Below, one piece after another: positions 1 through 64,000 of a DNA stretch of 64,000 bases. Position numbers and translations under genes: made by a program. Position 1 is the stretch's first letter; the number at the start of each line of letters is the position of its first letter. Below the pieces are notes generated by a model that ran no database searches, had not been told where the DNA came from, and saw only the letters and a list, made by a program, of their open reading frames with translations. Origin of the DNA: an uncultured Eubacteriales bacterium (GTDB taxonomy: Bacteria > Actinomycetota > Coriobacteriia > Anaerosomatales > JAAXUF01). The stretch covers positions 39,863 to 103,862 of the forward strand of contig CAZIPN010000001.1 of the NCBI GenBank assembly GCA_964541225.1, read 5' to 3'.

Positions 1-1
1 G

Positions 2-793
2 TCACACGACATGTATTTCTGGGGCTACACCCTGGGAAGCGAACTCATGTGGGCTCTGTTTCCTTTGGCCGCTGCGGTTGCCGCTGCGGGCGTATGGGTG
101 ATGGCCGCCAAGCGAGAGCCCGGAGACCGCTTCGTACTCACATTCGTCGTGCTCTACCTCGGCTACTACATTGGCTTCCACAAGCACTCCTACTATCTGC
201 TCCCCCTCCTGCCATTCTTGGCGCTGACTATCGCCAGAGCATGCACGGGCGCGTTCTCCGAGAAGGACGCCGCCCCGGCAGTCCGAGTAGCACGCATCGC
301 AGTCGTGTCGGTCCTACTTGCGGCGATGACACTCGGCAGCGTCGTGACGATGACGGGCCAGAAGTGGGGACGCTGGTCGCCAATGGAGCTCCAGATACGG
401 CCTGATCCCGGCTACCAGAGCGTGCATCTCTACTACAATTCATGGCTCGACGGCATGTACTCGTCGCTGAAATGGGCGGTGAACCCTCAGTATTCGCCGA
501 CGCTCGCGACCGCAGAGCAGTTCAATGCAGCTCCAGCGGAACCTGGGGTTGAGAAGCTCTATCTTGTGCCTCGCCTGTTCGGACCGAATGGACAACGACT
601 GCCGGCGCGCGAAGACCTCACCGAATCCCGAGTGAGAATCGTCTTGTTCGGCTTCGCTATCGGGCAGAGGTGGGACTTCTCGACCCGGACTCAGGTCTTC
701 ACCAACGAACCATGGACTGCCGAGAAGGTCGGAGCTCCGTGGCAATTCGGCATGCAATCCATGCGGGTGGTCAAGGACTACTCCCTGTATTGA
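2..793 (+). CDS. Integral membrane protein, 3' part of a gene running off the left edge; possibly the C-terminal part of a GT-C (ArnT/PMT-like) glycosyltransferase
   Basis: The frame is open to the window edge. N-terminal hydrophobic helices (LFPLAAAVAAAGVWVMA, LLPLLPFLALTIARA, VVSVLLAAMTLGSVV) are followed by a soluble domain. The family assignment is only a guess. Confidence 0.4.
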   Translation, partial: SHDMYFWGYTLGSELMWALFPLAAAVAAAGVWVMAAKREPGDRFVLTFVVLYLGYYIGFHKHSYYLLPLLPFLALTIARACTGAFSEKDAAPAVRVARIAVVSVLLAAMTLGSVVTMTGQKWGRWSPMELQIRPDPGYQSVHLYYNSWLDGMYSSLKWAVNPQYSPTLATAEQFNAAPAEPGVEKLYLVPRLFGPNGQRLPAREDLTESRVRIVLFGFAIGQRWDFSTRTQVFTNEPWTAEKVGAPWQFGMQSMRVVKDYSLY

Positions 794-811
794 CGAGCGC
801 TCGAAGAGACC

Positions 812-830
812 GTCTGCTGCGGAAGCAGAC
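812..830. terminator. Hairpin between convergent genes (GTCTGCT-gcgga-AGCAGAC)
   Basis: A 7-bp perfect stem with a 5-nt loop lies between the stop of the + strand membrane gene (793) and the stop of the sigma factor gene (850). There is no U-tract. Confidence 0.4.
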
Positions 831-849
831 CTCGCCACCTGGCCAGCGC

Positions 850-1506
850 TCAGGAGGCCCGGCAGAGCAGAACTTGCGACTCGGCCTTGCGTTTGGCGCG
901 TTGCAAGGCGTTGTCCACCGTCTTCGTGTGGCAGCCGAGACGCTCGGCGATTTCCCGGTACGAGCGGCCATCGCAATGAAGCGCGAGCACTTTGGACTCG
1001 AGGCTCGACATTGACTCGGCCATCCCAGAGCGAATGAAGTCACTCTCCCACGCGGCCACGACCATCTCAGCGGGATCGACAATGCCTCGCTCGGCCAGGA
1101 CGTCGGCCATCGACTGATGACTCGCCTCGTCATCGGGCGCTGGGGAGAGCGAGACATATCCGTTGAGCGGCGCGTGCTTGCGGCGTGTGGCCGCCTTGAC
1201 CGCGGTGATCATCTGCCGAGTCACGCACATGTCGGCGAACGACCGGAAGCTGGCTTGCCGAGAGAAATCGTAGTCTCGAATCGCCTTGAACAAGCCAATA
1301 AGACCCTCTTGGACGATGTCCTCCCGATCGGCACCGGCCAGATAGTACGAGCGGGCCTTCCAGCTGATCATCCCGCGGTACCTGCGGCAGATTTCCGCAG
1401 ACGCGGCCTCATCCCCGCCCTTGGCGGCCGCCACGAGCACACGCTCCCCATCCCCCAGACCTGCCGGACGCATGCGCCGTGCTGCTGTCCCGCGTTGTTG
1501 TGACAT
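850..1506 (-). CDS. sigH: RNA polymerase sigma-70 family factor, SigH-like
   Basis: The region 2 motif is DREDIVQEGLIGLFKAIRDYD and there is a C-terminal HTH (SYREIAERLGCHTKTVDNALQRAKRK). It occupies the same position as B. subtilis sigH, downstream of rlmB-yacP. Confidence 0.7.
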   Translation of the reverse strand: MSQQRGTAARRMRPAGLGDGERVLVAAAKGGDEAASAEICRRYRGMISWKARSYYLAGADREDIVQEGLIGLFKAIRDYDFSRQASFRSFADMCVTRQMITAVKAATRRKHAPLNGYVSLSPAPDDEASHQSMADVLAERGIVDPAEMVVAAWESDFIRSGMAESMSSLESKVLALHCDGRSYREIAERLGCHTKTVDNALQRAKRKAESQVLLCRAS

Positions 1507-1700
1507 CGGTGAGACTTTCGGTATCAGGTGCCCATGATCCGCTCGAGGCAGAATCGCACGCCGCGAAAGGACTGCAGGGCTACAACATCGTCATGTCCTG
1601 ACGATAGGTCCGCCCTTGTCGCGTGTCAACGAAAACATCACTATGTTTCCGTGGTTTCTTCCAAACGGCGGTTTGCGCGAGGCCCTCGAATGACGTTGCG

Positions 1701-2207
1701 CTACTCGAGTCCTCGAGCCCAGCGCCACAAACGCTCCTTCGTCTCGGTCGCGATGCGATCCTCGAGACGTCCTTTGGTCTCCCCCACGGGTGCATGCTCT
1801 TCCCACTCGCGACTACCCGCCTCAAGCTCACCGTGAAACTCCGCGGATGACATCCGCGAGACCGTGCCGCCGAGCACCGTCCACTGAGTCTGTGCATCGG
1901 AGGTCACCACCGTGACCTGCTCACCACGCTCTCGCGCGCCATGCGCGAGCTTCTCGATGACCGTGTCGGCGTCTACTCCAAACCGGGAGAAGACCACCGT
2001 CACGCCGTCGACGTCATGCGGTGACCCCGTCGACAGCACGTTGTTGTGCCCATCAAAGACGATCGTGGCGGCCCACTCGCCGTGAGCAAACGCCGACACG
2101 TCGGAAACGAGGGCTGCGCGCGCAGCGTCGAGGTCCTCCTCGGCCAGCACGCTGTAGGACGCTGTCTGCTTGATCACGTTGTAGCCGTCAACGACAAGCG
2201 CGCGCAC
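1701..2207 (-). CDS. yacP: NYN/YacP-like (Rae1-type) ribonuclease domain protein
   Basis: Sequence runs VRALVVDGYNVIK...IVFDGH...VVFS...DADTVIEKL...VVTSD. I trimmed the tracked 234-aa ORF to the GTG at 2207, 3 nt after the rlmB stop. The longer ORF overlaps rlmB. Confidence 0.7.
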   Translation of the reverse strand: MRALVVDGYNVIKQTASYSVLAEEDLDAARAALVSDVSAFAHGEWAATIVFDGHNNVLSTGSPHDVDGVTVVFSRFGVDADTVIEKLAHGARERGEQVTVVTSDAQTQWTVLGGTVSRMSSAEFHGELEAGSREWEEHAPVGETKGRLEDRIATETKERLWRWARGLE

Positions 2208-2209
2208 GA

Positions 2210-2947
2210 CTATTCGCCGCCCGATCCGCGACGAAGCCACTCGTAAGCGATCGCCGTTGTCGCTTGAGCGACGTTCAGCGAGCCGATCTTGCCGACCTGC
2301 GGAAGCCTCGCGAGGAAGTCGCACGTCTCGCGCGTGAGCCGCGCCAGCCCTTCGCCTTCCGAGCCAACCACGAGCACAATCCGCCCGTCGAGCGGTGCAT
2401 CCCACACCGACTGGTTCGCGTGCTCTGAGGCACCTGCGATCCAGAAGCCGGCTTTCTTGCAGCGCTCGAGCGCGCGAACCACATTGGGTTCTTGGGCGAG
2501 CGCCACATGGGCGAGCGCGCCGGCTGACGCCTTGTAGGCAGCGGGAGTCACAGCTGCCGCGCGGCGTTTGGCGACGATCACTCCGTCGGCACCAACGACC
2601 TCGGCAGTTCTCACGATCGCGCCGAGATTTCCGGGGTCGGTAACGTGGTCAAGCGCGATGATGAGCGAGCGTTCTTTCGCCGCTGCGCGGGCCAACACAT
2701 CATCTAGGGATGCGTATGCGTACGGCGCGGCCTCAGCAAGCACGCCCTGGTGCGAGCCGCGCTCACTCTTGGCGTCGAGCTCACGCCTGCCAACGCGCTC
2801 CACCGCGACTCCAGCATCGGCCGCGCGGCGCTCGATTTCGTCGAGAGCGCGGTCGGGCTTGGTCCCGTGGGCCACGAGCACCCGCCGCACGGGGACTCCC
2901 GCCCGAAGCGCTTCGATCACTGCGTTGCGGCCCTCGACAATCTGCAC
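2210..2947 (-). CDS. rlmB: 23S rRNA (guanosine-2'-O)-methyltransferase, SpoU/TrmH family (RlmB)
   Basis: N-terminal L30e-like EGRNAVIEAL, and SpoU motifs LDHVTDPGNLGAIVRTA, LVVGSEGEGL, IPQVGKIGSLNVAQA. Confidence 0.85.
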   Translation of the reverse strand: MQIVEGRNAVIEALRAGVPVRRVLVAHGTKPDRALDEIERRAADAGVAVERVGRRELDAKSERGSHQGVLAEAAPYAYASLDDVLARAAAKERSLIIALDHVTDPGNLGAIVRTAEVVGADGVIVAKRRAAAVTPAAYKASAGALAHVALAQEPNVVRALERCKKAGFWIAGASEHANQSVWDAPLDGRIVLVVGSEGEGLARLTRETCDFLARLPQVGKIGSLNVAQATTAIAYEWLRRGSGGE

Positions 2948-2961
2948 GTCTCGACCCGCCG

Positions 2962-4446
2962 CTACCGGTTGTAGACGACGCGCGCACCTTGCGGCGTGTC
3001 TTCAATCTGAAAGCCGAGTCGGGTCAGTCCGTCGCGCACGACATCGGCGAGCTCCCAGTTCTTCTCAGCACGCGCAACTGAACGCGTCTTGAGGAGCGCA
3101 TCGACTGCGGCCTGCGCGTCGGCACCGTTATAGCCCGCAACGCTCTTCGCCAGCTCGAAGACGGCCGGCGGGTACGTCGCCTTCTCGTTCTCGCCAATCT
3201 GGACGCCGAGCACCCCCAGGAGGTCAATCACGACATCTTCGGCATGACACAACACCTGGCGATCCTCCTCGCATAGATCCATCTGGTGCTCGGCAAGGAA
3301 GGTGTTGGCCGCACGCGCGAGTTCGAAGACGGAAGCAAGCGCTCCCGCTGTGTTGAAGTCATCGTCCATGTCGGCGTCGAACTTCTTCTGCGTCGCCGAG
3401 ATGGACGACCGCAATCCGTCCAGTGCGTCCGCAGAAACCCCAAGCCCGCATACGGCCAGGTCGCGGGCCCACCGCAGATTGCGGACGAGGTTCGCCAGAC
3501 GCGCGAAGGCGTGCGTGGTCTCTTCAAGTCGCGAATCTGAGAAGTCGAGAGAGCTGCGGTAGTGAGTCTGCAGCATCAGCAGCCGGACGACGTTCTTGTC
3601 GTAGGACGCGAGCACATCTTTGAGGAGCAAGAAATTGCCGAGCGACTTGCTCATCTTCTCCTGGTTGATCTGCAGCATGCCGCCGTGCAGCCAATAGCGC
3701 GCGAACTGCTTGCCGGTCGCGGCCTCGGACTGGGCGATCTCGTTCTCGTGGTGCGGAAAGATCAGGTCGCTTCCACCGCCGTGGATGTCGAACGGCAGCC
3801 CCAGTTCCATCTCCGACATCGCCGAGCACTCGATATGCCACCCAGGCCGTCCTTCACCCCACGGACTGGGCCAGTGCGGCTCCCCCGGTTTCGCCGCCTT
3901 CCAGAGCGCGAAGTCCAGTGGATCGCGCTTGCGGTCGTCGGCTTCCACGCGTGCTTGCGTGTGCATCTCGTCGATATCTCGGCCGGAGAGCTTGCCGTAC
4001 TCGGGAAAGCTGCGTACCGAGAAGTACACGTCGCCGTCGACCACGTACGCGTGATTGGTGGAGACGAGACGCTCGATCAGGTCGATCATCTCCGGGATCG
4101 TCTCCGTGGCCTTCGGACGAACCGTCGGATCCTCAACACCCAGTTCGTGCATCTGAGCGATGAACGCTGTCGTGTACTCCTTCGCAACCTCGGAGGCGGA
4201 GCGCCCCTCTTCGTTTGCGCGATTGATGATCTTGTCGTCCACGTCGGTCACGTTCTGGACGAACGTGACCTCATAGCCCCGGTGCACAAGGTAGCGCCGT
4301 ATGACATCAAAAGAGAGGAACGTCCGTGCGTTGCCAATGTGGATGAAGTTGTAGACTGTTGGCCCGCACACGTACATCGCCACTTTGCCCGGTTCGCGTG
4401 GTGCGAACTCCTCTTTCGACCGGCTCAACGTGTTGTAGACGCGCAT
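2962..4446 (-). CDS. cysS: Cysteinyl-tRNA synthetase
   Basis: MRVYNTLSR..., a HIGH-type motif (FIHIGNARTF) and KMSKS. The start was trimmed to the ATG at 4446, since the tracked ORF has a 19-aa improbable extension. Confidence 0.95.
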   Translation of the reverse strand: MRVYNTLSRSKEEFAPREPGKVAMYVCGPTVYNFIHIGNARTFLSFDVIRRYLVHRGYEVTFVQNVTDVDDKIINRANEEGRSASEVAKEYTTAFIAQMHELGVEDPTVRPKATETIPEMIDLIERLVSTNHAYVVDGDVYFSVRSFPEYGKLSGRDIDEMHTQARVEADDRKRDPLDFALWKAAKPGEPHWPSPWGEGRPGWHIECSAMSEMELGLPFDIHGGGSDLIFPHHENEIAQSEAATGKQFARYWLHGGMLQINQEKMSKSLGNFLLLKDVLASYDKNVVRLLMLQTHYRSSLDFSDSRLEETTHAFARLANLVRNLRWARDLAVCGLGVSADALDGLRSSISATQKKFDADMDDDFNTAGALASVFELARAANTFLAEHQMDLCEEDRQVLCHAEDVVIDLLGVLGVQIGENEKATYPPAVFELAKSVAGYNGADAQAAVDALLKTRSVARAEKNWELADVVRDGLTRLGFQIEDTPQGARVVYNR

Positions 4447-4515
4447 GCGTATCCTCCGATGCAGCGCGCGGGCGCTACACAATGGTCGATGGAGCGCCCT
4501 CAAGCGCCGCCGAGT

Positions 4516-5268
4516 CTATACCTGCCAGCGCCCGTCTTCAAAGTCCAGCGACAACGAGCCATCCTCGGCCTCAGTGATCGACTCTGGTGCCTCTTCTTCG
4601 GGCGGGAGCGCGCCGCCCGGACAACACTCTTCGATGCGGTCTATCCGACGCTGCAAGGCCCGGAACATCTGCACGACCGGATCAGGCAGGTCCTCATGGT
4701 GCAGATCGATCACATCAACGCGACTTCCCTCTTGTCGTACCACGCGCCCAGGCACGCCCACAACCGTGCAATGCGGCGGGACATCATTGATGACCACTGC
4801 GCCGCCACCAACCCTGCTGCCATGGCCGATCGTGATGTTGCCGAGAACCGTCGCACCCACGCCGACGACCACACAATCTTGAAGCGTGGGGTGGCGCTTG
4901 CCGTGCTCCTTGCCAGTGCCCCCCAATGTGACCCCCTGATAGAGAGTGACATCGTCACCGATCACCGTGGTCTCGCCAACAACGACTCCCATGCCGTGGT
5001 CGATGAAGAAACGGCGGCCAATGGTCGCCCCGGGGTGGATCTCAATGCCCGTGAAGAAGCGAGCGTTCTGAGAACCCCATCGCGCAAGTCCGTGGCGGCC
5101 GTGCGACCACAGCCAATGGTTGATTCGATGAGCCCACAACGCGTGGATTCCCGGGTAGTTGAACAGAACGCTGACCGCGGACGTGGCTGCAGGGTCACGA
5201 TCCTTCACGCTCCTGATATCTTCGCGCAGTCGGTCGAACATCGCACCGCCCGGTGTAGATCCGGTCAT
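4516..5268 (-). CDS. cysE: Serine O-acetyltransferase
   Basis: Hexapeptide-repeat region [44 protein letters not shown], with the typical CysE N-terminus DPAA...YPG.HA. Confidence 0.9.
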
Positions 5269-5316
5269 CCGTGCTGGTCCCTCGGCAGATCGTGCTGAAC
5301 CAGTCTAGCAGTGCAC

Positions 5317-5808
5317 TCACGCGTCGTGGGTCGGCCACATCCGTTCCATGAGCACCACTGCCTGCGCCCCGACGCCCTCTCGGCGACCTTCAAAACCCAG
5401 GCCTTCGGTAGTGGTGGCCTTGAGCCCGACGCACTCAACGTCGACATCGAGTGCCCGCGCCATGTTCTCGCGCATGCGATCGCGATAGGGCGAGATCGTG
5501 GGCTGCTCGAGAACGAGCACGCAGTCCGCGTCAACAACGCGCCATCCCTGATCTGTGGCAAGCCTCCCGACCCGAGCAAGCAGATCCATCGAATTCGCGC
5601 CGAGGAACTGCGGATCCGTGTCGGGAAACAGCTTGCCGATGTCACCAGCTCTCAGTGCGCCGAGTACCGCGTCGGCCAGAGCATGCGCCAACACGTCGGC
5701 GTCCGAATGGCCGAGCAACCCTCGGTCGTGATCGACCTCGACACCCCCGAGGATCAACCTGCGGCCCTCGGCGAATGCGTGCACGTCGTACCCGAGCCCG
5801 ATCCGCAT
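5317..5808 (-). CDS. ispF: 2-C-methyl-D-erythritol 2,4-cyclodiphosphate synthase
   Basis: MRIGLGYDVHAF...GHSDADVLAHALADAVLGA...DIG..FP. Confidence 0.95.
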   Translation of the reverse strand: MRIGLGYDVHAFAEGRRLILGGVEVDHDRGLLGHSDADVLAHALADAVLGALRAGDIGKLFPDTDPQFLGANSMDLLARVGRLATDQGWRVVDADCVLVLEQPTISPYRDRMRENMARALDVDVECVGLKATTTEGLGFEGRREGVGAQAVVLMERMWPTHDA

Positions 5809-5810
5809 GG

Positions 5811-6524
5811 CTACGGCTCCCTACTCTCCCGATACCTTAGCGCCGCCTCCACGAAGAGCAGGTCTTCGGCGACGGTCACCTTGATGTTATCCCGCGGACC
5901 CAGAAAGGCGGCGACTACGCCGCCATTGCGCTCCACAAGTGACGCGTCATCAGTCCCCGCCCACCCGCTCGCCGCTGCCGCAGAATATGCCGCGCGCAAC
6001 ACATCTGGCGCAAAGACTTGGGGGGTCTGTACGGTCCAGAATCGCGAACGGTCTGGCGTTTCGACAACTACGCCGCCATCGACGATCTTGAGCGTGTCAA
6101 TTGCGGGATGGCCAACGAACAAGCCGTCGGCGCGACTAGCTCGAAAGGCCGCCAGCGCCTCGCTGACGAGTTCCGGGGTCACGAGCGGACGCGCGCCATC
6201 GTGCACGAGCACGACGTCGATGTCATCAGGCAGGGTCTCCAGCCCGCTTGCCACCGATTCCTGCCGAGTGTTGCCACTTGCCGCGAAGCGCACAGCCGTG
6301 ACTGGATCGATGGGCTTCACCGCCTGCTCGGCAAACTCATCTGCCCGATTCGGATCGCAAACGATCACGACGAGGTCGATGGCAGGCACCCTATCGAAAG
6401 CAGCAAGCGCCCAGGACAGCACCGGCTTGCCATGCACCGGTGCAAGCTGTTTTCCGCCCGGTCGCCCAAGACGCTCGCCAGTTCCGCCGGCGACGATGAT
6501 GACAGCAGCGCGCGTCGGACTCAC
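5811..6524 (-). CDS. ispD: 2-C-methyl-D-erythritol 4-phosphate cytidylyltransferase
   Basis: AVIIVAGGTGERLG...KQL motif, VLVHDGARPLV, and it is adjacent to ispF. Confidence 0.9.
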   Translation of the reverse strand: MSPTRAAVIIVAGGTGERLGRPGGKQLAPVHGKPVLSWALAAFDRVPAIDLVVIVCDPNRADEFAEQAVKPIDPVTAVRFAASGNTRQESVASGLETLPDDIDVVLVHDGARPLVTPELVSEALAAFRASRADGLFVGHPAIDTLKIVDGGVVVETPDRSRFWTVQTPQVFAPDVLRAAYSAAAASGWAGTDDASLVERNGGVVAAFLGPRDNIKVTVAEDLLFVEAALRYRESREP

Positions 6525-7639
6525 GCCGTCGCACTCGCAGCTATGCTCTCGGTTGCAACGCGAGCGAACACCATGCGGCCAGCGGACGTCTGTAGCACGC
6601 TCGTGACCTCCACCTCAGTCTCAGAACCGACGTTTCTACGGCCGCCCTGAACGACGACCATCGTTCCGTCGTCTAGGTAGCCAACGCCTTGTTCGGCTTC
6701 CTTGCCGGGCTTGACGATCTTGAGATGAATCGATTCGCCTGGCAAGAAGTTCGGCCTGAGTGCCCCTGCCGCATCGTTGAGATTGAGCACGTCGATGCCA
6801 CGCACACGAGCCACCTTGGCTAGATTGTAGTCGACGGTCACCATCATGCTCTTCGAGTCTGCCGAGAGGCGTAGGAGCTTGTCGTCAACTGCGGCAGTGT
6901 CGTCGTAGTCAGCTTCAAAGACCGTGACCCGCTCGTCGTCGGGAAGCGACGCCAGCAAGTCGAGCCCTCGGCGTCCCCGAGCTCGACGGGTGTCGTCGCC
7001 AGAGTCGGCCAGTGTCTGCAGTTCGGCAAGGACGAAGCGCGGCACCCGCAGCTCACCCGGCATGAAGCCGAGCTTGTGCAGGTCCACGAAACGTCCGTCG
7101 ATTACCGCGCTCGTGTCAAGCAGCAGCGAGCGCTCCTCGGCAGCTGCGAGTTCTGTCGGAGCCAGCCGAGGAAACGCAGCAGCGAAATCTCGGCGTTTGA
7201 GCAGGGCGATATTCACGCACACGTAGACGCTCACGACCATAAGAAGAGCGGTCGTTGCCAGCGACAACCACTGTGGAGTGATGAGCCTCAAAGGCTGGGA
7301 CGCGAGGAGTGCGACAAGCAATCCAACAACGAGTCCGCTTGTTCCCAGAATGAGATCGGCGGGTGCAGTTGCGTGAATCGATTGCTCGGCGCGCTGCCAC
7401 TGAATAGTCAACTCTCGGCCGATGATTCCGCCGAACACGTACCCTATGGAGCCCCCGAGAATGATTAGAAGGAAGATGACGTAGTACTGGGGAACACCAA
7501 GGTCGCTTTCCCAGTCGACCAGTCGCGTGACCGCGTACCCTCCCAGGAGACCGCCCGTTACAAACGAAAACCGGGTGATGGCCTGGATCATGATGACCGG
7601 CAGTGCGGCTGCGCAAAGCCGCGCGCCCTCACCTCCCAC
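6521..7639 (-). CDS. yacL: PIN/TRAM domain membrane protein (YacL-like)
   Basis: Four N-terminal TM helices, a PIN-like core (LLLDTSAVIDGR) and a C-terminal TRAM-like beta domain. Its position between disA and ispD matches Bacillus. The start is uncertain: GTG 7639 or ATG 7591. Confidence 0.7.
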   Translation of the reverse strand: MGGEGARLCAAALPVIMIQAITRFSFVTGGLLGGYAVTRLVDWESDLGVPQYYVIFLLIILGGSIGYVFGGIIGRELTIQWQRAEQSIHATAPADLILGTSGLVVGLLVALLASQPLRLITPQWLSLATTALLMVVSVYVCVNIALLKRRDFAAAFPRLAPTELAAAEERSLLLDTSAVIDGRFVDLHKLGFMPGELRVPRFVLAELQTLADSGDDTRRARGRRGLDLLASLPDDERVTVFEADYDDTAAVDDKLLRLSADSKSMMVTVDYNLAKVARVRGIDVLNLNDAAGALRPNFLPGESIHLKIVKPGKEAEQGVGYLDDGTMVVVQGGRRNVGSETEVEVTSVLQTSAGRMVFARVATESIAASATA

Positions 7640-7749
7640 CTACTGTTCTGGGCTCTCGCCAAGCTCGCGAACCGCCCGATGCCAACACAGGGTTTATCGG
7701 CAGGAACCAGGGCTTTCTTCAGCTCAACAGATTGCGGCGCGCCCCAGCC

Positions 7750-8925
7750 CTACAGCGACGCGTGAGATCGAATCCGCGAGAGCCCGTTCACGATCGCTCG
7801 GGCGCGCCGAGTTCCCACCCCGTCAACCTCATCGAGATCGCCGACGGACGCGGCAACAAGGTTGGGAAGCGAGCCGAAACGCTCAACGATCCGGCCAACC
7901 ACGGTCGAGGGAAGCGCCGGTATTTGCGCCAAGATCCTATAGCCGCGGGTGCGCACATGATGCTCGGCGCGATCGGAAGCGGCGAGTCCGAGCTCGTGCG
8001 CAACGGCATCTGCCTCGAGGAGCCGCTCGAGGGGCAGATCCCGCAGACGCGACATTACCGTCAGGCAGAAGCGAGGTGAGGGATCGGCAGCATAGTCTCG
8101 AATCAGCAACTGATACTGATCGTTGACGTTGGCCGACAGCTCATCGGCCTGCATCTGCACGAGGCGCCCCTCCGTACCCAGTTGAACGATGTAGCGGTCA
8201 ACTTCCGCCGCAACCCGCCGAACCATTTCGAAGCGGCCTATGGCTGCAGCGATGTCGCCGAGCGTGACAATGTCGTCGAACTCGAGATGCGTCAGGTGAT
8301 CGAGTACCTCGTCGAGACGAACCCGGTAGTTCTGCAACGTTGAGAGCGCTTGATTCGCCTTGGTGAGCACGACCTCCGTGTTCTCAAGCGTCAGACGGCG
8401 ACCGCGAAGATACAGGCTCACGACTTCTCTTCGCTGAGAGACCGAAATGACCAGGGCCTTAGTCTGCCGACTCACGCGCTCGGCCGTACGATGCCGCATC
8501 CCCGTCTCGGACGTGGGCAATGAGGCATCAGGAACGAGGTGCACGTTCGCACGCAGTATGCGCTCAACATCCTGGTCAAGGATGATGGCGCCGTCCATCT
8601 TCGCGAGTTCGAAGAGCCGCTGCGGGGTGAACGGCGTATCGATGTGGAAGCCGCCATTGCACAGATCGTTCATGGCCGCCTCATCACCGATAACGACAAG
8701 TGCTCCGGTGCCCGCCGCAAGGATCATGTCAAGACCTTCGCGCAGGCGCATGCCGGGCGCGACCTTCCTCAGTTCTTCTCGAAGCAGTTCCCTCGTCCGT
8801 TGGTCCACCAAGGGGACTCCTGTCTGATCGGCGGGGGCGTCAGGTTGATTTTGCCACGACCTGGCGTCAACGATAAGCCGGTTCTCGGTCTTGAGCGGCA
8901 CGAGAGGAGCCGCAGGCGTGTTCAT
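7750..8925 (-). CDS. disA: DNA integrity scanning protein DisA (diadenylate cyclase)
   Basis: DAC domain (GALVVIGD...DGAIILD...TGMRHRTAERV) and a C-terminal HhH (VDGVGTRRARAI). The ATG overlaps the radA stop (ATGA). Confidence 0.9.
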   Translation of the reverse strand: MNTPAAPLVPLKTENRLIVDARSWQNQPDAPADQTGVPLVDQRTRELLREELRKVAPGMRLREGLDMILAAGTGALVVIGDEAAMNDLCNGGFHIDTPFTPQRLFELAKMDGAIILDQDVERILRANVHLVPDASLPTSETGMRHRTAERVSRQTKALVISVSQRREVVSLYLRGRRLTLENTEVVLTKANQALSTLQNYRVRLDEVLDHLTHLEFDDIVTLGDIAAAIGRFEMVRRVAAEVDRYIVQLGTEGRLVQMQADELSANVNDQYQLLIRDYAADPSPRFCLTVMSRLRDLPLERLLEADAVAHELGLAASDRAEHHVRTRGYRILAQIPALPSTVVGRIVERFGSLPNLVAASVGDLDEVDGVGTRRARAIVNGLSRIRSHASL

Positions 8926-10271
8926 TGCAGAGTCTCCAAAGCGTCGGCCACGGTCGCAACGGACGTAAGTGCGTGAGCCTCTGAGGGATCCAGCGAGGCT
9001 GGCGCTCGGCCCACCACCCTCTTCATTCCCAGCCGAGCCGCTTCACGCAACCGAGCAGTCGCCTGTGCAACCGGACGAACCTGGCCCGTCAGTCCGAGCT
9101 CGCCAAAGACCGCAACATCGGGGGCCAGCGGCCGATCCGACAGCGCAGACGCCAGAGCCGCCGCCAGCGGAAGATCGACGGCTGGCTCGGCCACGCGCAG
9201 TCCTCCAGCGACTGACACGTACACGTCATGTGTGGCGAATGACAGCCTCGCGCGTCGCTCGAGCACGGCGAGCACCTGAAGCAGCCGCGACGTCTCGATC
9301 CCGTTCGCAAGCCGACGCGGTGCAGGCAGATTGCTGGGCGCGACGAGCGCTTGGATTTCGACCAGGAGCGGACGTGTTCCTTCCATCGCGGCCATCACGG
9401 CAGAGCCAGTCACGCCATCCGCGCGCTCCGCGAGAAGCATCGCACTCGGGGACCCGACCCCCACAAGCCCACGCTCTCCCATCTCGAATATCCCGATCTC
9501 GCTGGCCGAACCGAAGCGGTTCTTCACGGCTCGGACGATCCGAAATGCATGGTCCCGGTCGCCTTCGAAGTACAGCACCGCATCCACCATGTGCTCGAGG
9601 ACACGCGGACCCGCGATGGCGCCATCCTTGGTCACGTGGCCAACGAGCAGTGTCGTGACACCAAGATCCTTAGCAAGTCGCATCAGCCGTGCAGTGCACG
9701 CGCGTACCTGCCCGACGCTTCCGGGCGCACCCGTGAGTTCGGCGTCGAATGCGGTCTGAATCGAGTCGACGACAAGCACATGTGGCGTGTGTTCGCGAAC
9801 GGCCGCCTCGACGGCTCCAATCTCGAGTTCCGGCAGGAGGGCGACCCTGCCGGATGCTGTCCCGAGCCGCTTCGCGCGCAACCCAACCTGTTGTGGCGAC
9901 TCCTCGCCACACACGTACAGCACGTCCGCGCCCGAAGCTCCGAGTGCGTCGGCCGCCTGCAGAAGCAGTGTTGACTTCCCGATACCGGGCTCACCACCAA
10001 GCAGCACGAGGGAGCCGCCGACAAGCCCACCGCCGAGAACCCGGTCCAGCTCATCGATCCCAACGGGTGTGCGCTGAGCTGCCGCATCGCCTACAGCGTC
10101 TAGCCTGATCATCTCGGCAGGCAAGAAAGGAGCCTGCCGACGTGCGCCGACAGGCTGCTCGATCTCTTCAACGAGGCTTCCGAATTCGCCACACTCGCTA
10201 CATCGGCCCATCCAGCGCGGAGCCGCCGCGCCGCATGTTTGACATCGCCAGACGCTGTGCGCCTTCGCCAT
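8922..10271 (-). CDS. radA: DNA repair protein RadA/Sms
   Basis: Zinc ribbon CQTCGAAAPRWMGRCSECG, Walker A GEPGIGKSTLLLQ, KNRFG motif and a Lon-like C-terminus. Confidence 0.95.
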   Translation of the reverse strand: MAKAHSVWRCQTCGAAAPRWMGRCSECGEFGSLVEEIEQPVGARRQAPFLPAEMIRLDAVGDAAAQRTPVGIDELDRVLGGGLVGGSLVLLGGEPGIGKSTLLLQAADALGASGADVLYVCGEESPQQVGLRAKRLGTASGRVALLPELEIGAVEAAVREHTPHVLVVDSIQTAFDAELTGAPGSVGQVRACTARLMRLAKDLGVTTLLVGHVTKDGAIAGPRVLEHMVDAVLYFEGDRDHAFRIVRAVKNRFGSASEIGIFEMGERGLVGVGSPSAMLLAERADGVTGSAVMAAMEGTRPLLVEIQALVAPSNLPAPRRLANGIETSRLLQVLAVLERRARLSFATHDVYVSVAGGLRVAEPAVDLPLAAALASALSDRPLAPDVAVFGELGLTGQVRPVAQATARLREAARLGMKRVVGRAPASLDPSEAHALTSVATVADALETLQ

Positions 10272-10277
10272 CCTCGA

Positions 10278-12839
10278 CTACTGGCTTGCCGCGCCGCCGG
10301 AAACGGCGTCGCCGCGCGACGAGCCGCCTTCGACGATGCTCGTGACCGATGTGTCAAGAACGCTCTCGGGCGCTCGCCGAGTCGGCACGGGGACCGAACC
10401 CTCGCCTTTGCGGAAGGCAAGATGATCATCTTCGCCAAAGACCTCGATGATGTCGCCGGCCTGCCAGTTGCCCGCGAGGATCTGCTCCGACAGCGGATCC
10501 TCCAGACTGCGCTGGATTGCCCTGCGCAGCGGCCGAGCGCCGAGGGTCGAGTCGAAGCCCTCACTGGCAAGAAGTGTGCGCGCCTCTTCCGTAAGCGCGA
10601 TGCCGAAGCCCTGCAGGAGCAGCTGATCGCGCAGGCGGTCGACCATGAGGTCCACGATCTGCTCGATTTCCTCATTGCTCAGATCGTGGAAGACAATGAC
10701 TTCATCCACACGGTTGAGGAACTCCGGACGAAACGCCTTCTTCAGCTCGCCCGTGACGCGCTCTTTGACCATCTCATAGCCGATGCCACCCTCAGCACCC
10801 TGAGGAGCGAAACCGAGCGTTGTCGTCTTGACGATGTCACGAGCCCCGATGTTGCTCGTCATGATCACGATCGCGCTTTTGAAATCGACTCGGCGACCCT
10901 GGGCATCCGTCAACCGGCCCTCTTCGAGAATCTGCAGAAGGATGTTGAAGACGTCCGGATGTGCTTTCTCGATCTCGTCGAACAAGATCACCGAATATGG
11001 GCGGCGGCGGACCTGTTCGGTCAGTTGACCGCCCTCGTCAAATCCAACGTAGCCTGGAGGCGAGCCTATCAGCCGCGACACGGTGTGCTTCTCCATGTAC
11101 TCCGACATGTCGAGACTGATGAGCGCATCTTCGCTGCCAAACAGAAACGCGGCCAGCGCCTTGGACAGCTCGGTCTTGCCGACACCTGACGGGCCCAGGA
11201 AGATGAACGAACCACTTGGGCGCCGCGGGTCCTTGAGCCCAGCGCGAGCACGGCGAATGGCCTTGCTCACGGCCACGACAGCTTCGTCCTGGCCGACAAT
11301 CCGCTCGTGCAGCACGGTCTCCATACGCAGCAGCTTGGCTGTCTCCTCCTCGGTCAGTGCCGTGACAGGAACACCCGTCCACATCGACACGACCTCGGCA
11401 ATTTCGTGCTCGGTGACTTCCACGACGCGCCGCGCGTCCGGCTTGAGCCACTCTTCTTCCATCTGACGCTTCTCGCCGAGAATCTGCTTCTCACGATCAC
11501 GCAGCGAAGCCGCCTTCTCGAACTCCTGAGCCTCAATGGCCGCTTCCTTCTCCGTGCGCACCTGACGCAGACGATCGTCGACCTCTTTGACGCCCGGAGG
11601 GGCGGTCATCATCTTGATCCGCATCTTGGCGCCCGCCTCGTCCATCAGGTCGATGGCCTTGTCCGGCAAGAAGCGGTCTGAGATGTAGCGGTCCGCCAAC
11701 GTGGCAGCCGCCTCTATGGCGTCGTCGGTGATGGTCACTCGGTGGTGTGCCTCGTAGCGATCCCGAAGACCCTTGAGTATCTGAATCGTCTCCTCGACGC
11801 TGGGCTCGCCAACCGTAATAGGCTGGAACCGGCGCTCGAGCGCAGGATCCTTCTCCACGTACTTGCGGTATTCATCCAACGTCGTTGCGCCGATCGTCTG
11901 CAGTTCACCGCGCGCCAACGCGGGCTTGATGATGCTGGCCGCGTCAATGGCACCCTCCGCAGCCCCCGCACCGACAAGCGTATGCATCTCATCGACGAAC
12001 AGAATGATGTCGCCACGCTCGCGAATCTCCTTCATGACCTTCTTCAAGCGATCCTCAAACTCGCCGCGATACTTGCTGCCGGCCACCAACGCTGCCAAGT
12101 CCAGCGTGTAGAGCTGCTTGTCCTTGATGGTTTCGGGCACCTCGTCGGCAGCGATGCGCTGTGCGAGGCCCTCGGCAACCGCCGTCTTGCCAACACCCGG
12201 CTCACCAATGAGCACAGGGTTGTTCTTGGTGCGGCGCGACAGGATCTGCATGACGCGCTCGATCTCACCGGCACGACCAATGACCGGATCGAGCTTGCCA
12301 TCGCGCGCCTGCTTCGTGAGGTTGCGACCAAACTCATCGAGTAGCTGATTGCTGCTGCTGCCACCGCCCCTACGCTCCTCGCCGGCCTCCGCCGGCTTCC
12401 CGTAGTGGCCTGAGAGCAGCTGGATGACCGCCGAGCGAACCTTCTCCAGGTCCGCCCCCAAGTTGAGGAGCACCTGCGCAGCCACGCCTTCGCCCTCGCG
12501 GATCAGACCGAGCAGAATGTGCTCGGTGCCAATGTAGTTGTGGCCAAGCTGCAGCGCTTCGCGCAACGAAAGCTCAAGCACCTTCTTCGCGCGCGGGGTG
12601 AACGGGATGTGGCCGGTCGGCACGAACGTGCCTCGGCCGATAAGGTCCTCCACCTGCGCATGCACGTCCTCAAGCGAGATGCTGAGAGATTCCAGCGCCT
12701 TGGCGGCAATGCCGTCCTGCTCGCGGATGAGGCCGAGAAGCAGGTGCTCGGTGCCGATGTAGTTCTGGTTGAGCATGCGCGCTTCCTCCTGCGCGTACAC
12801 AACCACTCGGCGCGCCTTCTCCGTGAATCGCTCGAACAT
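10278..12839 (-). CDS. clpC: ATP-dependent Clp protease ATP-binding subunit ClpC
   Basis: The N-domain starts [12 protein letters not shown]. There are two AAA modules ([20 protein letters not shown]) and a UVR-like linker. I trimmed the tracked 917-aa ORF to the ATG at 12839. Confidence 0.95.
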
Positions 12840-13129
12840 GAGCGGCCTCCCTATCTTCTCGGCGAGACTGTGTCGCCGCCAGATGCTTCTGAATGCATGT
12901 ATCGGAAGTATACCCGCCGCGCCTGACATGAAAGGTGCGACACGCGTGGAAAAGCAATTCGGATGCCAGCGACTTGAGCGCTCGACACTTAGATTTGCGC
13001 GCGACAGTCTTTGAGTATCAGATTCTGCCACCCTCGCACAAACCCGCTGGTTACAGGCTCGGGGAGCGGCGGGGAACCCGTGCGTCCGCTCCCAAGGATC
13101 CGCCTAGGTCTCCCGATCCGCTCGCAGCC

Positions 13130-14644
13130 CTAGCCTTCGGTGCGCAGCTGCGGGAACAGCAAGACGTCACGAATGGACGGCGAATCCGTCAGAAGCATGA
13201 CAAGCCGATCCACGCCCAGCCCCATCCCACCAGCAGGCGGCATTCCGTATTCCTGGGCTCGGAGGTAGTCTTCATCGACCCACATGGCTTCATCATCCCC
13301 GGCCTCTTTCGCGGCCGCCTGAGCTTCGAACCTGGCCCGCTGATCGACCGGGTCGATGAGCTCGGAGAATGCGTTCGCGAATTCCCGCCCGGTGATGATG
13401 AGCTCGAATCGGTCGACGAGGTTGGGGTCCTCGTCGTTTCGCCGAGCAAGCGGAGATGTCTCGGCGGGATACATCGTGACGAACGTCGGCTCGACGAGCG
13501 TGTGCTCGACCAGCTTCTCGAACAGCTCAGTGATGAGCTTGCCTTTGCCGTGATCTTCCTCGTATTCGACGTCATGCTTGTCACACGTCGTTCGAAGTTC
13601 CTCGAGCGTGCGCTCGAAACTCACGTCCTCGCCAGCAGCAGCACTCGTCAGGTCGATCATCGTCGCCCGGCGCCAGGGAGGCGCGAGCGACACCCGAACA
13701 CCTTGGTACTCAATGTCGAGCGTGCCGAGCACTTCAAGAGCCACGCTCGTGACGATCCCCTCGGTCAGGTCCATCATCGATTCCATGTTGCCAAACGCCT
13801 CATACGCCTCAAGCATCGTGAACTCGGGGTTGTGGCGAACGCTGATGCCTTCGTTGCGAAACGACCGATTGATCTCGAAGACGCGCTCGAACCCTCCGAC
13901 AAGCAGTCGCTTCAAGTACAGCTCGGGGGCGATTCGCAAGTACAGCGACATGTCGAGTGCATTGTGATGGGTCACGAACGGCCGAGCGGTCGCCCCACCG
14001 GGGATCGGGTGAAGCATCGGCGTTTCGACTTCGATGTAGCCCTGCGAGTTCATGTAGTGCCGAATTGCGGCCACTATTTTGAAGCGTGACGCGAAGACCT
14101 CGCGAACATCTGGATTCACGATGAGATCCACGTATCGTTGGCGGTAGCGAGTCTCGGTGTCAGAGAGTCCGTGATACTTCTCTGGCAGTGGGCGCAGCGA
14201 TTTCGAGAGCAACACGACCTCGCTCGGCGCAACCGATAGCTCGCCCCGCCGAGTGCGCATCACTGTTCCGACGGCGCCAATCCAGTCACCGACATCGAAT
14301 TCTCTCGCGCTCTCGAACATCTGCTCACCCAGCGCGTTCACACGCGTGAACAGCTGCAAATCCCCGGTGGCATCGCGAATGACGAGGAAGATGACTTTGC
14401 CCTGGTCGCGCTTGGCTACAAGCCGCCCAGCAACGCTGACGACGTCTTGCGTCTCAGAGCCCGCCTCGAGTTGCGCGTAGTCTTCGTCCAGCTGCGCAGC
14501 GTGCGCGGTCACGTCCCAGCGATCGCGATAGGGCTGCACCCCTCGCCCGCGCAGCGCCTCGAGTCTGGCTCGGCGCGTCGCGAATGGATCGTCGGGCGAA
14601 GCGACGGAGGGGTTCTCGGCAAGGCTGCGTTCCTCGTCGGCCAT
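13130..14644 (-). CDS. lysS: Lysyl-tRNA synthetase, class II
   Basis: OB-fold N-domain and class II motifs (FRNEG, GGMGLGVDRLVMLLT). Confidence 0.95.
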   Translation of the reverse strand: MADEERSLAENPSVASPDDPFATRRARLEALRGRGVQPYRDRWDVTAHAAQLDEDYAQLEAGSETQDVVSVAGRLVAKRDQGKVIFLVIRDATGDLQLFTRVNALGEQMFESAREFDVGDWIGAVGTVMRTRRGELSVAPSEVVLLSKSLRPLPEKYHGLSDTETRYRQRYVDLIVNPDVREVFASRFKIVAAIRHYMNSQGYIEVETPMLHPIPGGATARPFVTHHNALDMSLYLRIAPELYLKRLLVGGFERVFEINRSFRNEGISVRHNPEFTMLEAYEAFGNMESMMDLTEGIVTSVALEVLGTLDIEYQGVRVSLAPPWRRATMIDLTSAAAGEDVSFERTLEELRTTCDKHDVEYEEDHGKGKLITELFEKLVEHTLVEPTFVTMYPAETSPLARRNDEDPNLVDRFELIITGREFANAFSELIDPVDQRARFEAQAAAKEAGDDEAMWVDEDYLRAQEYGMPPAGGMGLGVDRLVMLLTDSPSIRDVLLFPQLRTEG

Positions 14645-14648
14645 CGCG

Positions 14649-15119
14649 CTAGCGAGTGATCGAGCGAATGGTGTACTCGATGACCTTGCCGGATGGGGTC
14701 GTCACCGAAACGGTGTCACCCTTCTTGTGGCCGAGGATCGCCGAGCCAACCGGCGACTCGTTCGAGATCTTGTCGGCGGCGGGATCTGCCTCAGCCGAGC
14801 CAACAACCTGGTAGACCCGCTTGCTGCCGGCGTTGGATTCGAGCTGCACCTTGCTCCCCAGAGTGACCTTGTCGCTCTTCCTAGGCACGTCGATGATCGT
14901 TGCGTGCGCGAGGATCTGTGTGATCTCGATGATGCGACTCTCCACCCACGCCTGCTCGTTCTTGGCGTCGTCATACTCGGAGTTCTCAGAGATGTCGCCG
15001 AATTCCTTGGCTTCCTTGATGCGCTCGCCGACCTCTCGGCGGCGGACTGTCTCCAGATGCTTGAGTTCATCCTCGAGCTTCGACTGGCCTTCAGGCGTCA
15101 GAGCAGTCTCTTTGTTCAT
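14649..15119 (-). CDS. greA: Transcription elongation factor GreA
   Basis: LTPEGQSKLEDELKHLETVRRREVGERIKEAKEFGDISENSEYDDAK. Start set at ATG 15119, with GGAG 5-6 nt upstream. Confidence 0.9.
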   Translation of the reverse strand: MNKETALTPEGQSKLEDELKHLETVRRREVGERIKEAKEFGDISENSEYDDAKNEQAWVESRIIEITQILAHATIIDVPRKSDKVTLGSKVQLESNAGSKRVYQVVGSAEADPAADKISNESPVGSAILGHKKGDTVSVTTPSGKVIEYTIRSITR

Positions 15120-15267
15120 GCGAGGCTCCGTATCTGTCACGCTCGCACTCCCGGCGCGCGCATAGCGGGTAACGTGAGGGCTGCCCGATCCTTCAAGGCA
15201 GCCCAGCAGAATGTCCACGCGAGTATATACGAACGTCAGCCGCTTTCAAGGCTCATCTCGGCGAGGA

Positions 15268-15483
15268 TCACCTCTGTGCTCGCGAGCGGTCCTCTTTGGC
15301 CTCATCGATCGGTGCCCCGCTTGTCCCCGTCGCAGCCGCGGAGGATTGCGGCTCCTCTTCGTCGAAAGCGCGCATCGGCTTGCCGAGACGTCGCACAGAA
15401 TCGGGCATTCGCCTCGGAAGAAAGACAACCGCCGCGAGCAGCGCCACGACGGCCAGGCCGACCGGTGAGAAGACGAGCTTCAC
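15268..15483 (-). CDS. TatA/TatB-family protein, divergent paralog
   Basis: A single TM (LAVVALLAAVVFLP) is followed by RRMPDSVRRLGKPMRAF, resembling the FGPKKLP..GRSLG hinge and amphipathic helix. GTG 15483 is preceded by GGAGG. Confidence 0.6.
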   Translation of the reverse strand: MKLVFSPVGLAVVALLAAVVFLPRRMPDSVRRLGKPMRAFDEEEPQSSAAATGTSGAPIDEAKEDRSRAQR

Positions 15484-15568
15484 GACACTCCTCCGGAATC
15501 GACATCTACCCAGAGAGCGCAACGCGCGCCCACCAAGGACGCGCGCTTGATCGCTGACCAACCGGCGG

Positions 15569-15796
15569 CTACGACTTGGCGGCCGGCTCCTTCTCCTCGG
15601 GCTTGTCTGCCTCGGCCTTCGCGGCCTCGGCGTTCGTGGCCTCAGGGAGTTCCTCGTCCTTGCCCTCCGCGCCTTCGCGGATCGACTTCATCGTCTTTCC
15701 GAGCGACTTGCCTAGTTGCGGCAGCTGCTTCGGACCGAAAATGATCAGAACGATGATCAAGATGATGATCAAGACCTGTGGCTCGAAAAGCTTCAT
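15569..15796 (-). CDS. tatA: Twin-arginine translocase subunit TatA
   Basis: MKLFEPQVLIIILIIVLIIFGPKQLPQLGKSLGKTMKSIREG. The tracked ORF was trimmed to ATG 15796. Confidence 0.9.
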   Translation of the reverse strand: MKLFEPQVLIIILIIVLIIFGPKQLPQLGKSLGKTMKSIREGAEGKDEELPEATNAEAAKAEADKPEEKEPAAKS

Positions 15797-15872
15797 CAGT
15801 GCCTCCGCACATGTTTGGTATCGATCGATGCCGGTCGACCGTTTGTACGCCGCAAGTAGCGTACCACCTGAC

Positions 15873-16529
15873 TCATACCCCTGCCATGCTTTCGGTGCGC
15901 GACAAGTAGTACAGCGTATGCAGCAATTCCCGCACCGGATCCGTGTTGTGCAGCGCAACGCCCTCAGGCACGCGGACGAACGCCGTGGAATAGTTCACGA
16001 TCACTCGCACACCCGCTCGGCACAGCCGATCGACAACACGCTGCGCCTCCGACGCTGGCACCGTGATGACGCCGAATTGAACGCCCTGCTCGGCCACCAC
16101 GGACTCAATCTCGTCAACGTCGCGCACAACAAGATCAGCGACTGGCAGGCCGACCTTGCCCGGATCGCTGTCAAAGAGCCCGGACACCACAAAACCTCGC
16201 GTACGCAGACCGTCATAACGTGCAAGCGCCAACCCAAGATTCCCCGCGCCCACAATCGCAATGCATTGCGCACGATCTGAACCAAGAATGTGCTGGAGAT
16301 GGTCGGCGAGCGAGACGATTCCGTAGCCGACGCCACGCGTCCCAAAGTGCCCGAAATACGCAAGGTCACGCCGGATCTGAGCCGCATTGACTTCGGTCAG
16401 CTCGGACAAGCGCGCGGACGAAACCGTCTGACGTCCCTCAGCCTGCAAATGGAGCAATGCATTCAGGTAGGATGGCAGCCGTTCGATCACGCCTGAGGGA
16501 ACGCTGTGCGTCGCTCGAACAGTTGGCAT
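15873..16529 (-). CDS. rex: Redox-sensing transcriptional repressor Rex
   Basis: Winged-helix N-terminus (RLPSYLNALLHL...SSARLSE...QIRRDLAYFG.FGTRGVGY) plus a Rossmann domain (IAIVGAGNLGLALA). ATG 16529 has GAGGAG upstream. Confidence 0.9.
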   Translation of the reverse strand: MPTVRATHSVPSGVIERLPSYLNALLHLQAEGRQTVSSARLSELTEVNAAQIRRDLAYFGHFGTRGVGYGIVSLADHLQHILGSDRAQCIAIVGAGNLGLALARYDGLRTRGFVVSGLFDSDPGKVGLPVADLVVRDVDEIESVVAEQGVQFGVITVPASEAQRVVDRLCRAGVRVIVNYSTAFVRVPEGVALHNTDPVRELLHTLYYLSRTESMAGV

Positions 16530-16569
16530 GAATCTCCTCAGGTCAGCCAGGAACCGATCGACACCCGTA

Positions 16570-16587
16570 TCGTAACAACTGTTACAA
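16570..16587 (-). promoter_or_regulatory. Rex-type operator candidate upstream of rex (gene-strand sequence TTGTAACAGTTGTTACGA)
   Basis: A 6-N4-6 palindrome GTAAC(A)-N4-GTTAC lies 41-58 nt upstream of the rex ATG. It shares architecture and outer TTGT...ACAA bases with the known Rex box TTGTGAA-N4-TTCACAA. Two more copies are at 47509 and 55840. Confidence 0.55.
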
Positions 16588-16658
16588 ACCCAAACAAGCT
16601 GCGCCGTTGTTGGATTCGAACGCCCCATCTCGGACTCCACAAGGCCAACATCGGGCTT

Positions 16659-17786
16659 TCACGTCAGCGGCTGCTCGTTCAGTACGTTGATGATGTCGGA
16701 CCGCGTCACAATGCCTGCAAGATGACCATCTCGAACGACAAGAAGCGCGCCGGGCCGATCTGCGGCGAGACGTGGAAGAAGAAGCGTGACCTGCGCTGAT
16801 GCATCCACACTGATCTTGTCGAGGCCTCGATCCGTGATGTCTGCTACCCGCACCTTCGGCCACTCATCGCGTGGCAACGCCTTCACGTCGGCAAAGGACA
16901 CCATGCCGACAATGGCTCCGTTCTCCATCACGGGATAGCGACTGTGCTGACGGCCGAGAAGGTGCTCGTGCACCAGAGTATCGACTGACATCTCACCGTC
17001 CAGATACTCAGGGTGGAGCGTCATGATGCGCTCCACAGTCAGCCCCGCCAAACGCGATTGGACCTGCTGCTGCCGATAGGACGTTCCCGCAAGCCACGCT
17101 ATGAACCAGCCGACAAGCCCAACCCAGATCCACGACGTGTCACCCGTCGACACGCCGACAAACAACGCGATGGCGACTATTCCCCAGCCAATAACCTGTC
17201 CCGATCGCGCCGCCCAGCGAGTCGATCGCGAGTTGTCGCCAGAAATCGCCCAGAGAATCGAATGCAGAACGCGACCACCATCGAGAGGAAACCCGGGGAG
17301 CAGATTGAAGAGGCCGACGAACAAGTTGATTTGCGCGAGGTAGTCAAGCGGAGAAGAGAACCACCAGGGCGCCGAGGCAACTGTTCGCGCCCACACGAGG
17401 AAGGCAGCGCCAGCAATCAGAATGCTCATCCCGGGACCCGCAGACGCCATCAGTAACTCGCGTCCCGGGGTAGTCGGCTCCTCGGCGATCTGCGCGATGC
17501 CTCCGAAGATGAAGAGCGTGATCTTCTCGACATTGCCGCCTTCGAGTTTGGTTACCACAGCGTGCGAGACCTCGTGCGCAAGAATCGAGGCGAAGAACAG
17601 AAGTGCGGTGACAACCCCGAGAACGCCCAGCAGCCAGTAGGGAGCACCTTGCGCACCGTCAATCGCGGGGTAGTAGGAAGTCGCTAGAGTCAGTGCGACG
17701 AGAACGAAGATAACAACCCAGCTCAGGTTGACCTCGAATGGAATGCCAAGAATCTTGCCTATGCGAAACGAAGGTATGTCGAACAC
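16659..17786 (-). CDS. Site-2 (M50) family metalloprotease with tandem CBS domains
   Basis: HEVSHAVV zinc motif, multiple TM helices, NLLPGFPLDGGR, and a C-terminal CBS pair. GTG 17786 is preceded by GGAGG. Confidence 0.8.
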   Translation of the reverse strand: MFDIPSFRIGKILGIPFEVNLSWVVIFVLVALTLATSYYPAIDGAQGAPYWLLGVLGVVTALLFFASILAHEVSHAVVTKLEGGNVEKITLFIFGGIAQIAEEPTTPGRELLMASAGPGMSILIAGAAFLVWARTVASAPWWFSSPLDYLAQINLFVGLFNLLPGFPLDGGRVLHSILWAISGDNSRSTRWAARSGQVIGWGIVAIALFVGVSTGDTSWIWVGLVGWFIAWLAGTSYRQQQVQSRLAGLTVERIMTLHPEYLDGEMSVDTLVHEHLLGRQHSRYPVMENGAIVGMVSFADVKALPRDEWPKVRVADITDRGLDKISVDASAQVTLLLPRLAADRPGALLVVRDGHLAGIVTRSDIINVLNEQPLT

Positions 17787-17857
17787 GTTCGCCTCCGACC
17801 CGTGCTGACGACGATGAGCGGCCGAGAATCCAACGGACTCAGCGATCCCGAAGAACC

Positions 17858-18655
17858 CTACAAGACCGCGCCCTGCAGGGCTTGTGCACACACACACTCC
17901 CGCTTTGCTGGAAGAGCCGGAATCATCGCGTTGATCAAATCCTTGACCCGACTGTTGTTCTCGTTGAACACACGAACGACTTCTTCGTTCGACACCGGCG
18001 TTGCGCCTTCCGCCCCGACGTCATGGTCGGTAATGAGCGCAATGTTGACGTAGCAGATCTCCAGTTCGCGTGCTAGGTACGCTTCAGGGTATTGGGTCAT
18101 GTTGATGACTTCCCATCCCTGCGACGCGAACCACTTTGACTCGGACCGAGTGGAAAACCGCGGGCCCTGAACCACAACTACCGTCCCTTTCGGATGAGCC
18201 ACGATACCCAGCTCGGCGGCCTTGTCGATCGCGATCTGCCGCATGACCGGACAGTACGGATCCGCCGACGACACGTGCGTTGTGATCGGCCCATCGTAGA
18301 ACGTATCTGGACGACCCGATGTCCGGTCGACGAACTGATCGCAGATTACAAAATGCCCGGGCTCGATTTCTGGCTGCAGCGATCCGCATGCGTTTGGTCC
18401 GATGATCTGCTGCACCCCGAATTCCTTCATGGCCCACAGGTTCGCGCGATAGTTGATCTTGTGCGGCGGATACGAGTGGTCTTTCCCGTGCCGAGGCAAG
18501 AATGCAACCGCCCGGCCGCCAATCTCCCCGACCATCACAGGCGATGACGGGGCACCATAAGGCGTGTTGACCTTGAACTCATGGGGGCTGCTGAGCAGCT
18601 CGTAGAAGCCGCTCCCACCGAAGACGCCTATCTCTGCCTTCGGATACTCAGACAT
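17858..18655 (-). CDS. mtnP: S-methyl-5'-thioadenosine phosphorylase
   Basis: IGVFGGSGFY...FLPRHG..H..PPH.INYRAN...GPRFST..ES. ATG 18655 has AGGAG upstream. Confidence 0.85.
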   Translation of the reverse strand: MSEYPKAEIGVFGGSGFYELLSSPHEFKVNTPYGAPSSPVMVGEIGGRAVAFLPRHGKDHSYPPHKINYRANLWAMKEFGVQQIIGPNACGSLQPEIEPGHFVICDQFVDRTSGRPDTFYDGPITTHVSSADPYCPVMRQIAIDKAAELGIVAHPKGTVVVVQGPRFSTRSESKWFASQGWEVINMTQYPEAYLARELEICYVNIALITDHDVGAEGATPVSNEEVVRVFNENNSRVKDLINAMIPALPAKRECVCAQALQGAVL

Positions 18656-18750
18656 GGCACCACTCCTTGATTGAGAGACACGGGCTGGCAGATGCGCTGC
18701 TGCGATTCTAGTGGATACCCCGATCCAGGCGTACACCGGCACCGGCGGCG

Positions 18751-19785
18751 TCACGCCGATCGGTCGACAAACGCAAGATCTTCGATGGTTGTAGATGGCC
18801 GGTCGTCTTCGGCCGCTCGCGGTGCCCACAATGGTCTACGAAACAGATTGCCCGCATCCGTCCACCGTTCGTCGACTCGCGTCGCTCCACCAAGCAGCGT
18901 CGCGAATCCCGACGCCTTGGCATCGAGGTTGTCGGCATGGTGAAGCATCAATGCCTCGAGAGTGGATGGCCGCTTGGGCGAGCCCCATTCCAGTTCACCG
19001 TGATGCGAGAGAATCGCGTGCTCCAGAAGCATCAGGCGTTCGCGGGATACGTGTGTTCTCGCCGAAGCCAGTGCCGCGTGCAGACGACGCACCCCCAACA
19101 CCACGTGCCCCGCCAATCGCCCCTCGTCGGTGTACTCAATGGCCGTCGCGTAGGAGAGCTCCTCGCACTTGCCAACGTCATGCAGGAGCGCCGCAGCCGT
19201 CAGCATGTCGCCGTCGACGTGTGGATACACTTCCGCGAGCCTACGACACAGCCCCGCCACGGCCACCGTGTGCTCCAGAAGCCCACCTAGATAGGCGTGA
19301 TGGTAGGACTGCGATCCCGGACAGGAGTTGAACCGCTCGGCGAACGCACGATCCGAGAAGACAGCGTGAAGGACTCGCCTGAGGTCTGGATCATTGACGC
19401 TGGCCACGAGGTCAGAGAACTCAACCCGCATCTCCTCTCTGGACCTCGGGCTCGACGCGAGCATGTCCTCGGCGTCCCACTGGCCAGCAGGCCGCAGCGC
19501 CTCGACGGACACGCGTTTCGCTCCGCGATATGTCGTTGCTGTTCCGCGCACCTGCACAACGCAACCGACCGGCACGGCAAGCGCGCCCTCAGTTGGGCGA
19601 AAACACACCCCGGGAATCGTCCCTGTTCTGTCAGCAAGCTCTAGCGATAGGTACGCATTGCCGCTACGGGCAACTCGCAGTTCTTTTGACCTCAATGCAA
19701 AAGGCGCGTTGACGACAGTACCTTCGGCCAGTTCGTTGACGTAGTTGCGCTTCACAGCTCGCCGCCTTCCAGCGTTGCTCTTCAC
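18751..19785 (-). CDS. OB-fold plus HD-domain 3'-5' exoribonuclease, YhaM-like
   Basis: N-terminal OB fold (FALRSKELRVARSGNAYLSLELADRTG) and an HD domain (HHAYLGGLLEHT...LLHDVGK). Confidence 0.7.
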   Translation of the reverse strand: MKSNAGRRRAVKRNYVNELAEGTVVNAPFALRSKELRVARSGNAYLSLELADRTGTIPGVCFRPTEGALAVPVGCVVQVRGTATTYRGAKRVSVEALRPAGQWDAEDMLASSPRSREEMRVEFSDLVASVNDPDLRRVLHAVFSDRAFAERFNSCPGSQSYHHAYLGGLLEHTVAVAGLCRRLAEVYPHVDGDMLTAAALLHDVGKCEELSYATAIEYTDEGRLAGHVVLGVRRLHAALASARTHVSRERLMLLEHAILSHHGELEWGSPKRPSTLEALMLHHADNLDAKASGFATLLGGATRVDERWTDAGNLFRRPLWAPRAAEDDRPSTTIEDLAFVDRSA

Positions 19786-19816
19786 TGGAAGTCACCGTAG
19801 CGAACTGGTCTGACAC

Positions 19817-20623
19817 TCAGCCGGCCGGGCGAACCCTGACGTGCACTCCCGGACCAACGCCGTAGCGGTCCATAGCGTTGCCCATGTTCACAGCAAGCGT
19901 CAGCCAACCCGATGAGTCCACCAGCGCCACGGGTTCCCCTTCGGGCACATCTGAGAAGGTCGTGCCGAACGGGACAACTAGATTGTTGTGACCGATCCCC
20001 AGCCCCAGGGAGGGAACCCGCAACCCTAGCTCTTCGAGATCCTCGGCAGGAATGTTGAAGCGCAGCGACCCGAACCGATCGGCCTCAAGCACCTCTCCCA
20101 AGACGTAGCCACCCTCTGAAACCCAGCGCTGAAACGGAGCGGGGACGAGACTGTCCGGTTCGACCAAGTCGCCGAGAGCTGACGCGTCAACACCGCACGC
20201 CAAGGCCGCCGCTGCAGGAGCGAGCACGTCACGCGCGTGAAACGTCGGCAACGGGTCCACGTGCTCGGTCTTGATCGGATTGAGTGCGTAGGCGGCAGCT
20301 ATTCCGCCCAATCGCCAGACGGCCGGAAGCAGCACTCCGTTGTCCGGACCCACGAGCCGCGTTCCCCGGTCGGTCACAATGCACAGATCGCGACGAGGGC
20401 CTCCGACCCCGGGGTCCACAACAACCAGGTGGATCGCGTCTGGAAGCTGATAGGCGCCCGCCGCAGCCAGGGCCGCCGCCTTGCGAACGTCATACGGAGG
20501 TATCTGGTGACCGAGGTCGACAACGTGGGCCATGGGACACGCACGAAGTATGATGGCGTGGCAGACACCGACCCACGTGTCTTCAAGTCCGAAGTCGGAA
20601 GCGAACGCGATGAGTGATTGCAA
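19817..20623 (-). CDS. SAM hydrolase / SAM hydroxide adenosyltransferase family (DUF62)
   Basis: IAFASDFGLEDTWVGVCHAI...VVDPGVG. TTG 20623 is preceded by GGGGAGG. Confidence 0.7.
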   Translation of the reverse strand: MQSLIAFASDFGLEDTWVGVCHAIILRACPMAHVVDLGHQIPPYDVRKAAALAAAGAYQLPDAIHLVVVDPGVGGPRRDLCIVTDRGTRLVGPDNGVLLPAVWRLGGIAAAYALNPIKTEHVDPLPTFHARDVLAPAAAALACGVDASALGDLVEPDSLVPAPFQRWVSEGGYVLGEVLEADRFGSLRFNIPAEDLEELGLRVPSLGLGIGHNNLVVPFGTTFSDVPEGEPVALVDSSGWLTLAVNMGNAMDRYGVGPGVHVRVRPAG

Positions 20624-20700
20624 GGGACCTCCCCGTTGACGCGGCACGCGAATCGGCTTCCAGCATGCACTACTATGGTGATACCCGACGATGGAGGTCC

Positions 20701-21150
20701 ATGTTGCGTCGCAACCGAGCACTCATCGGCGTGGCGTTCAGTATCGCGATTCTCGCGCTCCTGATCACGACTGGCTGCACACCGTCCGGCCCCACTTGGG
20801 TTGACTCTGGTGCATCGTACACAACGAAGAACGTCTCCGGTGTCTTGGACAAGGTCGACATTTCCTCGTTGAAGGACACCTCCGCGGGCGACACGACCCA
20901 ACTCCGGCACAAGGCTCTCACCGATCTGCGTCGACGCGGCGGCAACGCCTCACTCGCGGCTGACCTCATTACCAAGACACTCCCGGCCAACACGCGAGGC
21001 GTCCCCGTGTACGTTGAGCGAGCAACCATGAACGGGCAATCCGCCTACCTCCTCGTTGAAGCCATAGGCCCAGCCAACGGAAACTTGACGACGAAACGTC
21101 TGTGGGTGTTGTCCAGTGCGGGTGCGGTCCTGTTCGTCGGCACGCGCTGA
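20701..21150 (+). CDS. Putative lipoprotein
   Basis: Signal peptide with a lipobox (ILALLITTGC). No recognisable domain. Confidence 0.55.
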   Translation: MLRRNRALIGVAFSIAILALLITTGCTPSGPTWVDSGASYTTKNVSGVLDKVDISSLKDTSAGDTTQLRHKALTDLRRRGGNASLAADLITKTLPANTRGVPVYVERATMNGQSAYLLVEAIGPANGNLTTKRLWVLSSAGAVLFVGTR

Positions 21151-21226
21151 AGATCACCGACGCCACATCCACGACGCGCGCTGACACCTCCCCGCGCAGT
21201 GCGCTACCGCGAAACCCCTCTCAGTT

Positions 21227-21610
21227 TCATCGGCACAGCTGTGCGCGGTACTCGTCAAGCACGTCGCTTGGAACTCGTTGCGTCCAACCTCGCTGTAGCT
21301 CATCCCAGATGTCTGCCCCGCATCGCCCGGCCGCGCGAAGATCGGCCACCACACTCTCAATGACCAGACGTGCGGTCGCTCTAGGTGGACTGCTGCGCCG
21401 CCAGAGTCGGCGTCGCACCACTGCTGAGAAATACGCAGTCGCTCGACGTCGCTCCTGCGCCGTGACCGGACCACCGCTCCCGCCCACGGCTCGCCTGGTT
21501 GCTGTTCGTGCCTCCTCAGCAACGCTGCCCGGTACGTCGCGCGACAGTGCATCGGATACGAGCGTGGCCAGGACGTCTTCGAGTGCGTCAGTGGTCGTAC
21601 TGTCGAACAT
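21227..21610 (-). CDS. Hypothetical protein
   Basis: 127-aa ORF with GGAGG 5 nt upstream of the ATG. No recognisable motif. Confidence 0.45.
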   Translation of the reverse strand: MFDSTTTDALEDVLATLVSDALSRDVPGSVAEEARTATRRAVGGSGGPVTAQERRRATAYFSAVVRRRLWRRSSPPRATARLVIESVVADLRAAGRCGADIWDELQRGWTQRVPSDVLDEYRAQLCR

Positions 21611-21690
21611 GGCTGCCTCCTACGAACGTTTGTTCGCAGAAGATAGCAAGGGGGTCTGACATCATCTCGACAGCGCAACCTCTGCACGTG

Positions 21691-22389
21691 CTAGCCGCCG
21701 AGACGCTCGACGAGCACCACCAACGCGGAACGAAGCAGCCCTGACACCCATATCTCGAAGAACGCGACCGCCATTGCGGCAAGAATGGGTGCCCACGCCT
21801 GCGTGAGCCGCTCGGCTCGACGCTCGAAGGGTGGCAGCGTGCACACCATTACCAGGTTGACCGCCGTAAGCGTGCCGACAATCGCCAGCGCAACAAGGAT
21901 CGGGTAGAGCACACCGAGCAGCGGCAAACCCCAGTACACGACGGCGTACGCAATAGGAACTGCGGCGAGCCACAGCGCGAGCTTCCACGGAGTGTTCAGG
22001 ACCCGCTCACGTGAGCTTGTTCGCCACAGTTCATCGTTGATCATCGGCGTAACAAGTGCCCCGATCGCGAAGCCCGTTAGCAGCCCGGTGATCAACCGCA
22101 GCTCGTTTGTGGTGGCCCGTATTCCAACGTATTCGGTCACACCGTCGAGTGCCATGCTCCCCACCATGAGCGCCATTGCGATCCACGCCGCCGGTGAGGG
22201 CATACCCCGAGGGCGAGAGCCCCGATGCAGGACGGAAATCAGCAGCATCGAAAGCACCACGCCAACGTAGATGCCTGTGTCGCGCGCGCACACGGGCACT
22301 TGAATGCCACCACCGAAGAACGAACGCTGTGGCATCTGGTGACAGAGGCCGTATCCCGTCCAATGCAAGAACCCCTGGAGAACTTGCAT
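21691..22389 (-). CDS. DUF2085-family membrane protein
   Basis: The N-terminal CHQMPQRSF...VCARDTGIY signature is followed by several TM helices. The start is ATG 22389 or GTG 22395. Confidence 0.65.
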   Translation of the reverse strand: MQVLQGFLHWTGYGLCHQMPQRSFFGGGIQVPVCARDTGIYVGVVLSMLLISVLHRGSRPRGMPSPAAWIAMALMVGSMALDGVTEYVGIRATTNELRLITGLLTGFAIGALVTPMINDELWRTSSRERVLNTPWKLALWLAAVPIAYAVVYWGLPLLGVLYPILVALAIVGTLTAVNLVMVCTLPPFERRAERLTQAWAPILAAMAVAFFEIWVSGLLRSALVVLVERLGG

Positions 22390-22451
22390 GCACACCGCCC
22401 TGGATAGTCAAACGACAGGCCACATGTCGGCGGCCTGTCGTTACGTCCGGA

Positions 22452-22528
<77 letters not shown>

Positions 22529-22684
22529 GCGAGGCGCTATGCTAGCACGCCGACGACAACCAGCGCAAAGAATCGGAGTTGACCGGCTGCGGTCCTGACC
22601 TGCTGCCTTGAGCGCGAAACGACTCGGAGTCACGAGGCACACGGAGGTCTGTGATCCGCAACCGCAGGGGCCAACAGCAGCGCG

Positions 22685-23953
22685 CTAGCGGATGGAGATG
22701 GAGTCGGCGAGGCGATTGAGTTCGGTGATCGCCGCTTGAATCTGCCGAGACGCCTGCGCCGCCTGAGTCGCAACGTCGGCCATCTCACGCATCGAGATGA
22801 CGACCTGCTCCGAAGCAGAGCGCTGCTGCTGGGTCGCAATCGATATCTGCTTCGCGGAGTCTGTTGTCTCCTCGACTTGGCTGACAATGGTGTCGAGCGA
22901 GTCGGCCGTGCGCTGGGCCAGATCCTTGCCTTCCTGCACCTTCTTGGAGGCTTTCTCTGTCGACATGACGAGCGCACTCGAAGAAGTCTGTATCTCTCGC
23001 ACGACTCGTCCGATCTCGCTCGTGGACTCCGTGACGGAATCTGCGAGCTTGCGGATCTCTTCGGCGACTACGGCGAACCCTTTGCCAGCCTCGCCCGCAC
23101 GTGCCGCCTCGATCGCCGCATTGAGCGCGAGTATCTTCGTCTGCTCCGCGATATCGTCGATGATCACGAGGACGCGGCCGATCTCCTGGCTCCGCTCACC
23201 AAGCGCCAGAATACGATCGGAGGCGACCTGTGTGGTCTCGCGAATCTCCTCAATCCCAACAGACGTGTCGGAGACGCTTTGCATTCCCTCCTCGGCACTT
23301 GCCAGCGTGCGCTCAGCGACGCCCGCAACAGCTTGGGAGTTGTCAGCAATCTGCTTGGACGTCTGGGCAAGCTCCTCCACCGTAGCAGAGGTCTGCGTCA
23401 CGGCAGCAGCTTGCTCCGCAGCACCTGACGCTTGCTGTTCGGTCGCAACCAGCGCCTCTGCTGTGAGCTTGCGAATCTCGTCGACGATCGATCGAACCTG
23501 CTGGATCGTGCCGCCTGCCTCTGAGAACAGCCTCTGAAGCTCGTCTTGAACTGCTCCAGTGTCGTTGGCCTGATTCACCCGCATGCCGAGACCCTCGCCA
23601 GCGCTAGCGAGGATCGCGCTAAGTCCCCGAGTGCTCGAACGATTGGCGATGAAGTAGCTGCCGAGACCAATGCCGCCGCCTGCGAGCGCGGAAAGCGCCT
23701 CAAAGAGGATGAAAGACGGGATGCTCTTGCTCACGACCAGAGGAGAGGCGACTGCGGGGAGCAATGCGCCTACAATGAGACCGAGCACGAGCAGTGTCCA
23801 GCGTAGCCGTTTGCTGGTAGCGTCGGGGCGTCGATTCAAGTGGGCACCTCGCTGCGTGTCTCTCGGATTCTGGGCAATCGTATCAGTGGGTGTCTCGGCA
23901 TGCATCCTTGTCACGGATATACCCCTTAGGGTATCATCCGTCGAGTCTTGCAC
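22685..23953 (-). CDS. Methyl-accepting chemotaxis protein with a minimal sensor (two TM helices directly joined to the signalling domain)
   Basis: Highly conserved MCP hairpin [31 protein letters not shown], with coiled-coil heptads on either side. The start is uncertain (GTG 23953 or ATG 23905). Confidence 0.85.
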
Positions 23954-24006
23954 ACTGCCATGGGCGCATCGGCTGCCCAGGTGCTTCGAGAGATCGGAAC
24001 TAAGTA

Positions 24007-24198
24007 ATGAGCAGTATGGTCATCAATCTGAGCCGTTGCGACTCTAGCCCAGTGTGTCCTGTGCGGCGAGTCTGCCCCTCAGATGCGGTATATCCTGTCC
24101 CTGGCGGCTTTGCGATCGATCCCGAGAAGTGCGACATGTGCGGCAGCTGTCTCAGGGTGTGTCCCATGGGTGCTGTCGGCCTGGCCAAAGAAGGATAG
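24007..24198 (+). CDS. Small ferredoxin-like 4Fe-4S protein
   Basis: 63 aa, with [14 protein letters not shown] and the canonical [12 protein letters not shown]. Confidence 0.7.
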
Positions 24199-24200
24199 TC

Positions 24201-24545
24201 ATGTCAGAACAGGTCCGAGTAGACGTCTTCGACATCCCCGCTCCCAGCCTGTGTTTCTCGGGCGGTTGAGGTCCATCATGGTCTCCGGAGGAGATCACAG
24301 CGATCGTGCGTGACGAAATCCAGCGGAGGTTCGCCGATCAGGTGACCGTTGATTATCACAACGTCGACGAAGAAGCGGTGCGCACCGAGTACGCAACTCT
24401 CATCGGCGAGATTGAGACGCGTGGGTTGCTCTACCCCGTGACGGTCGTCGATTCCGTCCCCGTATACGACGGAGCCGTTAGCTACCCCGCAATCATGCGC
24501 GTCGTGACCAACAAGATCGCCGAACTTCAGGCTGCGGAAGGCTGA
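24201..24545 (+). CDS. ArsD/YuzD-like thioredoxin-fold protein with an in-frame UGA at 24267-24269 (candidate selenocysteine; 114 aa if read through)
   Basis: ATG 24201 lies 2 nt after the ferredoxin stop, with GAAGGA upstream. It is in the same frame as tracked ORF 24306..24545 (GTG). The joined product is MSEQVRVDVFDIPAPSLCFSGG-U-GPSWSPEEITAIVRDEIQ... The C-x4-U-G arrangement mirrors the ArsD motif C-S-T-G-V-C-G. A hairpin follows the UGA and selC is present in the window. Confidence 0.55.
24279..24297 (+). promoter_or_regulatory. SECIS-like stem-loop downstream of the in-frame UGA
   Basis: UGGUCUCC-GGA-GGAGAUCA forms 8 bp including one G-U. It starts 9 nt after the UGA, and the G-rich apical loop lies 17 nt after it. 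Confidence 0.45.
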
Positions 24546-24581
24546 TCTCCCCATAGGCGACGGTGCGCTAAACTGCCGCGT

Positions 24582-25733
24582 ATGGACACGGTCAGCGTCG
24601 CGCGTTGCAGTACGTACGAACCTGCCGAGATTTCGGCAGCGCTTGCGCATGCACTTGCCCCAATCGGAGGCATGAAGGCGTTCGTCTCTCCCGGGCAGCG
24701 CGTGCTTCTCAAGATCAACCTCCTCTCGCGAGCAATCCCCGAGCGCGCGGTAACCACGCATCCCGAATTCGTTCGCGGCGTCATTCGAGAAGTGAAGGCT
24801 GTCGGCGGAATCGTCACCGTGGGAGACAGCCCTGGCGGCCCGAACAGCGCTGGCGCCGTCAGGAGGCTGTGGACTGAGACCGGCATAGGCGAAGTCTGCG
24901 AACAGGAAGACGTGCCCCTCGTGCTCTTCGACGATGACTGTGTTCGCGTCGCGGTCGACGAAAGCAGGCTGTACGGAGCCTTCACCCTGGGAAGAGCGGT
25001 CACAGAAACCGACGTCTTGATCACGCTGCCCAAGCTCAAGACGCATGGCTTCATGATGTTCACCGGCGCCGTCAAGAATCTGTTTGGCTGCATTCCAGGA
25101 CTCCAGAAAGCGCAGTACCACCTCAAGGTTCCTGACCGAGACGACTTCGCCAACATGCTCATCGACCTGCTCCTCGCCTGCCAGCCGAAACTCGCGCTCA
25201 TGGACGCCATTGTCGGCATGGAAGGTAAGGGGCCTGCAGGTGGCACACCCCGACATGTGGGCGCTATCCTTGCGTCCGCCGACAGCGTCGCACTTGACGT
25301 CATTGCCGCGTCGATGGCGGGGCTGGACCTCGCCGAGGTCTACACGAACCGCGCCGCCGCCCGCCGAGGACTGGGACCCAAAGAGATCTCTGAGGTCCCG
25401 ACAGCCGGAGTCGACTGGCGCGCGCTTGCGCCTGACCACTTCGCGCTTCCGGCCCGAGATGTCACAGCGGGAATGCCGCCGTGGCTCGGCAAACGGCTTC
25501 GAGGCTGGACGACTGCTCGGCCGGTCCTGGAGCGTCCAAGCGATTGCACGCGATGCCGGAAGTGTGAGGAGAGCTGCCCCGTCGGGGCCGTTCACGTCGG
25601 CGAGTCTGGGCCCGTCTTCGACTCGTCGTCGTGCATTCGCTGCTACTGCTGTCAGGAACTCTGTCCTACGCAAGCGATCGGTCTCACGGTCCCAGCACTG
25701 GCCCGTCTGGCAATGCGGAGCCGTCCTTCTTAA
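24582..25733 (+). CDS. DUF362 domain protein with a C-terminal 2x[4Fe-4S] ferredoxin domain
   Basis: The N-terminal DUF362-type sequence is VLLKINLL...THPEFVRGVIREV...VTVGDSPG. The C-terminus has CTRCRKCEESCP and CIRCYCCQELCP. Confidence 0.7.
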   Translation: MDTVSVARCSTYEPAEISAALAHALAPIGGMKAFVSPGQRVLLKINLLSRAIPERAVTTHPEFVRGVIREVKAVGGIVTVGDSPGGPNSAGAVRRLWTETGIGEVCEQEDVPLVLFDDDCVRVAVDESRLYGAFTLGRAVTETDVLITLPKLKTHGFMMFTGAVKNLFGCIPGLQKAQYHLKVPDRDDFANMLIDLLLACQPKLALMDAIVGMEGKGPAGGTPRHVGAILASADSVALDVIAASMAGLDLAEVYTNRAAARRGLGPKEISEVPTAGVDWRALAPDHFALPARDVTAGMPPWLGKRLRGWTTARPVLERPSDCTRCRKCEESCPVGAVHVGESGPVFDSSSCIRCYCCQELCPTQAIGLTVPALARLAMRSRPS

Positions 25734-26035
25734 GAAGAACCGGCCCGCGGAGCGAAGCGGTCCAAGAACAGGCCGAGCAAACCGTGCTCCCAGAAGCGAT
25801 CCCAGCCGTCCGCACCCTCAGGAGGAAGCGAGGCGTCGTACGCGCGTCGTTTCGCGGGGTCGCCGAGCACCGCGTACGCTTCGTTGAGGCGCTGCATCAG
25901 GCGCGTCGCCTCAGACCGCCGATCAGAGTGCGCCCGATCCGGATGGTACTTGAGCGACAGCGCGCGGTACGCACGCTCGATGACCTCCGGCTCGGCGTTT
26001 CTCGCGACCTGTAGGGTTCGGTAGTGGTCCACCAC
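25730..26035 (-). CDS. J-domain (DnaJ-like) small protein
   Basis: DHYRTLQVARNAEPEVIERAYRALSLKYHPDR...LNEAYAVLGDPAKRRAYD. Confidence 0.8.
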   Translation of the reverse strand: MVDHYRTLQVARNAEPEVIERAYRALSLKYHPDRAHSDRRSEATRLMQRLNEAYAVLGDPAKRRAYDASLPPEGADGWDRFWEHGLLGLFLDRFAPRAGSS

Positions 26036-26112
26036 GTCTCACGTCTCACTTGGCTACCGATCAAGTGTAGCCTTGTTTTGGCCCCTGGGGCTTGGGTTTC
26101 TCGGCCGAGGGC

Positions 26113-27078
26113 CTATGCGCTCCCGGGTGGAAGTGCCGTGCGCGCCGCGATCTCCGATGCCACAACTCCTCCCAAGACAAGCGTCGCCCCTATTGCTTGC
26201 ACCCACGACAATCGCTGACCCAGAATCATCCACGCGAGAATGATTGTGAACAGGGGCTCGAGCGTGCTGACAACTGCAGCCTGCGAAGGCCCGAGCCCGC
26301 GAATCCCCTCCAGGTACAAGATGATCGCCGCGAACGTCGGAACTAGCACAATCGCGCCGAGCAACCACCACGCCCTGAAGTCCCAGCGGACGGGGAACAG
26401 GGTCAGTCCACCGGCGAGGCTCAGGACAGCGGCGCCCACAGCTGCAATCCCGAAGGTATACGTCATCATGACGAACTGCGAACGTCCCGGAAGCCACCTA
26501 TGGGACAGGAGATTGAACAGCGTGTACCCGACAGCTGCGCCGATTCCCAAGACAATGCCAGGCCAGGATACCCTTTCCACTCCACCGAACAAGCCCACGA
26601 CAGTCGCACATCCCGCGAACGTCACAAGCACCGCGACGCCCCGCGACCAGGTCGCCTTCTCGCCGAGGACCACCCATGACGCCACGGTCACCAGAGCGGG
26701 ATACGCGTAGAGCAGAACCGCCACCACTGCGGCGTCAGCGAACTTCAGGGCGAAGAAGAAGCATACGCTTGCCGCGCCATAGCCGGTCAGAGCGAGAACG
26801 CTGAATCGCAGCAGGTCACGTCCGCCAACAGCAAGCGCCCGAGCATCCCTCACGGCGACAACACACGCGAACAGCAGTGCAGCAGAAGCGAATCTCCAGG
26901 CAAGAAGCTGAAGCGGATCCGCGCCGGCTTGATAGGCGAGCGGGGTAAGGACGGCGAGCGTGCCGAAGCAAGCTGCCGAGACCACGACCATTACAAGCGC
27001 AGCGCTGCGACTCAACCGACGGCTCCTTGCCCGCTGTGCGACCGTCACCGTCGCAGAGACCGGATTGGTCACGAGCAC
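26113..27078 (-). CDS. EamA/DMT-family transporter
   Basis: About 10 TM helices in two repeated halves, typical EamA composition. Confidence 0.7.
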   Translation of the reverse strand: MLVTNPVSATVTVAQRARSRRLSRSAALVMVVVSAACFGTLAVLTPLAYQAGADPLQLLAWRFASAALLFACVVAVRDARALAVGGRDLLRFSVLALTGYGAASVCFFFALKFADAAVVAVLLYAYPALVTVASWVVLGEKATWSRGVAVLVTFAGCATVVGLFGGVERVSWPGIVLGIGAAVGYTLFNLLSHRWLPGRSQFVMMTYTFGIAAVGAAVLSLAGGLTLFPVRWDFRAWWLLGAIVLVPTFAAIILYLEGIRGLGPSQAAVVSTLEPLFTIILAWMILGQRLSWVQAIGATLVLGGVVASEIAARTALPPGSA

Positions 27079-27135
27079 ATGGTAGACTCTCTCGGATCGT
27101 GCTGCCCCATGATGTCATCATCGCAGGAGACCCGC

Positions 27136-27561
27136 ATGAATCTCGCCACTCCCCTCGGCAAGAAGGTCAGCGCAATGGTATCTCGCGTTGTGCTGTGGAT
27201 GTGCGTCGCGGCGTGGGCCGGAGTGATCTTCTGGTTCTCATCCAAACCTGGGTCGCAAATTCCAGGACAGTTCTCGGAGGTTGGACATCTCGGCGAGTAC
27301 TTCATCTTCGGCACGTTGCTCTACTGGGCGCTCCGATCAAGCGGGCTCCGAGAGTACGCCGTCATTGCGGTCGTCGTCACCGCGTCGTTGTACGGCGTAA
27401 CCGACGAGTTCCACCAGCGCTTCGTCCCCATGCGAACACCGGACGTGGCCGATTGGGGCTTGGACACCATCGGAGCGACCGTTGCCGCAGCTATCTCACT
27501 CGCGATAGCAGTGGTGCGGCAGCGCGTGAGAGAGAACCTGACGACCCAAGAGCGTCAGTAG
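27136..27561 (+). CDS. VanZ-family membrane protein
   Basis: AGVIFWFSS...HLGEYFIFGTLL...YGVTDEFHQRFVPMRTPDVADW. ATG 27136 has GGAGA upstream. Confidence 0.7.
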   Translation: MNLATPLGKKVSAMVSRVVLWMCVAAWAGVIFWFSSKPGSQIPGQFSEVGHLGEYFIFGTLLYWALRSSGLREYAVIAVVVTASLYGVTDEFHQRFVPMRTPDVADWGLDTIGATVAAAISLAIAVVRQRVRENLTTQERQ

Positions 27562-28658
27562 ATTCCGGTTTGTGCCGCTGCGGTCGGAGTTACGCCGAGC
27601 TGCCGCACCTTGATCTTGAAGTCGTGCGCGTTGTGCGCCATCGAGATGGCGTCGTCCAACGTGATCTTGCTGTCCTGATAGAGCCGCAGCAGTGACTGGT
27701 CGAAGGTCATCATCCCGTCGTAGTCGCCTGCTTCAATCGCGTCGCGAATCAGATACGTCTTGTCTGGATCCGTGATGTACTCGCGGATCGAGCCAGTCAT
27801 GACCAGAACTTCGACAGCAGGCACCAGCCCACCCTGTATCGACGGTATCAGGCGCATCGAGATGATGCCCCTGAGCGTCGCCGCCAGCATGAGGCGTACC
27901 TGTTTCTGCTGATAGGGCGGGAAGAAATCGATAATGCGATTGATCGTCTCGGTGGAGTCAATGGTGTGCAAGGTGGAGAGCACCAGGTTGCCGATCTCAG
28001 CTGCCGTCAGAGCCGCCGAGACCGTCTCGTGATCGCGCATCTCGCCGATGAGAATGACGTCGGGATCCTGACGCACAACATGGCGCAGGGCGTCCTCATA
28101 GCTGTCGGTGTCGATGCCGATCTCGCGCTGGTTGACGATGCATTTCTTGTCCTGATGCAAGACCTCAATCGGGTCCTCAATCGTGACTATATGTCCCTCG
28201 CGAGTGGAGTTGATGTGATCGATCATCGCGGCAAGCGTCGTCGTCTTGCCCGAACCTGCGGTTCCGGTTACGAGGATCAGTCCTCGTGGCTCATCGGCAA
28301 GCTGCCGTATGACCGACGGCAGTCCCAACTCCTCAACGCTCGACCGGTCCGTGGCGACACGTCTCAGGGTCATCCCAACGCTTCCGCGCTGGTGAAAGAC
28401 GTTGACGCGAAATCGGCCAACCCCAGACAGGGAATAGGCGAAGTCGGCTTCACAGGCCTTCTCGAACGCAGCGCGCTGAGTGTCGTTCATCATCCCCACC
28501 GCAAGCGCGTGAGTCTGTTCAGGAGTTAGCTTCGGCAGCTCGTGCAGAACTACAAGCTTGCCACCAAGCCGAATTGCGGGTGGACTGCCAACCTTGACGT
28601 GGAGGTCTGAACTGCCTCGCTCCGACATGATCTGCAGAAGCCCGTCGATCTCCGCCAT
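27555..28658 (-). CDS. pilT: Type IV pilus retraction ATPase PilT family
   Basis: SDLHVKVGSPP, Walker A GTAGSGKTTT, the Asp box/Walker B ILIGEMRD and the His box LSTLHT. Confidence 0.85.
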   Translation of the reverse strand: MAEIDGLLQIMSERGSSDLHVKVGSPPAIRLGGKLVVLHELPKLTPEQTHALAVGMMNDTQRAAFEKACEADFAYSLSGVGRFRVNVFHQRGSVGMTLRRVATDRSSVEELGLPSVIRQLADEPRGLILVTGTAGSGKTTTLAAMIDHINSTREGHIVTIEDPIEVLHQDKKCIVNQREIGIDTDSYEDALRHVVRQDPDVILIGEMRDHETVSAALTAAEIGNLVLSTLHTIDSTETINRIIDFFPPYQQKQVRLMLAATLRGIISMRLIPSIQGGLVPAVEVLVMTGSIREYITDPDKTYLIRDAIEAGDYDGMMTFDQSLLRLYQDSKITLDDAISMAHNAHDFKIKVRQLGVTPTAAAQTGIY

Positions 28659-28793
28659 GCTCCTATGTCATCTCCCTGAGATTGCGGTCAGCACGCCGGG
28701 GTCCGATACACGCCACCAGGAGCGGCACAAGCAAAGCACCCCAATCGTGTATCGTCCGACCGGGGCGCCAACTTGAAGTCTATGACGATGCGT

Positions 28794-29855
28794 CTACCGT
28801 GGACGACACGCTCCAGCGTAGTCTCTGCGGAAGGCCGAGGCCCGACGCACCCGTGCGCCGGTGTAGGGCGCCTCGATCATCTCGCCGCCCCCAACGTAGA
28901 TGCCTACGTGGTGAATCGGAGAGCCGAAGAACACAAGATCACCAGGCTCAAGGTCCTTGCGTGAGACATGCTGGCCGCATCCATACTGAGCGCTTGAGGA
29001 GTGCGGCAGCGAAATCCCCACCTTGCCGTAGCACCACATGGCGAGGCCAGAACAGTCAAACGTCCTCGGCCCTGAGCCACCCCACACGTACGGGCACCCG
29101 ATCCGCGATTCAGCGTAGGCGACGACATCGCCGTGCGCTGGAATCGACGGCGTCGGATAGTTGTCACTCGCCGGAGTGCCGTAGTGCCCCTGGCTGCGGG
29201 CGGCAGCAGCCGCACGCGAGAGTTCGGCGGCGGCTTCCTGGGCCTGCAGCTGCGCCACTTCAGCCTCGACACCAACGAGCTTGCGCTTGCGCTCGGCTAG
29301 TTGAGACTCGATGTACTTCTTGTTGCTCGTCATCACCGCAAGCTGCTGAGCTGCTGCTTTCTCCTTCGAGACGAGCGCGGTGTGAGCTGCTGTTGCCTCC
29401 GCACGCGCGTCCTTCGTCTGCGCGATATAGTTGGCGTCATCGACATTGAGTTGCTTCAGGACATCCCATGTTCGCGCGAATTGATCGAATGTCTTCGAGC
29501 CCATGAGGACATCGAGGAACCCGAACGGCCCATTGCGATACATGTCGTTGGCACGCGTATCCAGGTGACGTTCCAGCTTGGCCAGGCGCTTCAAGGCCTT
29601 GTTCAGGCGCGCGGCCGCGGCTCGCCGTTGCACGACGAGCTTGCTGTGCTTGTCCCTGGCGGCCACGTATTTCTCATCGGCGATATCGACTCGAGTGTCG
29701 AGCGCAGAAATCTGGCTCTTGACAGCCCGAGCCTGCGCCATCTTCTGAGCCGCAGTAACGGCGTGGGCCGGAGTCGCAGGAACGAGAAACGCCGCTACCG
29801 CAAGTAGCAACGCAAGGTATGTCCTAAGGCGGTTGTTCAGTTCTTTCCTCCCCAA
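28794..29855 (-). CDS. Secreted NlpC/P60 (C40) peptidoglycan endopeptidase with an N-terminal coiled coil (RipA-like)
   Basis: Signal peptide, long coiled coil, and a C-terminal GCPYVWGGSGPRTFDCSGL...GDLVFF...HVGIYVG. Confidence 0.85.
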   Translation of the reverse strand: MGRKELNNRLRTYLALLLAVAAFLVPATPAHAVTAAQKMAQARAVKSQISALDTRVDIADEKYVAARDKHSKLVVQRRAAAARLNKALKRLAKLERHLDTRANDMYRNGPFGFLDVLMGSKTFDQFARTWDVLKQLNVDDANYIAQTKDARAEATAAHTALVSKEKAAAQQLAVMTSNKKYIESQLAERKRKLVGVEAEVAQLQAQEAAAELSRAAAAARSQGHYGTPASDNYPTPSIPAHGDVVAYAESRIGCPYVWGGSGPRTFDCSGLAMWCYGKVGISLPHSSSAQYGCGQHVSRKDLEPGDLVFFGSPIHHVGIYVGGGEMIEAPYTGARVRRASAFRRDYAGACRPR

Positions 29856-29900
29856 ACCGTCAGGGGACGAGCCTCTGGGATGGTATCACGAGCATGTCGG

Positions 29901-30791
29901 TCAGTCGAACGCCGAGCATATGGCATCGAGCACAAGAACTGCCGTCCGTTGCTCCATCAGCTCGTCACCCTGAATCGTCCCCCCGAGTTCGAGGACAACC
30001 TCGCGGCGCTCCCCTCCCACGATTGCCAGGGCCGTGGTCAGTCGAGCGAGCAACACGTCCGGTTCGTCCAAGCGGACGTGAGGTCGGCCCGGGATGGCGG
30101 ACTGGCACTCGGCGCCACAGAAACGGAAGAGTACCGAGCCGCCTACCAGCGCCTCATCGTCGCTCAGTACGTGAAACCGGGCGTCCTGAGTTGTCGCCAG
30201 AGCAAGATTCGCAACACGGCTTGCGATCCTGCGGCCGGACTGATCATCGCCGACCGCCACAAGCGGCACGCGCGCGAGCACCTCCGCGGCGCGAGCCGGG
30301 GCTACCTGCGCGGCAGAATGCGACCGCGAGTCCTTGCCCTCCCAAACGTGACGAAGGTTCGAAATCGTCCGCGCAGTGTCGGGCCCCACGATGCCATCGT
30401 TGGGAAGCCCGGCATTGCGTTGGAACTCGCGAACTGCACGCTCCGTGAACGCACCGAAAATGCCGTCGGCCTCCCCGCACGCGAACCCAAGCACATTGAG
30501 GGCCTGCTGGAGCACGCGCACGTCGTTGCCGTGGAAATGCGGTAGACGCAGGTACAGCGTACGATCCCCGAAAGTGAAACTCGCATCGACAAGGGCCGAC
30601 CAGGTCGTCCTGCCGACAATCCCATCTTCAGCAAGCCGGTGTTCCCGCTGAAAGGCGCGAACCGCCTCTGTGGTCAATCCAAGAAACACGCCATCGACTC
30701 CCGTCGGCCCGAGGTCATAGCCAAGGGAGAGAAGGCGTCGCTGTATGTCTTCGACGGCGGGCCCCCTAGTACCGGGGCGCACGGGTCTCAT
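29901..30791 (-). CDS. Protein with two peptidoglycan-binding (PG_binding_1) repeats and an uncharacterised C-terminal domain
   Basis: GPAVEDIQRRLLSLGY...DGVFLGLTTEAVRAFQ...DGIVG..TW, and a second copy VRVLQQALNVLGF...DGIFGAFTERAVREFQ. The start is uncertain (30791 or 30827). Confidence 0.6.
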   Translation of the reverse strand: MRPVRPGTRGPAVEDIQRRLLSLGYDLGPTGVDGVFLGLTTEAVRAFQREHRLAEDGIVGRTTWSALVDASFTFGDRTLYLRLPHFHGNDVRVLQQALNVLGFACGEADGIFGAFTERAVREFQRNAGLPNDGIVGPDTARTISNLRHVWEGKDSRSHSAAQVAPARAAEVLARVPLVAVGDDQSGRRIASRVANLALATTQDARFHVLSDDEALVGGSVLFRFCGAECQSAIPGRPHVRLDEPDVLLARLTTALAIVGGERREVVLELGGTIQGDELMEQRTAVLVLDAICSAFD

Positions 30792-31086
30792 TCTCGGCGC
30801 TTTCCTCTGAGAATCGCTTCGCGTCATTGGTCGAGCCGAAGCGCTACCGATGCCGGCCGATGCCGACACGAGCACACACGCAAAACGCTCCGGGTAGTCG
30901 CCAAACCGCTTCACTTCAGGCACAAGCAGGTCCTCCGGCTCCAGACCGGGCCGACGGAGTGTGAGTCGCCGTCGAAGTGTAGCACGCCGGAGCACGAAAA
31001 CTGGACGGCAGCACATCGCAGGCCAACGTCATCGCGACTCCCAACAGGCTTCACCGGCTCGGCATGCACCGCGGTCGCGCACCCAG

Positions 31087-32589
31087 TCACCCCTCGAAGA
31101 TCCTGACCTGATTCTTCCCCGCCTGCTTCGCATCGGCAAGTGCCTCGAACGCAGCTTCGACGAGTCGAGGTGCGGTTGCTGCTTGCTCAGGATACGTCGC
31201 AATCCCCGCGGACACTGTGAGGCTGAGAGCGCTCGCTCCATCGACGAGAACCGCGTACGACTCAACGCCGGCTCGTATTCTCTCGGCAACCTTCAGCGCC
31301 CCCTGCGCGTTGGTCTCAGGGAGCAGCACCGCGAACTCCTCTCCTCCATATCGCGCCGCGACATCCATCTCGCGCAAGCTGGAACGTATCACCGAAGACA
31401 CTGTGCGCAGAAACTCATCGCCACTCGACTGACCGTGTCCCTCATTGAGCGACCCAAGGTCATCGACATCCAACATGACCAGCGAAAGGTGGTGACCGAA
31501 ACGGCTCGACCGGTTGAACTCCTCGTCCAGACGCTCGTAGAAATGCTCACTACTGTAGAGCTGGGTAAGTCGATCGGTTACGGAGAGTCGCTCCAGCTCG
31601 CCGAGGAGGAGAGCATTCTGGAGGGACAGGGAGGCCTGATTTCCCAAAGCGATGAACCGGTCCATCTCGACATCGGACAGCTGGCGATCGGTTGTGGACG
31701 CCATCACGAGTATGCCGACGACGTCTTCCCCAGCCCGCAAGGGAATTGCTGCCTGACTTCGCACCTTCAACGCGGGATCGATCCACGCAGTTGAGGCCGA
31801 CCCATCCCCGAGTTCACTCTCCTGAACAGGTCCTTCGACGAAGGCCGATCCCAGAATCGTCTCACTTGCCGAGACTACCTCGACGAAGGCCTCGTGGCTG
31901 CGCCCTTGACTTGCTCGGAGGCGCAAGGTCCTGTCTTCGTTGTTCGCCAGGTACACACAACTGATCTCCGAGCCCAACAGCCCATTGAGTCCGTCTACTA
32001 CCAGTGAGCAGACATCATCAACCGCCGTGCAGCGAGTCAAGACCTTAAAGAACTCGTGCGCGAAGAAGATCTCTGAGAGCTGCGCCTGCAGTTCCTTGTT
32101 GGCCGACTCAAGCACGACCTTCGACTCGGCTAGCTGGCGTTCCTGCGAGCGGCTCAGGTCAAGAGCCTGTTTCAGTTCTCCTGAAAGCCGCTGCTGCTCC
32201 TCGCTCAGACGCCGAGTTGCAAACAAGTCGAGCAGCAGCTGAGACGCGGCACTTCCAAGAATCTCCGCGTCCGAATCGAGAGCACTGACGGCGTCTTGTA
32301 GCTGCGAATCCCCGCCGGAGGCGTCAATGACCAGATCCATGCCCGATTCCGACGCGAAAACTGACCTGTCCCGGGTCACGGGTATTCCCAGCTCATCCGC
32401 TGTTCTTGCGGCTGGATCTGAAGCGTCACCGGTGAGCAGGCTGACAACCGTTACCCCATCAATCCCGTGGAGCATTCCCAGTAGCAGCGCCGCGCGTGTG
32501 TCTCCGCCGACAACCCCAATCCGCGTCGGCCGCGCGAACGGCATGGACTTCTCGGACACCGGAGCGTGCAACGGATCCATCAACACCAC
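31087..32589 (-). CDS. Diguanylate cyclase: N-terminal Rossmann-like domain, coiled coil, GAF and GGDEF
   Basis: C-terminal RYGGEEFAVLLPET (GGEEF active site), DVDDLGSLNEGHGQSSGDEFL, and a central GAF-like region. Confidence 0.85.
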   Translation of the reverse strand: MVLMDPLHAPVSEKSMPFARPTRIGVVGGDTRAALLLGMLHGIDGVTVVSLLTGDASDPAARTADELGIPVTRDRSVFASESGMDLVIDASGGDSQLQDAVSALDSDAEILGSAASQLLLDLFATRRLSEEQQRLSGELKQALDLSRSQERQLAESKVVLESANKELQAQLSEIFFAHEFFKVLTRCTAVDDVCSLVVDGLNGLLGSEISCVYLANNEDRTLRLRASQGRSHEAFVEVVSASETILGSAFVEGPVQESELGDGSASTAWIDPALKVRSQAAIPLRAGEDVVGILVMASTTDRQLSDVEMDRFIALGNQASLSLQNALLLGELERLSVTDRLTQLYSSEHFYERLDEEFNRSSRFGHHLSLVMLDVDDLGSLNEGHGQSSGDEFLRTVSSVIRSSLREMDVAARYGGEEFAVLLPETNAQGALKVAERIRAGVESYAVLVDGASALSLTVSAGIATYPEQAATAPRLVEAAFEALADAKQAGKNQVRIFEG

Positions 32590-32715
32590 CCGTCATCTGT
32601 GAATGTGGACGCCTTGGCGGCCGTCGATCAATCAACCGCGAGCGAAAGCCCTGGTACTTCCCGGTTTGCACGATGCCCCAAGCACATTCCGGGCGAGACA
32701 ACTGAACGCGCTGTT

Positions 32716-33090
32716 TCAGGCGGACATTGCCCCGGCCGTGCACGAACGCACGGAGTTCAGCAGCCGCTGAGGCACGAAAGGCTTCGCGATGAAGTCCGCG
32801 GCGCCCGCGGCCAATGCTTGCTCCCGAACATCCGAGTGCAGCTGCGCCGATACGATGATGACTCGAGCCGCCGGATCTCGCTTCAGGATCTCACGCATAG
32901 CATCGAGCCCGTCCAGCTCGGGCATAGTGATGTCAAGAATCGCAACGTCTGGGCGGATCTCGGCGTATCGCTCGACCGCATCTCGGCCGTTGACCGCCTC
33001 CGAAACCGCATAGCCCTCGCTGCCAAGTATGTCCCTCAGGATCATCCTCATAAGCGCTGCGTCGTCGGCCACCAGAACAGTCCTCGACAT
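32716..33090 (-). CDS. Single-domain response regulator (CheY-like)
   Basis: MSRTVLVADDAALMR...PDVAILDITMPELDG...VIIVSA...FIAKPF. The tracked ORF was trimmed to ATG 33090. Confidence 0.85.
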   Translation of the reverse strand: MSRTVLVADDAALMRMILRDILGSEGYAVSEAVNGRDAVERYAEIRPDVAILDITMPELDGLDAMREILKRDPAARVIIVSAQLHSDVREQALAAGAADFIAKPFVPQRLLNSVRSCTAGAMSA

Positions 33091-33253
33091 ATAATCCCTC
33101 ACTCTCCAGCCCACGGACTTTGCAGCCGCAAGCTCCCTCGTGGCGGCCCCCACCGCCGTTCTTGTTATGTTACCACTGCCGTCAGTCGCCGCATAATCTG
33201 TACGGTATAGTGTTGAAGCATCGAAAACGTGCGTTCTTGGCATCAGCGAAAGG

Positions 33254-34321
33254 TTGCGAGTGAAAGCCCCGAGCACCTCAATCCGCGTTCTGTTTGTTGT
33301 TGCTGCAACGCTCATGTTGGTCCTGTCTGGGACACTCGCCTGGGCGGCAGTAAGCGACTACCAAGTACGAGGCCTCGTGCCCAAGGGCGTGACGGTCGTG
33401 GGGCAGAACCTGAGCGGCATGACTGAAGGTCAGGCCCGTTCCGCGATACTGCACGCCGTTTCGGCCCCCATGCTGAGGCCGGTGACGGTCACCGGGGACA
33501 AGAGAAGCTGGATCCTCAATCCTGCGATCATGGTCCACGTCAACGTGGACGAGATGCTCAACGAGGCCTACATGCCGCGTCGTACGGCGACGTTCGTCAC
33601 GCGCTTGTCGCATCAGATCCAGGACGAACCTCTGCCCGCGGACATCAAGCCCTCGTATTCAGTAGACGCCTCCGCAGTCGCCGCATGGGTCGCTCAAGTC
33701 TCGGACGAGATTGACCACAAGCCCAAAGACGCCGAGCGCAAGATCGTGAAGTACACGTTCAAGATCACTCCTTCGGTGTGGGGTGCTACAGTCGATCAGC
33801 AGGCCTCCACGCAGCAAATCATTGCGGCGCTCAGTGCCGACAACGCGCTAGCGAACCCGAGCCGTGTTGTTACCCTGCCAATCGCCGTGGCGAAGCCCCA
33901 CGTGGTCGAATCGAGCTTCAAGACCGCGATCATCGTGTCGCTCGATCGCTGCAAGATATACCTCTTCAATGGGGCCAAGCTCATCAAGAAATACAGTTGC
34001 GCCCCGGGTCGAGCGGCCTACCCGACCCCAACTGGCGACTTCAAGATCGACACCAAGCTCGCGAACTCATCATGGTATAACCCGCACGCGGGCTGGTCGG
34101 CGGGCATGCCCGACGTAATCGGCCCCGGTCCCAGCAATCCGATGGGCGTGCGGAAGATTGGAATCAACTACCCCGGCGTGTTCATGCACGGCGTGCCACC
34201 TGGGGAGTACGGCACCATCGGCACTCACGCAAGCCACGGCTGCATGCGGATGTTGCCGAGCCAGGTGCTCGACCTCTATGGCCGAGTGAAGGTCGGCGAC
34301 CCCGTCTTCATTCGCGACTAG
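33254..34321 (+). CDS. L,D-transpeptidase (YkuD domain) with an N-terminal membrane anchor and accessory domains
   Basis: Catalytic motif HGVPPGEYGTIGTHASHGCMRM. Confidence 0.85.
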   Translation: MRVKAPSTSIRVLFVVAATLMLVLSGTLAWAAVSDYQVRGLVPKGVTVVGQNLSGMTEGQARSAILHAVSAPMLRPVTVTGDKRSWILNPAIMVHVNVDEMLNEAYMPRRTATFVTRLSHQIQDEPLPADIKPSYSVDASAVAAWVAQVSDEIDHKPKDAERKIVKYTFKITPSVWGATVDQQASTQQIIAALSADNALANPSRVVTLPIAVAKPHVVESSFKTAIIVSLDRCKIYLFNGAKLIKKYSCAPGRAAYPTPTGDFKIDTKLANSSWYNPHAGWSAGMPDVIGPGPSNPMGVRKIGINYPGVFMHGVPPGEYGTIGTHASHGCMRMLPSQVLDLYGRVKVGDPVFIRD

Positions 34322-34439
34322 TTGCGCAACTGGGCGCCCCACCTGTATTGTCTGCCCGTTCATTCGATGTGGCGTTGAAGTTTCGTGGTACGTACAGTGC
34401 GAACGTGTTTGCTGCATTCAAGGCGGGTGGAGGGTCCCA

Positions 34440-35294
34440 ATGAGAACAAGACGATTGAGCGGTCGTGCGCTCCTCGTGGCCGCAGCCACCATGGTTTTCG
34501 CGGCAATGGCGTCCACCGCAGTGGCAGCGCCATCCCCAATTCTGAGGGTCACCGCAGGCGGAAAGACACTCACTCTGACCACCGCCGTCCCCGCGCTCAT
34601 CACAACAGCATCTGTCGTGCAGACTGCTACCGTGCAGTCCTGGGTGAACCAAGTGGGCGCCTGCGTGGACGGCGGACCCGCCAATGCGACGAGCAAGCTC
34701 GACAAGAAGCACAAGAAGATCAAGTTCACAGCCGCCAAGATCGGCTACAGATTGCAGCGCCCAGAGTCGGTCACGGCAATCATCAACGAGCTAAGGGCCG
34801 AGGCAGCCGGCGCCGCGCCGAGAACGGTTGCGCTGCCCACCGCAGCCACGAATCCTAGAGTCACAGGGTTTGGCAAGCAGATTCTCGTCGTCTTGAGCAA
34901 ACACCGAATCTACCTCTACAACAACAACAAGATCGAGAAGACGTACCGATGCGCCACCGGCCAGCGCAGATACCCGACTCCCAAGGGGACATTCCACATC
35001 GGCAAGAAGGTCAAGAATCCCTCGTGGCACAACGGGTATTCGTCCTGGTCGCGCCACATGCCATCCTACATTCGCCCGGGACCGAACAACCCGCTCGGCA
35101 CCCGCGCGATGTACGTCTACAAAGGCACTAGGGGAAAGCGAGACACGGGTGTGCGAATTCACGGCGTGCCGCGAAGTGAGAACAGCTCGATAGGGCACTC
35201 CGCCAGTCATGGTTGCTTGCGAATGAAGCGCAAGGACGTCGAGAACCTGTACCCTCGGGTTCCGGTCGGCACGATAGTCTATATCATCAAGTAG
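34440..35294 (+). CDS. L,D-transpeptidase (YkuD domain), tandem paralog
   Basis: Catalytic motif HGVPRSENSSIGHSASHGCLRM, plus a signal peptide. Confidence 0.85.
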   Translation: MRTRRLSGRALLVAAATMVFAAMASTAVAAPSPILRVTAGGKTLTLTTAVPALITTASVVQTATVQSWVNQVGACVDGGPANATSKLDKKHKKIKFTAAKIGYRLQRPESVTAIINELRAEAAGAAPRTVALPTAATNPRVTGFGKQILVVLSKHRIYLYNNNKIEKTYRCATGQRRYPTPKGTFHIGKKVKNPSWHNGYSSWSRHMPSYIRPGPNNPLGTRAMYVYKGTRGKRDTGVRIHGVPRSENSSIGHSASHGCLRMKRKDVENLYPRVPVGTIVYIIK

Positions 35295-35330
35295 CGGCCC
35301 ACTTGACGTTCTGAGTCGAGTGCCTGCACA

Positions 35331-38330
35331 TCAGCGATGGTAGGACTTGTTGGCCCCGCCGTGGCAGCCGTTAGTGCACGACCCGCCGCCCTTGCCACTT
35401 GAGTCCGCCGCCCATCCGACATCGCTGCGAAGACCAAATGGCTCGCTAGCCGACCCGTGACTCACGTGACATGACAGGCACGAGAAGCCACGCGCGACAT
35501 GCGACGAATGGAGCTTCGCGTCTGACCCGGCGTCAACGAAGCCACTGGATCGGGCCGCTTGACCGTCCGCGCTGCCATCTCCATAGATCTCGTACGAATG
35601 GCACTTGTAGCACAGAGTCCCCGCGTCGCCTGCCGACGCCCCCAACAGAGGCCTGACCAGAAGGGGCGCTGACGGAGAGGAGTGCGGCCCGTTTGGTTGG
35701 CCGACTGCCGATGTGCCCCGACCGTCTGAGTTCCCGTGGCAGTCCGTGCAGTTCACGCGCGACGACGGGCTGAGCCCACTGACGAGCGTCTGCCCAGTCG
35801 CATTGGTTGAGGGAGAGACCCCTTCGACCGGGTGAAACGACGCGTTGGTTGTGCGTAGCTCGGCATCAACGGGTCGCACTCCTGACAGCGCGGTCCATCC
35901 GTCATAGCTGGCGTGGCATTTCAGGCACACTTGATACTCGGCCGTCACACTCGTGTTCAGCGTGGGCGAAGAACCCGTCAACGACACGCCCCACGCACCG
36001 ACCAGTGCGCCAGGAAGGGCAGGAGCGGCAGCCACCGCCGACGTCGCTGCATGAACGTTATGGCAGTCCACGCAGGCGACGTGTTCGGCGAAGGGGGCGG
36101 TCTCGGTCGACACGTGCGCCTCTTGCGCAGCTTCTACAGGGTGCCGAGAAGGACCGATCGCGCCGAGATTGGCGGCGAGCACGTGTGTCGTCCCAGCAAG
36201 CTCGACGCCTCCGCCCGAGCGCTCGTCAACCACTCCGAGCCCAGTGCCGTCGACAGACGCGTGGACAATCGCCAGGCGCGGCGCCTGAGCGTCCGAGGCC
36301 AGATTCGCGCGCTGACCACCCATTCCTACAAGCAACTCAGCACGCCCATCGCCATCGACGTCTCCAACGGCAAGAGAGTCCGGATCGCTGTGCGCCGCGA
36401 AGGTGTGTGTGACCGGCGCGCCAAGTCCTGACCCGCCGAGAGGAAATACCTCGACCTTCTCTGAGCCTGAGGCCGAACCCAGCGCGACAGCGACTTCGTC
36501 GCCTAAGGTGCCTGACTCAGTTACCCCAGGCAGCACGTTGCCGACGGCCGTGGCCGTCGGGGAGGCGTCCGTGGTTGAGCCGCCGCTCGCAGTCTCGGTC
36601 CCATCGCGTGAGAAGACCGAGAGAATCGGGCTGAGTTCTCCCGCATTGGCCACCGCAACGTAGCCGTGGCCATCGCTGTCCGCTCGTCCAATCGAAGGCG
36701 AGCGTGGAAGCGCGCGCGTCGGATAAGTCCCCGCCACCGACAGTGTTGTTGGCGTTCCTTGCGTGAGTACGATCAATCGATCGGGGCCATTCGTGGTTAC
36801 GGCAATGTCAGCGTGGGAGTTGCCCAGGATGTGCCCCGCTGCCAAGCCGGTGATACTCCCAGGCAGCGCAACTGCTGTGATCGCATCGAAAGTCGCATCA
36901 CCGACATTCCACCGGTACACTCGCACGGTGCTCCCCGAGGCGGTCACAAGTTCGTCGCACCCGTAGGCGTCATCAAGCACATCAGCCACCGCTAGGTACT
37001 TCGCCGGAGCGAGCAGAGTTCGGTCACCTGGCTGCGGGGATAGACCGGCGAATTGGGACTCCGAAAACACCGTCACACGCGAAGTCCCCGCCCTCGCGAC
37101 GACGAGTTCGGTGGAGCCTGTTCCCTCGATGTCCCCTGCCGCGATCGCTCCGACGCGTCCGCTCGCGAAGCTTCGTGGCCCGGTGATCGTCGGAGATGAT
37201 GAACTGTCCCGAGTGAGTGTTTCGAGTTCGCCAAACTCATCCGTGTCAGGACCGGACCCGTACCCGACCACGGCGGACACAACCGGTGCGGGAGTGTAGC
37301 CGAGAGACTCCAGGTTCGCCGAAGCAGCCCCACCTGATCGGTGACAGTCGTAGCACAGCGCGCCCCCGACCTTCTTAGCGAGTCGAGGAATGGCTCCTCC
37401 TTTGCCATCGGAAGCGCCCATGGGTGCATGGCATGACTGGCATTCCCCCGCCGATCGCGACGTCTCCTCGCTGGCCCACTCTCCGCTGACAGAGACCGTC
37501 ACCGCCGTTGAGCCGTGAGCCGAGAGGGAATAGGTGGCGGTCCCTTCCCACGTGCGTTCAGGAGCTGCATGACAGACGACACATAGACTGCGGTCGTTGC
37601 CCGAAACCACATGGGTCGCACTCACCGATGGCGGGGCGATGGAGTGCACGATGTTGGGAGCAATCGATGATCCGTGTGGAGTGTGGCACACGGAGCACAC
37701 AACCCCCGTCCCCGACGCCGGAGGCGCGATGCTTGCGTGCGCTGTCTTGTTCCACACCGCAAGGCCCGGGAACTCATTGCCCGTCCGCGCCACGTGACAT
37801 GTTGCACAATACGCGTTGCCGCTGTAGACGAATCCGCCAGTCGCGACACGTGAGCGCAACAGCGCAGGGTAGGGTGAGTCATCGCTGCGCTTGGCACTGC
37901 CGTGCGAATCGTGGCAGTCACTGCACTCCTTGTAGTGCGGTCCGTAGGACGAGGAGTCGGGAGCGAGATGATGGCTCGACCCGGACTCAAACTGACTTTG
38001 GACGTCGTCGGTTGAGCCGAGCGAATCGACCCCATGGCATGCGTAGCAGAGCTGCACATCGCCACCGTCGGCCCCGGCCTTCCCCACAATCAACGCATTC
38101 GCACGATTCCCGCCAAAGTCCAGACCCGTCGGGATCTCAGACGCCGATGTGTGCACCCTGTGGCACATGGCGCACACATCGGTGTCCGTCCCGGTTGCAA
38201 CGTGGGGCGCGGGGACGTCGGCAAGTGCCACAGAAGGGGCCGCCAGGCTGCAGAGCACCAGCGCAACCGCTAGGAGAGCGTCGCGCAATGAAGCGACGGC
38301 CTCGTGCCTGTGCAGCCAAGTTGTGAGCAA
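35331..38330 (-). CDS. 999-aa secreted multiheme c-type cytochrome (13 CxxCH plus 1 CxxxCH) with a central FG-GAP/VCBS-type beta-propeller insertion
   Basis: Signal peptide LAVALVLCSLAAPSVALA. Eight CxxCH lie in residues about 50-340 and five, plus CTNGCH, in residues about 745-990. Between them are propeller-blade motifs (AAGDIEGTGSTELVVA, VADVLDDAYGCDELVTA, VGDVDGDGRAELLVG). Confidence 0.85.
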   Translation of the reverse strand: MLTTWLHRHEAVASLRDALLAVALVLCSLAAPSVALADVPAPHVATGTDTDVCAMCHRVHTSASEIPTGLDFGGNRANALIVGKAGADGGDVQLCYACHGVDSLGSTDDVQSQFESGSSHHLAPDSSSYGPHYKECSDCHDSHGSAKRSDDSPYPALLRSRVATGGFVYSGNAYCATCHVARTGNEFPGLAVWNKTAHASIAPPASGTGVVCSVCHTPHGSSIAPNIVHSIAPPSVSATHVVSGNDRSLCVVCHAAPERTWEGTATYSLSAHGSTAVTVSVSGEWASEETSRSAGECQSCHAPMGASDGKGGAIPRLAKKVGGALCYDCHRSGGAASANLESLGYTPAPVVSAVVGYGSGPDTDEFGELETLTRDSSSSPTITGPRSFASGRVGAIAAGDIEGTGSTELVVARAGTSRVTVFSESQFAGLSPQPGDRTLLAPAKYLAVADVLDDAYGCDELVTASGSTVRVYRWNVGDATFDAITAVALPGSITGLAAGHILGNSHADIAVTTNGPDRLIVLTQGTPTTLSVAGTYPTRALPRSPSIGRADSDGHGYVAVANAGELSPILSVFSRDGTETASGGSTTDASPTATAVGNVLPGVTESGTLGDEVAVALGSASGSEKVEVFPLGGSGLGAPVTHTFAAHSDPDSLAVGDVDGDGRAELLVGMGGQRANLASDAQAPRLAIVHASVDGTGLGVVDERSGGGVELAGTTHVLAANLGAIGPSRHPVEAAQEAHVSTETAPFAEHVACVDCHNVHAATSAVAAAPALPGALVGAWGVSLTGSSPTLNTSVTAEYQVCLKCHASYDGWTALSGVRPVDAELRTTNASFHPVEGVSPSTNATGQTLVSGLSPSSRVNCTDCHGNSDGRGTSAVGQPNGPHSSPSAPLLVRPLLGASAGDAGTLCYKCHSYEIYGDGSADGQAARSSGFVDAGSDAKLHSSHVARGFSCLSCHVSHGSASEPFGLRSDVGWAADSSGKGGGSCTNGCHGGANKSYHR

Positions 38331-38499
38331 TTGCAGTCGCCGTTCTGCTCGGATAGTGGCAGCCCCGGTTCGACCAGTCGAACCCGGATGGCCAAGATCA
38401 CTCCATTATAGTGACCGCAGACTCCAGCCATGTGCCCAACCGCAGGCCACGACCCTCACTGGTTTCCGGACTTCATACGAAGCAAGTAGTGAACCAGCG

Positions 38500-38523
38500 C
38501 TTGCGGGGAAGGTCGCCCGCAAG
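38500..38523 (-). terminator. Hairpin downstream of the FN3/DUF5648 gene
   Basis: CTTGCGGG-8 nt-CCCGCAAG, an 8-bp stem about 75 nt after the stop at 38598. No U-tract. Confidence 0.4.
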
Positions 38524-38597
38524 GCTACGCCAGGCGCGATCCACCCGCGATCCCGCTCTCCCCTTCTGAATCGCCGCAGAATCGCCTCCCCCGGCTC

Positions 38598-39020
38598 TCA
38601 CGGCGCTATCAAGTACGCGACTCCTTCGAGGGTCCATGTCTTGTAGAGCTTGGCGACGATGTTGTCCTTCTCGGCAGGGTCGGCCGAGTACAGATAGGTG
38701 CCATCCTTCAGGTTGCGGAAGCGCCACACTGGAGAACCGCTGGTTCTCGAGACGTTGTAGGCCGCTCCCTCAAGCTTGTAGGACTTGGAGAGGTTGGCAA
38801 CGATCGAGTCCTTCTCATTCGCGTCCGAGGTGTAGAGGTAGAAGCCGCTCTTGAGATTGCGGAAACGCCATAGTGGCGAGACATTGGCAAGCGTGTTGAT
38901 CCGGTAGGCCACGCCCTCGAGCTTCCACGTCTTGGACATGGTGGCCACGATGTTGTTCTTCTCGGCCTCGCTTGCCGTCCACAGGTAGTAGCCGTTCTTC
39001 AGGTTGCGGAAGCGGTAGAC
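38598..39020 (-). repeat. Three tandem coding repeats of about 130-145 bp (43-49 aa units)
   Basis: The units are VYRFRNLKNGYYLWTASEAEKNNIVATMSKTWKLEGVAYRI, LWRFRNLKSGFYLYTSDANEKDSIVANLSKSYKLEGAAYNV and VWRFRNLKDGTYLYSADPAEKDNIVAKLYKTWTLEGVAYLI. Confidence 0.8.
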
Positions 39021-39947
39021 ATTCCAGTACACGGCAGGAATACCACTCGACTCAACTGCTGGTCCCCAGTCGTCGGTGGAGACGTCCCACGGCTGCACGG
39101 CATACGTGTACGCCCTCGTAACGTCGGCCCCGGTATCCGTCATCGAGGTCGAAGTCGTGCTGGAGAGTTCCGTCCACGCATCAGCCATAGCGTCGTGGCG
39201 CCAGATGCGATAGCGGGGTGTGTCGCCGCTCGGCGAAGTGGCAGCAGTCCATGACAGCTGCACCGAGGAGAGCGAACTCGGATCACGCCCCACCACCAAG
39301 TCGCTCACTGCGGTGTACTTGTAGCCGGTGACCTTGATGTCATCGATCGTGGTCCCTTGTCCTGTGGGGCCCGTGGGATGGGACTCGAACTGGAAGCGGA
39401 AATACCCCGCAGCGGTGGGCGGGTTGCCGTAGACTCCCCGCTCGAGCTTCTGGCTGATCCAGCTCGTCGTCGGCAACAGGTCGGTGTTGGTGTAGTCATC
39501 ACCTGCCGAGGAACCCGTCGGTGTGTCACTCCAGTTCACGACGAATGGGTTGATCCCGCCCGCGTACGACTCGACGCTCGGCTCGATGTAGGAATACTGT
39601 ATCCACGACTGGGCGTATCCCGACGTGTCATCCACGTCCAACACGGCGAGTCCCCGTGTCCCTGCCGGGTAGGTCGCCCACGTTCCGTGGTATCCCGCGC
39701 ACCACAACCCCTTGGTGCCTCCTTGATGGCTCTGGCTGATGATGCCCCATGCCGCCGGCCCGGGCTCGGACCCTCCGAAGTCGTTGTATATGTCCAGCGT
39801 GTCTGAGGCACTCTCGAACCCAACGGACTGCAAGACCTTGGGATCGGTCTGCCACGGACACGCACTCGCATGCGCCACGCCCACGCCCGCGAACACCAGG
39901 AACGCCACCGCCAGGAGAATCGGGATCGCACGTGATCTCGCGCTCAT
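38598..39947 (-). CDS. Secreted protein with an N-terminal globular domain, an FN3-like domain and three C-terminal DUF5648-like repeats
   Basis: Signal peptide MSARSRAIPILLAVAFLVFAGVGVAHA. The FN3-like segment is SSVQLSWTAATSPSGDTPRYRIWRH. Three repeats follow the pattern W/YRFRNLK.G.YL.T....EK..IVA......KLEG.AY. Confidence 0.7.
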   Translation of the reverse strand: MSARSRAIPILLAVAFLVFAGVGVAHASACPWQTDPKVLQSVGFESASDTLDIYNDFGGSEPGPAAWGIISQSHQGGTKGLWCAGYHGTWATYPAGTRGLAVLDVDDTSGYAQSWIQYSYIEPSVESYAGGINPFVVNWSDTPTGSSAGDDYTNTDLLPTTSWISQKLERGVYGNPPTAAGYFRFQFESHPTGPTGQGTTIDDIKVTGYKYTAVSDLVVGRDPSSLSSVQLSWTAATSPSGDTPRYRIWRHDAMADAWTELSSTTSTSMTDTGADVTRAYTYAVQPWDVSTDDWGPAVESSGIPAVYWNVYRFRNLKNGYYLWTASEAEKNNIVATMSKTWKLEGVAYRINTLANVSPLWRFRNLKSGFYLYTSDANEKDSIVANLSKSYKLEGAAYNVSRTSGSPVWRFRNLKDGTYLYSADPAEKDNIVAKLYKTWTLEGVAYLIAP

Positions 39948-39963
39948 TGCTAGCACCTCGCAA

Positions 39964-40740
39964 TTACGGTTTCGTCGGGAAGACTGCAGCAGCTTGCTCG
40001 GCGAGACCCTTCGCCGAGGAGGGAGCATCGGTCGAAGTCAGCACGACTTCGAAGACGTAGCGGTTCCGGCTGAACGCAACACTCGCAAACCGGGTGCCGT
40101 CCGTGCCGAAATACGCACTGACACCGTTCACGGGCACAGCGGCGGCGTCCTTCGGGTAGAGCGACTTGGTGACCGACTGAAGAAAGGACGCGGACTTCGC
40201 AGGTGTCGCGCAGTCGTGCACCGACCACACCACGCTGGTCACTTTCGCTGCGGCCTTCGTGGGACTCCCGCCCACCGTCGCGTCGGGCCCATCGGCTTGT
40301 GCGCTGCCAAGCGCGTAGTCCGTGAACGCCTTTGGCAGCAGACTCCTCGGGCTCAGTGCCGTGGCCCACGGGTCCGGTCCTTGTGGGGCACCCGAGTTCG
40401 TGCTGGAGTTCTTGACGCTCTGCGTTGACGACGCCGACCCCGTCTGTTGCGACGCTTGCTGGGTCTTGGCGTCCTTCATGGCCTTCTTGGCCGAACTGTT
40501 GTGTGGATCGTACGTGACAGCCCGCTCGAAGAGCGCGATGGCCCCCGTGGTGTCCTTGGACGACAGTGCCTTCAGACCCTGCTGATACGCCTTCTTGCTT
40601 AGCTGCGATGGGGTGAGTTGTGTCGAGCTGGACGGTGCAGGATGCCGAGGCGCCGAGAACGCGTAGATGCCGCCGATCACGGCCGCGAGTATCAGGACCG
40701 TGGCAGCCCCGCTGAGCAGCGTTTTTGCACGAGGGCTCAC
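39964..40740 (-). CDS. Membrane-anchored hypothetical protein (one TM, one TPR-like motif, an S/T/Q-rich linker and an unknown C-terminal domain)
   Basis: TM helix LLSGAATVLILAAVIGGIYAF, and AYQQGLKALSSKDTTGAIALFERAVTYDP. The start overlaps the upstream stop (ATGA). Confidence 0.55.
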   Translation of the reverse strand: MSPRAKTLLSGAATVLILAAVIGGIYAFSAPRHPAPSSSTQLTPSQLSKKAYQQGLKALSSKDTTGAIALFERAVTYDPHNSSAKKAMKDAKTQQASQQTGSASSTQSVKNSSTNSGAPQGPDPWATALSPRSLLPKAFTDYALGSAQADGPDATVGGSPTKAAAKVTSVVWSVHDCATPAKSASFLQSVTKSLYPKDAAAVPVNGVSAYFGTDGTRFASVAFSRNRYVFEVVLTSTDAPSSAKGLAEQAAAVFPTKP

Positions 40741-42098
40741 GACATGTTCGCCTCGGCAGGTTGGGCAACCCTCGCCGCATTCAGCGCTTCCTCGTCGAGG
40801 GAGATCACTGCGCGATCGGCGGCATCTTCGACCGCCGTTGCCGCGCGGAATGCGAACTCACTGAAGCCTTCGGAATCTGACATGAGCGCCGAGAGCACGG
40901 GATCGTCCATGGTCAGGGGTTCGGTGCCGGGCAGGTTGGCCCTCGCCAGCCAGCTGTTGATTGCTGTGGCATCCAGAACCTGAGGGTCCTTCTCGAACGC
41001 GGCCAGGCCGCTGAAACCCCATTCGAGCCTCGTGCCCCCGCCGAATTGCTCTTCGAGTTCAGGAACCTCCCCCGACTCGAGCATGAACACCATCACTGCG
41101 TCCGACTCAAGCATCCAACGGATCTCGGAGAGAGTGCCCGCGATCAGAGAGCGTGTCTCCGCGGGCACCTGATACCACAACTCGAAGCCATCGAAGATGA
41201 GAGCCACCTTCGCGAAACGCGATCGCGCGAGCCGCACGATGGCTGCGAGGGTCTTCTTCGGGGCCTTCGTGATCTTGAGCTCCTCCGCCATCGCGGCCAG
41301 ACCGCGCTCCCGGTAGACCCTGAGCGCTCGCGCGACAACCGGGGACAGATGGGCCTTCGTGTGTTCGACTATGTAATCGACCATAGCCTGGTCGTTGCTT
41401 TCGTCTTCAGCGCGTTCTGACTCAGCCAGCAGAATCGCATTGGCTGGCGAGTCGGTGATACTCGAGTCGATCTCTGGAAGTGCCTCGTCTTCGTCGACGT
41501 CAGACTGCAGATCCGCGAAGCGTGTGTCGACGACGCGTTGGAGTTCCGGCCGGCGCTCGACGCGCGCCGAACCGAAAAGCTGGCGAACCGTCCCGGACGG
41601 CTCGGCAGCGAAACGCTCTTCGAAACGACGGTACTGCTCTTCGCCGAGTACCTGGTAGGACACCAGCCCGGTGTCCGGCTCCTGGAGCACGTCGGCGACG
41701 TAGCATTCCAGCGTCTTGTCAAAGTCACGAAACGCCAAACGCTCCGCGAGTATGGAGATGATCGACCGCACACGACCAAGTCGCATCATGAAGAGCTGCA
41801 CGTAGGCGTGCAGCACGCCTACGCCGTCGTCGCTTGCCAGCGACTGCTCGGTCTCACCGACCGCGCGAAGTGCATAGAATTGCGGGACGTCGTCAGATTT
41901 CATGACCGCGATCGGTTTTGCCTTCTCCTGCCGAGCGGCCTCAAGAATCCGCCCCAGCAGTTCGTTGGCGGCCGCCACCGTCTCCAGCTCAACCCCATCG
42001 AAATCCGTTGCATTCACGGGCGTAGCGAAAGGGTTGGCCAGCAGGCCAAGAGGCCGATAGCGCTCGACGTCGTGAACGATGCTCAGATCACGTGTCAC
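40737..42098 (-). CDS. Hypothetical 453-aa cytoplasmic protein, possibly a degenerate AAA+/ORC-like fold lacking Walker A
   Basis: It has an N-terminal ANPF motif and a Walker-B-like VALIFDGFE. No GxxxxGK[ST] is visible. There is an acidic low-complexity insert. Confidence 0.5.
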   Translation of the reverse strand: MTRDLSIVHDVERYRPLGLLANPFATPVNATDFDGVELETVAAANELLGRILEAARQEKAKPIAVMKSDDVPQFYALRAVGETEQSLASDDGVGVLHAYVQLFMMRLGRVRSIISILAERLAFRDFDKTLECYVADVLQEPDTGLVSYQVLGEEQYRRFEERFAAEPSGTVRQLFGSARVERRPELQRVVDTRFADLQSDVDEDEALPEIDSSITDSPANAILLAESERAEDESNDQAMVDYIVEHTKAHLSPVVARALRVYRERGLAAMAEELKITKAPKKTLAAIVRLARSRFAKVALIFDGFELWYQVPAETRSLIAGTLSEIRWMLESDAVMVFMLESGEVPELEEQFGGGTRLEWGFSGLAAFEKDPQVLDATAINSWLARANLPGTEPLTMDDPVLSALMSDSEGFSEFAFRAATAVEDAADRAVISLDEEALNAARVAQPAEANMS

Positions 42099-42183
42099 TC
42101 ACTGGCTCCTTTGTGTGGGCGCTCGCTGAGCCTCGGCATCAAGACGACTTAGCTCCTCGAGCACCGCCAAGTCTCAACGGTGC

Positions 42184-42213
42184 GGGGTCTCGGACCATAC
42201 GGTCCGAGACCCC
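42184..42213 (-). terminator. Strong GC hairpin after the hydrogenase/cytochrome operon
   Basis: GGGGTCTCGGACC-atac-GGTCCGAGACCCC is a perfect 13-bp stem, 53 nt after the cytochrome stop (42266). Confidence 0.65.
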
Positions 42214-42265
42214 CCGTTGACCCCCGAAGCCACGGCAGATGCGGCTCCGATGGGCTCACATGGTC

Positions 42266-43723
42266 TTACTTGTTGTGGCAACGCTCGCACACGCCGCGAT
42301 TGTCGGCACGCAAGAGAGCGCTTGAACCTTGAAGGTTCGCGCCGTTGTAGACGCCCTTGTCGGGATCGACACCGGCGATACCATCCCTAACGGGGTGATA
42401 CACCGTATCGGATCCGAGAGGAGTCGTGACGGTCGCGGTCTCAAGATGCGAAGCAGCGTAGCCAGTCATGTCGCTTGAGCTACCGTGAGCACGGTGGCAG
42501 GTCAGACAACCGATGTAGTTGTCAGTCCACGTGCTGTTGGTCGCACCGTTCTGCTCCAGGGGCACCCATGCGTCGTCCTCGCGAACCTGCTCAGTGAGCG
42601 AGCGGTTGTTCGGGTTCGGATCGGCACCAGCCGCAAGGGTCTGGTCGATCGGGTGACGATGGAAGTTCTGAGTCCCCACCTTCGGCGCAGGACCCGTGGC
42701 GGGCAGATACGGATCGTAGTTGTAGGACACCGCTGCGCCAGCCGAGGCCTGGTTGTAGTCCACGTGGCACGCCGAACACCACACTGACATCGACTTGCTG
42801 GCGGGGGTGCCAGCTGCAGCCGTGTCGGTATGCAGGATGACAGTGCCAGTCGTGTCGGTGTAGTTCGGACGGTAGTCGGCCATCTGCGCCGCTCCGTCAG
42901 CGTGCTTCAGCCAACCGCCCGTTGGGTTGCTGCCGTCCTTCACGCCGCCGCCACCGTTGGTGACGCTCGACGGGATCGGATAGCCCTGCTCATCCGAGAA
43001 GACGAACGGGTTTGGCGTCAGACCATCCACGCCTGTGTAGCCACCGACCACGGGACCGGCCGGGTTCGGCTGCGCCTTCAGAAGGCGGTAGTTCGACGAA
43101 CCATGCGGATCGTGGCAATCGGTGCACGTCAGGTTGGACTGAGTCGCAACCGCGTTGCCTGAACCCCACAGCGGACCGGAAACATCCATGCGGTGCGCGG
43201 ATGTGGTGCCCACGTAGGCAACTGTAGCGTTGGTCTGCCACTCGTAGGGATCGGGCATGCGATTGAAGCCACCGCCGTTGAGCGGTGCTCCGAACGTCGA
43301 GTCCGTCTGGTACGCGGTAGCCACATCGACTCCGCCGTCGACGGTGCCAAAGGCACCAGCCGAGACGGTGGTCACGCCACTGTTGGTCGGCGGAGTGATG
43401 CCACTTGCCGCCGAAGGACCGCTGTCAAAAACACCGCTCGCAACGTTCGTCGAAGCGCCAGGAGCGAGGTCGCCGTGGCACGCGTCACAGAAGTCCGTCA
43501 TCGTCGTGGCATTGCCGACGAGCAAGGCGCTCGCATGATCGTTGCCGTTGGAGTCTGTCCAACCGACGGTCGAGAACGACGTATGCGCGCGGTGACAGCC
43601 GGCGCACGAATCCGTGTCGTTCACGTAGCCGCCGTGCGGGCCGAAGTTCGCGTAAGCACCGCTGGCAAAGGCCAGGACGAAGCCCACACACAAGACAAGC
43701 GCGAGAGAGAATCGTTTCAACAT
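42266..43723 (-). CDS. Secreted hexaheme c-type cytochrome with an OmcS-like motif layout
   Basis: Signal peptide; six CxxCH (CAGCH, CDACH, CTDCH, CSACH, CLTCH, CERCH), the last one 2 residues from the stop. ATG 43723 has GGAGG 5 nt upstream and lies 16 nt after the hydrogenase large-subunit stop. Confidence 0.8.
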   Translation of the reverse strand: MLKRFSLALVLCVGFVLAFASGAYANFGPHGGYVNDTDSCAGCHRAHTSFSTVGWTDSNGNDHASALLVGNATTMTDFCDACHGDLAPGASTNVASGVFDSGPSAASGITPPTNSGVTTVSAGAFGTVDGGVDVATAYQTDSTFGAPLNGGGFNRMPDPYEWQTNATVAYVGTTSAHRMDVSGPLWGSGNAVATQSNLTCTDCHDPHGSSNYRLLKAQPNPAGPVVGGYTGVDGLTPNPFVFSDEQGYPIPSSVTNGGGGVKDGSNPTGGWLKHADGAAQMADYRPNYTDTTGTVILHTDTAAAGTPASKSMSVWCSACHVDYNQASAGAAVSYNYDPYLPATGPAPKVGTQNFHRHPIDQTLAAGADPNPNNRSLTEQVREDDAWVPLEQNGATNSTWTDNYIGCLTCHRAHGSSSDMTGYAASHLETATVTTPLGSDTVYHPVRDGIAGVDPDKGVYNGANLQGSSALLRADNRGVCERCHNK

Positions 43724-43739
43724 CTTCACCTCCTAATGG

Positions 43740-45791
43740 TTAGTGGATCGCACAAGCGAGACACGGGTCAAACGACTGGGCAACACGCAGAACCTCAACG
43801 CCAGCCTTCGTGGTGACATTGCCACTCTGGCCTTCGAAGGTCGTGGTGATGTCCGCAAGTGGCGTACCGATAACGGCCGCCTCGATGGCGCCTTTCTGCA
43901 GAGTCGCGCCAGAGCCAGTGGTCGGCGAGCCGTTCCACGTGGTCGGGACGATGCACTGGTACTTCGTGATCTTGCCAGCCTTGATGGTCACCTGGTGCAT
44001 GAGGGCACCCCGTGGAGCCTCGGTGCCACCCCAGCCCTGAACAGTACCGGCTGGGATGCTCTTCGTCCGCCACGTCGAGCCATCGGTGTCGTTCGCACCA
44101 CCGGTCTGGTGCTTGAGCTTACCAGTCCAGCTCGTGGTATCGCCGGGATTTTCGCACGCAAACATACCGGTGGCCTTGTCGTACGCACCAATCATCTGCT
44201 GCACAAGAACAAGCGACTCGATGCCGCGGCCACGCAAACGGTCCATGGTGGACAGACCAGCGGTCAGACCGATCACCCAGGCAGCAATGTCACCTGTGAT
44301 GACGGCGTTCGCATCGGTGTACGCAGCAACGATCGCAGCGTGCGACAAACCCGAAACCGTCGTGATCTCAGTTGGCGTGCCACCGTCATCGATGGTGAGG
44401 GTCGCGAGACCCGCATTCAGCAAGGCAACCGCGATGTCGGCCTCGATCATCGCCGGGTCAAGACCCATCGTGCTGTTGGCCGTCTTCACATACGCCGTAT
44501 AGGCGCCGCCCAAAGAAGTCGCAAGGGCCGTACCGTTGACGAACCACTCGTTAACATAGCAGCGCGCCATCGGACCGACTTCACAAGCCTTGCCGTTCCA
44601 GCGCGGGGCCTTCATGTACGAATAGCCGTTAGAGCGCTTCGGCTGCGTACGAGAGACATCGCCGGGATAGGCCGCAGTGGCGGGGTTGCTACCCGTGCCG
44701 TACACAGCGCTATCGCCCGCGTAGACCTGGTAGCGCGAGTTCTCGATGTCCTCCACAAGGTTGCTCGGGACCGAGTTGGTGCCTCCAGCCAGAAGCTTCG
44801 ACGCGACATCACCTTTGGTCTTCGCCTGGAAGTTGTCCGTTCCATCGTTGACATCGAGGAGTCCGCCCCACACGCCGAGCGGTGCAGTGCTGTCGGTCAC
44901 GTCCGAAGCCGGGAACGCACCCCAAGCCAGGAAGCGGCCGAGACCGGCGCCATAAGCGGGGCTGTCAGTGACGTTGCTCGCGTTGTCGTAGTTCGGATAC
45001 AGAACACCAAGGGCGAGGACAATCGGCACGTACTCCTTGATGATGAAGAGGCCGACCTCCTTCATGATGTCCTCGAACATCGTGACTCGGCTGGTCAGGT
45101 CCTCGGTGCCGTCGAACGTCACGCCGCCCGCACAATAGGTGGACGTCATGGGCATGCGGCCCGCGAACAGGGCGCCCGCCTCAAACGTGAGACGGCGGAT
45201 ACGCAAAGCCACGACGTAGCTGCGGATAACCGTCGACCAGACGTCAGCTGAGAAGCCCATAGTGCCGTCAATCAACGGAGCCACTCCGCGTCCGCCCACT
45301 TGCACGCCGTGCCCGGTGGACACGAGAGCGGGGCTGTAGTGCGCGTCATCGAAATACGGTGTCCAAGGCGGCATGTTCGGACCTTGAACGTAGCTCGGCG
45401 CAGCGAGGTGGTAGAAGTGGGTGATGTTCGACATCAGGAACTCTGAGCCGAGCACCAAGTTGCGAATACTGACGGCTTTGGCGGGAACGCCGTTGGTGCC
45501 GTCGTAGGCGAACGTGATGTGCCCAGCGCTATAGCCGAGCACAGTGTCGATCGCATACGTAGAGGTCATGCCGTGCGGCACTGGGCAGACCCCGCAGATA
45601 CGCTGCGTGAACGTGATGGCATCGTTAGCTTCCCGACCCAGCAAGAAGTTCTCGAAGCCGCGCCACATGTTGCCATGTGCGCTTGCGTCGGAAACGATGC
45701 CCGAGCCATCTGTGGTGACTTTGACGCCAAGGTGACCTTCAATACGTGAAATCGGGTCGACTTCGACAGTCACTCCGGTGCGATTACTCAT
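43740..45791 (-). CDS. [NiFe] hydrogenase large subunit (683 aa; no C-terminal maturation extension)
   Basis: N-terminal RIEGHLG and the L1 motif QRICGVCPVPH. The C-terminal L2 motif DPCLACAIH is followed immediately by the stop. Confidence 0.9.
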   Translation of the reverse strand: MSNRTGVTVEVDPISRIEGHLGVKVTTDGSGIVSDASAHGNMWRGFENFLLGREANDAITFTQRICGVCPVPHGMTSTYAIDTVLGYSAGHITFAYDGTNGVPAKAVSIRNLVLGSEFLMSNITHFYHLAAPSYVQGPNMPPWTPYFDDAHYSPALVSTGHGVQVGGRGVAPLIDGTMGFSADVWSTVIRSYVVALRIRRLTFEAGALFAGRMPMTSTYCAGGVTFDGTEDLTSRVTMFEDIMKEVGLFIIKEYVPIVLALGVLYPNYDNASNVTDSPAYGAGLGRFLAWGAFPASDVTDSTAPLGVWGGLLDVNDGTDNFQAKTKGDVASKLLAGGTNSVPSNLVEDIENSRYQVYAGDSAVYGTGSNPATAAYPGDVSRTQPKRSNGYSYMKAPRWNGKACEVGPMARCYVNEWFVNGTALATSLGGAYTAYVKTANSTMGLDPAMIEADIAVALLNAGLATLTIDDGGTPTEITTVSGLSHAAIVAAYTDANAVITGDIAAWVIGLTAGLSTMDRLRGRGIESLVLVQQMIGAYDKATGMFACENPGDTTSWTGKLKHQTGGANDTDGSTWRTKSIPAGTVQGWGGTEAPRGALMHQVTIKAGKITKYQCIVPTTWNGSPTTGSGATLQKGAIEAAVIGTPLADITTTFEGQSGNVTTKAGVEVLRVAQSFDPCLACAIH

Positions 45792-45813
45792 CTACTTGTC
45801 CCTCCTTCCACTA

Positions 45814-47202
45814 CTAGGAACGCACCACGAAGGGCACGTAGCTGTCCGGGTAGCCTTTCTCGGTGCAAGCCATGCATGGGTGACCGGCGCGAGTGCAGTT
45901 GCCGCCCTGATACGGAGCGCCGCCGCTCTCGGCAGTATTGGCCGTGGCGATTGCCTGCTGAGCTGTCGTGCCAACACCGACGTTCTGCGGCTGCTGCTGA
46001 TTCCAGCCGTGGACTGTACACAGGGAGTGCGCGGCAGGACCCTTGCAGCCAATCTTCTGCAGACATCCATGACCACCTGGGTGGGTGGCAAAGATACCCT
46101 TGACGTAGTAGCGATACTTCGAGCACTTCGGTCCATGCACCGTGCTCGTGTACACGGCCTTGAGACGACGCGTACCGTCAACGGCGGCACCATGGATCCC
46201 GATGCCAGTGCCGTTGGTCGAGCTCGTAGCAACACTCTCAAGGACGCCGAGCGTACCGACAGTACCGATGCTCTGGCCGTAGACACTCGGAACATCAACC
46301 ATGACCGCGACAACCGAGAGCACGAACCACCATGGGTTCGTCGGACAGCCGGGAACGTTGACTACCTTGGCAGCCGCAGCACTCGTGTGAGCGGTGAGGT
46401 AGTCGAAGGTCCCGAGAGCACCAGTTTGCGACTTGGTAGCATCGAAGCCTGCATCCGTTGACTTGATCGGAGGCTTGCAGGCCGGATAGCCGCCGAAGGT
46501 CGCACACTGGCCGATCGCAATGATTGCGACGCACTCAGGCTTCTCGCCGAGAGCCAGGACCATCTCGCCCGTGACGATATCGGCGGTGCCAGGTTCGTTC
46601 TTGGCGATCGAGCACCACGGTACGGTTGAGGAGTCGCCCCACGCGCCACCGTTGCTGGTCGCCTGAAGCGCGCCCTCTACGACGAGCACGAACGGCTTGG
46701 TGTTGTTGCTCGCAAAGTCGTCGAGCCAGCTGTACGCGAGCTCACCGCCCATACCCATGACCGTCTCGTGATAGAGCAAGTCGATCACATCGATGACGAT
46801 GTCGGCGATGTCAACCGCACCGGGATCGGGGCTCAGGTTGTTATGAGCAAGGGTGAAATCGTCTCCCGAGGTCAGACCATTCGTGATCGGCAGAGTGCCT
46901 GCGATCCCGAGCGCGTCTGCCGTGGAGATGTCTGTCCCGGTTGGATTGATGTACATGTCGAGCGCGACGCCGCTTGGGTTCTCGTAGATGCCGAGAACTG
47001 ACGTCGAGCACCCGGTGCATTCCGCGCCGTGAAGCCATACAACGCGAGGCTTGCCGAACGTGCCCTGGTAGACACTGCCCACGCCCGAGTTCGGGTCGTA
47101 GGCAACTGCCTCCATGATCTTGGAGGCTTCCACTTGGCTGAAGCCTGCGGCGGCGGCGAGTGCACCCAAACGAGTGACGAACTGTCGCCTGGTGATTGCC
47201 AT
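45814..47202 (-). CDS. [NiFe] hydrogenase small subunit with a Tat signal (462 aa)
   Basis: Tat signal MAITRRQFVTRLGALAAAAGF. Cluster ligands are HGAECTGCSTS, GQCATFGG, VPGCPTNP, GCLQKIGCKGP and AGHPCMACTEKGYPD. AGGAGG lies 8 nt upstream of the ATG. Confidence 0.9.
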   Translation of the reverse strand: MAITRRQFVTRLGALAAAAGFSQVEASKIMEAVAYDPNSGVGSVYQGTFGKPRVVWLHGAECTGCSTSVLGIYENPSGVALDMYINPTGTDISTADALGIAGTLPITNGLTSGDDFTLAHNNLSPDPGAVDIADIVIDVIDLLYHETVMGMGGELAYSWLDDFASNNTKPFVLVVEGALQATSNGGAWGDSSTVPWCSIAKNEPGTADIVTGEMVLALGEKPECVAIIAIGQCATFGGYPACKPPIKSTDAGFDATKSQTGALGTFDYLTAHTSAAAAKVVNVPGCPTNPWWFVLSVVAVMVDVPSVYGQSIGTVGTLGVLESVATSSTNGTGIGIHGAAVDGTRRLKAVYTSTVHGPKCSKYRYYVKGIFATHPGGHGCLQKIGCKGPAAHSLCTVHGWNQQQPQNVGVGTTAQQAIATANTAESGGAPYQGGNCTRAGHPCMACTEKGYPDSYVPFVVRS

Positions 47203-47289
47203 ACTCTTTCCTCCTTCACCAGATTAGACGTTGACGGAACTGGCAGATAAAGGGTTTCGGCCCCTGACGAAGATTCGGCGAATGAAAAA

Positions 47290-47333
47290 CCACCTCCCTT
47301 CAGTCCGCTCGTCAGAGGAACCGGAGGAGGTGG
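47290..47333 (-). promoter_or_regulatory. Terminator-like stem-loop followed by U5 inside the long hydrogenase 5' leader (possible attenuator)
   Basis: On the gene strand the sequence is CCACCTCC-(28 nt)-GGAGGTGG-TTTTTC. It lies about 90-130 nt upstream of the small-subunit ATG and downstream of the predicted promoter at 47532-47560. Confidence 0.35.
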
Positions 47334-47508
47334 CTCGCAAACGCGCCCCGCAAGAGTGATCAAAATCCCGCACGCCCCAGAGGCAGAACAACCAGCAGCG
47401 GCGATGGGATGTCGACCAAGCGGGCCTTCGTGCCGGCTCCAACCCGGTGGTCAAGACTGCTGTCTTGTACCTCTTCCTAGTAGATGCGTGCGACGCTCAC
47501 AGGCACGT

Positions 47509-47526
47509 ATGTAACAGATGTTACAA
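47509..47526 (-). promoter_or_regulatory. Rex-type operator candidate in the hydrogenase promoter (gene strand TTGTAACATCTGTTACAT)
   Basis: Perfect TGTAAC-N4-GTTACA palindrome, 5 nt downstream of the predicted -10. Confidence 0.55.
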
Positions 47527-47531
47527 CGTGT

Positions 47532-47560
47532 ACCTTAGTACCCCCACAACGCGTCGTCAA
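47532..47560 (-). promoter_or_regulatory. Predicted sigma-70-type promoter of the hydrogenase operon (TTGACG-17 nt-TAAGGT)
   Basis: On the gene strand, TTGACG is at 47560-47555 and TAAGGT at 47537-47532. This is a by-eye match only. Confidence 0.4.
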
Positions 47561-47667
47561 GCCTCTACTTGAGCTACGTCAAGTCGACGATTTGGCGCGG
47601 ACTTCTCGCACGCCAATCTGTCTTCACAAACGCCGAATGACCACCCACCGCAGCCGGACCATATCGC

Positions 47668-47696
47668 CTGCCGAGGACAACCCTTCCCCTCGGCAG
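47668..47696 (-). terminator. Hairpin after the NHL gene (end of the cytochrome operon)
   Basis: CTGCCGAGG-11 nt-CCTCGGCAG, a 9-bp stem about 85 nt after the stop at 47779. Confidence 0.5.
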
Positions 47697-47778
47697 AAGA
47701 CGCTCGCGCGCACTCGCGCACACCGTCCGTATGTCACCGACCGGTCTAGCCATCGGAGTCGTCTCCGACCCGATCGGT

Positions 47779-49296
47779 TCAGCTGTCGGCGTCGGGCTCC
47801 GACCCTTCGGCAGATGCTCGCTTCTCAAACCTGTTCAAGAACTCAACCCTGTTGACGACGTCAACCTGAAGCACTTTGGCCAGACGGCGATACTCGGCGT
47901 CTTCGGTGCACAGGACGGGCAGTCGCTTCGCGATCGACAAGATGATGGCAGTCGGCAGGTCGATCTCCATCTTCTCCATCAGGTCCCTGACGTCGGACTC
48001 CGAGTACGGTGTCGCCTCAAGTACCCTCGCGAGATCGACCTCTCCCTGCGTGATCTCCTTGAGGCGCTCATAGTCTTCCTCGGTCACGAACCACTTGCGG
48101 CGGTCGTGCACGAGGAGATCGAGTTCCTCGGCAGTCTCAAGCGCATGAATGAAGTCCGCTGTCGCGAAGAACTTCTTGCGCCGCAGGAACAGAAGGAGCG
48201 GAAGCAGGAGCAGTGGCAGGATGCACAGCCACCAGTTGCCACCCAGATGCGGCAGTGGAACCGGCGAGAGCTGCTCGGGCCACCCCCACACTTGGATTCG
48301 GCCGTTTGAAGTGTCGGCTATGAAGATCTTATTGTTCGAGGCGACGGAGCACCCGTTCGGATAGCTGAACTGGCCGTCAAGAATGCCCTCTTCGCCGAAG
48401 CTGACGATCTTGTCCCCCTTGGCAGACCAGATTGTTGCATCGTGAGAAAGCGTGTCGATGATCACGAAACGCTCCGGGCTGGTGGCCTTGTCTCCCGGGA
48501 AGGGATTCAGGAAGTCAATGCCGCGAGGAAGACCCTGTGTCACGATGATCTTCTTGAAGTTGCCATCCTTGTCAAAGACCTGCACACGACGGTTATTGCT
48601 GTCGGCGATGTAGACGAGCCCCTTGTGGTAGACGATGCCGTTGGGAAATTGGAACAGCCCCGGCATCTTGCCCGCATCGTTGACGATTCCCACGTTGCCC
48701 ACGGACTTCTTGAACGTGCCATCCGGCCCAAAGATCAGCAGTCTGTGCCCATTCAGTATCTCCGTGACATAGAGCGTCCCGTCCGGGGCAAACGCTAGAG
48801 CGACAGGAGCCCACTGGACGCCGTTTGTCTTGAACTTCGGCAGCTGGTTCTTGGGCAGATTCGGATTGAAGTCGCCGAGATACTTGCCGTTGAGATTGAA
48901 CCGCATGATCTTGCGCAGTCGGCGGTCTGTGACATAGAGCTCGTTGTTCACAGGATCGCGCGCGATGTTGAGCGGGATCACGGTCTGAGAGGCGCCGAAG
49001 CTCTTCTGGAAATTGCCCGCCTGGTCAAAGACGAGAATTCGGCGCCCTGCGGAGTCGCATGTGTACACCGTGTTGCCATCGACGTAGACGCCGATGGGCC
49101 GTTGGAGTTTGACCGTGCTGCCCGCAAACGAGTACAGAAACTGCGGCGGCTGAATGACGTCCGGAGAGTTCGACGCAAGCAGATTGAACTTGAGCTGGTG
49201 TGTTGCCTTGTAATAGGTGAAGTACGTGCCTATCAAGGCAAGCAGAACGACCAGGACCGCGATGACCGCGACCTTTCGTTTCTGTGAAGTGGTCAA
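47779..49296 (-). CDS. NHL-repeat beta-propeller protein flanked by two TM helices, with a C-terminal cytoplasmic domain of unknown function
   Basis: The N-terminal TM is VAVIAVLVVLLALIGTYF. Six NHL-like blades follow (P.G.....G..YV.D..N.R...F). The second TM is WWLCILPLLLLPLLLFL, then about 140 aa. The TTG start has GGAGG 5 nt upstream. Confidence 0.8.
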   Translation of the reverse strand: MTTSQKRKVAVIAVLVVLLALIGTYFTYYKATHQLKFNLLASNSPDVIQPPQFLYSFAGSTVKLQRPIGVYVDGNTVYTCDSAGRRILVFDQAGNFQKSFGASQTVIPLNIARDPVNNELYVTDRRLRKIMRFNLNGKYLGDFNPNLPKNQLPKFKTNGVQWAPVALAFAPDGTLYVTEILNGHRLLIFGPDGTFKKSVGNVGIVNDAGKMPGLFQFPNGIVYHKGLVYIADSNNRRVQVFDKDGNFKKIIVTQGLPRGIDFLNPFPGDKATSPERFVIIDTLSHDATIWSAKGDKIVSFGEEGILDGQFSYPNGCSVASNNKIFIADTSNGRIQVWGWPEQLSPVPLPHLGGNWWLCILPLLLLPLLLFLRRKKFFATADFIHALETAEELDLLVHDRRKWFVTEEDYERLKEITQGEVDLARVLEATPYSESDVRDLMEKMEIDLPTAIILSIAKRLPVLCTEDAEYRRLAKVLQVDVVNRVEFLNRFEKRASAEGSEPDADS

Positions 49297-49386
49297 CGTT
49301 GCCTCCGGAGGTGGCCGAACAAGTCGTCGCTCGGTGATGCAATCATGGTTGAACCGTCATCTTCCTTGGATCATCTCAGCCAGCTG

Positions 49387-50496
49387 CTACTTCGCCTTGG
49401 CTTTCTTCGCGGCACGACGCGCGGCGTCGTTCTTCGCTTTGGTCAGAACCGCAACCTGTTTCGTCAGTGCCGAGATCTGGGCCTGGACCTCGGCATCTTT
49501 GGGGTTGAGCTTGGCCGCCTGCTGGAACACGTCGAGCGCGTCTTTGGGATTGCCGCGCTTCACAAGGATTTGACCGTGCAGCTTCGCGGCCTCGAAGCTC
49601 TTGTCGTCCAGGTTGCGAGCAACCAAGACGTCAGTGAGTGCTCCTTCGATTTCACCGGAAGCAAGGGCCTTCTTCGCCTTGTCGATCCACTCAGAAGCCG
49701 ACCCGTAGGCGTCAAGCGCTTGCCTGGGCGGATCCGAGCCGGGTGCGAGCTTCACGGCCTGCGCAAACTGGTACGACGCGTTGACGTCGTCCTTCTTCTG
49801 TTGGTACAGCTGCCCCAGGAAATAGCGAGCCTCCGCGAAGCCAGGATCAAACTGCAACCCTATCTCCAACTGATGGATCGCATCGTCGGTGGCGCCAAGC
49901 CCTTGCAGTGCCTTGGCAAGTTGGTAGTACGAGTCTGATGAATCGCGACGCAGCTGCAAGGCCGCTTTGAAGTTGGCCGCCGCTTCGGAGTAGTTCTTGT
50001 CCCCCAAGGCCAGAACCCCGAGATTGTAGAAAGCCTGCTCGCGCACGGAGCTCAGGCCGGCATACTCCGAACCATCGGTCACGGAAATGACCTTCTGAAA
50101 GTACGTCTTGGCCGACGAGTTGTTCTTGGTCAGCATCGCGACCATTCCGAGATCGAGGTACGCACCCGAGTGATTCGGGTTGATCTTCAGAGCCGCATTG
50201 AACTGCTCGATCGCCTGCTGGTACTTGCCGAGCGCCCCGTAGGCTTCTCCCAGGCGCACCCGCAGCACGACGTCATTTGGGGACTTGCGCACCTGGCTTT
50301 CCAGCGCGGCAGCGATTCTGCCCGAAGCACTGCTGGCCTCTTGCGCCTGGCGATCGCGGTAGACGCTGTACGCGAAGACCATAGCCACGCCCAAGACGAG
50401 AACCACGAGTACTGCGACGGCGATGTTCAGCCATCGGTCCACTCGAGCTGGTTGTGGGACGTCAAGAGAGGCGGTCTCAGAGCCGGAATGAGTCAT
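49387..50496 (-). CDS. Membrane-anchored TPR-repeat protein with a Lys/Ala-rich C-terminal tail
   Basis: TM helix WLNIAVAVLVVLVLGVAMVFAY, then about 7 TPR units (e.g. LGEAYGALGKYQQAIEQFNAALKINPNHSGAYLDLGMV). The start is ATG 50496 or 50565. Confidence 0.75.
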   Translation of the reverse strand: MTHSGSETASLDVPQPARVDRWLNIAVAVLVVLVLGVAMVFAYSVYRDRQAQEASSASGRIAAALESQVRKSPNDVVLRVRLGEAYGALGKYQQAIEQFNAALKINPNHSGAYLDLGMVAMLTKNNSSAKTYFQKVISVTDGSEYAGLSSVREQAFYNLGVLALGDKNYSEAAANFKAALQLRRDSSDSYYQLAKALQGLGATDDAIHQLEIGLQFDPGFAEARYFLGQLYQQKKDDVNASYQFAQAVKLAPGSDPPRQALDAYGSASEWIDKAKKALASGEIEGALTDVLVARNLDDKSFEAAKLHGQILVKRGNPKDALDVFQQAAKLNPKDAEVQAQISALTKQVAVLTKAKNDAARRAAKKAKAK

Positions 50497-50701
50497 TCGA
50501 TGCCTTACCTCTACGTATTCCTTGAGGCGCCGAGACCCGCTCGAGACCTCAACGGGGGCGGCCAAACCAGATGCACGCTATCCATGCGCTCGGTCCGTGT
50601 CAACGGGACACCCTGGGGCGAATCACTGCCGCTGCACCTGAACGCACGAGCGAATGCCGTGCCTCCGGTTCTCACATGGCGGTCGTCAATGAGCCGTCGC
50701 A

Positions 50702-52324
50702 TCAGATTCCTAGGTTCTTGTGACATCGGAGGCACAGCTCCGCACCACGATAGGGGGCAATGGTGTTGTTCAGGGGGTCAACCGCCCCGTGACACTGGTA
50801 GCACAATCGCAGGTCATGCCCTTGCTGAAGCTCGAGTTTGCGCGCCGCTGCGCTCGTACCGAAAGACACATGGCAGTCAAAACAGTGATAGGGCCGCCCC
50901 TTCTTCTTCGCCACATTGAAGTGGACGGCATGTTCGGCGATCCCCTTGTCCTGAATGGATGTTGGTGGCTGCTGTGCCGCCTCGGGGTGGCAACCCACGC
51001 AACTCGAAGCCACGAGCTCTGCATTGGCCACCTTCTGGTGGTGGCAGTTCTGGCACGTCTGCCGGTCCGTATGACAGATGTTGCAGTCGGCGCTGCTAAC
51101 ACCCGGCTCGGGCTTGTGGTTCTCGATCCAGTTGGCCGGATGCGGCATGGTCGTCTTGTGACACCGCCGACAGGAAGCGTCGTCGTGGCACGCGCCGCAA
51201 TCCCCTTTCTTGGCGATGAAGAGCTTGCCATGCTGAGCCTGCCAATCTCCCTTCTGATGTGACTTCGGGACCACCGGCTGCTTGGGCGCGCCCGGACTCT
51301 TGCTCTTGCCTTGGTGACATTGCACGCAGAACTGAGTCTTGTGGCACATCGAGCAGTACGATGGGTCGCTGCCAGCCCTGTCCTTGTGACCGCTCGCAAT
51401 GAATCGCGCTGTGTGGTTGTTCGGTGTCAGCTTGAACCCGGGCGGATGGCACTTGTTGCACTCAGCCGTGGCGACTAGTCCCTGACTCTGGTGCTGCAGC
51501 CCATGGCAGCGATAGCACGACTGCATGTCTGGCTTGACGGGCCCGCTCGCGGTGTGACCGAACGTGGGATGGCACGTCTCGCAGGCGTAGTCGCGCTGCA
51601 GGTGCACTGCGTGTGCGAAGATCAGCCGCCCAGGCACGATGTTGTCGAGATCCGGATGACAGTACTGACATTGCGCCATGTTGGTCGGTCCACTTGGATA
51701 GATCTTGACCGACGCGGGCTGCGGACGCTGGGCAACAACCGAGACGTACGCGTCAGCCAAAGCGGCGATCTTGACGCCCTTCTTCGCGTGACAGTCGTTG
51801 CAATCCTTGCTTGCCGTGTGGCACATCATGCATTGGTTCACGCCGCCACGACGCGCCAGCTCCGCGTGCGCTTTCCCGCTGAAAGACTTCGCAGGTTGAT
51901 GGTCGGCTGGCACGAGATCGAACGACGGCGTATGACACTTGTCGCACTCGGCAGTCGCGAGCGGACCTTGGGGTCCGTGACTCACCCCGTGGCACGCGAA
52001 GCACACTTCCATCGGCACCGAGTCCGTCGCTCCGTTCTGGTGGGGTATCCGCGAGTGGCACCCATCGCACGAAATCAGAAGGTGATTGCCGTGGTTGAAC
52101 ATCAACCCCGGCTTCTTCACCGTTCCTAGGTCAAGATGGCACGGTGTGCACTGTGACGAGTCGGTGACTGGCGCCCCAGTGTCGATGACGGGGCCCGCCG
52201 ACGTTGCCGAGCCGCTGTCTGCGGCCAGAGTCCCCGTGGCCGAAACAAGCACGAAGGTCACCGCCGCAAGCGCCACGGCGACTGCAATCACCCTCCTGCT
52301 CAGTTGTCCACTTCCACGACTCAC
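50702..52324 (-). CDS. Multiheme c-type cytochrome with 20 CxxCH motifs
   Basis: 20 CxxCH were counted in the translation. There is an N-terminal anchor or signal (VIAVAVALAAVTFVLV). I trimmed the start to GTG 52324, 20 nt after the upstream stop; the tracked ORF overlaps the upstream gene by 113 nt. Confidence 0.85.
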   Translation of the reverse strand: MSRGSGQLSRRVIAVAVALAAVTFVLVSATGTLAADSGSATSAGPVIDTGAPVTDSSQCTPCHLDLGTVKKPGLMFNHGNHLLISCDGCHSRIPHQNGATDSVPMEVCFACHGVSHGPQGPLATAECDKCHTPSFDLVPADHQPAKSFSGKAHAELARRGGVNQCMMCHTASKDCNDCHAKKGVKIAALADAYVSVVAQRPQPASVKIYPSGPTNMAQCQYCHPDLDNIVPGRLIFAHAVHLQRDYACETCHPTFGHTASGPVKPDMQSCYRCHGLQHQSQGLVATAECNKCHPPGFKLTPNNHTARFIASGHKDRAGSDPSYCSMCHKTQFCVQCHQGKSKSPGAPKQPVVPKSHQKGDWQAQHGKLFIAKKGDCGACHDDASCRRCHKTTMPHPANWIENHKPEPGVSSADCNICHTDRQTCQNCHHQKVANAELVASSCVGCHPEAAQQPPTSIQDKGIAEHAVHFNVAKKKGRPYHCFDCHVSFGTSAAARKLELQQGHDLRLCYQCHGAVDPLNNTIAPYRGAELCLRCHKNLGI

Positions 52325-52343
52325 GCCAGCAGAACTCCTGTTC

Positions 52344-53672
52344 CTAAAGCCCGAGGGCTCCCTTGATCGTGGCGATCTGCCGGATCGCCCAGTTCTCCTC
52401 CTGGGCCTCCGGCTTGCGATGAATGAGTTGCTTGGCTTGGCTGGCGAATTCCTCACTCGAGCCCTTGTGACAGCCAGGCTGACCGCACGTGTTGCCCAAG
52501 TTGGCTGGATTCACCGTCGATTTGGGATCCTGGTGCGCCAAGGACAGGTGCGAGCCGTGGCACTGCCAGCACGCTGGGGCGTCCGGCGCACCATCCTTGT
52601 AGGGCTGCCCATGGTAGTAGTCGTCGAAGGAGTTGTATTTGTCGAGGTGGCAGCGAGCGCACACCCGATAGGCATCGGCGTGCATTCTCGCCTTGCCGTC
52701 AGCGGTGTCGAGCGAGTAAATGAAATGCCCCCCGTGGCACGAACCACACGTGGCCGCGTTGTAGTCACCGCTTCGTATCTTCTGCGCGTGAGTCGATCCC
52801 TCGTAGTCGGCAACCGGCTGCGACAGCTTCCTGTCCTTGAGACTCTGGTGGCACGTGGCGCACTGAAGCCCGGCGTTCACGTTCCAGAGCTTGGTCGCTG
52901 CAGGAATCGAGTCGTATCGAAAGTCCGGGTGACACTGCTGGCACGTGATCTGGTAGTGAACCGACTCGTCAACCCCGGTGACCTGAAACGACTGGTCCGT
53001 GCCTCCCACGGGGGCGATCAGAGTCGAGTCCCCATGGCACGCATAGCAACCCGATCTCGCGTCCGGCTCGCCTGGATCGTAGGACCACCCGGACGCAGGC
53101 GTCCACGAGACCTTCGCACGCTCATGACACGTGGTGCAATCGGACTGCTGATGGCACATCATGCAGTCCTTGGTGACGTCGCTTCTCGCCTGTCCGGCGT
53201 GGCCGCGCCCTGCCCAGTCGGCAGTCCCCCCGTAGGGACACGATAGTTGCGCCTTGGGGGTGTTGTGGCATGCGCCACAGTCCGACTTCGCGATCACTCC
53301 CTGGGGTCCGTGATGCAGCCCATGGCAGTTCATGCACACCTTCATGGTGGGGCGCTGCGTTCCGCTCTTCTGATGCGGAAACTTCGTGTGGCAGTCGCTG
53401 CACTGCATCTTCACGTGGTAGCCGTGGGAGAACTTGATGTCGATCGCGAAGCTTGGGGCGGGATCGTAGTTCGCGTGGCACTTCGCGCACACGTCCTCTT
53501 CCACCTGCATGTTCTGGAGCTGGTCAAGCTGATTGAGAATGTCGGCCACCGGAATTCGGGGGCCGCTCGACTCCTCTGCCAGCGCGGGTGTTGCACTGAA
53601 CACGATCCCCGCCAGCATTGCGGCAACTACTGCCACCGCAAGAAGCCATGGAAACCTCAATCGAGCGTACAT
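52344..53672 (-). CDS. Multiheme c-type cytochrome with 12 CxxCH plus 1 CxxxxCH
   Basis: Signal peptide MYARLRFPWLLAVAVVAAMLAGIVFSATPALA. 12 canonical motifs, plus CGQPGCH at the position where the paralog upstream has CSQCH. Confidence 0.85.
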   Translation of the reverse strand: MYARLRFPWLLAVAVVAAMLAGIVFSATPALAEESSGPRIPVADILNQLDQLQNMQVEEDVCAKCHANYDPAPSFAIDIKFSHGYHVKMQCSDCHTKFPHQKSGTQRPTMKVCMNCHGLHHGPQGVIAKSDCGACHNTPKAQLSCPYGGTADWAGRGHAGQARSDVTKDCMMCHQQSDCTTCHERAKVSWTPASGWSYDPGEPDARSGCYACHGDSTLIAPVGGTDQSFQVTGVDESVHYQITCQQCHPDFRYDSIPAATKLWNVNAGLQCATCHQSLKDRKLSQPVADYEGSTHAQKIRSGDYNAATCGSCHGGHFIYSLDTADGKARMHADAYRVCARCHLDKYNSFDDYYHGQPYKDGAPDAPACWQCHGSHLSLAHQDPKSTVNPANLGNTCGQPGCHKGSSEEFASQAKQLIHRKPEAQEENWAIRQIATIKGALGL

Positions 53673-53718
53673 CGTGCGCTTGCCCTTCCTTCCGCCAGCA
53701 TCACAGACGAAGTCGGCC

Positions 53719-54792
53719 CTACGATCCGCCTATGCGGAATGCCGACAAGACACCACGAAACGCTCCCTGGATGGCGGCCGTGGCCGTGTCGACTGCCGAG
53801 ACAATCGGATTCTGCTGATAGAGAGCCTTCTGTGAGTGGATCAGCTGAGCGTATTGCACGAATCCCTGCCCCGCGTCCTTGTGGCACTGCGAACACGTTG
53901 CGACGAGATTCTCGGAGCTGGTCATTGAGTCGCGGTTGCTCGAGGGCAAGACGAGATGCGCGTTGTGACACTGCCAACAGGCGGGCGCGTCCGGCGCCCC
54001 GCGCTGGTAGGCTGCCCCGTGGTAGTAGTCGCTGTAATCCGCAGACGCCCGAGCGTGGCACTTTCCGCACATCGTCATCGCCGAGGCGCGCAGAGCCTCG
54101 CGGCCCGCTGCATCATTCTTCGCAGGAATGGAATGTCCCTGGTGGCAGTCCCCGCACACAGGCTTCGGCTTGCCGGGCGCAGACGAGTTCGCCGAACCAG
54201 CAGTTGCAGAAGCGCTTGTACTTCCAACGGTGGAATGGACGCTCCGTGCCCACTCCTGGAACTCGGCCGTGTGACAGCTCTTACACGAGCTCTTCGCGAT
54301 GGCCCGCCAATTCTGACCATCCGTCGCGTTGGCATGGGGGGTCTTGTACGTGAAGTCAACATGACAGTCCGTGCACAGCAGCTTCGCGTGCGCCGACCCC
54401 TGAAGAGCAAGCGTGTTGACGTACATGCTCACGACTTTCCCGCCGATGACCCTCACAAGGTTCCTGTTGCCGTGGCACACAAGACATCCGGACTTGCCGG
54501 CGCTTCCGATGCTCCAGTCCAGGCTGTATGCGGCGCGTGCGCTCTTCGATCCGGGAGTGACGGGTGTGGTGTACACCCCGCTCTCGTTCACGCCGGGGGG
54601 AACGTAGGTCGGGGCAACTAGGCCAAACGTGTTGTGTTTGGGAACCGTCGGCGTCTGTGACGCACTCTGAGCGAGCGCGGGATTCGGCGTGTAGACGGGT
54701 GCTTCCGGATATTGGAACGCCGCGAACGCAGGACTCGGCAACAGAAGAACCACCAAGAGCGAGAGCGTTGCGAGTATGTCGCGGACGAACAT
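53719..54792 (-). CDS. Multiheme c-type cytochrome with 7 CxxCH
   Basis: Signal peptide MFVRDILATLSLLVVLLLPSPAFA. The seven motifs are CLVCH, CTDCH, CKSCH, CGDCH, CGKCH, CWQCH and CSQCH. The C-terminal half is paralogous to the 12-heme protein (SDYYHGAAYQRGAPDAPACWQCHNAH). Confidence 0.85.
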   Translation of the reverse strand: MFVRDILATLSLLVVLLLPSPAFAAFQYPEAPVYTPNPALAQSASQTPTVPKHNTFGLVAPTYVPPGVNESGVYTTPVTPGSKSARAAYSLDWSIGSAGKSGCLVCHGNRNLVRVIGGKVVSMYVNTLALQGSAHAKLLCTDCHVDFTYKTPHANATDGQNWRAIAKSSCKSCHTAEFQEWARSVHSTVGSTSASATAGSANSSAPGKPKPVCGDCHQGHSIPAKNDAAGREALRASAMTMCGKCHARASADYSDYYHGAAYQRGAPDAPACWQCHNAHLVLPSSNRDSMTSSENLVATCSQCHKDAGQGFVQYAQLIHSQKALYQQNPIVSAVDTATAAIQGAFRGVLSAFRIGGS

Positions 54793-54820
54793 GCGGAGTT
54801 CTCTCTCGTATCGTGCGCTG

Positions 54821-55726
54821 CTAGACGTGTTCCGGCTCATCGAAGATTGGCGTGTCCTCGTGGCCATGCTCAAGATCGTGTGGGGTGCCCGAGTGGTGCT
54901 CGGCACCAGTGAGACCAAAGAAGTCCTGGAAGGCTGGGAAGTCCTCGCTCAGCGCAAGATAGACGTGCACGGTCGTCAAGATGATGAACAGCCAGCAGAT
55001 CACGTAGTGCGCGGTACGTGCGTACCAGCCGGCAAGATCGGTTGATCCGACTATCCCGCCAAGCCACCAGCCGAGAAGGAGATCTCGAGGCGTCACCCCG
55101 GAATGCCCAAAGGTCGTGATGGCGCCGGTAAACGGGATCGTGTACGTCAGCAGTGCCAGTCCGGTGAACGCCTGTAGCACAAGCAGTGGAACGAACGTCG
55201 TGTACGTCATCTTCTGCATGACGTTGTACTTGCCGAAATGTGGCTTCTTCTCAGGGGGGATCAGGAAGAGGTAGTAGGCAATGACCTTAGGGGCGGTGGT
55301 GATGTCGCGACGCGTGATCGCGAACTCCTTGTAGTCACGCCGCTTGGACCCAAAGGCGTACCACAGCCGAACGATCAGGTTGATGATGACAATGACCATC
55401 GCGACGTAGTGGACCCAGCGCATACCCCAACGCGCGTACGGACCCTTCACAAACGGAAGCAGCCCAGGAAACCTGATGTACATGCCCGAAACCACCAGTG
55501 CGATCATGGCTGCAACATGCTGAAAGTGAAGGAGCTTGGGGGTTGCCGGGATCGGACCGCCCTCGTGATGCGGCCATTCCTTCTTGATGAAGCGGCGTTT
55601 CGCTCGGCCGCTTATGACGTTGCCGATGAGATGCAGCAGCAGACCGACAACCAAACAGGCGTACAACGCCGTGAATATGACGTCGAACCACACATTCAGT
55701 TGGGTCATCAGCACGGCCGCCGGCAC
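54821..55726 (-). CDS. Integral membrane cytochrome b-type subunit (FdnI/HydC Ni_hydr_CYTB-like), putative quinol-interacting subunit
   Basis: About 5 TM helices with conserved His in TM segments (LHLIGN, LHFQHVAAM, WVHYVAMV, HYVICW). It is the first gene of the cytochrome operon. GTG 55726 has AGGAG 7 nt upstream. Confidence 0.65.
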   Translation of the reverse strand: MPAAVLMTQLNVWFDVIFTALYACLVVGLLLHLIGNVISGRAKRRFIKKEWPHHEGGPIPATPKLLHFQHVAAMIALVVSGMYIRFPGLLPFVKGPYARWGMRWVHYVAMVIVIINLIVRLWYAFGSKRRDYKEFAITRRDITTAPKVIAYYLFLIPPEKKPHFGKYNVMQKMTYTTFVPLLVLQAFTGLALLTYTIPFTGAITTFGHSGVTPRDLLLGWWLGGIVGSTDLAGWYARTAHYVICWLFIILTTVHVYLALSEDFPAFQDFFGLTGAEHHSGTPHDLEHGHEDTPIFDEPEHV

Positions 55727-55839
55727 CCCCTTACTCCTGGGTTGCTAGACCAATTCGAGGAAAGGCTGGTCTCGCGGGACGGCAAGCCTGACCTGGAAGC
55801 CCGCATCCATGCCGGTGGCGTGCGGCACCGTCCGCGCGT

Positions 55840-55857
55840 TTGTAACAGTAGTTACAG
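55840..55857 (-). promoter_or_regulatory. Rex-type operator candidate in the cyt b/multiheme operon promoter (gene strand CTGTAACTACTGTTACAA)
   Basis: TGTAAC-N4-GTTACA palindrome, 5 nt downstream of the predicted -10 and 114-131 nt upstream of the GTG start. Confidence 0.55.
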
Positions 55858-55862
55858 ACACC

Positions 55863-55892
55863 AGTCTACGGAGCGCCAGGGCGCAGTGTCAA
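55863..55892 (-). promoter_or_regulatory. Predicted promoter of the cyt b/multiheme operon (TTGACA-18 nt-TAGACT)
   Basis: On the gene strand, TTGACA is at 55892-55887 and TAGACT at 55868-55863. By eye only. Confidence 0.4.
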
Positions 55893-55906
55893 CGAGGCAC
55901 GATCGC

Positions 55907-56812
55907 TCACCGCGCCGAGTTCCGGCTACCGTACTCGGACACATGCTCGACGAACGCGGTTGCGGCACTCGTCGGCGTGCCCTTCGGGAGAACGGCAAAG
56001 AGCGGCCGCTGGACAGGCATCCCTTCCACGCGCATCTCGGCAACCGTTCCCAGCGCCAGTGCTTTCTCGGCGACGAAGCGCGACACCATCGCGACGCCGA
56101 GCCCACCCTCAACCGCGCACACCACGGCCTCGCCGGTGCCGAGCCGAGCGAGCATCCGCAGCTCCTGCGGATCGACGCCGTGGGCAAGCAGCGTATGCTC
56201 GGCAACGCGACCGGTTCCCGACCCAAGTTCCCTTGCGACCCAATCGACGTCGGCCAGCTCGGCAAAGGTGACGTGCTTGGCCGAGGCAAGCGGCCCGTCC
56301 GGAGGACAGATCGCAACGATCTCATCGCGCGCAACTTCCTCAAACAACGCCTTCGCGCTGTTGTCGGCGATTCCGGACAGCCCCACGTCGGCCGTTCCCT
56401 CTTCCACACACCTGATGACTTGCTCGCTGTCGTTGACAGCGAGGGCCACCCGCACCTCAGGATACTTCGTGAGAAAGCCGCCGAGCACCCGGGGCACGAT
56501 GTAGTCCCCGGGAGTCGTGCTGGCGGAAATGGCTAGACGCCCAGTCACCTTGCCTGAGAGCGAGGCGATCTCATGCCGAGCTTCCTCAACGCCGTCGAGC
56601 AGGCTTCTGGCATGTAGAACCAGCGCTGAGCCCGCTTCGGTCAAGTCCACGCCTCGGTATCGACGGTCCAGAAGTGTCACTCCGATGTCGGCTTCAAGGG
56701 CTTGCATCTGCATCGTCACAGCCGGTTGAGAGATGCCAAGCGTGCGCGCTGCCTCGGAGAAGGAGCCCTTGTCGACCACGGTCACAAACGTACGCAGTTG
56801 CGAGAAATTCAT
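55907..56812 (-). CDS. LysR-family transcriptional regulator
   Basis: MNFSQLRTFVTVVDKGSFSEAARTLGISQPAVTMQMQALE plus a substrate-binding domain. Trimmed to ATG 56812. Confidence 0.9.
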   Translation of the reverse strand: MNFSQLRTFVTVVDKGSFSEAARTLGISQPAVTMQMQALEADIGVTLLDRRYRGVDLTEAGSALVLHARSLLDGVEEARHEIASLSGKVTGRLAISASTTPGDYIVPRVLGGFLTKYPEVRVALAVNDSEQVIRCVEEGTADVGLSGIADNSAKALFEEVARDEIVAICPPDGPLASAKHVTFAELADVDWVARELGSGTGRVAEHTLLAHGVDPQELRMLARLGTGEAVVCAVEGGLGVAMVSRFVAEKALALGTVAEMRVEGMPVQRPLFAVLPKGTPTSAATAFVEHVSEYGSRNSAR

Positions 56813-57002
56813 CTTGATCGCGTCCCTTCTTGAGAGCGGCCTCCGGTGTCCATCAATCCGCAAGGCTTCTCTCGCATGACCCTGTCTCCCCAATCACTGC
56901 CCACACGTAGGGCCATGATCGGTCCAATGATAGAGCACCGGGCCACGCCCAGAGCATGGTGTGCCCGTCGCACCGGCGCTCGCTCTCTTGCGACGCAACA
57001 GC

Positions 57003-58211
57003 CTAGCGATTCGGCGGCGCCTTCTCTTTCACGCGCTCGCCGAACCGTGTGCCCCACTCTCTGGCGGCCTGAAGATCCGCCGGCAGCGGGCGATACTTGC
57101 ACGTTAGTTCGTTCTCCGGTAGTTCCATGCCGATCTCCCCGAGCCGAGTTGCCATCTCCTTGGTAGCACCACTCGACCAGCCGTAGCTGCCAAAGACCCC
57201 GGCGATCTTGTCTTTGGGCTTCAATCCATTGATGTACTGCAGGAATCCGGCTACCCGATAGAGCATGCCGCGGTGCAACGCCGGACTGCCGAGAAGTAGC
57301 GCGCGCGAGTCCATGATGTGGCGAGTAACGAGCGCGTAGGACGCTTCGGCAAGATCGAATGTCTTGACATCAACGCCGGTGCTCGAGGCGCCATCGGCAA
57401 TCTCGCGCGCGAGAACATCCGTAGATCCCCACATCGTCGAGTACGCAACGACCAACTTCTCTTCGGTCTCTCCCGCGGTAAGTCGATCGTAGATGTCGAA
57501 CGCAGCCGGAACCGTGTCTCTTCGCCAGATCACTCCGTGGGACGGAGCTATCGTGTCGCACGCCCAACCGAGTTCGACAACCTTCGATGCCGCTTTGGCG
57601 ACTTGCGCAGAGACCGGCATCAGGATGTTGGCGTAGTACGTGACGAGCTCCTCGATGGCGAGGTCAAGCCCAACTTCGTCGGCGAACCGCTCGGAACTCG
57701 CGAGATGCTGCCCCCACGCGTCGTTGGGCATCAGCGTCTGGGACTCGGGGCAGTACGTGAACATCGAGTCCGGCCAGTGAACCATCGGCATGGGCAGGAA
57801 GTGGAGCGTCTTGCCGCCAAGATCGATCACATCGTCGGCGCCGACGGCAGTGACTTCGAGATCGGGACCGTGGTATTCGGCGATTCCGCGAACACCAGCC
57901 GTGGTAGCGACCACTTTCGCCTGCGGGATAGCCTCCATCACGAGGCGTAGCCCACTGTTGTGATCGGGCTCAATGTGGTTCACGACGATGTAGTCGATCG
58001 TATCCAGCGCGGTGACCTGAGCTACGTGTTCGAGCAGTTCAGGAACGAACGGCGTCTTGACGGTGTCGATGAGCGCTGTCTTGTCGGCGCCTTGCACAAG
58101 ATAGGCGTTGTACGTCGTGCCATTCGGAGTCTCGAAGCCGTGGAAGTCGCGCAAGTTCCAGTCGACAGCTCCAACCCAGTTGATGCCGTCGGAAACGGGG
58201 GTAGCAGGCAT
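57003..58211 (-). CDS. Flavodiiron protein (FprA-type O2/NO reductase): metallo-beta-lactamase-like plus flavodoxin domains
   Basis: The diiron motif VNHIEPDHNSG is followed by a flavodoxin-like C-terminal half (VVAYSTMWGSTDVLA...). Confidence 0.85.
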   Translation of the reverse strand: MPATPVSDGINWVGAVDWNLRDFHGFETPNGTTYNAYLVQGADKTALIDTVKTPFVPELLEHVAQVTALDTIDYIVVNHIEPDHNSGLRLVMEAIPQAKVVATTAGVRGIAEYHGPDLEVTAVGADDVIDLGGKTLHFLPMPMVHWPDSMFTYCPESQTLMPNDAWGQHLASSERFADEVGLDLAIEELVTYYANILMPVSAQVAKAASKVVELGWACDTIAPSHGVIWRRDTVPAAFDIYDRLTAGETEEKLVVAYSTMWGSTDVLAREIADGASSTGVDVKTFDLAEASYALVTRHIMDSRALLLGSPALHRGMLYRVAGFLQYINGLKPKDKIAGVFGSYGWSSGATKEMATRLGEIGMELPENELTCKYRPLPADLQAAREWGTRFGERVKEKAPPNR

Positions 58212-58307
58212 GCGCCCTCCTCGGAAGCGTCCCGGTGGTCACAGCATACCCAATTGGTGGCCGAGGAGACCGGCCGGCAAGACGGCTCCGGAAGCGTCGA
58301 TTTGTGG

Positions 58308-59315
58308 CTAGGAATTCCTCTTCACGAAGAAGTCCGCCATGGAGGCAAGAAGATCTCGCGCTTTCGTGGGTGGAAGCTCCAATTCCAGCGCCTCTTTCGC
58401 GTCCATGACGAGCCTCTCCGCGAAGCTGCTGGCAAACTCCAGCGAACCGGCCTCGCGCATGATCTCGACGGCTTCATCAAGCACGGCTCGATCGCGCTCC
58501 GTCGCCGAGAGGATCGCAAGCAACCGCTCGCGTCTCGGCGAATGCGCCAAGGCGTGCACTGCCACCAGCGTCCGCTTGCCTTCCGTGATGTCGCTTCGGA
58601 AGTCCTTCTTCGTTGCCTCGCGAGTGCCGACCAGGTTGAGGACGTCATCTTGTATTTGAAACGCCAACCCACTTGCGAGCCCAAATGCCCGCAACGTCGC
58701 CGTCTGCGTCTCCGATCCATTGCCGATAATGGATCCGATCGCGAGCGGCACAGCGCCCGAGTAGTAGGCAGTCTTGTGGTTGGCCATGGCCAGGTAGTCC
58801 TCGACCGTGAGATCAAAACGATCGTCACGCGCCCATCCAATGTCGAGCGCCTGCCCTTCGATCGTGCGCGTCGTCATGTCCACCAGCTCCTTGAGGACAC
58901 GCAACTTCATCGCATCTTCGAGACCTGGGTCCTCAACCACCGTGCCGGTGACGAGCGACAATGCCAGGTCACCGGCGTTGATCGCCAATCCCAGGCCCTC
59001 GCGCACATGGAGGCAGGCCTTTCCTCGGCGAGTCTGCGACGCATCTTCGATGTCGTCATGGATGAGGGCCGCCGTATGGAAGTGCTCGATGGCGGCGGCC
59101 GCAGCGCGTGCCTTCTCCGGCGAACCGCCCACGGCCTCGCACGCGAGCATACATATGAGGGGGCGATGGCGCTTGCCAGCGTTGGACGTGTATTCCGAGA
59201 GAGGCCCGTACAAGTACCGGTTCATGTCACTGTGAGTTCCATCAGTGAAGAACGTTGCAAGGTAGTCGTCGAACTTCTTGGAGTTGCGCTTGAGATAGAG
59301 CTCGAAGCCGATCAT
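58308..59315 (-). CDS. Polyprenyl (geranylgeranyl) diphosphate synthase
   Basis: The first Asp-rich motif is LIHDDIEDAS and the second FQIQDDVLNL. The tracked 453-aa ORF was trimmed to ATG 59315. Confidence 0.85.
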   Translation of the reverse strand: MIGFELYLKRNSKKFDDYLATFFTDGTHSDMNRYLYGPLSEYTSNAGKRHRPLICMLACEAVGGSPEKARAAAAAIEHFHTAALIHDDIEDASQTRRGKACLHVREGLGLAINAGDLALSLVTGTVVEDPGLEDAMKLRVLKELVDMTTRTIEGQALDIGWARDDRFDLTVEDYLAMANHKTAYYSGAVPLAIGSIIGNGSETQTATLRAFGLASGLAFQIQDDVLNLVGTREATKKDFRSDITEGKRTLVAVHALAHSPRRERLLAILSATERDRAVLDEAVEIMREAGSLEFASSFAERLVMDAKEALELELPPTKARDLLASMADFFVKRNS

Positions 59316-59516
59316 GACCCTCCAGACAGGCGCGTATGAACGCTTCCCTGAGCGGTGCGACGAACGCATCCCGCTGAAAGCCGAGCATTCGCACGTAATC
59401 GTAACAAAGGGGTGTCCAAAGGGAACCAATAAAGCGGTACACTTTGCAACTGGAAAGGCGTACCAACAAGGGAAGTGTGTGCCGCTGAGCGCGGCCGTTA
59501 CGAAGGGGTGGGTCAG

Positions 59517-60188
59517 ATGTATTCCTATGGCAACGTGCCAAGCGATGCAGCGAGTGGAGGTGCGATGGCCGCCCTCTTTGCGTTTATGGGGGTTGTCTGG
59601 CTGGTCGCTCTCGTGCTCGCGGTTCTGGCAATCGCCGGAATGTGGAAGGTCTTCGTCAAGGCTGGTCAACCCGGCTGGGCCGCGATCATCCCGATCTACA
59701 ACCTGTACGTGCTGCTGCAGGTCGTCGGTAGGCCGACCTGGTGGCTCGCGTTCCTCTTGCTCCCGATCATCCCGTTCGTCGGCGGACTCGCGGCGCTGGT
59801 GGTCGAGATTATCATCTTGAACGACCTGTCCAAGTCCTTCGGGCAGTCAACTGGATTCACCGTGGGGCTCGTCTTGCTCGGCTTCATCTTCCTGCCGATT
59901 CTCGGATTCGGCCAAGCAAGGTACCTCGGCCCGATGGCGACTGGGTTTGGCAACCCAGCCACTCCCGGTGCGGGTGCCGCCGGCGGCTATGGCGGCGGCT
60001 ACCAGCCACCTGCTCAGCCGTACGCACCTCCAACATCGCCCACGCCTCCTCCCACGTACGCGCCACCCGCGCCGCCCGCACCTCCGGCACCGCCAGCGCC
60101 ACCAGCACCGTCGGGTCAGCCTCCAGCGAGCCCGCCAGCGCCACCCGCGCCACCCGCACCTCCGGCACCGCCTGCGCCACCCGCGTAG
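59517..60188 (+). CDS. DUF5684-family membrane protein with a Pro/Ala-rich C-terminal tail
   Basis: MWKVFVKAGQPGWAAIIPIYNLYVLLQVVGRP.WW signature, three TM helices and a PAPPAPP tail. Confidence 0.7.
   Translation: MYSYGNVPSDAASGGAMAALFAFMGVVWLVALVLAVLAIAGMWKVFVKAGQPGWAAIIPIYNLYVLLQVVGRPTWWLAFLLLPIIPFVGGLAALVVEIIILNDLSKSFGQSTGFTVGLVLLGFIFLPILGFGQARYLGPMATGFGNPATPGAGAAGGYGGGYQPPAQPYAPPTSPTPPPTYAPPAPPAPPAPPAPPAPSGQPPASPPAPPAPPAPPAPPAPPA
60001..60185 (+). repeat. Low-complexity coding repeat encoding (P-A-P)n
   Basis: Reiterated gcgccacc(c/a)gc(g/a)cc units encode PPAPPAPPAPPAPPAP...PPAPPAPPAPPAPPAPPA. Confidence 0.7.
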
Positions 60189-60267
60189 TAGCTCAACCTA
60201 TCGGCCTCCGAGAAATGCCGTCGCGCACGTGCGACGGCATTTCTTCGTCCGATGTGTCACCCAAGCA

Positions 60268-61086
60268 TCAGTGAGCCTGCCGACGAAACCCCTTCTCGAG
60301 AAAGACTCCGTCGGCGGTGAAACGTCGGCGATAGGTGAGCAGCAGCGCGACGAGACTGCCCAGCGCCGTGGCGGCAGCCACCATCAGCATGACCACGATC
60401 TGATAGCCAGTGGCAGTCACGGGGTCAGCTCCCGCGAGGATCTGCCCCGACATCATGCCAGGGATGAACACGATCCCGGCTGCAGCCATCGAATTGATTG
60501 TTGGAATCAGGCCGGCTCGCAGTGCATCCCGCATACTGCCGTGCGCGGCCTCTGGCGGTGTTGCGCCAAGAGCAGTCAGCGCCAGCAACTCATCGGCCCG
60601 GGCATCGAAGTCCGAGTACACGCGCTCGATTGCCAGCGCGATGCCCGTCATGGAGTTCCCGATCACCATTCCCGCAAGCGGAATCACGTACTGCGGGAGG
60701 TACCACGGCTTGACTTGAACGATCACACCAGTCACTGCAAACGTGACGATGAAGCCTGTCAGCGCCATTGCCACAAATGCACCGCCGAAGATGCCTCGCG
60801 GCGCGTCGGGACTTCGTTTCACGATGATCTGTGCCGCGAAGAGCACCATCAGGACGATGATCGCCACGACGAGCCACGCCTGATTGATGCCGAACACCCA
60901 GCGCAGCACGAACCCCAATGCGATGAGCTGCGCGTAGGTTCGGACAGTCGCGATCGCCAGGTCCTTCGTGATCCCGAGCGCCATGCGAATCGACACCACT
61001 CCGACGAACACTACGAACATCGTCGCAAGCGCGAGGCCCTGCCAACCAATCTGGACCACACCGCCCGCGCTCTGAGGAACCATCAC
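60268..61086 (-). CDS. fetB: ABC-type permease, FetB/YbbM (UPF0014) family
   Basis: YVIPLAGMVIGNSMTG...IPGMMSGQILAGADP..A..YQIVVM. Its start overlaps the stop of the upstream ATPase gene. Confidence 0.7.
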   Translation of the reverse strand: MMVPQSAGGVVQIGWQGLALATMFVVFVGVVSIRMALGITKDLAIATVRTYAQLIALGFVLRWVFGINQAWLVVAIIVLMVLFAAQIIVKRSPDAPRGIFGGAFVAMALTGFIVTFAVTGVIVQVKPWYLPQYVIPLAGMVIGNSMTGIALAIERVYSDFDARADELLALTALGATPPEAAHGSMRDALRAGLIPTINSMAAAGIVFIPGMMSGQILAGADPVTATGYQIVVMLMVAAATALGSLVALLLTYRRRFTADGVFLEKGFRRQAH

Positions 61087-61763
61087 GCCACCTCCTCGGC
61101 GACAAGCGAACCGTTCGCAAGACGCAGACGTCGACTCGCGATCCCGTCCGGGCGGTGGTGCCGAACGCGCACAACGGCGCCTGCTGCGTTCGCGAACTGT
61201 GCGGTCATGGCCGCCACGGCATCAGCCGACGCATCATCGAGCGCGGCATCGGGCTCGTCGAGCAACAGCACTCGAGGCTTGCCGAGAAGCGTGCGCAGGA
61301 ACGCGATCCTCGCAACTTGCCCGACCGACAGGCGCGAGCCATCTCGATCGAGCGCCGCGTCGACGCCGAGCCGCGCAAGTCCCTCGGCAAGCGACGCGTC
61401 ATCTGGCATCGGTTGCTGTCGCCGCACGCCGAAGCGCCACGACAGCACGAGATTGTCGCGCACGGTTCCATCGACGACCACCGGTTTCTGCGGGAGTAGT
61501 GCGACGGCACGACGCCACGCGGGCGGCGTGAAGTGCTCGGCGGGTGAGCCATCGAGCAGGAGCGTCCCAGTGGCGCCGGGGAGGAGCCGCGCGATGGCAC
61601 GCAGAAGCGTCGACTTCCCCGACCCAGAAGGGCCGACTACGTCAACGATCTCCCCTGCGAAGACACCCAACTCAATCCCGTCAAGCACACGAACATCGCC
61701 AGCGTCGCCGGGGAGTATGGCCGTCAGATCGCGCGCCTCAAGAAGAGCCGTCACGTCCCCCAT
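61083..61763 (-). CDS. fetA: ABC transporter ATP-binding protein, FetA/YbbL-like
   Basis: Walker A GPSGSGKSTLL, an LSVGQ signature and Walker B LLLDEPDAALD. Confidence 0.8.
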   Translation of the reverse strand: MGDVTALLEARDLTAILPGDAGDVRVLDGIELGVFAGEIVDVVGPSGSGKSTLLRAIARLLPGATGTLLLDGSPAEHFTPPAWRRAVALLPQKPVVVDGTVRDNLVLSWRFGVRRQQPMPDDASLAEGLARLGVDAALDRDGSRLSVGQVARIAFLRTLLGKPRVLLLDEPDAALDDASADAVAAMTAQFANAAGAVVRVRHHRPDGIASRRLRLANGSLVAEEVA

Positions 61764-61769
61764 CAGTCA

Positions 61770-62246
61770 TCACGACGGGCTGATCACGTAGCTGATCTGC
61801 GTCGTCTTGTCCTTCTCGGCGGCAATCGTGACCATTCCGGCGGCAGATGGCCCGGTCACTGCAAGGACGGTGGTCGAACCCTCTGTCGACGAGACATCCT
61901 GAGACTGAACTTGCCATCCCGTTCGCTGGAAGCCAACGGCCATGCCCTTCACGACATCGTCGTAGGCATCAGGCGTGGCCAGGATCGCCGACCACGACTT
62001 TCCGAGTTTCGACTTCACGACGCTGCTCTTGAGCACGCTGGCCCCCTCCCAAAGCGGCAAGTCGGAGGGCGCTCCCGACTTCAGCGTACCTTCAACCTTC
62101 GCTCCGGGTTGACCGACTTTGGCCTGCACCGTCACGTGTTTGATGATCGCCGGGGGCGTGATCGCTTTGGTGATCGCCTCGCAGCCGCTCAATGGCACAG
62201 CGGCCACTGTCACGAGAACGCACCACAGTATCCATCGAGAACGCAT
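61770..62246 (-). CDS. Putative lipoprotein
   Basis: MRSRWILWCVLVTVAAVPLSGC lipobox. The tracked ORF extension to 62414 runs into the tRNA-Sec gene and was trimmed. Confidence 0.6.
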   Translation of the reverse strand: MRSRWILWCVLVTVAAVPLSGCEAITKAITPPAIIKHVTVQAKVGQPGAKVEGTLKSGAPSDLPLWEGASVLKSSVVKSKLGKSWSAILATPDAYDDVVKGMAVGFQRTGWQVQSQDVSSTEGSTTVLAVTGPSAAGMVTIAAEKDKTTQISYVISPS

Positions 62247-62335
62247 GACGGGCCTTTCCTCCTTGCGCAGTCTATCTGACTCGCGGCAGTGCCACGCAAC
62301 ACATGATCTCACCTGCCGAGAAACCTGGACAGTGC

Positions 62336-62432
62336 TGGCGGAGGCGTGTGCGAATCGAACACACCCGGGACGCTCTTCACGCCCCACGCTGGTTTTGAAG
62401 ACCAGGGGCACCACCAGGAACCGTCCGCCTCC
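62336..62432 (-). tRNA. selC: tRNA-Sec (selC), anticodon UCA
   Basis: The reverse complement is GGAGGCGGACGGTTCCTGGTGGTGCCCCTGGTCTTCAAAACCAGCGTGGGGCGTGAAGAGCGTCCCGGGTGTGTTCGATTCGCACACGCCTCCGCCA (97 nt). It has anticodon loop CTTCAAA, a 6-bp D-stem with a 4-nt loop, a long variable arm (6-bp stem), a 5-bp T-stem and a 7-8-bp acceptor stem. It closely parallels my recollection of E. coli selC. Confidence 0.9.
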
Positions 62433-62849
62433 ATCGGCGAATTGTGGCCACCGAGAAGCGGGGTGTCAAACTCCGTCACGTAGAAGGAGCCGACACGACG
62501 CCAGCACCCGGACTGGAGCGGTCTTCCAGTATGCCGCAACTGTCGAGCCAACTCATCGCACACCACATGCGACACGTGAGAACCACACGCCAGCGCGCGG
62601 ACCGCGCGTCTGACCTTGGGAATTGGCCGTCGGCCACCATGGCACAGCCGCTCGTCAGCGAAATACGACCAAGCTCTCACCGTTTATTGCGGGTTTGGGG
62701 AGTACACTCACTGTGAGGCGGCAATTCGGCCGTTCAAAGAAGTTCTTGCGGTGGGGGCTCACAACGCGGTTCTCCGCGGTTGTGGGGGGACTATCGGAGT
62801 TCTCATCCGTGCCTCGTATCATGCGGCGGCGACTTCCCAAGGAGCGCGC

Positions 62850-63764
62850 ATGAGCAGGAAGCGGATCGCGACAAGCACGCTGCTCATTGTCCTGATCGGT
62901 TGGGTAACGATCGTGGTCATCGCCTACGGCGGCATGGTGGCGGTAACCGACCGACCACAGTTCTGCCTCTCCTGCCACGAAATGCACCCGTTCTACCAGG
63001 CGTGGGAACACGGTCCGCACAAGGACATCTGGTGTATCGACTGCCACACCGACACCGACGTCGCCAGCCGGGTCTTTCACAAAGTGCCCGTCATGAAGCA
63101 GGTTCTCTACCACGTCCTCAACAAGGGGCAGTACCCGCTGGCAGAAGAACCGGACCTGCCCAACGAGCGCTGCCTGCGATGCCACACCAACCTGGCGAAG
63201 CCCACTGCCAACGGATTTCAGCACGCTCTACACTCTGGACATCGGTGCATGGAGTGTCATGCATTCGCGGGCCACGAGATCACCGTGGCTGCTCTAGAAC
63301 AGGCCGGGGTGTATTCCGGGAACCCACTGCCAGCCAAACCCGCGGCGCACGTCGGCAACGGCGCGGCGAACGTCGTCAATCACAAACAGGTTGTCTGCAG
63401 CACCTGCCACGACATGGGATCGATGGGTTGCTCGGCGTGCCACACTCCGCGCCACAAGGTCGACGCACACTATGGCACCGATTGCACTCGATGCCATCAA
63501 GCTGGAGCGCACTTCGTGTTTGACCACCCAAAGGCAGTGCCGTGCGGCGAGTGCCACAACCCTCCGAAAGACCATGGGGCTGGCCGCGACTGTACGTCGT
63601 GCCACTATCGGCCTGGAGTCACATGGGCAGCATCCCACCCAGGAACACCCATCAAGTCCTGCGACGCGTGCCACGTTATCCCTCCCGATCATGATGAGGC
63701 GACGATGCAAGTCTGCGCCTCCTGCCACAAGCGGCCGGGAATAACCTGGGCTGTCGCGAACTGA
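62850..63764 (+). CDS. Membrane-anchored NapC/NirT/NrfH-like multiheme cytochrome with 11 CxxCH
   Basis: An N-terminal TM (LLIVLIGWVTIVVIAYGGMV) is followed directly by CLSCHEMHPFYQAWEHGPHKDIWCIDCH, the NapC/NrfH signature, then 9 further CxxCH. AAGGAG lies 5 nt upstream of ATG 62850. Confidence 0.85.
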   Translation: MSRKRIATSTLLIVLIGWVTIVVIAYGGMVAVTDRPQFCLSCHEMHPFYQAWEHGPHKDIWCIDCHTDTDVASRVFHKVPVMKQVLYHVLNKGQYPLAEEPDLPNERCLRCHTNLAKPTANGFQHALHSGHRCMECHAFAGHEITVAALEQAGVYSGNPLPAKPAAHVGNGAANVVNHKQVVCSTCHDMGSMGCSACHTPRHKVDAHYGTDCTRCHQAGAHFVFDHPKAVPCGECHNPPKDHGAGRDCTSCHYRPGVTWAASHPGTPIKSCDACHVIPPDHDEATMQVCASCHKRPGITWAVAN

Positions 63765-63868
63765 GAACCGCCGAACGGCCGTCAGTTAAGGGGCTTCTCC
63801 GAGACTGGATAAGGACTTTCTCAGCTGGTACTCATCCTGGCTTGATGTGCCGAGCTCACAATCACGGC

Positions 63869-64000
63869 ATGAGCACTCAGGCAGATCTCCCCGTCATTCC
63901 GCCCAGACGCATGCCCCGCACGACCTCCCGACGCGCCTCGGCAACACGTCGAACTCGGATGAGGGCGCTCATCGTTGCCCTTGCAATCGTTGTCGGGACT
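63869..64000 (+). CDS. 5' part of an unknown gene running off the right edge (Arg-rich N-terminus, then a TM helix)
   Basis: MSTQADLPVIPPRRMPRTTSRRASATRRTRMRALIVALAIVVGT. Only 44 codons are visible. Confidence 0.3.
   Translation, partial: MSTQADLPVIPPRRMPRTTSRRASATRRTRMRALIVALAIVVGT

What the first reader, a model, noticed from the sequence alone, without database searches (positions are those of the whole stretch)
24201..24545. Candidate new selenoprotein: ArsD/YuzD-like thioredoxin-fold ORF with in-frame UGA and SECIS-like hairpin
ATG 24201 has an RBS (GAAGGA) and lies 2 nt after the ferredoxin stop. It opens a frame that reaches TGA at 24267-24269 and continues in the same frame into tracked ORF 24306..24545. 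The read-through product is MSEQVRVDVFDIPAPSLCFSGG-U-GPSWSPEE...YPVTVVDSVPVYDGAVSYP. It has the beta-strand, Cys motif, helix and ...LLLDG...YP layout I recall for ArsD (MVFDPAMCCSTGVCG...LPLLLLDGETVMAGRYP). The UGA falls exactly where ArsD has Cys18 (C-x4-C-G versus C-x4-U-G). A hairpin, UGGUCUCC-GGA-GGAGAUCA (24279-24297), begins 9 nt after the UGA, and its G-rich apex is 17 nt away. That is within the range described for bacterial SECIS elements. A tRNA-Sec gene is in the same window. I am not aware of ArsD-like proteins among the described bacterial selenoprotein families.
Basis: partly seen in the sequence, partly recalled or inferred. Interest (0 to 1): 0.8.

Follow-up and report, generated by a model that had tools for sequence, protein, structure and literature searches.

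The report
New YuzD/ArsD-like selenoprotein gene family
A small thioredoxin-fold gene that databases record as a truncated 79-residue protein is really a 114-residue selenoprotein, and it belongs to a widespread family, usually paired with a ferredoxin, that does not appear in current selenoprotein catalogues.

Summary
ATG 24201 opens a frame that crosses TGA 24267-69 and ends at TGA 24543-45.

- **Conserved UGA:** the same in-frame TGA, flanked by C-x4-…GG-U-GPSWSPEEIT, is present in all 81 related Coriobacteriia loci examined. It is also present in more than 50 far more divergent metagenomic homologues (20-37% identity).
- **Coding on both sides:** the codons upstream of the TGA show the same coding-type substitution pattern as those downstream.
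- **SECIS:** the hairpin at 24279-24297 is invariant at synonymous sites in 82 of 82 sequences. It shows compensatory changes in distant members and meets the published bacterial SECIS criteria.
- **Cys forms:** these exist, including one at an equivalent locus (ferredoxin directly upstream, DUF2085 nearby).
- **Sec machinery:** a tRNA-Sec gene lies in the window, and TGA is otherwise an ordinary stop codon there.
- **Fold:** thioredoxin-like. The closest structure is S. aureus SA0798 (DUF1462/YuzD), followed by ArsD. Sec aligns with the second Cys of YuzD's CxxC and with ArsD Cys18.
- **Context:** a 7-Cys ferredoxin sits directly upstream in 77 of 81 loci.
- **Novelty:** the family matches no NCBIfam selenoprotein model and is absent from a 2026 list of 119 families.

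The biochemical function, probably a ferredoxin-linked selenol/thiol redox protein, is inferred and not shown.

The parts
24007..24198 (+). Gene for a 63-aa ferredoxin with 7 conserved Cys (C-x5-C-x5-CP ... C-x2-C-x2-C-x3-CP). It is the first gene of the two-gene module.
   Evidence: Pfam Fer4 families match it. A homologue lies directly upstream of the selenoprotein gene in 77 of 81 loci. The Cys pattern and the stop-to-start gap of -4 to +29 nt come. A 39%-identical domain is fused to a thioredoxin in L102.
24190..24195 (+). Shine-Dalgarno-like GAAGGA, 5 nt upstream of ATG 24201 and inside the end of the ferredoxin gene.
   Evidence: Read directly from the sequence. GGAGG-like sequences precede the equivalent ATG in most related loci.
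24201..24545 (+). Full selenoprotein coding sequence: 114 codons with Sec at codon 23, ending in stop TGA 24543-24545. DUF1462/YuzD-like thioredoxin fold.
   Evidence: Translation. An ATG lies 22-23 codons before the TGA in nearly all loci. Codon-position entropy upstream of the TGA is 0.75/0.61/1.29, the same as downstream at 0.75/0.62/1.31. Pfam DUF1462 matches. The AF2 model and Foldseek search support the fold.
24252..24254 (+). Codon for Cys18, the partner of Sec in the C-x4-U motif.
   Evidence: Cys18 is an invariant column in alignment A1. The Cys-to-Sec spacing is 4 residues in 104, 3 in 22 and 5 in 3 of 129 distinct family members. It aligns with the first Cys of CASC in 1XG8.
24267..24269 (+). 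In-frame UGA read as selenocysteine (Sec23).
   Evidence: TGA is present in 82 of 82 close sequences and in the distant homologues L082, L084, L085, L086 and L087-L143. Cys occupies this column in P0121 and in more distant relatives.
24279..24297 (+). SECIS hairpin inside the coding sequence. It has a 7-bp stem (24279-85 with 24291-97), plus a closing C-G pair, and a loop (C)GGA(G).
   Evidence: Nucleotides +12 to +31 are invariant in 82 of 82 sequences, including 3rd codon positions, while the flanking 3rd positions vary four ways. Covariation: 97.8% of cells are paired, and GC/AU/UA/GU types occur at one pair and UA/CG at another. There are 24 double-change cells against 3.5 expected, and 0 of 500 shuffles reach that number. 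MFE is -9.3 kcal/mol. It fits the bSECIS model criteria quoted from PMC13188914.
24306..24545 (+). The truncated 79-aa ORF (GTG start) as gene callers record it. This is an annotation artefact, not the real gene start.
   Evidence: Listed. Database homologues begin at different, non-conserved points after the UGA: VRDE, MRDE, MTAIV, MIVRDE and MAAEL. The NCBI 'MTAIV' starts fall on the Ile codon ATC of EEITAIV.
24582..25733 (+). DUF362 protein with a C-terminal 2x[4Fe-4S] domain. It is an optional third gene.
   Evidence: Pfam DUF362 scores 202 bits, plus Fer4 matches. It is present downstream in only 32 of 81 loci.
62336..62432 (-). tRNA-Sec (anticodon UCA), the decoding tRNA needed for the UGA at 24267.
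   Evidence: ARAGORN. Rfam RF01852 scores 70.9 bits with gathering threshold 47.

Best explanation
Positions 24201-24545 are one gene for a 114-residue selenoprotein.

**Translation.** Translation starts at ATG 24201. This lies just after the stop of the upstream ferredoxin gene, so the two genes are probably co-translated. At UGA 24267-69 the ribosome meets the hairpin at 24279-24297, which acts as a bacterial SECIS. The inferred step is that SelB carrying Sec-tRNA(Sec) binds its GG-containing apical loop and inserts selenocysteine at position 23. Translation then continues to the ordinary stop TGA 24543-45.

**Protein.** The product has a thioredoxin-like fold of the DUF1462/YuzD type and is more distantly related to ArsD. 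Its C18-x4-U23 motif lies in the loop between strand beta1 and helix alpha1. This motif takes the place of YuzD's CxxC.

**Function (inferred).** The Cys/Sec pair most likely cycles between a selenol/thiol and a selenenylsulfide. The dedicated 7-Cys ferredoxin encoded immediately upstream would then serve as its electron partner.

**Shown versus inferred.** Shown: conserved UGA, coding on both sides, a constrained and covarying hairpin, Cys homologues, tRNA-Sec, fold, and ferredoxin linkage. Inferred: actual Sec insertion, redox chemistry, and ferredoxin as the electron partner.
For: 1. The TGA is in frame in 82 of 82 close sequences and in more than 50 divergent metagenomic members at 20-37% identity.
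2. The 14 codons before the TGA have codon-position entropies of 0.75/0.61/1.29. Downstream the values are 0.75/0.62/1.31, and intergenic DNA gives about 1.9 at all three positions.
3. Hairpin nucleotides +12 to +31 are invariant, including synonymous sites. The neighbouring third positions are fully variable.
4. Compensatory changes occur in distant members, for example UGGUCUC/GAGAUCA becomes CUGUCUC/GAGACAG. Overall 97.8% of cells are paired, with 24 double-change cells against 3.5 in shuffles.
5. The hairpin fits the bSECIS model. Its loop is N1-G-G-N-N2 with N1 and N2 pairing, 16-17 nt separate the UGA from the loop, and MFE is -9.3, below the -7.5 kcal/mol limit.
6. Cys homologues carry Cys at the Sec column. 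P0121 (51% identical to the full-length homologue P0002) lies at an equivalent locus, with the ferredoxin directly upstream and DUF2085 nearby.
7. In that Cys form, 3 of the otherwise invariant hairpin bases have changed.
8. tRNA-Sec is in the window.
9. TGA is the commonest normal stop in the window, at 26 of 50 long ORFs, and it also ends this gene.
10. Fold: AF2 gives pLDDT 84. The top PDB match is 1XG8, a DUF1462 protein. A profile search gives E = 1.9e-7 with Sec on the second Cys of CASC. ArsD matches with Sec on Cys18.
11. The ferredoxin is adjacent in 77 of 81 loci, with a gap of -4 to +29 nt.
12. The same ferredoxin type is fused to a thioredoxin in L102. Distant Sec forms neighbour thioredoxin-reductase-like proteins, thioredoxin, Grx-like proteins and OsmC.
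Against: - There is no experimental evidence of Sec insertion.
- selA, selB and selD were not found in the 64-kb window. The full genome could not be examined.
- The upper four stem pairs and the loop GG were fixed by the DNA pattern used to collect 49 of the 129 hairpin sequences. Covariation is therefore informative only for the three lower pairs.
- The lowest pair is unpaired in 18 of 129 sequences.
- The Cys/Sec loop is the least confident part of the AF2 model (pLDDT about 64).
- The model was built on P0002, which carries W at the Sec site.
- The redox function and the ferredoxin partnership rest only on homology, gene adjacency and one domain fusion.
- Ferredoxin adjacency is not universal among the distant subfamilies.
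Confidence: 0.85

Rival explanations
1. The UGA is a real stop codon. On this reading the locus encodes a 22-residue leader peptide and, separately, the 79-residue DUF1462 fragment that databases annotate, starting at GTG 24306.
For: This is how nearly all gene callers treat the family. Of the 120 best database homologues listed, 119 are 63-86 residues long and start after the UGA. TGA is a normal stop codon in this organism.
Against: - The annotated starts are not conserved and include the non-canonical ATC.
- The stretch between the UGA and those starts (GPSWSPEEITAI) is the most conserved part of the protein, with variation at neighbouring third codon positions.
- The 22 upstream codons evolve like coding sequence in the same frame. 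They supply strand beta1 and the Cys that a thioredoxin fold needs.
- Cys homologues are single continuous ORFs.
- A truncated product would lack beta1 and the whole active-site motif.
Confidence: 0.03
2. The UGA is decoded, but not as selenocysteine. Possibilities are Trp or Gly through an altered genetic code, or near-cognate read-through stimulated by the hairpin.
For: Some JGI and ENA gene calls translate the codon as W: P0002, P0126, P0131, P0133 and P0137.
Against: - Those contigs carry TGA, and the W calls do not match a table-11 translation ('translates_to_query: no').
- One such call also ran through the true TGA stop, so they look like table-4 gene-calling artefacts.
- TGA ends 26 of 50 long ORFs in the window, including this gene.
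- The aligned residue in homologues is Cys, the standard counterpart of Sec, not Trp or Gly.
- A tRNA-Sec gene is present.
- The hairpin matches the SECIS model, including the loop GG.
Confidence: 0.03
3. The gene is a selenoprotein, but the Cys/Sec pair is a ligand site and not a redox couple. On this reading the protein is an ArsD-like chaperone for a soft metal or metalloid, or it supplies a ligand to an Fe-S cluster shared with the 7-Cys ferredoxin, which lacks one Cys of a second cluster site.
For: - Sec aligns with As(III)-binding Cys18 of ArsD, and Cys18 of this protein aligns with ArsD Cys12.
- The Cys homologue P0121 has an ArsD-like CC-x3-CC motif and nearly reaches the Pfam ArsD threshold, at 24.7 bits against 27.
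- The partner ferredoxin has only 7 conserved Cys.
- The optional downstream DUF362 protein is an Fe-S protein.
- The 2026 review notes that about 70% of the predicted ligand interactions of selenoprotein families involve metals.
Against: - No arsA or other ars genes were seen among the neighbouring genes examined.
- ArsD family models are far below threshold: NF033727 scores 15-24 bits against a cutoff of 90, and the window protein gets no Pfam ArsD hit.
- The window protein has a single upstream Cys and no vicinal pair.
- The closest structure and family is YuzD/DUF1462, which has a CxxC motif.
- Distant Sec members sit beside thioredoxin reductase-like, thioredoxin, Grx-like and OsmC genes.
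Confidence: 0.2

Closest known systems
DUF1462 / YuzD family (Pfam PF07315; structure 1XG8, S. aureus SA0798)
   Same: - Small thioredoxin-like fold of about 110 residues.
- Pfam hit just above the gathering score (26.3 against 25) for the window protein, and 32.9 bits for the Cys homologue P0121.
- Best Foldseek PDB match (E = 9.5e-5) and best profile-to-PDB match (E = 1.9e-7).
- The active-site Cys pair is in the same place, between beta1 and alpha1.
   Different: - YuzD has C-x2-C with two Cys. This family has C-x4-U (x3 to x5 overall), with selenocysteine at the second position and a coding-region SECIS.
- It is paired with a ferredoxin.
- It is found in anaerobic Actinomycetota (Coriobacteriia) and in other uncultured lineages. 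The characterised DUF1462 members, such as 1XG8, are from Firmicutes.
- YuzD itself has no established function. No functional study was found.
ArsD arsenic metallochaperone (Pfam PF06953, NCBIfam NF033727; structures 3MWH, 3KGK, 3KTB)
   Same: - Same fold, and the same placement of Cys residues after beta1.
- The Sec column aligns with ArsD Cys18 and the upstream Cys with Cys12.
- Similar ...LP-x-hydrophobic strand-DG-...-G-x-YP C-terminal half.
   Different: - It fails the ArsD family thresholds.
- The window protein has no vicinal Cys12-Cys13 pair.
- There is no arsA or ars operon context.
- ArsD is not known as a selenoprotein; it is absent from the 2026 list.
Known thioredoxin-fold bacterial selenoproteins (Sec-thioredoxin UxxC, glutaredoxin UxxC, SelW-like CxxU, AhpD-like CxxU and others, as listed in PMC13188914 Table 1)
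   Same: - Small redox-fold protein in which Sec replaces one Cys of a redox pair.
- UGA followed by a SECIS hairpin inside the coding sequence.
- Cys-containing homologues exist.
- Routinely truncated by gene callers.
   Different: - Different Pfam family: PF07315 is not among the 119 listed families.
- Wider C-x4-U spacing.
- No NCBIfam selenoprotein model matches any of 11 diverse members tested.
- Among its near relatives, Sec forms appear to outnumber Cys forms.

Membership tests
Bacterial selenoprotein gene (general criteria) | In-frame UGA conserved across homologues, with protein-level conservation on both sides | tested here: met
   TGA is present in 82 of 82 close sequences and in more than 50 distant ones. 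Coding-type codon-position entropy is seen on both sides of the UGA.
Bacterial selenoprotein gene (general criteria) | [quoted passage not shown] | tested here: met
   The stem has 7-8 bp, the loop is (C)GGA(G), the spacing is 16-17 nt, and MFE is -9.3 kcal/mol. Synonymous-site invariance and covariation support it. The bSECISearch program itself was not run.
Bacterial selenoprotein gene (general criteria) | Homologues with Cys aligned to the UGA column | tested here: met
   P0121, P0136, P0140, P0142, P0149 and P0150 carry Cys at that column. In P0127 the aligner placed the Cys one column over. The CASC motif of 1XG8 and Cys18 of ArsD also align there.
Bacterial selenoprotein gene (general criteria) | Sec-decoding machinery in the genome (tRNA-Sec, SelA, SelB, SelD) | tested here: inconclusive
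   tRNA-Sec is present. selA, selB and selD were not found among the window ORFs scanned or by motif search. The rest of the genome is not available.
Bacterial selenoprotein gene (general criteria) | Direct detection of selenium in the protein (75Se labelling or mass spectrometry) | not testable with these tools
   This needs an experiment.
DUF1462 / YuzD (PF07315) | Pfam model score at or above the gathering threshold | tested here: met
   26.3 bits against a cutoff of 25 for the window protein, which is marginal. P0121 scores 32.9, P0127 28.6 and P0150 28.5. Many homologues carry a precomputed PF07315 assignment.
DUF1462 / YuzD (PF07315) | Structural similarity to the solved family member 1XG8 | tested here: met
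   Top Foldseek hit, E = 9.5e-5, TM 0.55/0.64. Profile hmmsearch gives E = 1.9e-7. The model has mean pLDDT 84.
DUF1462 / YuzD (PF07315) | C-x2-C motif after strand beta1 | tested here: not met
   The motif is replaced by C-x4-U (x3 to x5 across the family). In the alignment to 1XG8, two extra residues separate the pair.
ArsD (PF06953 / NF033727) | Family model score above threshold | tested here: not met
   The window protein has no Pfam ArsD hit at E <= 1. P0121 scores 24.7 against 27. NF033727 scores 15-24 bits against 90. Only remote homology is seen (hhalign probability 88.8%).
ArsD (PF06953 / NF033727) | Cys12-Cys13-Cys18 As(III) site | tested here: not met
   The window protein has one Cys plus Sec, aligned to Cys12 and Cys18, and no vicinal Cys.
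ArsD (PF06953 / NF033727) | Encoded with arsA in an ars operon | tested here: not met
   The neighbours are a ferredoxin, DUF362, a DnaJ-domain protein, an MCP and an EamA transporter. No ars genes were seen.
Any catalogued prokaryotic selenoprotein family | Match to an NCBIfam selenoprotein model, or listing in the 2026 inventory of 119 families and subfamilies | tested here: not met
   No NCBIfam r20 selenoprotein model matches any of 11 diverse members: there are no hits at E <= 1 apart from weak ArsD, MTH895/ArsE thioredoxin-like and unrelated matches. PF07315, YuzD and ArsD are absent from Table 1 of PMC13188914. They are also absent from deep-Sep, from the BSepDB main text and from the Haft 2022 preprint. 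The BSepDB family table itself could not be read.

The most novel reading that the evidence does not exclude
This gene belongs to a previously unrecognised, ancient selenoprotein family that is mostly Sec-containing. The family is YuzD/DUF1462-like with a C-x4-U motif, and its SECIS hairpin is conserved more deeply than the protein sequence. Together with its dedicated 7-Cys ferredoxin it forms a new two-gene, ferredoxin-driven selenol/thiol redox module in anaerobic Actinomycetota and other uncultured anaerobes.
Probability: 0.4. Interest if true: 0.7.

Novelty: new member of a known kind. Interest (0 to 1): 0.58.

Why it matters
- **Annotation.** Hundreds of database entries for this family are N-terminally truncated 'DUF1462 / YuzD' fragments that lack the active site. 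A few others are table-4 mis-translations with Trp at the Sec position. Recognising the UGA as Sec corrects these entries and gives annotation pipelines a new family model.
- **Catalogue of selenoproteins.** It adds a thioredoxin-fold family with an unusual C-x4-U motif to the known selenoproteome. It also extends Sec use in Coriobacteriia-class Actinomycetota.
- **Function of DUF1462/YuzD.** It gives the first functional handle on this family. The second Cys of its CxxC is a position where nature substitutes Sec, which implies that it is the reactive residue.
- **A testable redox pair.** The near-obligate pairing with a small 7-Cys ferredoxin suggests a ferredoxin-linked redox couple that can be tested directly.
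- **Dual coding.** The element is a clean example of dual coding, in which the SECIS fixes the peptide W-S-P-E-E-I-T.

Tried and rejected
- **Ferredoxin fusions.** I asked whether long open frames upstream of the gene in some loci meant ferredoxin-selenoprotein fusions. They do not. The translations are Arg/Pro-rich off-frame sequence typical of GC-rich DNA.
- **A second selenoprotein in the window.** I took the hydrogenase large subunit (43740-45791, -) for a [NiFeSe] enzyme because its best NCBIfam hits are NiFeSe models. Its C-terminus reads DPCLACAIH followed by TAA, so it is the Cys type.
- **selA, selB and selD.** I looked for them beside tRNA-Sec and elsewhere in the window. About 30 ORFs were scanned and a motif search was run, and none was found.
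- **PDB search with a single sequence.** It returned only noise. A profile was needed.
- A DNA pattern search replaced it, at the cost of fixing part of the hairpin by construction.
- **Fold energy in context.** The fold energy of the 60-nt context is not better than that of shuffles.
- **Literature.** Searches linking DUF1462, YuzD or ArsD to selenoproteins found nothing.
Full report
**1. What is in the sequence**

- A 63-codon ferredoxin ORF (24007-24198) ends in TAG.
- GAAGGA lies at 24190-95, and an ATG follows at 24201.
- That frame reaches TGA at 24267-69. It continues without a frame change through the GTG at 24306, where ORF finders restart, to a second TGA at 24543-45.
- Read through, the product is MSEQVRVDVFDIPAPSLCFSGG-U-GPSWSPEEITAIV...YPVTVVDSVPVYDGAVSYP...AAEG, 114 residues long.
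- The hairpin UGGUCUCC-GGA-GGAGAUCA occupies 24279-24297.
- tRNA-Sec is at 62336-62432 on the minus strand. Rfam confirms it at 70.9 bits against a threshold of 47.

**2. Coding continues across the UGA**

A protein search returned about 300 homologues. Among the 120 best that were listed, nearly all are called as 63-86-residue proteins starting after the UGA. The one full-length call, P0002, has W at the site, but its contig carries TGA.

A scan of one genome per species returned 80 loci, all Coriobacteriia or related Actinomycetota MAGs, and tblastn matched them across the stop.
- All 82 sequences (the window, L001 and the 80 loci) have TGA at the site. It is preceded by C-[FYW]-S-G-G and followed by G-P-S-W-S-P-E-E-I-T-A-I.
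- An ATG preceded by a GGAGG-like sequence lies 22-23 codons upstream in nearly all of them.
- Two loci from long-read assemblies (L079, L081) are frameshifted just downstream of the hairpin.

Mean per-site entropy by codon position was compared across regions.

| Region | Position 1 | Position 2 | Position 3 |
|---|---|---|---|
| 14 codons before the TGA | 0.75 | 0.61 | 1.29 |
| 20 codons after the hairpin | 0.75 | 0.62 | 1.31 |
| Intergenic DNA | about 1.9 | about 1.9 | about 1.9 |

The upstream piece is therefore translated in this frame. The start points used by gene callers differ between entries (VRDE, MRDE, MIVRDE, MAAEL). The NCBI 'MTAIV' starts fall on the Ile codon ATC. No genuine internal start is conserved.

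**3. The hairpin is under RNA-level selection**

In the 82 sequences, nucleotides +12 to +31 after the T of TGA (TGGTCTCCGGAGGAGATCAC) are invariant.
- This includes the third codon positions of Ser (TCT), Glu, Glu and Ile.
- The Pro third position, in the loop, is G in 78 of 82.
- The flanking third positions (+5, +8, +11, +32, +35) take all four bases.

More distant TGA-containing relatives came from two sources. Some were found by protein search (L082, L084, L085, L086). Others came from a metagenome DNA-pattern scan, in which 56 of 57 hits were genuine family members. These relatives vary in the lower stem in a compensatory way. For example, UGGUCUC...GAGAUCA becomes CUGUCUC...GAGACAG, CGGUCUC...GAGACCG or CAAUCUC...GAGAUUA.

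Pair counts on 129 distinct sequences:
- 97.8% of cells form standard pairs.
- One pair shows GC 107, AU 13, UA 4 and GU 3.
- Another shows UA 102 and CG 7.
- A third shows GU 102, AU 14 and GC 13.
- There are 24 double-change cells against 3.5 in shuffles (0 of 500 shuffles reach that number). Every slid register pairs far worse, at 28-64%.

Two caveats apply. The upper four pairs and the loop GG were fixed by the search pattern in 49 of the sequences. The lowest pair is open in 18.

The element meets the published bSECIS constraints, quoted from PMC13188914.
- The loop is N1-G-G-N-N2 with N1 and N2 pairing.
- The stem has 7-8 bp.
- 16-17 nt separate the UGA from the loop.
- MFE is -9.3 kcal/mol.

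**4. Sec/Cys pairs**

An exhaustive HMMER search with P0002 found Cys-containing relatives.
- P0121 is 51% identical to P0002 and has ...CCSSGC-C-GPAWSSEE... at the motif.
- It sits in the same gene context, with the ferredoxin directly upstream and DUF2085 nearby.
- In its DNA, three of the otherwise invariant hairpin bases have changed, including a loop G. This is what release from a SECIS constraint would produce.
- More distant Cys forms (P0127, P0136, P0140, P0142, P0149, P0150) have C-x3/4-C-G.

None of the 81 related loci examined carries Cys at the site, so Sec dominates among the near relatives.

**5. Fold and family**

- Pfam gives DUF1462 at 26.3 bits against a cutoff of 25.
- An AlphaFold2 model of P0002 has mean pLDDT 84 and pTM 0.75. 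It shows a beta-alpha-beta-alpha-beta-beta-alpha thioredoxin-like fold. The Cys/Sec loop is its least confident part.
- The best Foldseek PDB match is 1XG8 (S. aureus SA0798, a DUF1462 protein), followed by thioredoxins and ArsD.
- A family profile hits 1XG8 at E = 1.9e-7. The upstream Cys and the Sec column fall on the two Cys of its C-A-S-C motif, with two extra residues between them in this family. The same profile hits ArsD 3KTB at E = 0.005, with Sec on the Cys of 'LCG'.
- hhalign against E. coli R773 ArsD gives 88.8% probability, with Sec on Cys18 and the upstream Cys on Cys12. I recalled the ArsD sequence from memory and then verified it as a full-length ArsD at 163 bits.
- ArsD models stay far below threshold.

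The protein is therefore a DUF1462/YuzD-type member that is remotely related to ArsD. It is not an ArsD.

**6. Context and likely function**

- A ferredoxin homologue lies directly upstream in 77 of 81 loci. DUF362 follows in only 32.
- The ferredoxin family keeps 7 Cys (C-x5-C-x5-CP ... C-x2-C-x2-C-x3-CP). Its stop lies -4 to +29 nt from the selenoprotein start.
- In one metagenomic locus, L102, a domain of this same ferredoxin type (39% identity, CDSSPxC...CP) is fused to a canonical thioredoxin.
- Distant Sec members neighbour thioredoxin-reductase-like flavoproteins, thioredoxin, Grx-like proteins and OsmC.

These observations favour a redox-active Cys/Sec pair that exchanges electrons with the ferredoxin. 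This is an inference. An ArsD-like role as a metal, metalloid or Fe-S ligand is not excluded.

**7. Genetic code and machinery**

TGA ends 26 of 50 long ORFs in the window, and it ends this gene as well. A reassigned code is therefore excluded. The W calls in JGI and ENA entries look like table-4 artefacts; one of them also ran through the true stop. selA, selB and selD are not in the window.

**8. Is it known?**

- NCBIfam release 20 (June 2026) has no selenoprotein model matching any of 11 diverse members.
- The 2026 inventory of 119 prokaryotic selenoprotein families lists neither PF07315, YuzD nor ArsD.
- The deep-Sep paper, the BSepDB main text and the Haft 2022 preprint do not mention them either.
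- NCBI names its truncated entries 'DUF1462 family protein'.
- I could not read the BSepDB family table, so prior listing under another name cannot be fully excluded.

**9. Verdict**

This is a real selenoprotein gene. It is a new family within a well-known kind, the thioredoxin-fold Sec proteins with a coding-region SECIS. Its distinctive features are the C-x4-U motif, the predominance of Sec forms, a hairpin that stays recognisable in relatives only 20-37% identical in protein sequence (part of it fixed by the search pattern), and the tight pairing with a ferredoxin.

Noticed in passing
window 24007-24198 (+); L102, ORF 529-1177 nt upstream of its Sec codon: The partner ferredoxin has an unusual conserved 7-Cys pattern (C-D-R/S-S-P-x-C-x5-CP plus CxxCxxCxxxCP), so a second cluster site lacks one Cys. 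In L102 the same ferredoxin type is fused to a canonical WCAPC thioredoxin.
   Followed up: partly
window 43740-45791 (-) and 45814-47202 (-): These are hydrogenase large and small subunits whose best NCBIfam hits are [NiFeSe] models, all below cutoff. The large subunit ends DPCLACAIH followed by TAA, so it is the Cys ([NiFe]) form and not a selenoprotein.
   Followed up: yes
window 35331-43729 (-), 50702-53672 (-), 62616-63764 (+): Several large multihaem c-type cytochrome genes (doubled CXXCH, DmsE-like decahaem, NrfH-like) surround the hydrogenase. This suggests an anaerobe with extracellular or periplasmic electron transfer.
   Followed up: no
window 62336-62432 (-) and flanks 57003-63764: tRNA-Sec stands alone. 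Its neighbours are a FetAB-like ABC exporter, a prenyl diphosphate synthase, a flavorubredoxin-like protein and an NrfH-like cytochrome. selA and selB are not adjacent.
   Followed up: partly
database proteins P0006, P0015, P0044, P0064, P0088; P0002, P0126, P0131, P0133, P0137: Two systematic annotation artefacts were seen. NCBI entries start at 'MTAIV', and in L010 and the aligned close relatives that residue is the Ile codon ATC. Some JGI and ENA calls translate the Sec TGA as Trp, apparently through genetic code 4. One such call also reads through the real stop (L082).
   Followed up: yes
L079 and L081 (long-read MAGs): Both carry the TGA and the SECIS but lose the reading frame shortly afterwards. 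These are probably single-base assembly errors, not pseudogenes.
   Followed up: no
window 24264-24266 and the equivalent codon in L001-L143: The Gly codon just before the UGA is GGT or GGA in 80 of 82 close sequences and never GGG, despite 62% GC in the window. Distant members use GGC or GGT. This may be a sequence-context preference for Sec decoding.
   Followed up: no
L089, L096, L100, L132, L133, L143 (metagenomic subfamily): In one divergent Sec subfamily the gene follows a ThiI/PP-loop ATPase-like protein with an NFACT-R RNA-binding domain, not a ferredoxin. The partner genes therefore differ between subfamilies.
   Followed up: partly
window 24543-24545: The selenoprotein gene ends with TGA. 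The same codon is thus read as Sec and as stop 276 nt apart in one mRNA. Only the first copy is followed by the hairpin.
   Followed up: yes

What the first reader, a model, noticed from the sequence alone, without database searches (positions are those of the whole stretch)
47509..47560. Rex-type palindrome 5 nt downstream of the -10 box of the hydrogenase/OmcS-like operon
The gene strand reads TTGACG-17 nt-TAAGGT-acacg-TTGTAACATCTGTTACAT. The 18-mer is a perfect TGTAAC-N4-GTTACA palindrome with the outer TTGT...ACA(A/T) bases of the canonical Rex box (TTGTGAA-N4-TTCACAA), but with a different inner triplet (AAC, not GAA). Its position over the predicted transcription start is the classic repressor arrangement. 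Two further copies exist, at 16570-16587 (rex itself) and 55840-55857 (cytochrome operon). This would put H2 oxidation under NADH/NAD+ control through a taxon-specific Rex half-site.
Basis: partly seen in the sequence, partly recalled or inferred. Interest (0 to 1): 0.6.

Follow-up and report, generated by a model that had tools for sequence, protein, structure and literature searches.

The report
Conserved variant Rex operator, hydrogenase promoter
The 18-base palindrome in front of the hydrogenase genes is a real, evolutionarily conserved repressor binding site that also sits in front of the redox-sensor gene rex and a cytochrome operon, so it is most likely an unusual, lineage-specific version of the Rex operator that ties hydrogen use and electron export to the cell's NADH level.

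Summary
TTGACG-17-TAAGGT-acacg-TTGTAACATCTGTTACAT lies on the minus strand at 47560-47509. The window holds three GTAAC-N4-GTTAC sites (16572-85, 47511-24, 55842-55). All three are intergenic and score 26-30 bits, against at most 19 bits in shuffles.

Comparative data show a real operator:
- It sits upstream of rex in 47 of 51 environmental Coriobacteriia genomes, filling the promoter spacer and overlapping the -10.
- It sits upstream of most hydrogenase orthologues with enough upstream DNA, always 3-16 nt after a conserved TTGAC-17/18-TAnnnT promoter.
- It sits upstream of the cytochrome b/multihaem operon in 3 of 4 relatives.
- No stray copies occur in about 1 Mb.

This geometry fits a repressor. 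Rex is the most economical binder (about 0.68) but is unproven:
- The half-site has A where canonical Rex needs G (position 5).
- The Rex recognition helix is ordinary.
- GTAAC-N4-GTTAC is also the published consensus of HcpR2 (CRP/FNR family).

"OmcS-like" is not supported by sequence.

The roughly 320-nt distance to the start codon is explained by a conserved leader RNA. It has a terminator and a covarying antiterminator helix and matches no Rfam family.

The parts
47509..47526 (-). Operator of the hydrogenase operon: TTGTAACATCTGTTACAT (T-TGTAAC-N4-GTTACA-T)
   Evidence: 29.6 bits. Orthologous sites lie at -137 to -400 from hydS in 22 metagenome loci and in L119-L122.
47555..47560 (-). Inferred -35 hexamer TTGACG of the hydrogenase promoter
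   Evidence: TTGAC(n) is conserved 17-18 nt upstream of a TAnnnT hexamer in nearly all orthologous loci. Not called by the consensus scanner.
47532..47537 (-). Inferred -10 hexamer TAAGGT (TAnnnT type)
   Evidence: The positionally conserved TAnnnT hexamer ends 7-16 nt before the GTAAC core, that is 5-14 nt before the 18-mer (5 nt here), in orthologues. No experimental start site.
45814..47202 (-). [NiFe]-hydrogenase small subunit with Tat signal (MAITRRQFV)
   Evidence: Precomputed Pfam Oxidored_q6 + NiFe_hyd_SSU_C for the identical protein.
43740..45791 (-). [NiFe]-hydrogenase large subunit, 683 aa, periplasmic group-1 type
   Evidence: PDB sequence hits to periplasmic [NiFe]/[NiFeSe] large subunits, E 4e-61.
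42266..43729 (-). 487-aa multihaem c-type cytochrome (six CxxCH motifs), last gene of the hydrogenase cluster
   Evidence: Pfam Paired_CXXCH_1 and related families. No PDB sequence hit at E<=0.01, OmcS included.
16570..16587 (-). Operator in the rex promoter: TTGTAACAGTTGTTACGA; fills the spacer and overlaps the -10
   Evidence: 30.3 bits. TTGTAAC-N4-GTTAC(G/T/A)AT is conserved in 47 of 51 Coriobacteriia rex loci.
16592..16597 (-). Inferred rex -35 (TTGTTT)
   Evidence: cTTG(T/C)nn is conserved 17 nt upstream of TAC(G/T/A)AT across rex loci.
16569..16574 (-). Inferred rex -10 (TACGAT), sharing 5 bases with the operator
   Evidence: This explains why the last operator base is G or T rather than A at rex sites.
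15873..16529 (-). rex gene (218 aa; start MPTVRATH, GGAG 7 nt upstream)
   Evidence: Pfam Put_DNA-bind_N + CoA_binding. PDB Rex hits E 2e-45. DNA-contact Arg, wing GxRGVGY, GxGxxG, the sensing Tyr and the C-terminal Asp are all present.
55840..55857 (-). Operator of the cytochrome b / multihaem cytochrome operon: CTGTAACTACTGTTACAA
   Evidence: 26.6 bits. Conserved upstream of cyt b in L119 and L120 (exact) and L122 (1 mismatch).
55863..55892 (-). Inferred promoter of the cytochrome operon: TTGACA (55892-55887), 18 nt, TAGACT (55868-55863); the operator starts 5 nt later
   Evidence: The same TTGACA-17-TAnnnT layout occurs in L119, L120 and L122.
50702..55726 (-). Cytochrome b (54821-55726) plus three multihaem cytochromes (53719-54918, 52344-53672, 50702-52456)
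   Evidence: Pfam Ni_hydr_CYTB, Cytochrome_C7 and others. Synteny is conserved in L119-L122.
47430..47452 (-). Leader RNA 5' element GACCACCGGGTTGGAGCCGGCAC (antiterminator strand)
   Evidence: Present once per hydrogenase locus and nowhere else. Pairs with the left arm of the terminator: 93.9% of cells paired, and 0 of 500 shuffles reach the covariation score.
47284..47334 (-). Leader terminator: GCCACCTCCTCCGG...GGGAGGTGG followed by UUUUU
   Evidence: -30.6 kcal/mol, z -4.1. The stem is 91% paired across 21 loci.

Best explanation
The palindrome is the operator of a dedicated repressor, most probably the Rex protein encoded 31 kb away in the same window.

In this lineage of environmental Coriobacteriia the Rex box reads T-TGTAAC-N4-GTTACA-A instead of TTGTGAA-N4-TTCACAA. 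The overall architecture is the same: an 18-bp inverted repeat, 7-N4-7, with outer TTGT/ACAA.

At the hydrogenase promoter (TTGACG-17-TAAGGT) the operator begins 5 nt after the -10. A bound dimer would therefore cover the transcription start and block initiation or promoter escape. The same arrangement is used at the cytochrome b/multihaem cytochrome operon. At rex itself the operator fills the spacer and overlaps the -10, which gives autoregulation.

By analogy with characterised Rex proteins, a high NADH/NAD+ ratio would release the repressor and switch on the periplasmic hydrogenase and the cytochromes together.

Transcripts that start must then pass a second checkpoint. This is a conserved leader of about 320 nt with an intrinsic terminator and a competing antiterminator helix.

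Status of each step:
- Shown: the sites, their conservation, their position relative to conserved promoter hexamers, the presence of an intact Rex gene, and the RNA pairings.
- Inferred: that Rex is the binder, the NADH response, the start site, and the direction of regulation.
For: (1) Three exact cores lie in the window, all intergenic, far above chance.

(2) The motif lies upstream of rex in 47 of 51 Coriobacteriia MAG loci whose Rex is 58-75% identical. It is always embedded in cTTG(T/C)nn-17-TAC(G/T/A)AT. Related TTGCAAC-N4-GTTAC sites lie upstream of rex in two outgroups at 46-47% identity, one of them AT-rich.

(3) An exact core lies upstream of hydS in 22 of the 36 metagenome loci (31 of which were screened) and in all four of L119-L122. 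Most loci without a site are cut off by contig ends; L083 is cut within the operator itself.

(4) The core lies upstream of the cytochrome b operon in 3 of 4 relatives.

(5) In about 987 kb of window plus loci, all 74 exact cores are these sites. About 0.4 would be expected from base composition, by my own calculation.

(6) Positions not used in the search are conserved: T2 in 63 of 63 sites, A17 in 19 of 19, T1 in 48 of 63, T11 in 58 of 63. The half-site is therefore 7 bp long, as in Rex boxes.

(7) The geometry is repressive at all three promoters.

(8) The window's Rex keeps the DNA-contact residues: the Arg equivalent to R48, Arg at the position equivalent to K49, and the wing R-G. It also keeps the NAD(H)-sensing residues.

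(9) Rex is known to control NiFe and FeFe hydrogenases, cytochromes and itself in other taxa (PMC6391272).

(10) No canonical Rex box exists in the window; the best matches have 3 mismatches and lie inside long ORFs (3562-5298 and 31087-32589).

(11) No CRP/FNR gene occurs in the window or, by tblastn, in any fetched locus.
Against: - No binding data exist.
- The half-site has A at position 5 and C at position 7. In S. aureus Rex, changes at positions 4 and 5 hurt binding most (PMC2883068). In T. maritima Rex, Lys49 reads the G at position 5 (PMC8836258).
- The clade's recognition helix NAAQIRRDLA is not special. Asn at its first position occurs in 70 of 134 diverse Rex representatives, and near-identical helices occur in outgroups and in a Chloroflexota Rex whose own upstream site is canonical TGTGA-N6-TCACA. 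I therefore cannot point to a residue that explains the new specificity.
- GTAAC-N4-GTTAC is exactly the consensus published for HcpR2, a CRP/FNR-family regulator (PMC1274295).
- Only about 1 Mb around chosen genes was examined, never a whole genome. The full regulon, and the presence or absence of a CRP/FNR gene elsewhere, are unknown.
- One outgroup with the same M50-CBS/rex synteny (L124) has no site.
- The promoter is not called by the consensus scanner.
Confidence: 0.68

Rival explanations
1. The operator is bound by another dimeric helix-turn-helix regulator, most plausibly a CRP/FNR-family protein of the HcpR2 type. Its published consensus is GTAAC-N4-GTTAC. It would act here as a repressor of rex, the hydrogenase and the cytochromes.
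For: - The core is identical to the HcpR2 consensus (PMC1274295).
- The Rex recognition helix shows no clade-specific change, while the box differs at a position critical for canonical Rex.
- Whole genomes were not searched, so a CRP/FNR gene elsewhere cannot be excluded.
Against: - The conserved half-site is 7 bp (T-TGTAAC-A). It extends outside the 5-bp FNR-type core and into the spacer.
- All three promoter geometries are repressive, not the -41.5 activator position typical of this family.
- The motif follows the rex gene through 47 of 51 genomes and into distant outgroups of different base composition. An unrelated regulator would have to co-travel with rex.
- No CRP/FNR gene and no hcp gene occur in the window (Pfam), and no CRP/FNR homologue occurs in the fetched loci (tblastn).
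Confidence: 0.2
2. The neighbouring LysR-type regulator (55907-56893, minus strand) binds the palindrome. Its position just upstream of the cytochrome operon is conserved.
For: The synteny LysR-(small Se_S_carrier gene)-cyt b is conserved in L119, L121 and L122, and LysR directly precedes the operon in the window; in L120 an aminotransferase gene takes its place.
Against: - The site lies downstream of the -10, not at the -65/-35 positions of LysR activators.
- It is not between divergent genes.
- The dyad does not fit T-N11-A.
- It would not explain the near-universal site in the rex promoter, which is unlinked to LysR.
- No site lies upstream of the LysR gene itself in L119-L122.
Confidence: 0.04
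3. The palindrome acts as RNA, as a 5'-terminal hairpin of the transcript that affects stability or translation, rather than as a protein-binding DNA site. Alternatively it is a chance palindrome.
For: At the hydrogenase and cytochrome promoters the site would be transcribed, at about +1 to +18.
Against: - At rex the site lies between the -35 and -10 and would not be transcribed.
- The sequence itself is invariant, not just its pairing; no compensatory changes are seen.
- Chance is excluded by the statistics and the conservation.
Confidence: 0.02

Closest known systems
Rex operator (ROP box, TTGTGAA-N4-TTCACAA) and Rex regulons of Gram-positive bacteria, Thermus and Thermotoga
   Same: - An 18-bp inverted repeat with 7-N4-7 spacing.
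- Outer TTGT/ACAA is kept, and A at position 6 is kept.
- The site sits inside or just after core promoters.
- The rex gene itself carries a site.
- Targets are a hydrogenase and respiratory cytochromes, as in Caldicellulosiruptor, Streptomyces and Bacillus (PMC6391272, PMC2883068).
- The Rex protein has all DNA-contact and NAD(H)-sensing residues.
   Different: - The inner triplet is AAC instead of GAA: G5 to A and A7 to C, both invariant in 63 distinct sites.
- The spacer base next to the right half-site is a conserved T, giving TGTAACA-NN-TGTTACA.
- A known variant (TTGTTAA in clostridia, from my memory of Ravcheev 2012, which I could not retrieve) changes only position 5.
- No binding experiment exists for this lineage.
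HcpR2 (CRP/FNR family) sites upstream of hcp in Clostridium, Bacteroides, Thermotogales and Treponema
   Same: The core consensus GTAAC-N4-GTTAC is identical (PMC1274295).
   Different: - The motif here has additional conserved flanks (T-T ... A-A) and a conserved spacer base.
- The sites are in repressor positions.
- No hcp gene was seen in the window, and no CRP/FNR gene was seen next to any site.
- The motif is linked to rex.
Terminator/antiterminator leaders (riboswitches and attenuators) of Gram-positive bacteria
   Same: The hydrogenase leader has a strong intrinsic terminator. The terminator's 5' arm can instead pair with a conserved upstream element, closing a domain of about 115 nt in this window (about 135 alignment columns). 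This is the standard layout of a transcriptional riboswitch or attenuator.
   Different: - No Rfam 15 family matches at E<=1.
- The trigger (ligand, protein or ribosome) is unknown.
- The terminator arms are Shine-Dalgarno and anti-Shine-Dalgarno look-alikes (GGAGGUG and CACCUCC).

Membership tests
Rex operator / Rex regulon | 18-bp inverted repeat, two 7-bp half-sites separated by 4 bp | tested here: met
   All three window sites and 63 distinct orthologous sites have 7-N4-7. One locus (L049) has N5.
Rex operator / Rex regulon | Outer bases TTGT...ACAA | tested here: met
   T2 is T in 63 of 63 sites and was not part of the search pattern; G3 and T4 were fixed by the search pattern. T1 is T in 38 of 44 rex sites and 10 of 19 hyd sites. 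A17 is A in 19 of 19 and A18 in 13 of 19 hyd sites.
Rex operator / Rex regulon | Inner triplet GAA/TTC, with G at position 5 critical for binding | tested here: not met
   The triplet is AAC/GTT in every site. Positions 4 and 5 are the most sensitive in S. aureus Rex (PMC2883068), and Lys49 contacts this G in T. maritima Rex (PMC8836258).
Rex operator / Rex regulon | A Rex protein (winged helix + Rossmann fold with GxGxxG) encoded in the genome | tested here: met
   Gene at 15873-16529 on the minus strand. Pfam PF06971 + PF02629. PDB Rex E 2e-45, with contact and sensing residues aligned.
Rex operator / Rex regulon | Site in the promoter of rex itself (autoregulation, common but not universal) | tested here: met
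   Found in 47 of 51 related loci and in the window, and in two outgroups in variant form.
Rex operator / Rex regulon | Repressor position overlapping the core promoter or start site | tested here: met
   Judged relative to conserved -35/-10 hexamers. Start sites are inferred, not mapped.
Rex operator / Rex regulon | Rex binds the site and NADH releases it | not testable with these tools
   Needs EMSA or footprinting with purified protein.
Rex operator / Rex regulon | Recognition-helix change matching the changed half-site (co-variation of protein and site) | tested here: not met
   The helix NAAQIRRDLA and the wing are ordinary among 134 diverse Rex representatives. A Chloroflexota Rex with TAAQVRRDLA has a canonical site.
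HcpR2 / CRP-FNR sites | Consensus GTAAC-N4-GTTAC | tested here: met
   The core is identical (one search compared).
HcpR2 / CRP-FNR sites | A CRP/FNR-family regulator gene, usually next to the target (hcp) | tested here: not met
   No cNMP-binding/HTH_Crp protein or hcp occurs among the 51 window ORFs scanned. No tblastn hit with E. coli CRP or FNR occurs in about 1 Mb of loci. Whole genomes were not searched.
HcpR2 / CRP-FNR sites | Site centred near -41.5 or -61.5 (activator geometry) | tested here: not met
   Sites are centred at about -20 (rex) or about +6 to +20 (hyd, cyt) relative to the inferred promoters.
Intrinsic-terminator attenuator / riboswitch (leader RNA) | GC-rich hairpin followed by a U-run, plus a mutually exclusive alternative helix supported by covariation | tested here: met
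   Terminator -30.6 kcal/mol, z -4.1, followed by UUUUU. The terminator is 91% paired. The antiterminator is 93.9% paired, has 4 pairs with double changes, and 0 of 500 shuffles reach its score.
Intrinsic-terminator attenuator / riboswitch (leader RNA) | Membership of a described RNA family | tested here: not met
   No Rfam 15 match at E<=1 in the window leader or in six orthologous loci.
OmcS-like cytochrome (title of the finding) | Sequence similarity to OmcS | tested here: not met
   No PDB chain matches the 487-aa cytochrome at E<=0.01. Only generic multihaem Pfam families match. A fold comparison was not run.

The most novel reading that the evidence does not exclude
Hydrogen uptake and extracellular electron export in these subsurface Coriobacteriia are gated by two stacked, previously undescribed devices.

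The first is a Rex subfamily whose operator has drifted to TGTAAC at a position that canonical Rex cannot tolerate, without any change in the recognition helix. Specificity would then be set elsewhere in the protein.

The second is a new class of riboswitch-like leader RNA, specific to [NiFe]-hydrogenase operons, that senses a second signal, for example nickel or a redox or nucleotide metabolite.
Probability: 0.2. Interest if true: 0.75.

Novelty: new variant of a known kind. Interest (0 to 1): 0.5.

Why it matters
Rex is the main NADH/NAD+ sensor of Gram-positive bacteria, and its box is usually treated as nearly invariant.

A lineage-wide operator that differs at the most binding-critical position, while the recognition helix is unchanged, would be a clean natural test case. 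It would show how winged-helix specificity is really set. It would also mean that standard Rex-box scans miss the whole regulon in this class.

Biologically, it predicts that environmental Coriobacteriia (the OPB41/Anaerosomatales-type lineages common in the subsurface) co-regulate three things by redox state: a periplasmic uptake hydrogenase, its cytochrome b, and multihaem cytochromes. This gives a concrete handle on H2-driven metal or electrode respiration in organisms that are barely cultivated.

The conserved attenuator RNA adds a second, unexplained control layer that is testable in vitro.

Tried and rejected
- **Canonical Rex box.** A scan of the window found only 3-mismatch hits, both inside long ORFs. 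In rex-upstream regions of planctomycete and other distant loci there was nothing, apart from one Chloroflexota locus with TGTGATATTTTTCACA.
- **Consensus promoter/terminator scanner on 47150-47850.** No calls. I rely on cross-species conservation of the hexamers instead.
- **Asn as specificity determinant.** I tested whether Asn at the first position of the Rex recognition helix determines A5. Rejected: Asn is the commonest residue there family-wide. The K49-to-R change is also shared with Rex proteins that bind canonical boxes (from memory for B. subtilis; seen in the Chloroflexota locus L060).
- **Search for a CRP/FNR gene.** Pfam on 51 window ORFs and tblastn with E. coli CRP and FNR on all loci found none. 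This says nothing about the rest of the genomes.
- **LysR as binder.** Rejected on geometry and on the rex sites.
- **Leader peptide.** The 76-aa ORF 47224-47454 spans the leader, but its TTG start is TTA in the closest relatives. I did not pursue coding potential further.
- **Local hairpin of the 5' leader element.** Only 72-74% paired with weak covariation, so it is plausible but not established.
- **Literature.** No paper in the library links TGTAAC/GTTACA to Rex or describes Rex in Coriobacteriia. Ravcheev et al. 2012 could not be retrieved.

Full report
**1. The observation**

- TGTAAC-N4-GTTACA with up to two mismatches occurs four times, against 0.57 expected.
- The core GTAAC-N4-GTTAC with up to one mismatch occurs exactly three times, at 16572-85, 47511-24 and 55842-55. 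The expectation is 0.46, and no shuffle reaches three.
- All three sites are intergenic.
- A weight matrix built only from orthologous sites in other genomes scores them 30.3, 29.6 and 26.6 bits. The next window hit is 10.2 bits and coding. Shuffled windows reach at most 18.9.

**2. Gene context**

All relevant genes are on the minus strand.

- The focal site lies in a 576-nt gap. Upstream is an NHL-repeat gene. Downstream is a Tat-signal [NiFe]-hydrogenase small subunit (45814-47202), a 683-aa large subunit (43740-45791; closest solved relatives are periplasmic [NiFe]/[NiFeSe] enzymes), and a six-haem cytochrome (42266-43729).
- The 16570 site lies 40 nt upstream of a bona fide rex gene (Pfam PF06971 + PF02629; E 2e-45 to T. 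maritima Rex).
- The 55840 site precedes a hydrogenase-type cytochrome b and three multihaem cytochromes.
- The organism is an uncultured environmental member of the Coriobacteriia.
- "OmcS-like" is not supported. The cytochrome has no sequence match in the PDB.

**3. Is the site functional?**

Three independent sets of orthologous loci say yes.

(a) rex. Of 51 Coriobacteriia MAG loci whose Rex is 58-75% identical, 47 carry an exact GTAAC-N4-GTTAC core. They read TTGTAAC-N4-GTTAC(G/T/A)AT, 20-70 nt upstream of rex. The four exceptions are:
- a decayed left half (L014);
- a 5-nt spacer (L049);
- a lost site (L017);
- a rex fused to the upstream gene with no intergenic space (L021).

(b) Hydrogenase. 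Among 36 metagenome loci encoding hydrogenase small subunits 43-72% identical, 22 have an exact core at -137 to -400 from the start codon. Most of the rest are cut by the contig end; L083 is cut inside the operator itself. Only L097, L101 and L110 have room and no site, and L109 has a one-mismatch version.

(c) Cytochrome operon. In four long contigs fetched through the cytochrome b, three have the site upstream of cyt b. All four have it upstream of the hydrogenase.

In the 987 kb then held, the 74 exact cores were all these sites and nothing else. Base composition predicts about 0.4.

**4. Anatomy of the motif**

Positions that were not part of the search pattern are conserved:
- T2 in 63 of 63 distinct sites;
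- A17 in 19 of 19 hydrogenase sites;
- T1 in 48 of 63;
- the spacer base T11 in 58 of 63.

The element is therefore T-TGTAACA-NN-TGTTACA-A, with 7-bp half-sites.

At rex sites the last base is G or T rather than A. The right half-site there doubles as the -10 hexamer TAC(G/T/A)AT.

**5. Promoter geometry**

In the orthologues, however, a TTGAC(n) hexamer sits 17-18 nt upstream of a TAnnnT hexamer. That hexamer ends 7-16 nt before the GTAAC core, that is 5-14 nt before the 18-mer.

- The cytochrome operon has TTGACA-18-TAGACT and then the operator after 5 nt. In relatives it is TTGACA-17-TAnnnT.
- At rex the pattern is cTTG(T/C)nn-17-TACGAT, with the operator filling the spacer.

The site is thus at about +1 to +20 at two promoters and at about -28 to -8 at the third. 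All are repressor positions and none is an activator position. Start sites are inferred, not mapped.

**6. Who binds?**

The case for Rex:
- The motif follows the rex gene through the whole clade. In the form TTGCAAC-N4-GTTAC it also reaches two outgroups at 46-47% identity. One of these comes from an AT-rich genome, and L128 keeps the same M50-CBS/rex synteny.
- The architecture and outer bases are those of the Rex box.
- The targets are typical: a hydrogenase, cytochromes and rex itself (PMC6391272).
- The window's Rex keeps the DNA-contacting Arg, the wing R-G and the NAD(H)-sensing residues.
- No canonical box is present.

The case against:
- Position 5 is A, not G. In S. aureus Rex, positions 4 and 5 are the most sensitive (PMC2883068). 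In T. maritima Rex, Lys49 reads that G (PMC8836258).
- I looked for a matching protein change and found none. The helix NAAQIRRDLA and its leading Asn are common in the family.
- A Chloroflexota Rex with an almost identical helix sits behind a canonical TGTGA-N6-TCACA.
- GTAAC-N4-GTTAC is the published consensus of HcpR2, a CRP/FNR regulator (PMC1274295).

Against that rival:
- the half-site is longer than an FNR-type core;
- the geometry is repressive;
- the motif is linked to rex;
- there is no CRP/FNR or hcp gene in the window, and no CRP/FNR homologue in any fetched locus.

My estimates are Rex 0.68, another regulator 0.2, the neighbouring LysR 0.04, and an RNA-level or chance explanation 0.02.

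**7. Why the site is 310 nt from the gene**

The intervening leader is conserved.

- A 5' element, cCGGGTTGGAGCCGGCAc (window 47452-47430), occurs once per hydrogenase locus and nowhere else.
- About 95 nt downstream of it (115 nt between starts) lies a strong terminator. Its arms are GCCACCUCC... and ...GGAGGUGG, followed by a U-run (47334-47284; -30.6 kcal/mol, z -4.1).
- RNAalifold on 21 loci pairs the 5' element with the left arm of the terminator.
- That long-range helix is 93.9% paired. Four of its pairs show double changes, and no shuffle reaches its covariation score.
- The terminator stem is 91% paired.

The two helices are mutually exclusive, which is the layout of a transcriptional riboswitch or attenuator. 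A local hairpin that could sequester the 5' element is only weakly supported.

The leader is also present in the loci that lack the operator (L097, L101, L109, L110). It is therefore an independent control layer. No Rfam 15 family matches. The trigger is unknown.

**8. Comparison with known systems, and novelty**

The element works like a Rex operator and meets most defining features of one. It fails the inner-triplet test, and binding cannot be tested here. I found no description of this box or of Rex in Coriobacteriia in the searchable literature.

I classify it as a new variant of a known kind. Interest is moderate (0.5):
- The regulatory logic is ordinary for Rex.
- The change at a binding-critical position without a helix change is a real puzzle.
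- Standard Rex-box scans would miss this regulon.
- The stacked, unclassified attenuator RNA raises the ceiling.

**9. Limits**

- Everything rests on sequence comparison of MAG and metagenome contigs.
- No complete genome could be scanned.
- Promoters and start sites are inferred.
- The direction of physiological control (NADH high leads to hydrogenase and cytochromes on) is by analogy only.

Noticed in passing
window 47284-47452, minus strand (leader between the operator and hydS); same element in L083-L116 and L119-L122: A conserved leader RNA of about 170 nt. It has a 5' element CGGGTTGGAGCCGGCA, a variable middle containing GGGG..GGGA, and an intrinsic terminator whose left arm can instead pair with the 5' element. 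That alternative helix covaries: 93.9% paired, 0 of 500 shuffles. No Rfam match. It occurs only upstream of these hydrogenase genes, including loci without the operator. It is a candidate new attenuator or riboswitch.
   Followed up: partly
L003, L004, L006, L008, L009, L011-L013, L018, L031, L046, L051, L052: 20-50 nt downstream of the rex operator: Many rex leaders carry a conserved hairpin, GAATCGTCCGGCAGCGATTCG(A/G)GG, just before the start codon. The window's rex leader does not have it. The function is unknown.
   Followed up: no
window 42266-56893; L119-L122: The gene order is largely conserved: LysR regulator, cytochrome b, three multihaem cytochromes, TPR protein, NHL-repeat protein, then hydrogenase small and large subunits (LysR is replaced by an aminotransferase gene in L120). 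In three of the four relatives (L119, L121, L122) a Fur-family regulator with a CbiM/CbiQ/ABC (Ni/Co-type) transporter lies just upstream, and all four have a small Se_S_carrier gene between the upstream gene and cyt b. The window lacks that small gene.
   Followed up: partly
window 43740-45791 (-): The hydrogenase large subunit is 683 aa, against about 500-600 aa for solved group-1 enzymes. PDB alignments cover only the N-terminal roughly 300 residues and the C-terminal roughly 110. This implies a large central insertion or a divergent region.
   Followed up: no
window 35331-38330 (-): A 999-aa multihaem cytochrome with FG-GAP repeats lies a few kb from the hydrogenase cluster. No operator precedes it.
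   Followed up: no
window 47224-47454 (-): A 76-aa ORF with a TTG start spans the whole leader, including the terminator. Its start codon is not conserved in the closest relatives (TTA), so it is probably not a gene.
   Followed up: partly
window 53719-54918 and 54821-55726 (-): The mechanically listed ORFs for cytochrome b and the first multihaem cytochrome overlap by about 100 nt. In relatives the genes are separated by 10-35 nt, so the true start of the cytochrome is probably further downstream.
   Followed up: no
L128 about 2890-3000; L126/L127 upstream of rex: Outgroup rex genes (46-47% identity) carry TTGCAAC-N4-GTTAC, with C instead of T at position 4. L128 has extra half-sites in tandem (GTTACTATATCTGTTACAAG and TTGTAACAATTAC). 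This hints at drift of the operator along the Rex tree.
   Followed up: partly

What the first reader, a model, noticed from the sequence alone, without database searches (positions are those of the whole stretch)
47779..55726. Six-gene operon (cyt b, 7-heme, 12-heme, 20-heme, TPR, NHL propeller): candidate trans-envelope electron conduit
The genes are tightly packed and all on one strand. The gaps are 28, 46, 19, 136-205 (depending on which TPR start codon is used) and 90 nt. The operon sits between a predicted promoter with operator (55840-55892) and a hairpin (47668-47696). A membrane cyt b (FdnI/HydC-like) is followed by three secreted cytochromes carrying 39 canonical hemes. Then come a membrane-anchored TPR protein and an NHL beta-propeller. 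Cyt b plus multiheme c is the logic of quinol-oxidising Cbc-type complexes. The very long heme chains, together with scaffold-type TPR and NHL proteins, would suit spanning a thick cell wall. This fits what is known from Thermincola/Carboxydothermus-type Gram-positive metal reducers, where NHL proteins co-occur with such cytochromes. I do not recognise this exact gene combination as a described system.
Basis: partly seen in the sequence, partly recalled or inferred. Interest (0 to 1): 0.8.

Follow-up and report, generated by a model that had tools for sequence, protein, structure and literature searches.

The report
Hydrogen-linked cytochrome wire of Gram-positive bacteria
The six genes are real, but they are half of a conserved two-operon unit that joins a membrane cytochrome b, 40 secreted haems, an exported hydrogenase and a relative of the Geobacter "nanowire" cytochrome OmcS, probably so that uncultured Gram-positive-type Actinomycetota can pass electrons between H2 (or formate), the membrane and solids outside the cell.

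Summary
In detail: six tightly packed minus-strand genes with the stated gaps, and 39 CxxCH motifs against 0.19 expected. A conserved CX4CH site makes 40 haems.

Directly downstream lie a Tat-exported [NiFe] hydrogenase with no cytochrome b or membrane anchor of its own (nearest solved relatives are periplasmic [NiFeSe] enzymes) and a hexahaem cytochrome whose family profile matches OmcS (E 9.5e-14, full length).

Both operons carry the same palindrome, TGTAAC-N4-GTTACA, 6 nt after their -10 box. A third copy precedes a rex gene in the window, so both are predicted Rex targets.

In 76 related loci, nearly all MAGs labelled Coriobacteriia, Actinomycetota or Thermoleophilia, the six-gene order is conserved. 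The slot before the OmcS-like gene holds a hydrogenase (24 loci), a selenocysteine formate dehydrogenase (22-23) or nothing (5-6).

Best reading (confidence 0.55): an extracellular electron-transfer chain of a monoderm with a swappable donor enzyme. The main rival is a donor-side H2/formate:quinone module.

It is a new variant of known kinds (CbcL-like cytochrome b plus multihaems; OmcS with propeller and TPR companions). Interest 0.6.

The parts
55863..55892 (-). Sigma-70-like promoter of operon 1: TTGACA, 18 nt, TAGACT
   Evidence: 10 of 12 matches; sequence read.
55841..55856 (.). Predicted Rex operator 1, TGTAAC-TACT-GTTACA, starting 6 nt after the -10 box
   Evidence: Perfect palindrome. 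It is conserved 120-240 nt upstream of the cytochrome b gene in most related loci.
54821..55726 (-). Dihaem cytochrome b of the FdnI/HydC family with an extra N-terminal helix (5 predicted TM helices)
   Evidence: PF01292 63.5 bits against a cut-off of 30.1. TIGR02125 scores 71.3, below its cut-off of 121.5. His70 (or 67), His106, His240 and His254 are conserved in at least 90% of 57 homologues. The last two are 14 residues apart, which from memory is the FdnI spacing.
53719..54792 (-). Secreted 7-haem cytochrome c
   Evidence: 7 CxxCH. 7 non-motif His are conserved, consistent with all-bis-His ligation. The modal haem count is 7 in 37 of 57 homologues. A signal-peptide-like N-terminus is read from the sequence.
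52344..53672 (-). Secreted 12+1-haem cytochrome c with c7-type trihaem domains
   Evidence: 12 CxxCH plus a conserved CX4CH at residues 396-402. PDB hit to the GSU1996 domains, 3oue, E 1.7e-10.
50702..52324 (-). Secreted 20-haem cytochrome c
   Evidence: 20 CxxCH and 20 further His are invariant in 18 sequences of 53-67% identity. 52 of 65 homologues have 20 motifs. No close solved relative.
49387..50496 (-). Membrane-anchored TPR protein (one N-terminal TM helix)
   Evidence: TPR families; PF23914 (CcmH/CycH TPR domain) scores 44.3 bits against a cut-off of 42. A TM helix is present in 56 of 58 homologues, with a weak positive-inside bias.
47779..49296 (-). Two-pass membrane protein: TM helix, six-bladed NHL propeller (outside), TM helix, about 130-aa cytoplasmic alpha/beta domain
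   Evidence: AlphaFold pLDDT 85.8. Foldseek hits to NHL propellers, E 4e-20. About 4 K/R after TM2 against about 0 before it, across homologues. The C-domain has no significant family match.
47668..47700 (-). Hairpin after the NHL gene; possible terminator of operon 1
   Evidence: 11-bp stem, no U-tail, z = -1.4.
47532..47560 (-). Putative promoter of operon 2: TTGACG, 17 nt, TAAGGT
   Evidence: Read from the sequence. It has the same geometry as promoter 1. The consensus scan did not call it.
47510..47525 (.). Predicted Rex operator 2, TGTAAC-ATCT-GTTACA, starting 6 nt after the putative -10 box
   Evidence: Perfect match. It is conserved between the NHL gene and the hydrogenase or formate dehydrogenase genes in related loci.
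45814..47202 (-). [NiFe] hydrogenase small subunit with a Tat signal and no C-terminal membrane anchor
   Evidence: PF14720, PF01058, TIGR01409. The C-terminus is read.
43740..45791 (-). [NiFe] hydrogenase large subunit, closest to periplasmic [NiFeSe] enzymes
   Evidence: PF00374. Best PDB hits 1cc1 and 4kl8, E 4e-61. It ends at ...DPCLACAIH, with no C-terminal extension.
42266..43723 (-). OmcS-family hexahaem cytochrome
   Evidence: 6 CxxCH. The family profile hits OmcS (6ef8) at E 9.5e-14 over OmcS residues 8-406 with all six motifs aligned. His49 falls in the CxxCHxxH motif aligned to OmcS CEGCHTMH, which from memory contains OmcS His16, and is invariant. The gene always follows the hydrogenase, the formate dehydrogenase or the NHL gene.
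40737..42098 (-). 453-aa protein with no signal-peptide-like N-terminus and of unknown family, conserved after the OmcS-like gene in hydrogenase-type loci only
   Evidence: No Pfam or NCBIfam hit; synteny.
39964..40740 (-). 258-aa membrane-anchored protein, conserved in some hydrogenase-type loci
55907..56812 (-). LysR-family regulator upstream of operon 1
   Evidence: NF040786 (selenium-metabolism-associated LysR) 254.1 bits against a cut-off of 250. Present upstream in hydrogenase-type loci.
15873..16529 (-). rex gene, the predicted regulator of both operons
   Evidence: NF003995 240.9 bits against a cut-off of 126; PF06971 plus PF02629.
16571..16586 (.). Third copy of the palindrome (1 mismatch), about 40 nt upstream of the rex start codon

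Best explanation
The six genes are operon 1 of a two-operon, Rex-controlled respiratory unit of uncultured Coriobacteriia-related Actinomycetota. Their cultured relatives have a Gram-positive wall.

Operon 1 builds a membrane-rooted haem chain:
- A FdnI/HydC-type dihaem cytochrome b is the only integral redox protein. It is the gate to the quinone pool or to the cytoplasmic face of the membrane.
- Three Sec-exported cytochromes with 7, 13 and 20 haems carry electrons away from the membrane. Conserved His counts suggest bis-His ligation throughout, except for two candidate His/Met haems in the 13-haem protein.
- A membrane-anchored TPR protein and a two-pass NHL propeller protein hold or assemble these otherwise soluble proteins at the outer face of the membrane.

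Operon 2 adds a Tat-exported hydrogenase of the type that reduces cytochrome c, with no cytochrome b or anchor of its own, and an OmcS-family hexahaem cytochrome.

Proposed flow: electrons from H2 (formate in sister genomes) and from the membrane pool via the cytochrome b enter a common pool of c-haems. They leave through the OmcS-like cytochrome to insoluble acceptors such as Fe(III) oxides or electrodes. The chain may also run in reverse.

Rex would switch both operons on when NADH accumulates.

Shown: gene content, haem-ligand conservation, synteny, donor-cassette swapping, the shared operator, OmcS homology and the topology of the NHL protein.

Inferred: export and retention of the cytochromes, direction of flow, contact between the proteins, polymerisation of the OmcS-like protein and the identity of the acceptor.
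For: 1. The gene order cytochrome b, 7-haem, 12-haem, 20-haem, TPR, NHL is colinear in about 60 of 76 loci from species-representative genomes, at 40-68% protein identity.
2. Where DNA after the NHL gene can be read, the next genes are HydS-HydL (24 loci), a Sec-containing FdhA plus a TM-anchored FdhB (22-23 loci) or nothing (5-6 Thermoleophilia loci). In every case an OmcS-like gene follows. The Thermoleophilia version sits among housekeeping genes, so the core works without a dedicated donor enzyme, which points to the cytochrome b as an electron entry.
3. The profile of the hexahaem family matches OmcS at E 9.5e-14 over its full length. All six haem motifs align, and the invariant His49 falls in the CxxCHxxH motif aligned to OmcS CEGCHTMH, which from memory contains OmcS His16, the inter-subunit ligand.
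4. In Geobacter an NHL protein (GSU2505) lies next to omcS and was proposed to be needed for OmcS assembly or expression. The osc operon combines OmcS-like genes, a propeller-like protein and very large multihaem cytochromes.
5. The same palindrome sits 6 nt after the -10 box of both operons. In 1.28 Mb of related loci there are 58 perfect and 94 one-mismatch-or-better copies, against 0 and at most 1 in shuffles. All but two lie upstream of the cytochrome b gene or just after the NHL gene. A third copy precedes rex.
6. The hydrogenase is closest to periplasmic [NiFeSe] enzymes. From established knowledge these reduce cytochrome c3. It has a Tat signal and no anchor, and the unit contains no second cytochrome b.
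7. Conserved non-motif His equal the haem count in the 7- and 20-haem proteins. The 13-haem protein has 11, plus two conserved Met as possible ligands. There is no CxxCK motif. The proteins are therefore most likely wires rather than enzymes.
8. Literature on relatives. OPB41 isolates grow on H2 or formate. The Fe(III)-reducing isolate has a multihaem cluster with an embedded formate dehydrogenase (MCL4079376-90) and makes pili-like appendages only with ferrihydrite. In the biocathode strain EMTCatB1, a gene run annotated multihaem, multihaem, TPR, conserved, hypothetical, FDH, FeS, multihaem has about 2- to 13-fold higher TPM in the first mean column than in the other two. The table is sorted by the closed-circuit condition, so I take that column to be closed circuit.
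Against: - No experiment bears on this exact locus.
- The links to Parvivirga and EMTCatB1 rest on gene order and annotation, not on sequences I could compare.
- OmcS homologues do not necessarily polymerise; only OmcS itself is known to do so.
- Oxidising H2 outside the membrane and reducing Fe(III) outside it conserves no energy unless the electrons pass through the membrane pool. That favours a role of the cytochrome b as quinone reductase (the first rival) or a loop with another quinol oxidase.
- Quinones were not detected in either cultured OPB41 isolate, so the partner of the cytochrome b is uncertain.
- Derepression by Rex at high NADH suits an electron outlet better than an uptake hydrogenase.
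- No wall-anchoring motif was looked for or found, and the shape of the 20-haem protein could not be modelled.
Confidence: 0.55

Rival explanations
1. Donor-side module only. The unit is an H2 (or formate):quinone oxidoreductase in which multihaem cytochromes replace the direct contact between the enzyme and its HydC/FdnI cytochrome b. Electrons go from enzyme to c-haems to cytochrome b to menaquinone, taking up protons on the cytoplasmic side (a redox loop). This resembles the periplasmic hydrogenase, cytochrome c3 and membrane-complex arrangement of sulfate reducers. The terminal acceptor is served by other enzymes.
For: The cytochrome b belongs to the family that anchors group-1 hydrogenases and FdnGHI, and it keeps the four-His pattern. 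Neither the hydrogenase nor the formate dehydrogenase cassette brings a cytochrome b of its own, and both enzyme classes normally use exactly this family. This route conserves energy, whereas H2-to-Fe(III) entirely outside the membrane does not (established bioenergetics). Another candidate quinol dehydrogenase, an 11-haem NapC/NrfH-like protein, lies at 62616-63764 and could serve the outward branch.
Against: About 46 c-haems are an extravagant bridge for a job that a direct contact does elsewhere. The Thermoleophilia loci keep the cytochrome b, the multihaems, TPR, NHL and the OmcS-like gene with no donor enzyme at all. The last component is an OmcS homologue, which in Geobacter is extracellular. 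No NrfD-like or HmcB-like subunits are present. Quinones were not detected in OPB41 isolates.
Confidence: 0.2
2. Inward or reverse operation as the main role. The OmcS-like cytochrome and the multihaems take electrons from a cathode, Fe(0), reduced minerals or a partner cell. They feed the exported hydrogenase or formate dehydrogenase, which releases H2 or formate (interspecies electron transfer), or they feed the cytochrome b.
For: In EMTCatB1 on a methane-producing biocathode, the look-alike gene run including FDH and its adjacent multihaem gene is among the most expressed. TPM is several-fold higher in the column I take to be closed circuit, and the authors propose electron uptake through multihaems to hydrogenase and FDH. 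The donor enzyme and the OmcS-like gene are co-transcribed, which suggests direct coupling.
Against: The cultured OPB41 relatives consume H2 and formate. Cathodic H2 could equally explain the induction. Correspondence of the EMTCatB1 genes was not verified by sequence. Rex logic (induction at high NADH) does not fit a cell short of reductant.
Confidence: 0.12
3. Quinone-independent transmembrane relay. The dihaem cytochrome b does not touch a quinone. It carries electrons across the membrane between a cytoplasmic partner and the outer haem chain, as in the quinone-free respiratory complexes of Dehalococcoides.
For: Quinones were not detected in both OPB41 isolates. The cytochrome b has an extra conserved N-terminal helix with conserved His32 and His54 and falls below the equivalog cut-off for hydrogenase cytochrome b. 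The NHL protein has a conserved cytoplasmic domain of unknown function.
Against: No cytoplasmic redox partner is encoded in the unit. Failure to detect quinones in two isolates says nothing certain about this organism. A trans-polyprenyl synthase gene lies nearby at 58308-59669.
Confidence: 0.08
4. The multihaem proteins are enzymes acting on a soluble periplasmic substrate such as nitrite, sulfite, tetrathionate or hydroxylamine.
For: Only weak local profile hits to HAO-like and NrfA chains (E 0.003-0.2).
Against: There is no CxxCK motif. The number of conserved distal His equals the haem count in the 7- and 20-haem proteins, and the 13-haem protein has 11 His plus two conserved Met, so no open coordination site is evident. 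No NCBIfam enzyme family comes near its cut-off.
Confidence: 0.02

Closest known systems
OmcS nanowire cytochrome and its osc (omcS companion) operon plus GSU2505 in Geobacter sulfurreducens
   Same: An OmcS-family hexahaem cytochrome (profile E 9.5e-14) is encoded with a beta-propeller protein and very large multihaem cytochromes. Geobacter has the 26-haem OscI/GSU2495 and the NHL protein GSU2505 next to omcS.
   Different: The host is an actinobacterium whose cultured relatives are monoderm. No porin or channel-like OscEFG equivalent was found, and no prolyl isomerase is in the window; an FKBP gene occurs only in some formate-dehydrogenase-type loci. A cytochrome b and a hydrogenase or formate dehydrogenase are built into the unit, and control is by Rex. 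Homology of the NHL, TPR and 20-haem proteins to the Osc proteins was not tested because no sequences were available.
CbcL / Cbc-type inner-membrane quinol dehydrogenases of Geobacter, and the fused cytochrome b-multihaem protein of Carboxydothermus ferrireducens
   Same: A HydC/FdnI-type dihaem cytochrome b is coupled to a multihaem c-type partner as the membrane entry of an EET chain.
   Different: Here the two are separate genes 28 nt apart. The cytochrome b has a fifth helix. The direction of flow is unknown, and donor enzymes are attached.
Periplasmic hydrogenase or formate dehydrogenase with cytochrome c3 and membrane complexes (Hmc, Tmc, Qrc) of sulfate reducers
   Same: An exported enzyme without an anchor, closest to [NiFeSe] hydrogenases, is encoded beside multihaem cytochromes made of c3/c7-like units and a membrane cytochrome b.
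   Different: There are no HmcB, NrfD or HdrD-like subunits. No profile hit to HmcA or NhcA chains in the PDB. The partner cytochrome is OmcS-like, not a c3.
Multihaem EET clusters with NHL and TPR proteins in Gram-positive metal reducers and others (Dethiobacter alkaliphilus, Thermincola, the 'Ca. Tenderia' Uet cluster, Desulfovibrio ferrophilus)
   Same: NHL and TPR genes are embedded among multihaem cytochrome genes and are proposed to act as scaffolds or assembly factors.
   Different: Different cytochrome families and phylum. None of those descriptions includes the cytochrome b, the swappable donor cassette, the OmcS-like end or the Rex operators.
Multihaem/formate dehydrogenase cluster MCL4079376-90 of Parvivirga hydrogeniphila, and genes 1c0406-1c0415 of Coriobacteriaceae sp. 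EMTCatB1
   Same: Gene numbering and annotation fit the formate-dehydrogenase version of this unit. The hosts are an H2/formate-oxidising obligate Fe(III) reducer and a biocathode bacterium.
   Different: The match was not verified by sequence. The papers list the genes but do not recognise the conserved unit, the OmcS relationship or the shared operator. This window carries the hydrogenase version.

Membership tests
OmcS family of hexahaem cytochromes | Detectable sequence homology to OmcS over the whole protein | tested here: met
   A profile of 11 family members against the PDB hits 6ef8_A at E 9.5e-14, profile positions 40-386 to OmcS 8-406. The single-sequence search found nothing.
OmcS family of hexahaem cytochromes | Six CxxCH motifs in the same order, and the His of the first CxxCHxxH (OmcS His16, the inter-subunit ligand) | tested here: met
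   All six motifs align. His49 is invariant, and there are six invariant non-motif His. The His16 numbering and its role are from memory.
OmcS family of hexahaem cytochromes | Polymerises into a conductive extracellular filament | not testable with these tools
   Only OmcS itself is known to do so among its Geobacter paralogues.
osc (omcS companion) nanowire biogenesis cluster | OmcS-like gene with a beta-propeller protein (OscD) and large multihaem cytochromes (OscI/J) | tested here: inconclusive
   Analogous components are present (NHL propeller, 13- and 20-haem proteins). Homology to the Osc proteins was not tested because no sequences were available.
osc (omcS companion) nanowire biogenesis cluster | Channel-like OscEFG and the prolyl-isomerase chaperone OscH | tested here: not met
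   Pfam and NCBIfam scans of the window's cluster proteins show no porin, channel or PPIase. An FKBP gene lies upstream in only 7 formate-dehydrogenase-type loci.
CbcL-type quinol dehydrogenase | HydC/FdnI dihaem cytochrome b with four conserved His ligands | tested here: met
   PF01292 is above its cut-off. His70, 106, 240 and 254 are conserved, the last two 14 residues apart.
CbcL-type quinol dehydrogenase | Multihaem c domain fused to the cytochrome b | tested here: not met
   Separate genes with a 28-nt gap.
CbcL-type quinol dehydrogenase | Oxidises menaquinol | not testable with these tools
   Quinones were not detected in cultured OPB41 relatives.
Ni/Fe-hydrogenase b-type cytochrome subunit (TIGR02125 equivalog) | Score at or above the curated cut-off | tested here: not met
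   71.3 bits against 121.5. No PDB chain at E below 0.01.
Periplasmic cytochrome-c-reducing [NiFe] hydrogenase (group 1a-like) | Tat-exported small subunit without a C-terminal anchor, and a large subunit closest to [NiFeSe] or periplasmic enzymes | tested here: met
   Formal HydDB classification was not run. NCBIfam scores are below the equivalog cut-offs (304.8 against 600).
Porin-cytochrome conduits (MtrCAB, Pcc) | Outer-membrane beta-barrel with a DmsE/MtrA-family decahaem | tested here: not met
   No porin. TIGR03508 scores 35 bits against a cut-off of 192.
Hmc/Tmc/Qrc complexes | FeS (HmcB/QrcC), NrfD-like and HdrD-like subunits next to the cytochrome | tested here: not met
   None is present in the unit. 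No profile hit to HmcA.
Rex regulon | Rex-box-like inverted repeat at the promoter, and a rex gene with its own box | tested here: met
   TGTAAC-N4-GTTACA differs from the consensus TTGTnAAnnnnTTnACAA (from memory) only at the innermost base of each half-site. Copies lie at both promoters and before rex. Binding was not tested.

The most novel reading that the evidence does not exclude
The OmcS-like hexahaem cytochrome polymerises into a filament on a Gram-positive-type cell and is wired directly, without quinones, to an exported hydrogenase or formate dehydrogenase held at the membrane by the TPR and NHL proteins and the 40-haem chain. This would be an H2- or formate-fuelled nanowire, or in reverse a wire-fed H2/formate generator for interspecies electron transfer. 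It would explain the ferrihydrite-induced appendages of Parvivirga and would be the first cytochrome nanowire system in Actinomycetota.
Probability: 0.2. Interest if true: 0.85.

Novelty: new variant of a known kind. Interest (0 to 1): 0.6.

Why it matters
How monoderm bacteria move respiratory electrons through a thick wall is known from only a few Firmicutes. How cytochrome nanowires are fed and anchored is an open question even in Geobacter.

This unit is conserved in about 70 species-level genomes of the OPB41/Coriobacteriia-Thermoleophilia radiation, a common but little-understood subsurface group. It offers a compact, testable parts list: one membrane gate, three wires, two assembly or scaffold proteins, one interchangeable donor enzyme, one OmcS-like end piece and one predicted regulator.

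Apparent versions exist in a pure culture (Parvivirga hydrogeniphila) and in a biocathode enrichment, so the hypothesis can be tested directly. It bears on subsurface H2 consumption, iron cycling, corrosion and electromethanogenesis.

Tried and rejected
- AlphaFold2 of the 20-haem protein with an 18-sequence alignment gave pLDDT 43. It was unusable, so no fold search was run and nothing can be said about shape or length.
- PDB sequence searches gave only weak local hits for the 7-, 12- and 20-haem proteins (c3/c7 domains, ACIII ActA, HAO-like) and none for the cytochrome b. No membership in HmcA, MtrA, OcwA or NrfB families can be claimed.
- The cytoplasmic C-domain of the NHL protein has no PDB or Pfam match, only faint PIN hits (E about 0.03) in single members. 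The Foldseek search of the whole model returned only propellers.
- Finding the source genome failed. Exact look-ups of the hydrogenase large subunit and of P0262 found nothing, and cluster-member look-up gave no accessions or organism names.
- The primary paper on the osc cluster (Shen et al. 2025) is not held. Its content is taken from citing papers.
- LysR as the factor that binds the palindrome: rejected. Formate-dehydrogenase-type loci have the palindrome but no LysR upstream; they have Moco biosynthesis genes there instead. The motif also precedes rex.
- A catalytic multihaem enzyme: rejected on the His census and the absence of CxxCK.
- The hairpin as a strong terminator: its energy is not distinctive. 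The operon boundary rests on the second promoter and operator instead.

Full report
**1. The observation**

The six ORFs lie on the minus strand as described. Gene calls on three independent metagenome contigs that carry the identical 12-haem protein give the same six genes in the same order, with products of 301, 357, 442, 540, 369 and 505 aa.

In window coordinates the genes are:
- cytochrome b, 54821-55726
- 7-haem cytochrome, 53719-54792
- 12-haem cytochrome, 52344-53672
- 20-haem cytochrome, 50702-52324
- TPR protein, 49387-50496
- NHL protein, 47779-49296

The gaps are 28, 46, 19, 205 (136 from the upstream TTG) and 90 nt. There are 7 + 12 + 20 = 39 CxxCH motifs. All are in the coding frames of 50702-54792, against 0.19 expected in shuffles.

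The 12-haem protein has a further CX4CH site. It is kept as CX4CH in 42 of 57 homologues and as CxxCH in 11, so the three proteins probably bind 40 haems.

Pfam assigns Ni_hydr_CYTB, c7/c3-type cytochrome domains, TPR and NHL. The promoter (55892-55863) and a perfect 16-bp palindrome (55841-55856) are present. The hairpin after the NHL gene is a real 11-bp stem without a U-tail and is not statistically remarkable.

**2.

On the same strand, 576 nt after the NHL gene, comes a second transcription unit:
- a [NiFe] hydrogenase small subunit (45814-47202) with a Tat signal and no C-terminal anchor;
- the hydrogenase large subunit (43740-45791);
- a 6-haem cytochrome (42266-43723);
- a 453-aa protein of unknown family and a 258-aa membrane protein.

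The large subunit is closest to the periplasmic [NiFeSe] hydrogenases 1cc1 and 4kl8 (E 4e-61). From established knowledge these soluble enzymes hand electrons to cytochromes c. The subunit ends at DPCLACAIH, without the usual cleaved extension.

**3. A shared operator, probably for Rex**

The palindrome TGTAAC-N4-GTTACA occurs perfectly twice in the window, upstream of the cytochrome b gene and upstream of hydS. In both places it starts exactly 6 nt after a -10-like hexamer that follows a TTGAC(A/G) -35 box at 17-18 nt.

A third copy with one mismatch (16571-16586) lies about 40 nt before the start codon of a gene that scores 240.9 bits on the Rex model NF003995 (cut-off 126). That gene has the Rex domain pair PF06971 + PF02629.

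The motif differs from the published Rex box TTGTnAAnnnnTTnACAA (from memory) only at the innermost base of each half-site. Both operons are therefore predicted members of the Rex regulon, which responds to NADH/NAD+. The adjacent LysR gene matches the selenium-metabolism-associated LysR model (254 bits, cut-off 250). It is not the likely binder of the palindrome (see section 4).

**4. Comparative genomics**

The 20-haem protein has more than 200 relatives of about 520-550 aa. All 20 CxxCH motifs and exactly 20 further histidines are invariant across sequences of 53-67% identity. Where sources name these proteins, they come from Coriobacteriia or Actinobacteria MAGs.

A scan of one genome per species returned 76 loci, nearly all MAGs labelled Coriobacteriia, Actinomycetota or Thermoleophilia. 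By tblastn, the order cytochrome b, 7-haem, 12-haem, 20-haem, TPR, NHL is colinear in about 60 of them. Haem counts are largely kept: modes of 7, 10-13, 20 and 6.

Where the DNA after the NHL gene can be read:
- 24 loci continue with HydS-HydL.
- 22-23 loci continue with a Tat-signal, selenocysteine-containing formate dehydrogenase alpha subunit plus a TM-anchored FeS subunit.
- 5-6 Thermoleophilia loci continue with nothing. They also lack the 12-haem gene.

In every case the next gene is the 6-haem cytochrome. Formate-dehydrogenase-type loci are preceded by molybdenum-cofactor biosynthesis genes. The Thermoleophilia loci sit among unrelated housekeeping genes.

The palindrome is conserved at the same two places, before the cytochrome b gene and directly after the NHL gene. 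There are 58 perfect and 94 one-mismatch-or-better copies in 1.28 Mb, against 0 and at most 1 in shuffles, and only two copies lie elsewhere. It occurs in formate-dehydrogenase-type loci that have no LysR gene upstream.

The unit is therefore a conserved core (cytochrome b, multihaems, TPR, NHL, hexahaem) with a slot that takes an exported H2- or formate-oxidising enzyme.

**5. The hexahaem cytochrome is an OmcS relative**

A single-sequence search of the PDB found nothing. A profile of 11 family members hits the Geobacter nanowire cytochrome OmcS (6ef8) at E 9.5e-14 over nearly its whole length, and all six haem motifs align. Characteristic flanks also align: CHDPHG, WCxxCH, CLxCHRAH and the C-terminal CxxCHxK.

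His49 falls in the CxxCHxxH motif that aligns to OmcS CEGCHTMH. From memory this motif contains His16, which in OmcS ligates a haem of the next subunit. His49 is invariant, and six non-motif histidines are invariant in all.

In Geobacter:
- An NHL protein (GSU2505) lies next to omcS and was proposed to be needed for OmcS assembly or expression.
- The osc operon joins OmcS-like genes with a propeller-like protein (OscD), channel-like OscEFG, the chaperone OscH and the very large cytochromes OscI (GSU2495, 26 haems) and OscJ.
- Only OmcS itself is known to polymerise among its paralogues.

**6. The other parts**

*Cytochrome b.* It has five predicted helices. His70 (or 67), His106, His240 and His254 are conserved. 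The last two are 14 residues apart, which from memory matches the FdnI His155/His169 spacing. There is an extra N-terminal helix with conserved His32. It passes Pfam but not the NCBIfam equivalog cut-off for hydrogenase cytochrome b (71.3 against 121.5 bits).

*7-haem and 13-haem proteins.* The 7-haem protein has 7 conserved non-motif His. The 13-haem protein has 11, plus two conserved Met. None of the three cytochromes has CxxCK, so they most likely act as electron carriers rather than enzymes.

*NHL protein.* The model is confident (pLDDT 85.8): TM helix, six-bladed propeller, TM helix and an alpha/beta domain of about 130 aa. Charge distribution across about 50 homologues puts the propeller outside and the C-domain in the cytoplasm. 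The C-domain has no significant match.

*TPR protein.* It has one N-terminal helix and just passes the model for the TPR domain of the cytochrome c biogenesis proteins CcmH/CycH (44.3 against 42 bits). It may be an apocytochrome chaperone rather than, or as well as, a scaffold.

**7. Evidence from relatives in the literature**

The first cultured OPB41 bacteria (Anaerosomatales) have a Gram-positive wall and grow on H2 or formate. Parvivirga hydrogeniphila is an obligate Fe(III) reducer. It has a "peculiar" cluster MCL4079376-90 of multihaems with a molybdopterin enzyme, and its formate dehydrogenase is MCL4079382-3. That position is exactly where the formate-dehydrogenase version of this unit would put a Sec-split FdhA after six genes. 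The authors suggest that this cluster determines Fe(III) reduction. The strain makes pili-like appendages only with ferrihydrite. Quinones were not detected.

In Coriobacteriaceae sp. EMTCatB1 from a methane-producing biocathode, genes 1c0415-1c0406 are annotated membrane protein, FKBP, multihaem, multihaem, TPR, conserved, hypothetical, FDH large subunit, FeS subunit, multihaem. Every one of them has a higher TPM in the first of the three mean columns, by about 2- to 13-fold. The table is sorted by the closed-circuit condition, so I take that column to be closed circuit.

I could not compare these sequences with the window, so both links are inferences from gene order and annotation.

**8. 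Mechanism**

The best reading is a membrane-rooted extracellular electron-transfer chain of a monoderm. The cytochrome b is the gate to the membrane pool. Forty c-haems act as relay. TPR and NHL hold or assemble the exported proteins. The OmcS-like cytochrome is the outer end. An exported hydrogenase (here) or formate dehydrogenase injects electrons directly into the c-haem pool. Rex would induce everything when NADH rises.

The donor-free Thermoleophilia version argues that the cytochrome b can be the electron entry, as in CbcL.

Bioenergetics argues the other way for H2: oxidising H2 and reducing Fe(III) both outside the membrane yields no proton-motive force. At least part of the flux should therefore pass from cytochrome b to quinone. 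That is the main rival (a donor-side H2/formate:quinone module), or a loop with another quinol oxidase such as the 11-haem NapC/NrfH-like protein at 62616-63764.

Reverse operation (electron uptake with H2 or formate release) fits the biocathode data. A quinone-independent relay fits the missing quinones. I give these readings 0.55, 0.20, 0.12 and 0.08, and 0.02 to a catalytic role.

**9. Comparison with known systems, and novelty**

Each element has a precedent: CbcL-like cytochrome b with multihaems, OmcS with propeller and large-cytochrome companions, NHL and TPR genes in multihaem clusters, and periplasmic hydrogenase or formate dehydrogenase with a cytochrome c partner.

I found no description of the following in the searchable literature:
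- the combination as one conserved unit in Actinomycetota;
- the exact cassette swap between hydrogenase, formate dehydrogenase and nothing, in front of an OmcS-like gene;
- the twin predicted Rex operators.

The unit fails the tests for Mtr/Pcc conduits, Hmc/Tmc/Qrc complexes and a complete osc cluster (no porin or channel, no PPIase in the window). I file it as a new variant of a known kind. Interest is 0.6: a specialist would find the OmcS-hydrogenase linkage in a Gram-positive lineage notable, and it is directly testable in an existing isolate. The general idea of a multihaem EET cluster with NHL and TPR genes is not new.

Noticed in passing
window 62336-62432 (-), with 55907-56812: A tRNA-Sec gene lies in the window. 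The LysR gene next to the cytochrome operon matches the selenium-metabolism-associated LysR model. Sister loci use a Sec-containing formate dehydrogenase, but the hydrogenase here has Cys (DPCLAC).
   Followed up: partly
window 62616-63764 (+): A membrane-anchored 11-CxxCH cytochrome with a NapC/NirT/NrfH-type N-terminus (PF03264; TIGR03153 below its cut-off). It is a second candidate quinol dehydrogenase that could form a redox loop with the cytochrome b unit.
   Followed up: partly
window 35331-38330 (-) and 38598-40028 (-): A 999-aa cytochrome with 13 CxxCH and a central FG-GAP propeller region lies next to a secreted 476-aa protein with C-terminal DUF5648 repeats. It is a possible surface-exposed terminal reductase. 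A homologue was seen in only one related locus (L054).
   Followed up: partly
window 47779-48180 (NHL protein residues 372-505): A conserved cytoplasmic alpha/beta domain of about 130 aa follows the second TM helix of the NHL protein. It has no significant match, only faint PIN-like hits. JGI labels some homologues 'predicted nucleic acid-binding protein'. It suggests that the propeller protein also has a task inside the cell.
   Followed up: partly
window 43740-45791 and 45814-47202: The hydrogenase subunits are unusually long (683 and 462 aa) compared with their closest solved relatives, the roughly 500-aa periplasmic [NiFeSe] large subunits. The large subunit lacks the C-terminal extension normally removed by a maturation protease, and no protease gene is in the unit.
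   Followed up: no
L016 14786-19231: The formate dehydrogenase alpha subunit of sister loci totals about 1,476 aa across the in-frame TGA. From memory this is far longer than FdnG. There is a large insertion in the N-terminal part.
   Followed up: no
L044 and L055 (also L011 and L054 on one chromosome): Some genomes carry both versions. In two contigs a formate-dehydrogenase unit is followed in tandem by a partial hydrogenase unit (20-haem, TPR, NHL, HydSL, hexahaem) that lacks the cytochrome b and the 7- and 12-haem genes.
   Followed up: partly
window 57003-58211 (-) and related hydrogenase-type loci: A flavodiiron protein (FprA/flavorubredoxin-like) and the LysR gene are conserved upstream of the cytochrome b gene in about 12 hydrogenase-type loci. 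This may be an oxygen or NO protection link.
   Followed up: no
window 40737-42098 (-): A 453-aa protein with no signal-peptide-like N-terminus and no family match is conserved right after the OmcS-like gene, but only in hydrogenase-type loci. Its function is unknown.
   Followed up: no
L042, L048, L050, L051, L078 (upstream of the cytochrome b gene); L071, L073: An FKBP-type prolyl isomerase gene directly precedes the unit in a subset of formate-dehydrogenase-type loci, and apparently in EMTCatB1 (1c0414). This recalls the prolyl-isomerase chaperone OscH of the Geobacter osc operon.
   Followed up: partly
52344-53672 (12+1-haem protein): Two Met residues (M110, M172) are conserved alongside 11 non-motif His for 13 haems. 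This hints at two His/Met-ligated haems of higher potential within the chain.
   Followed up: no
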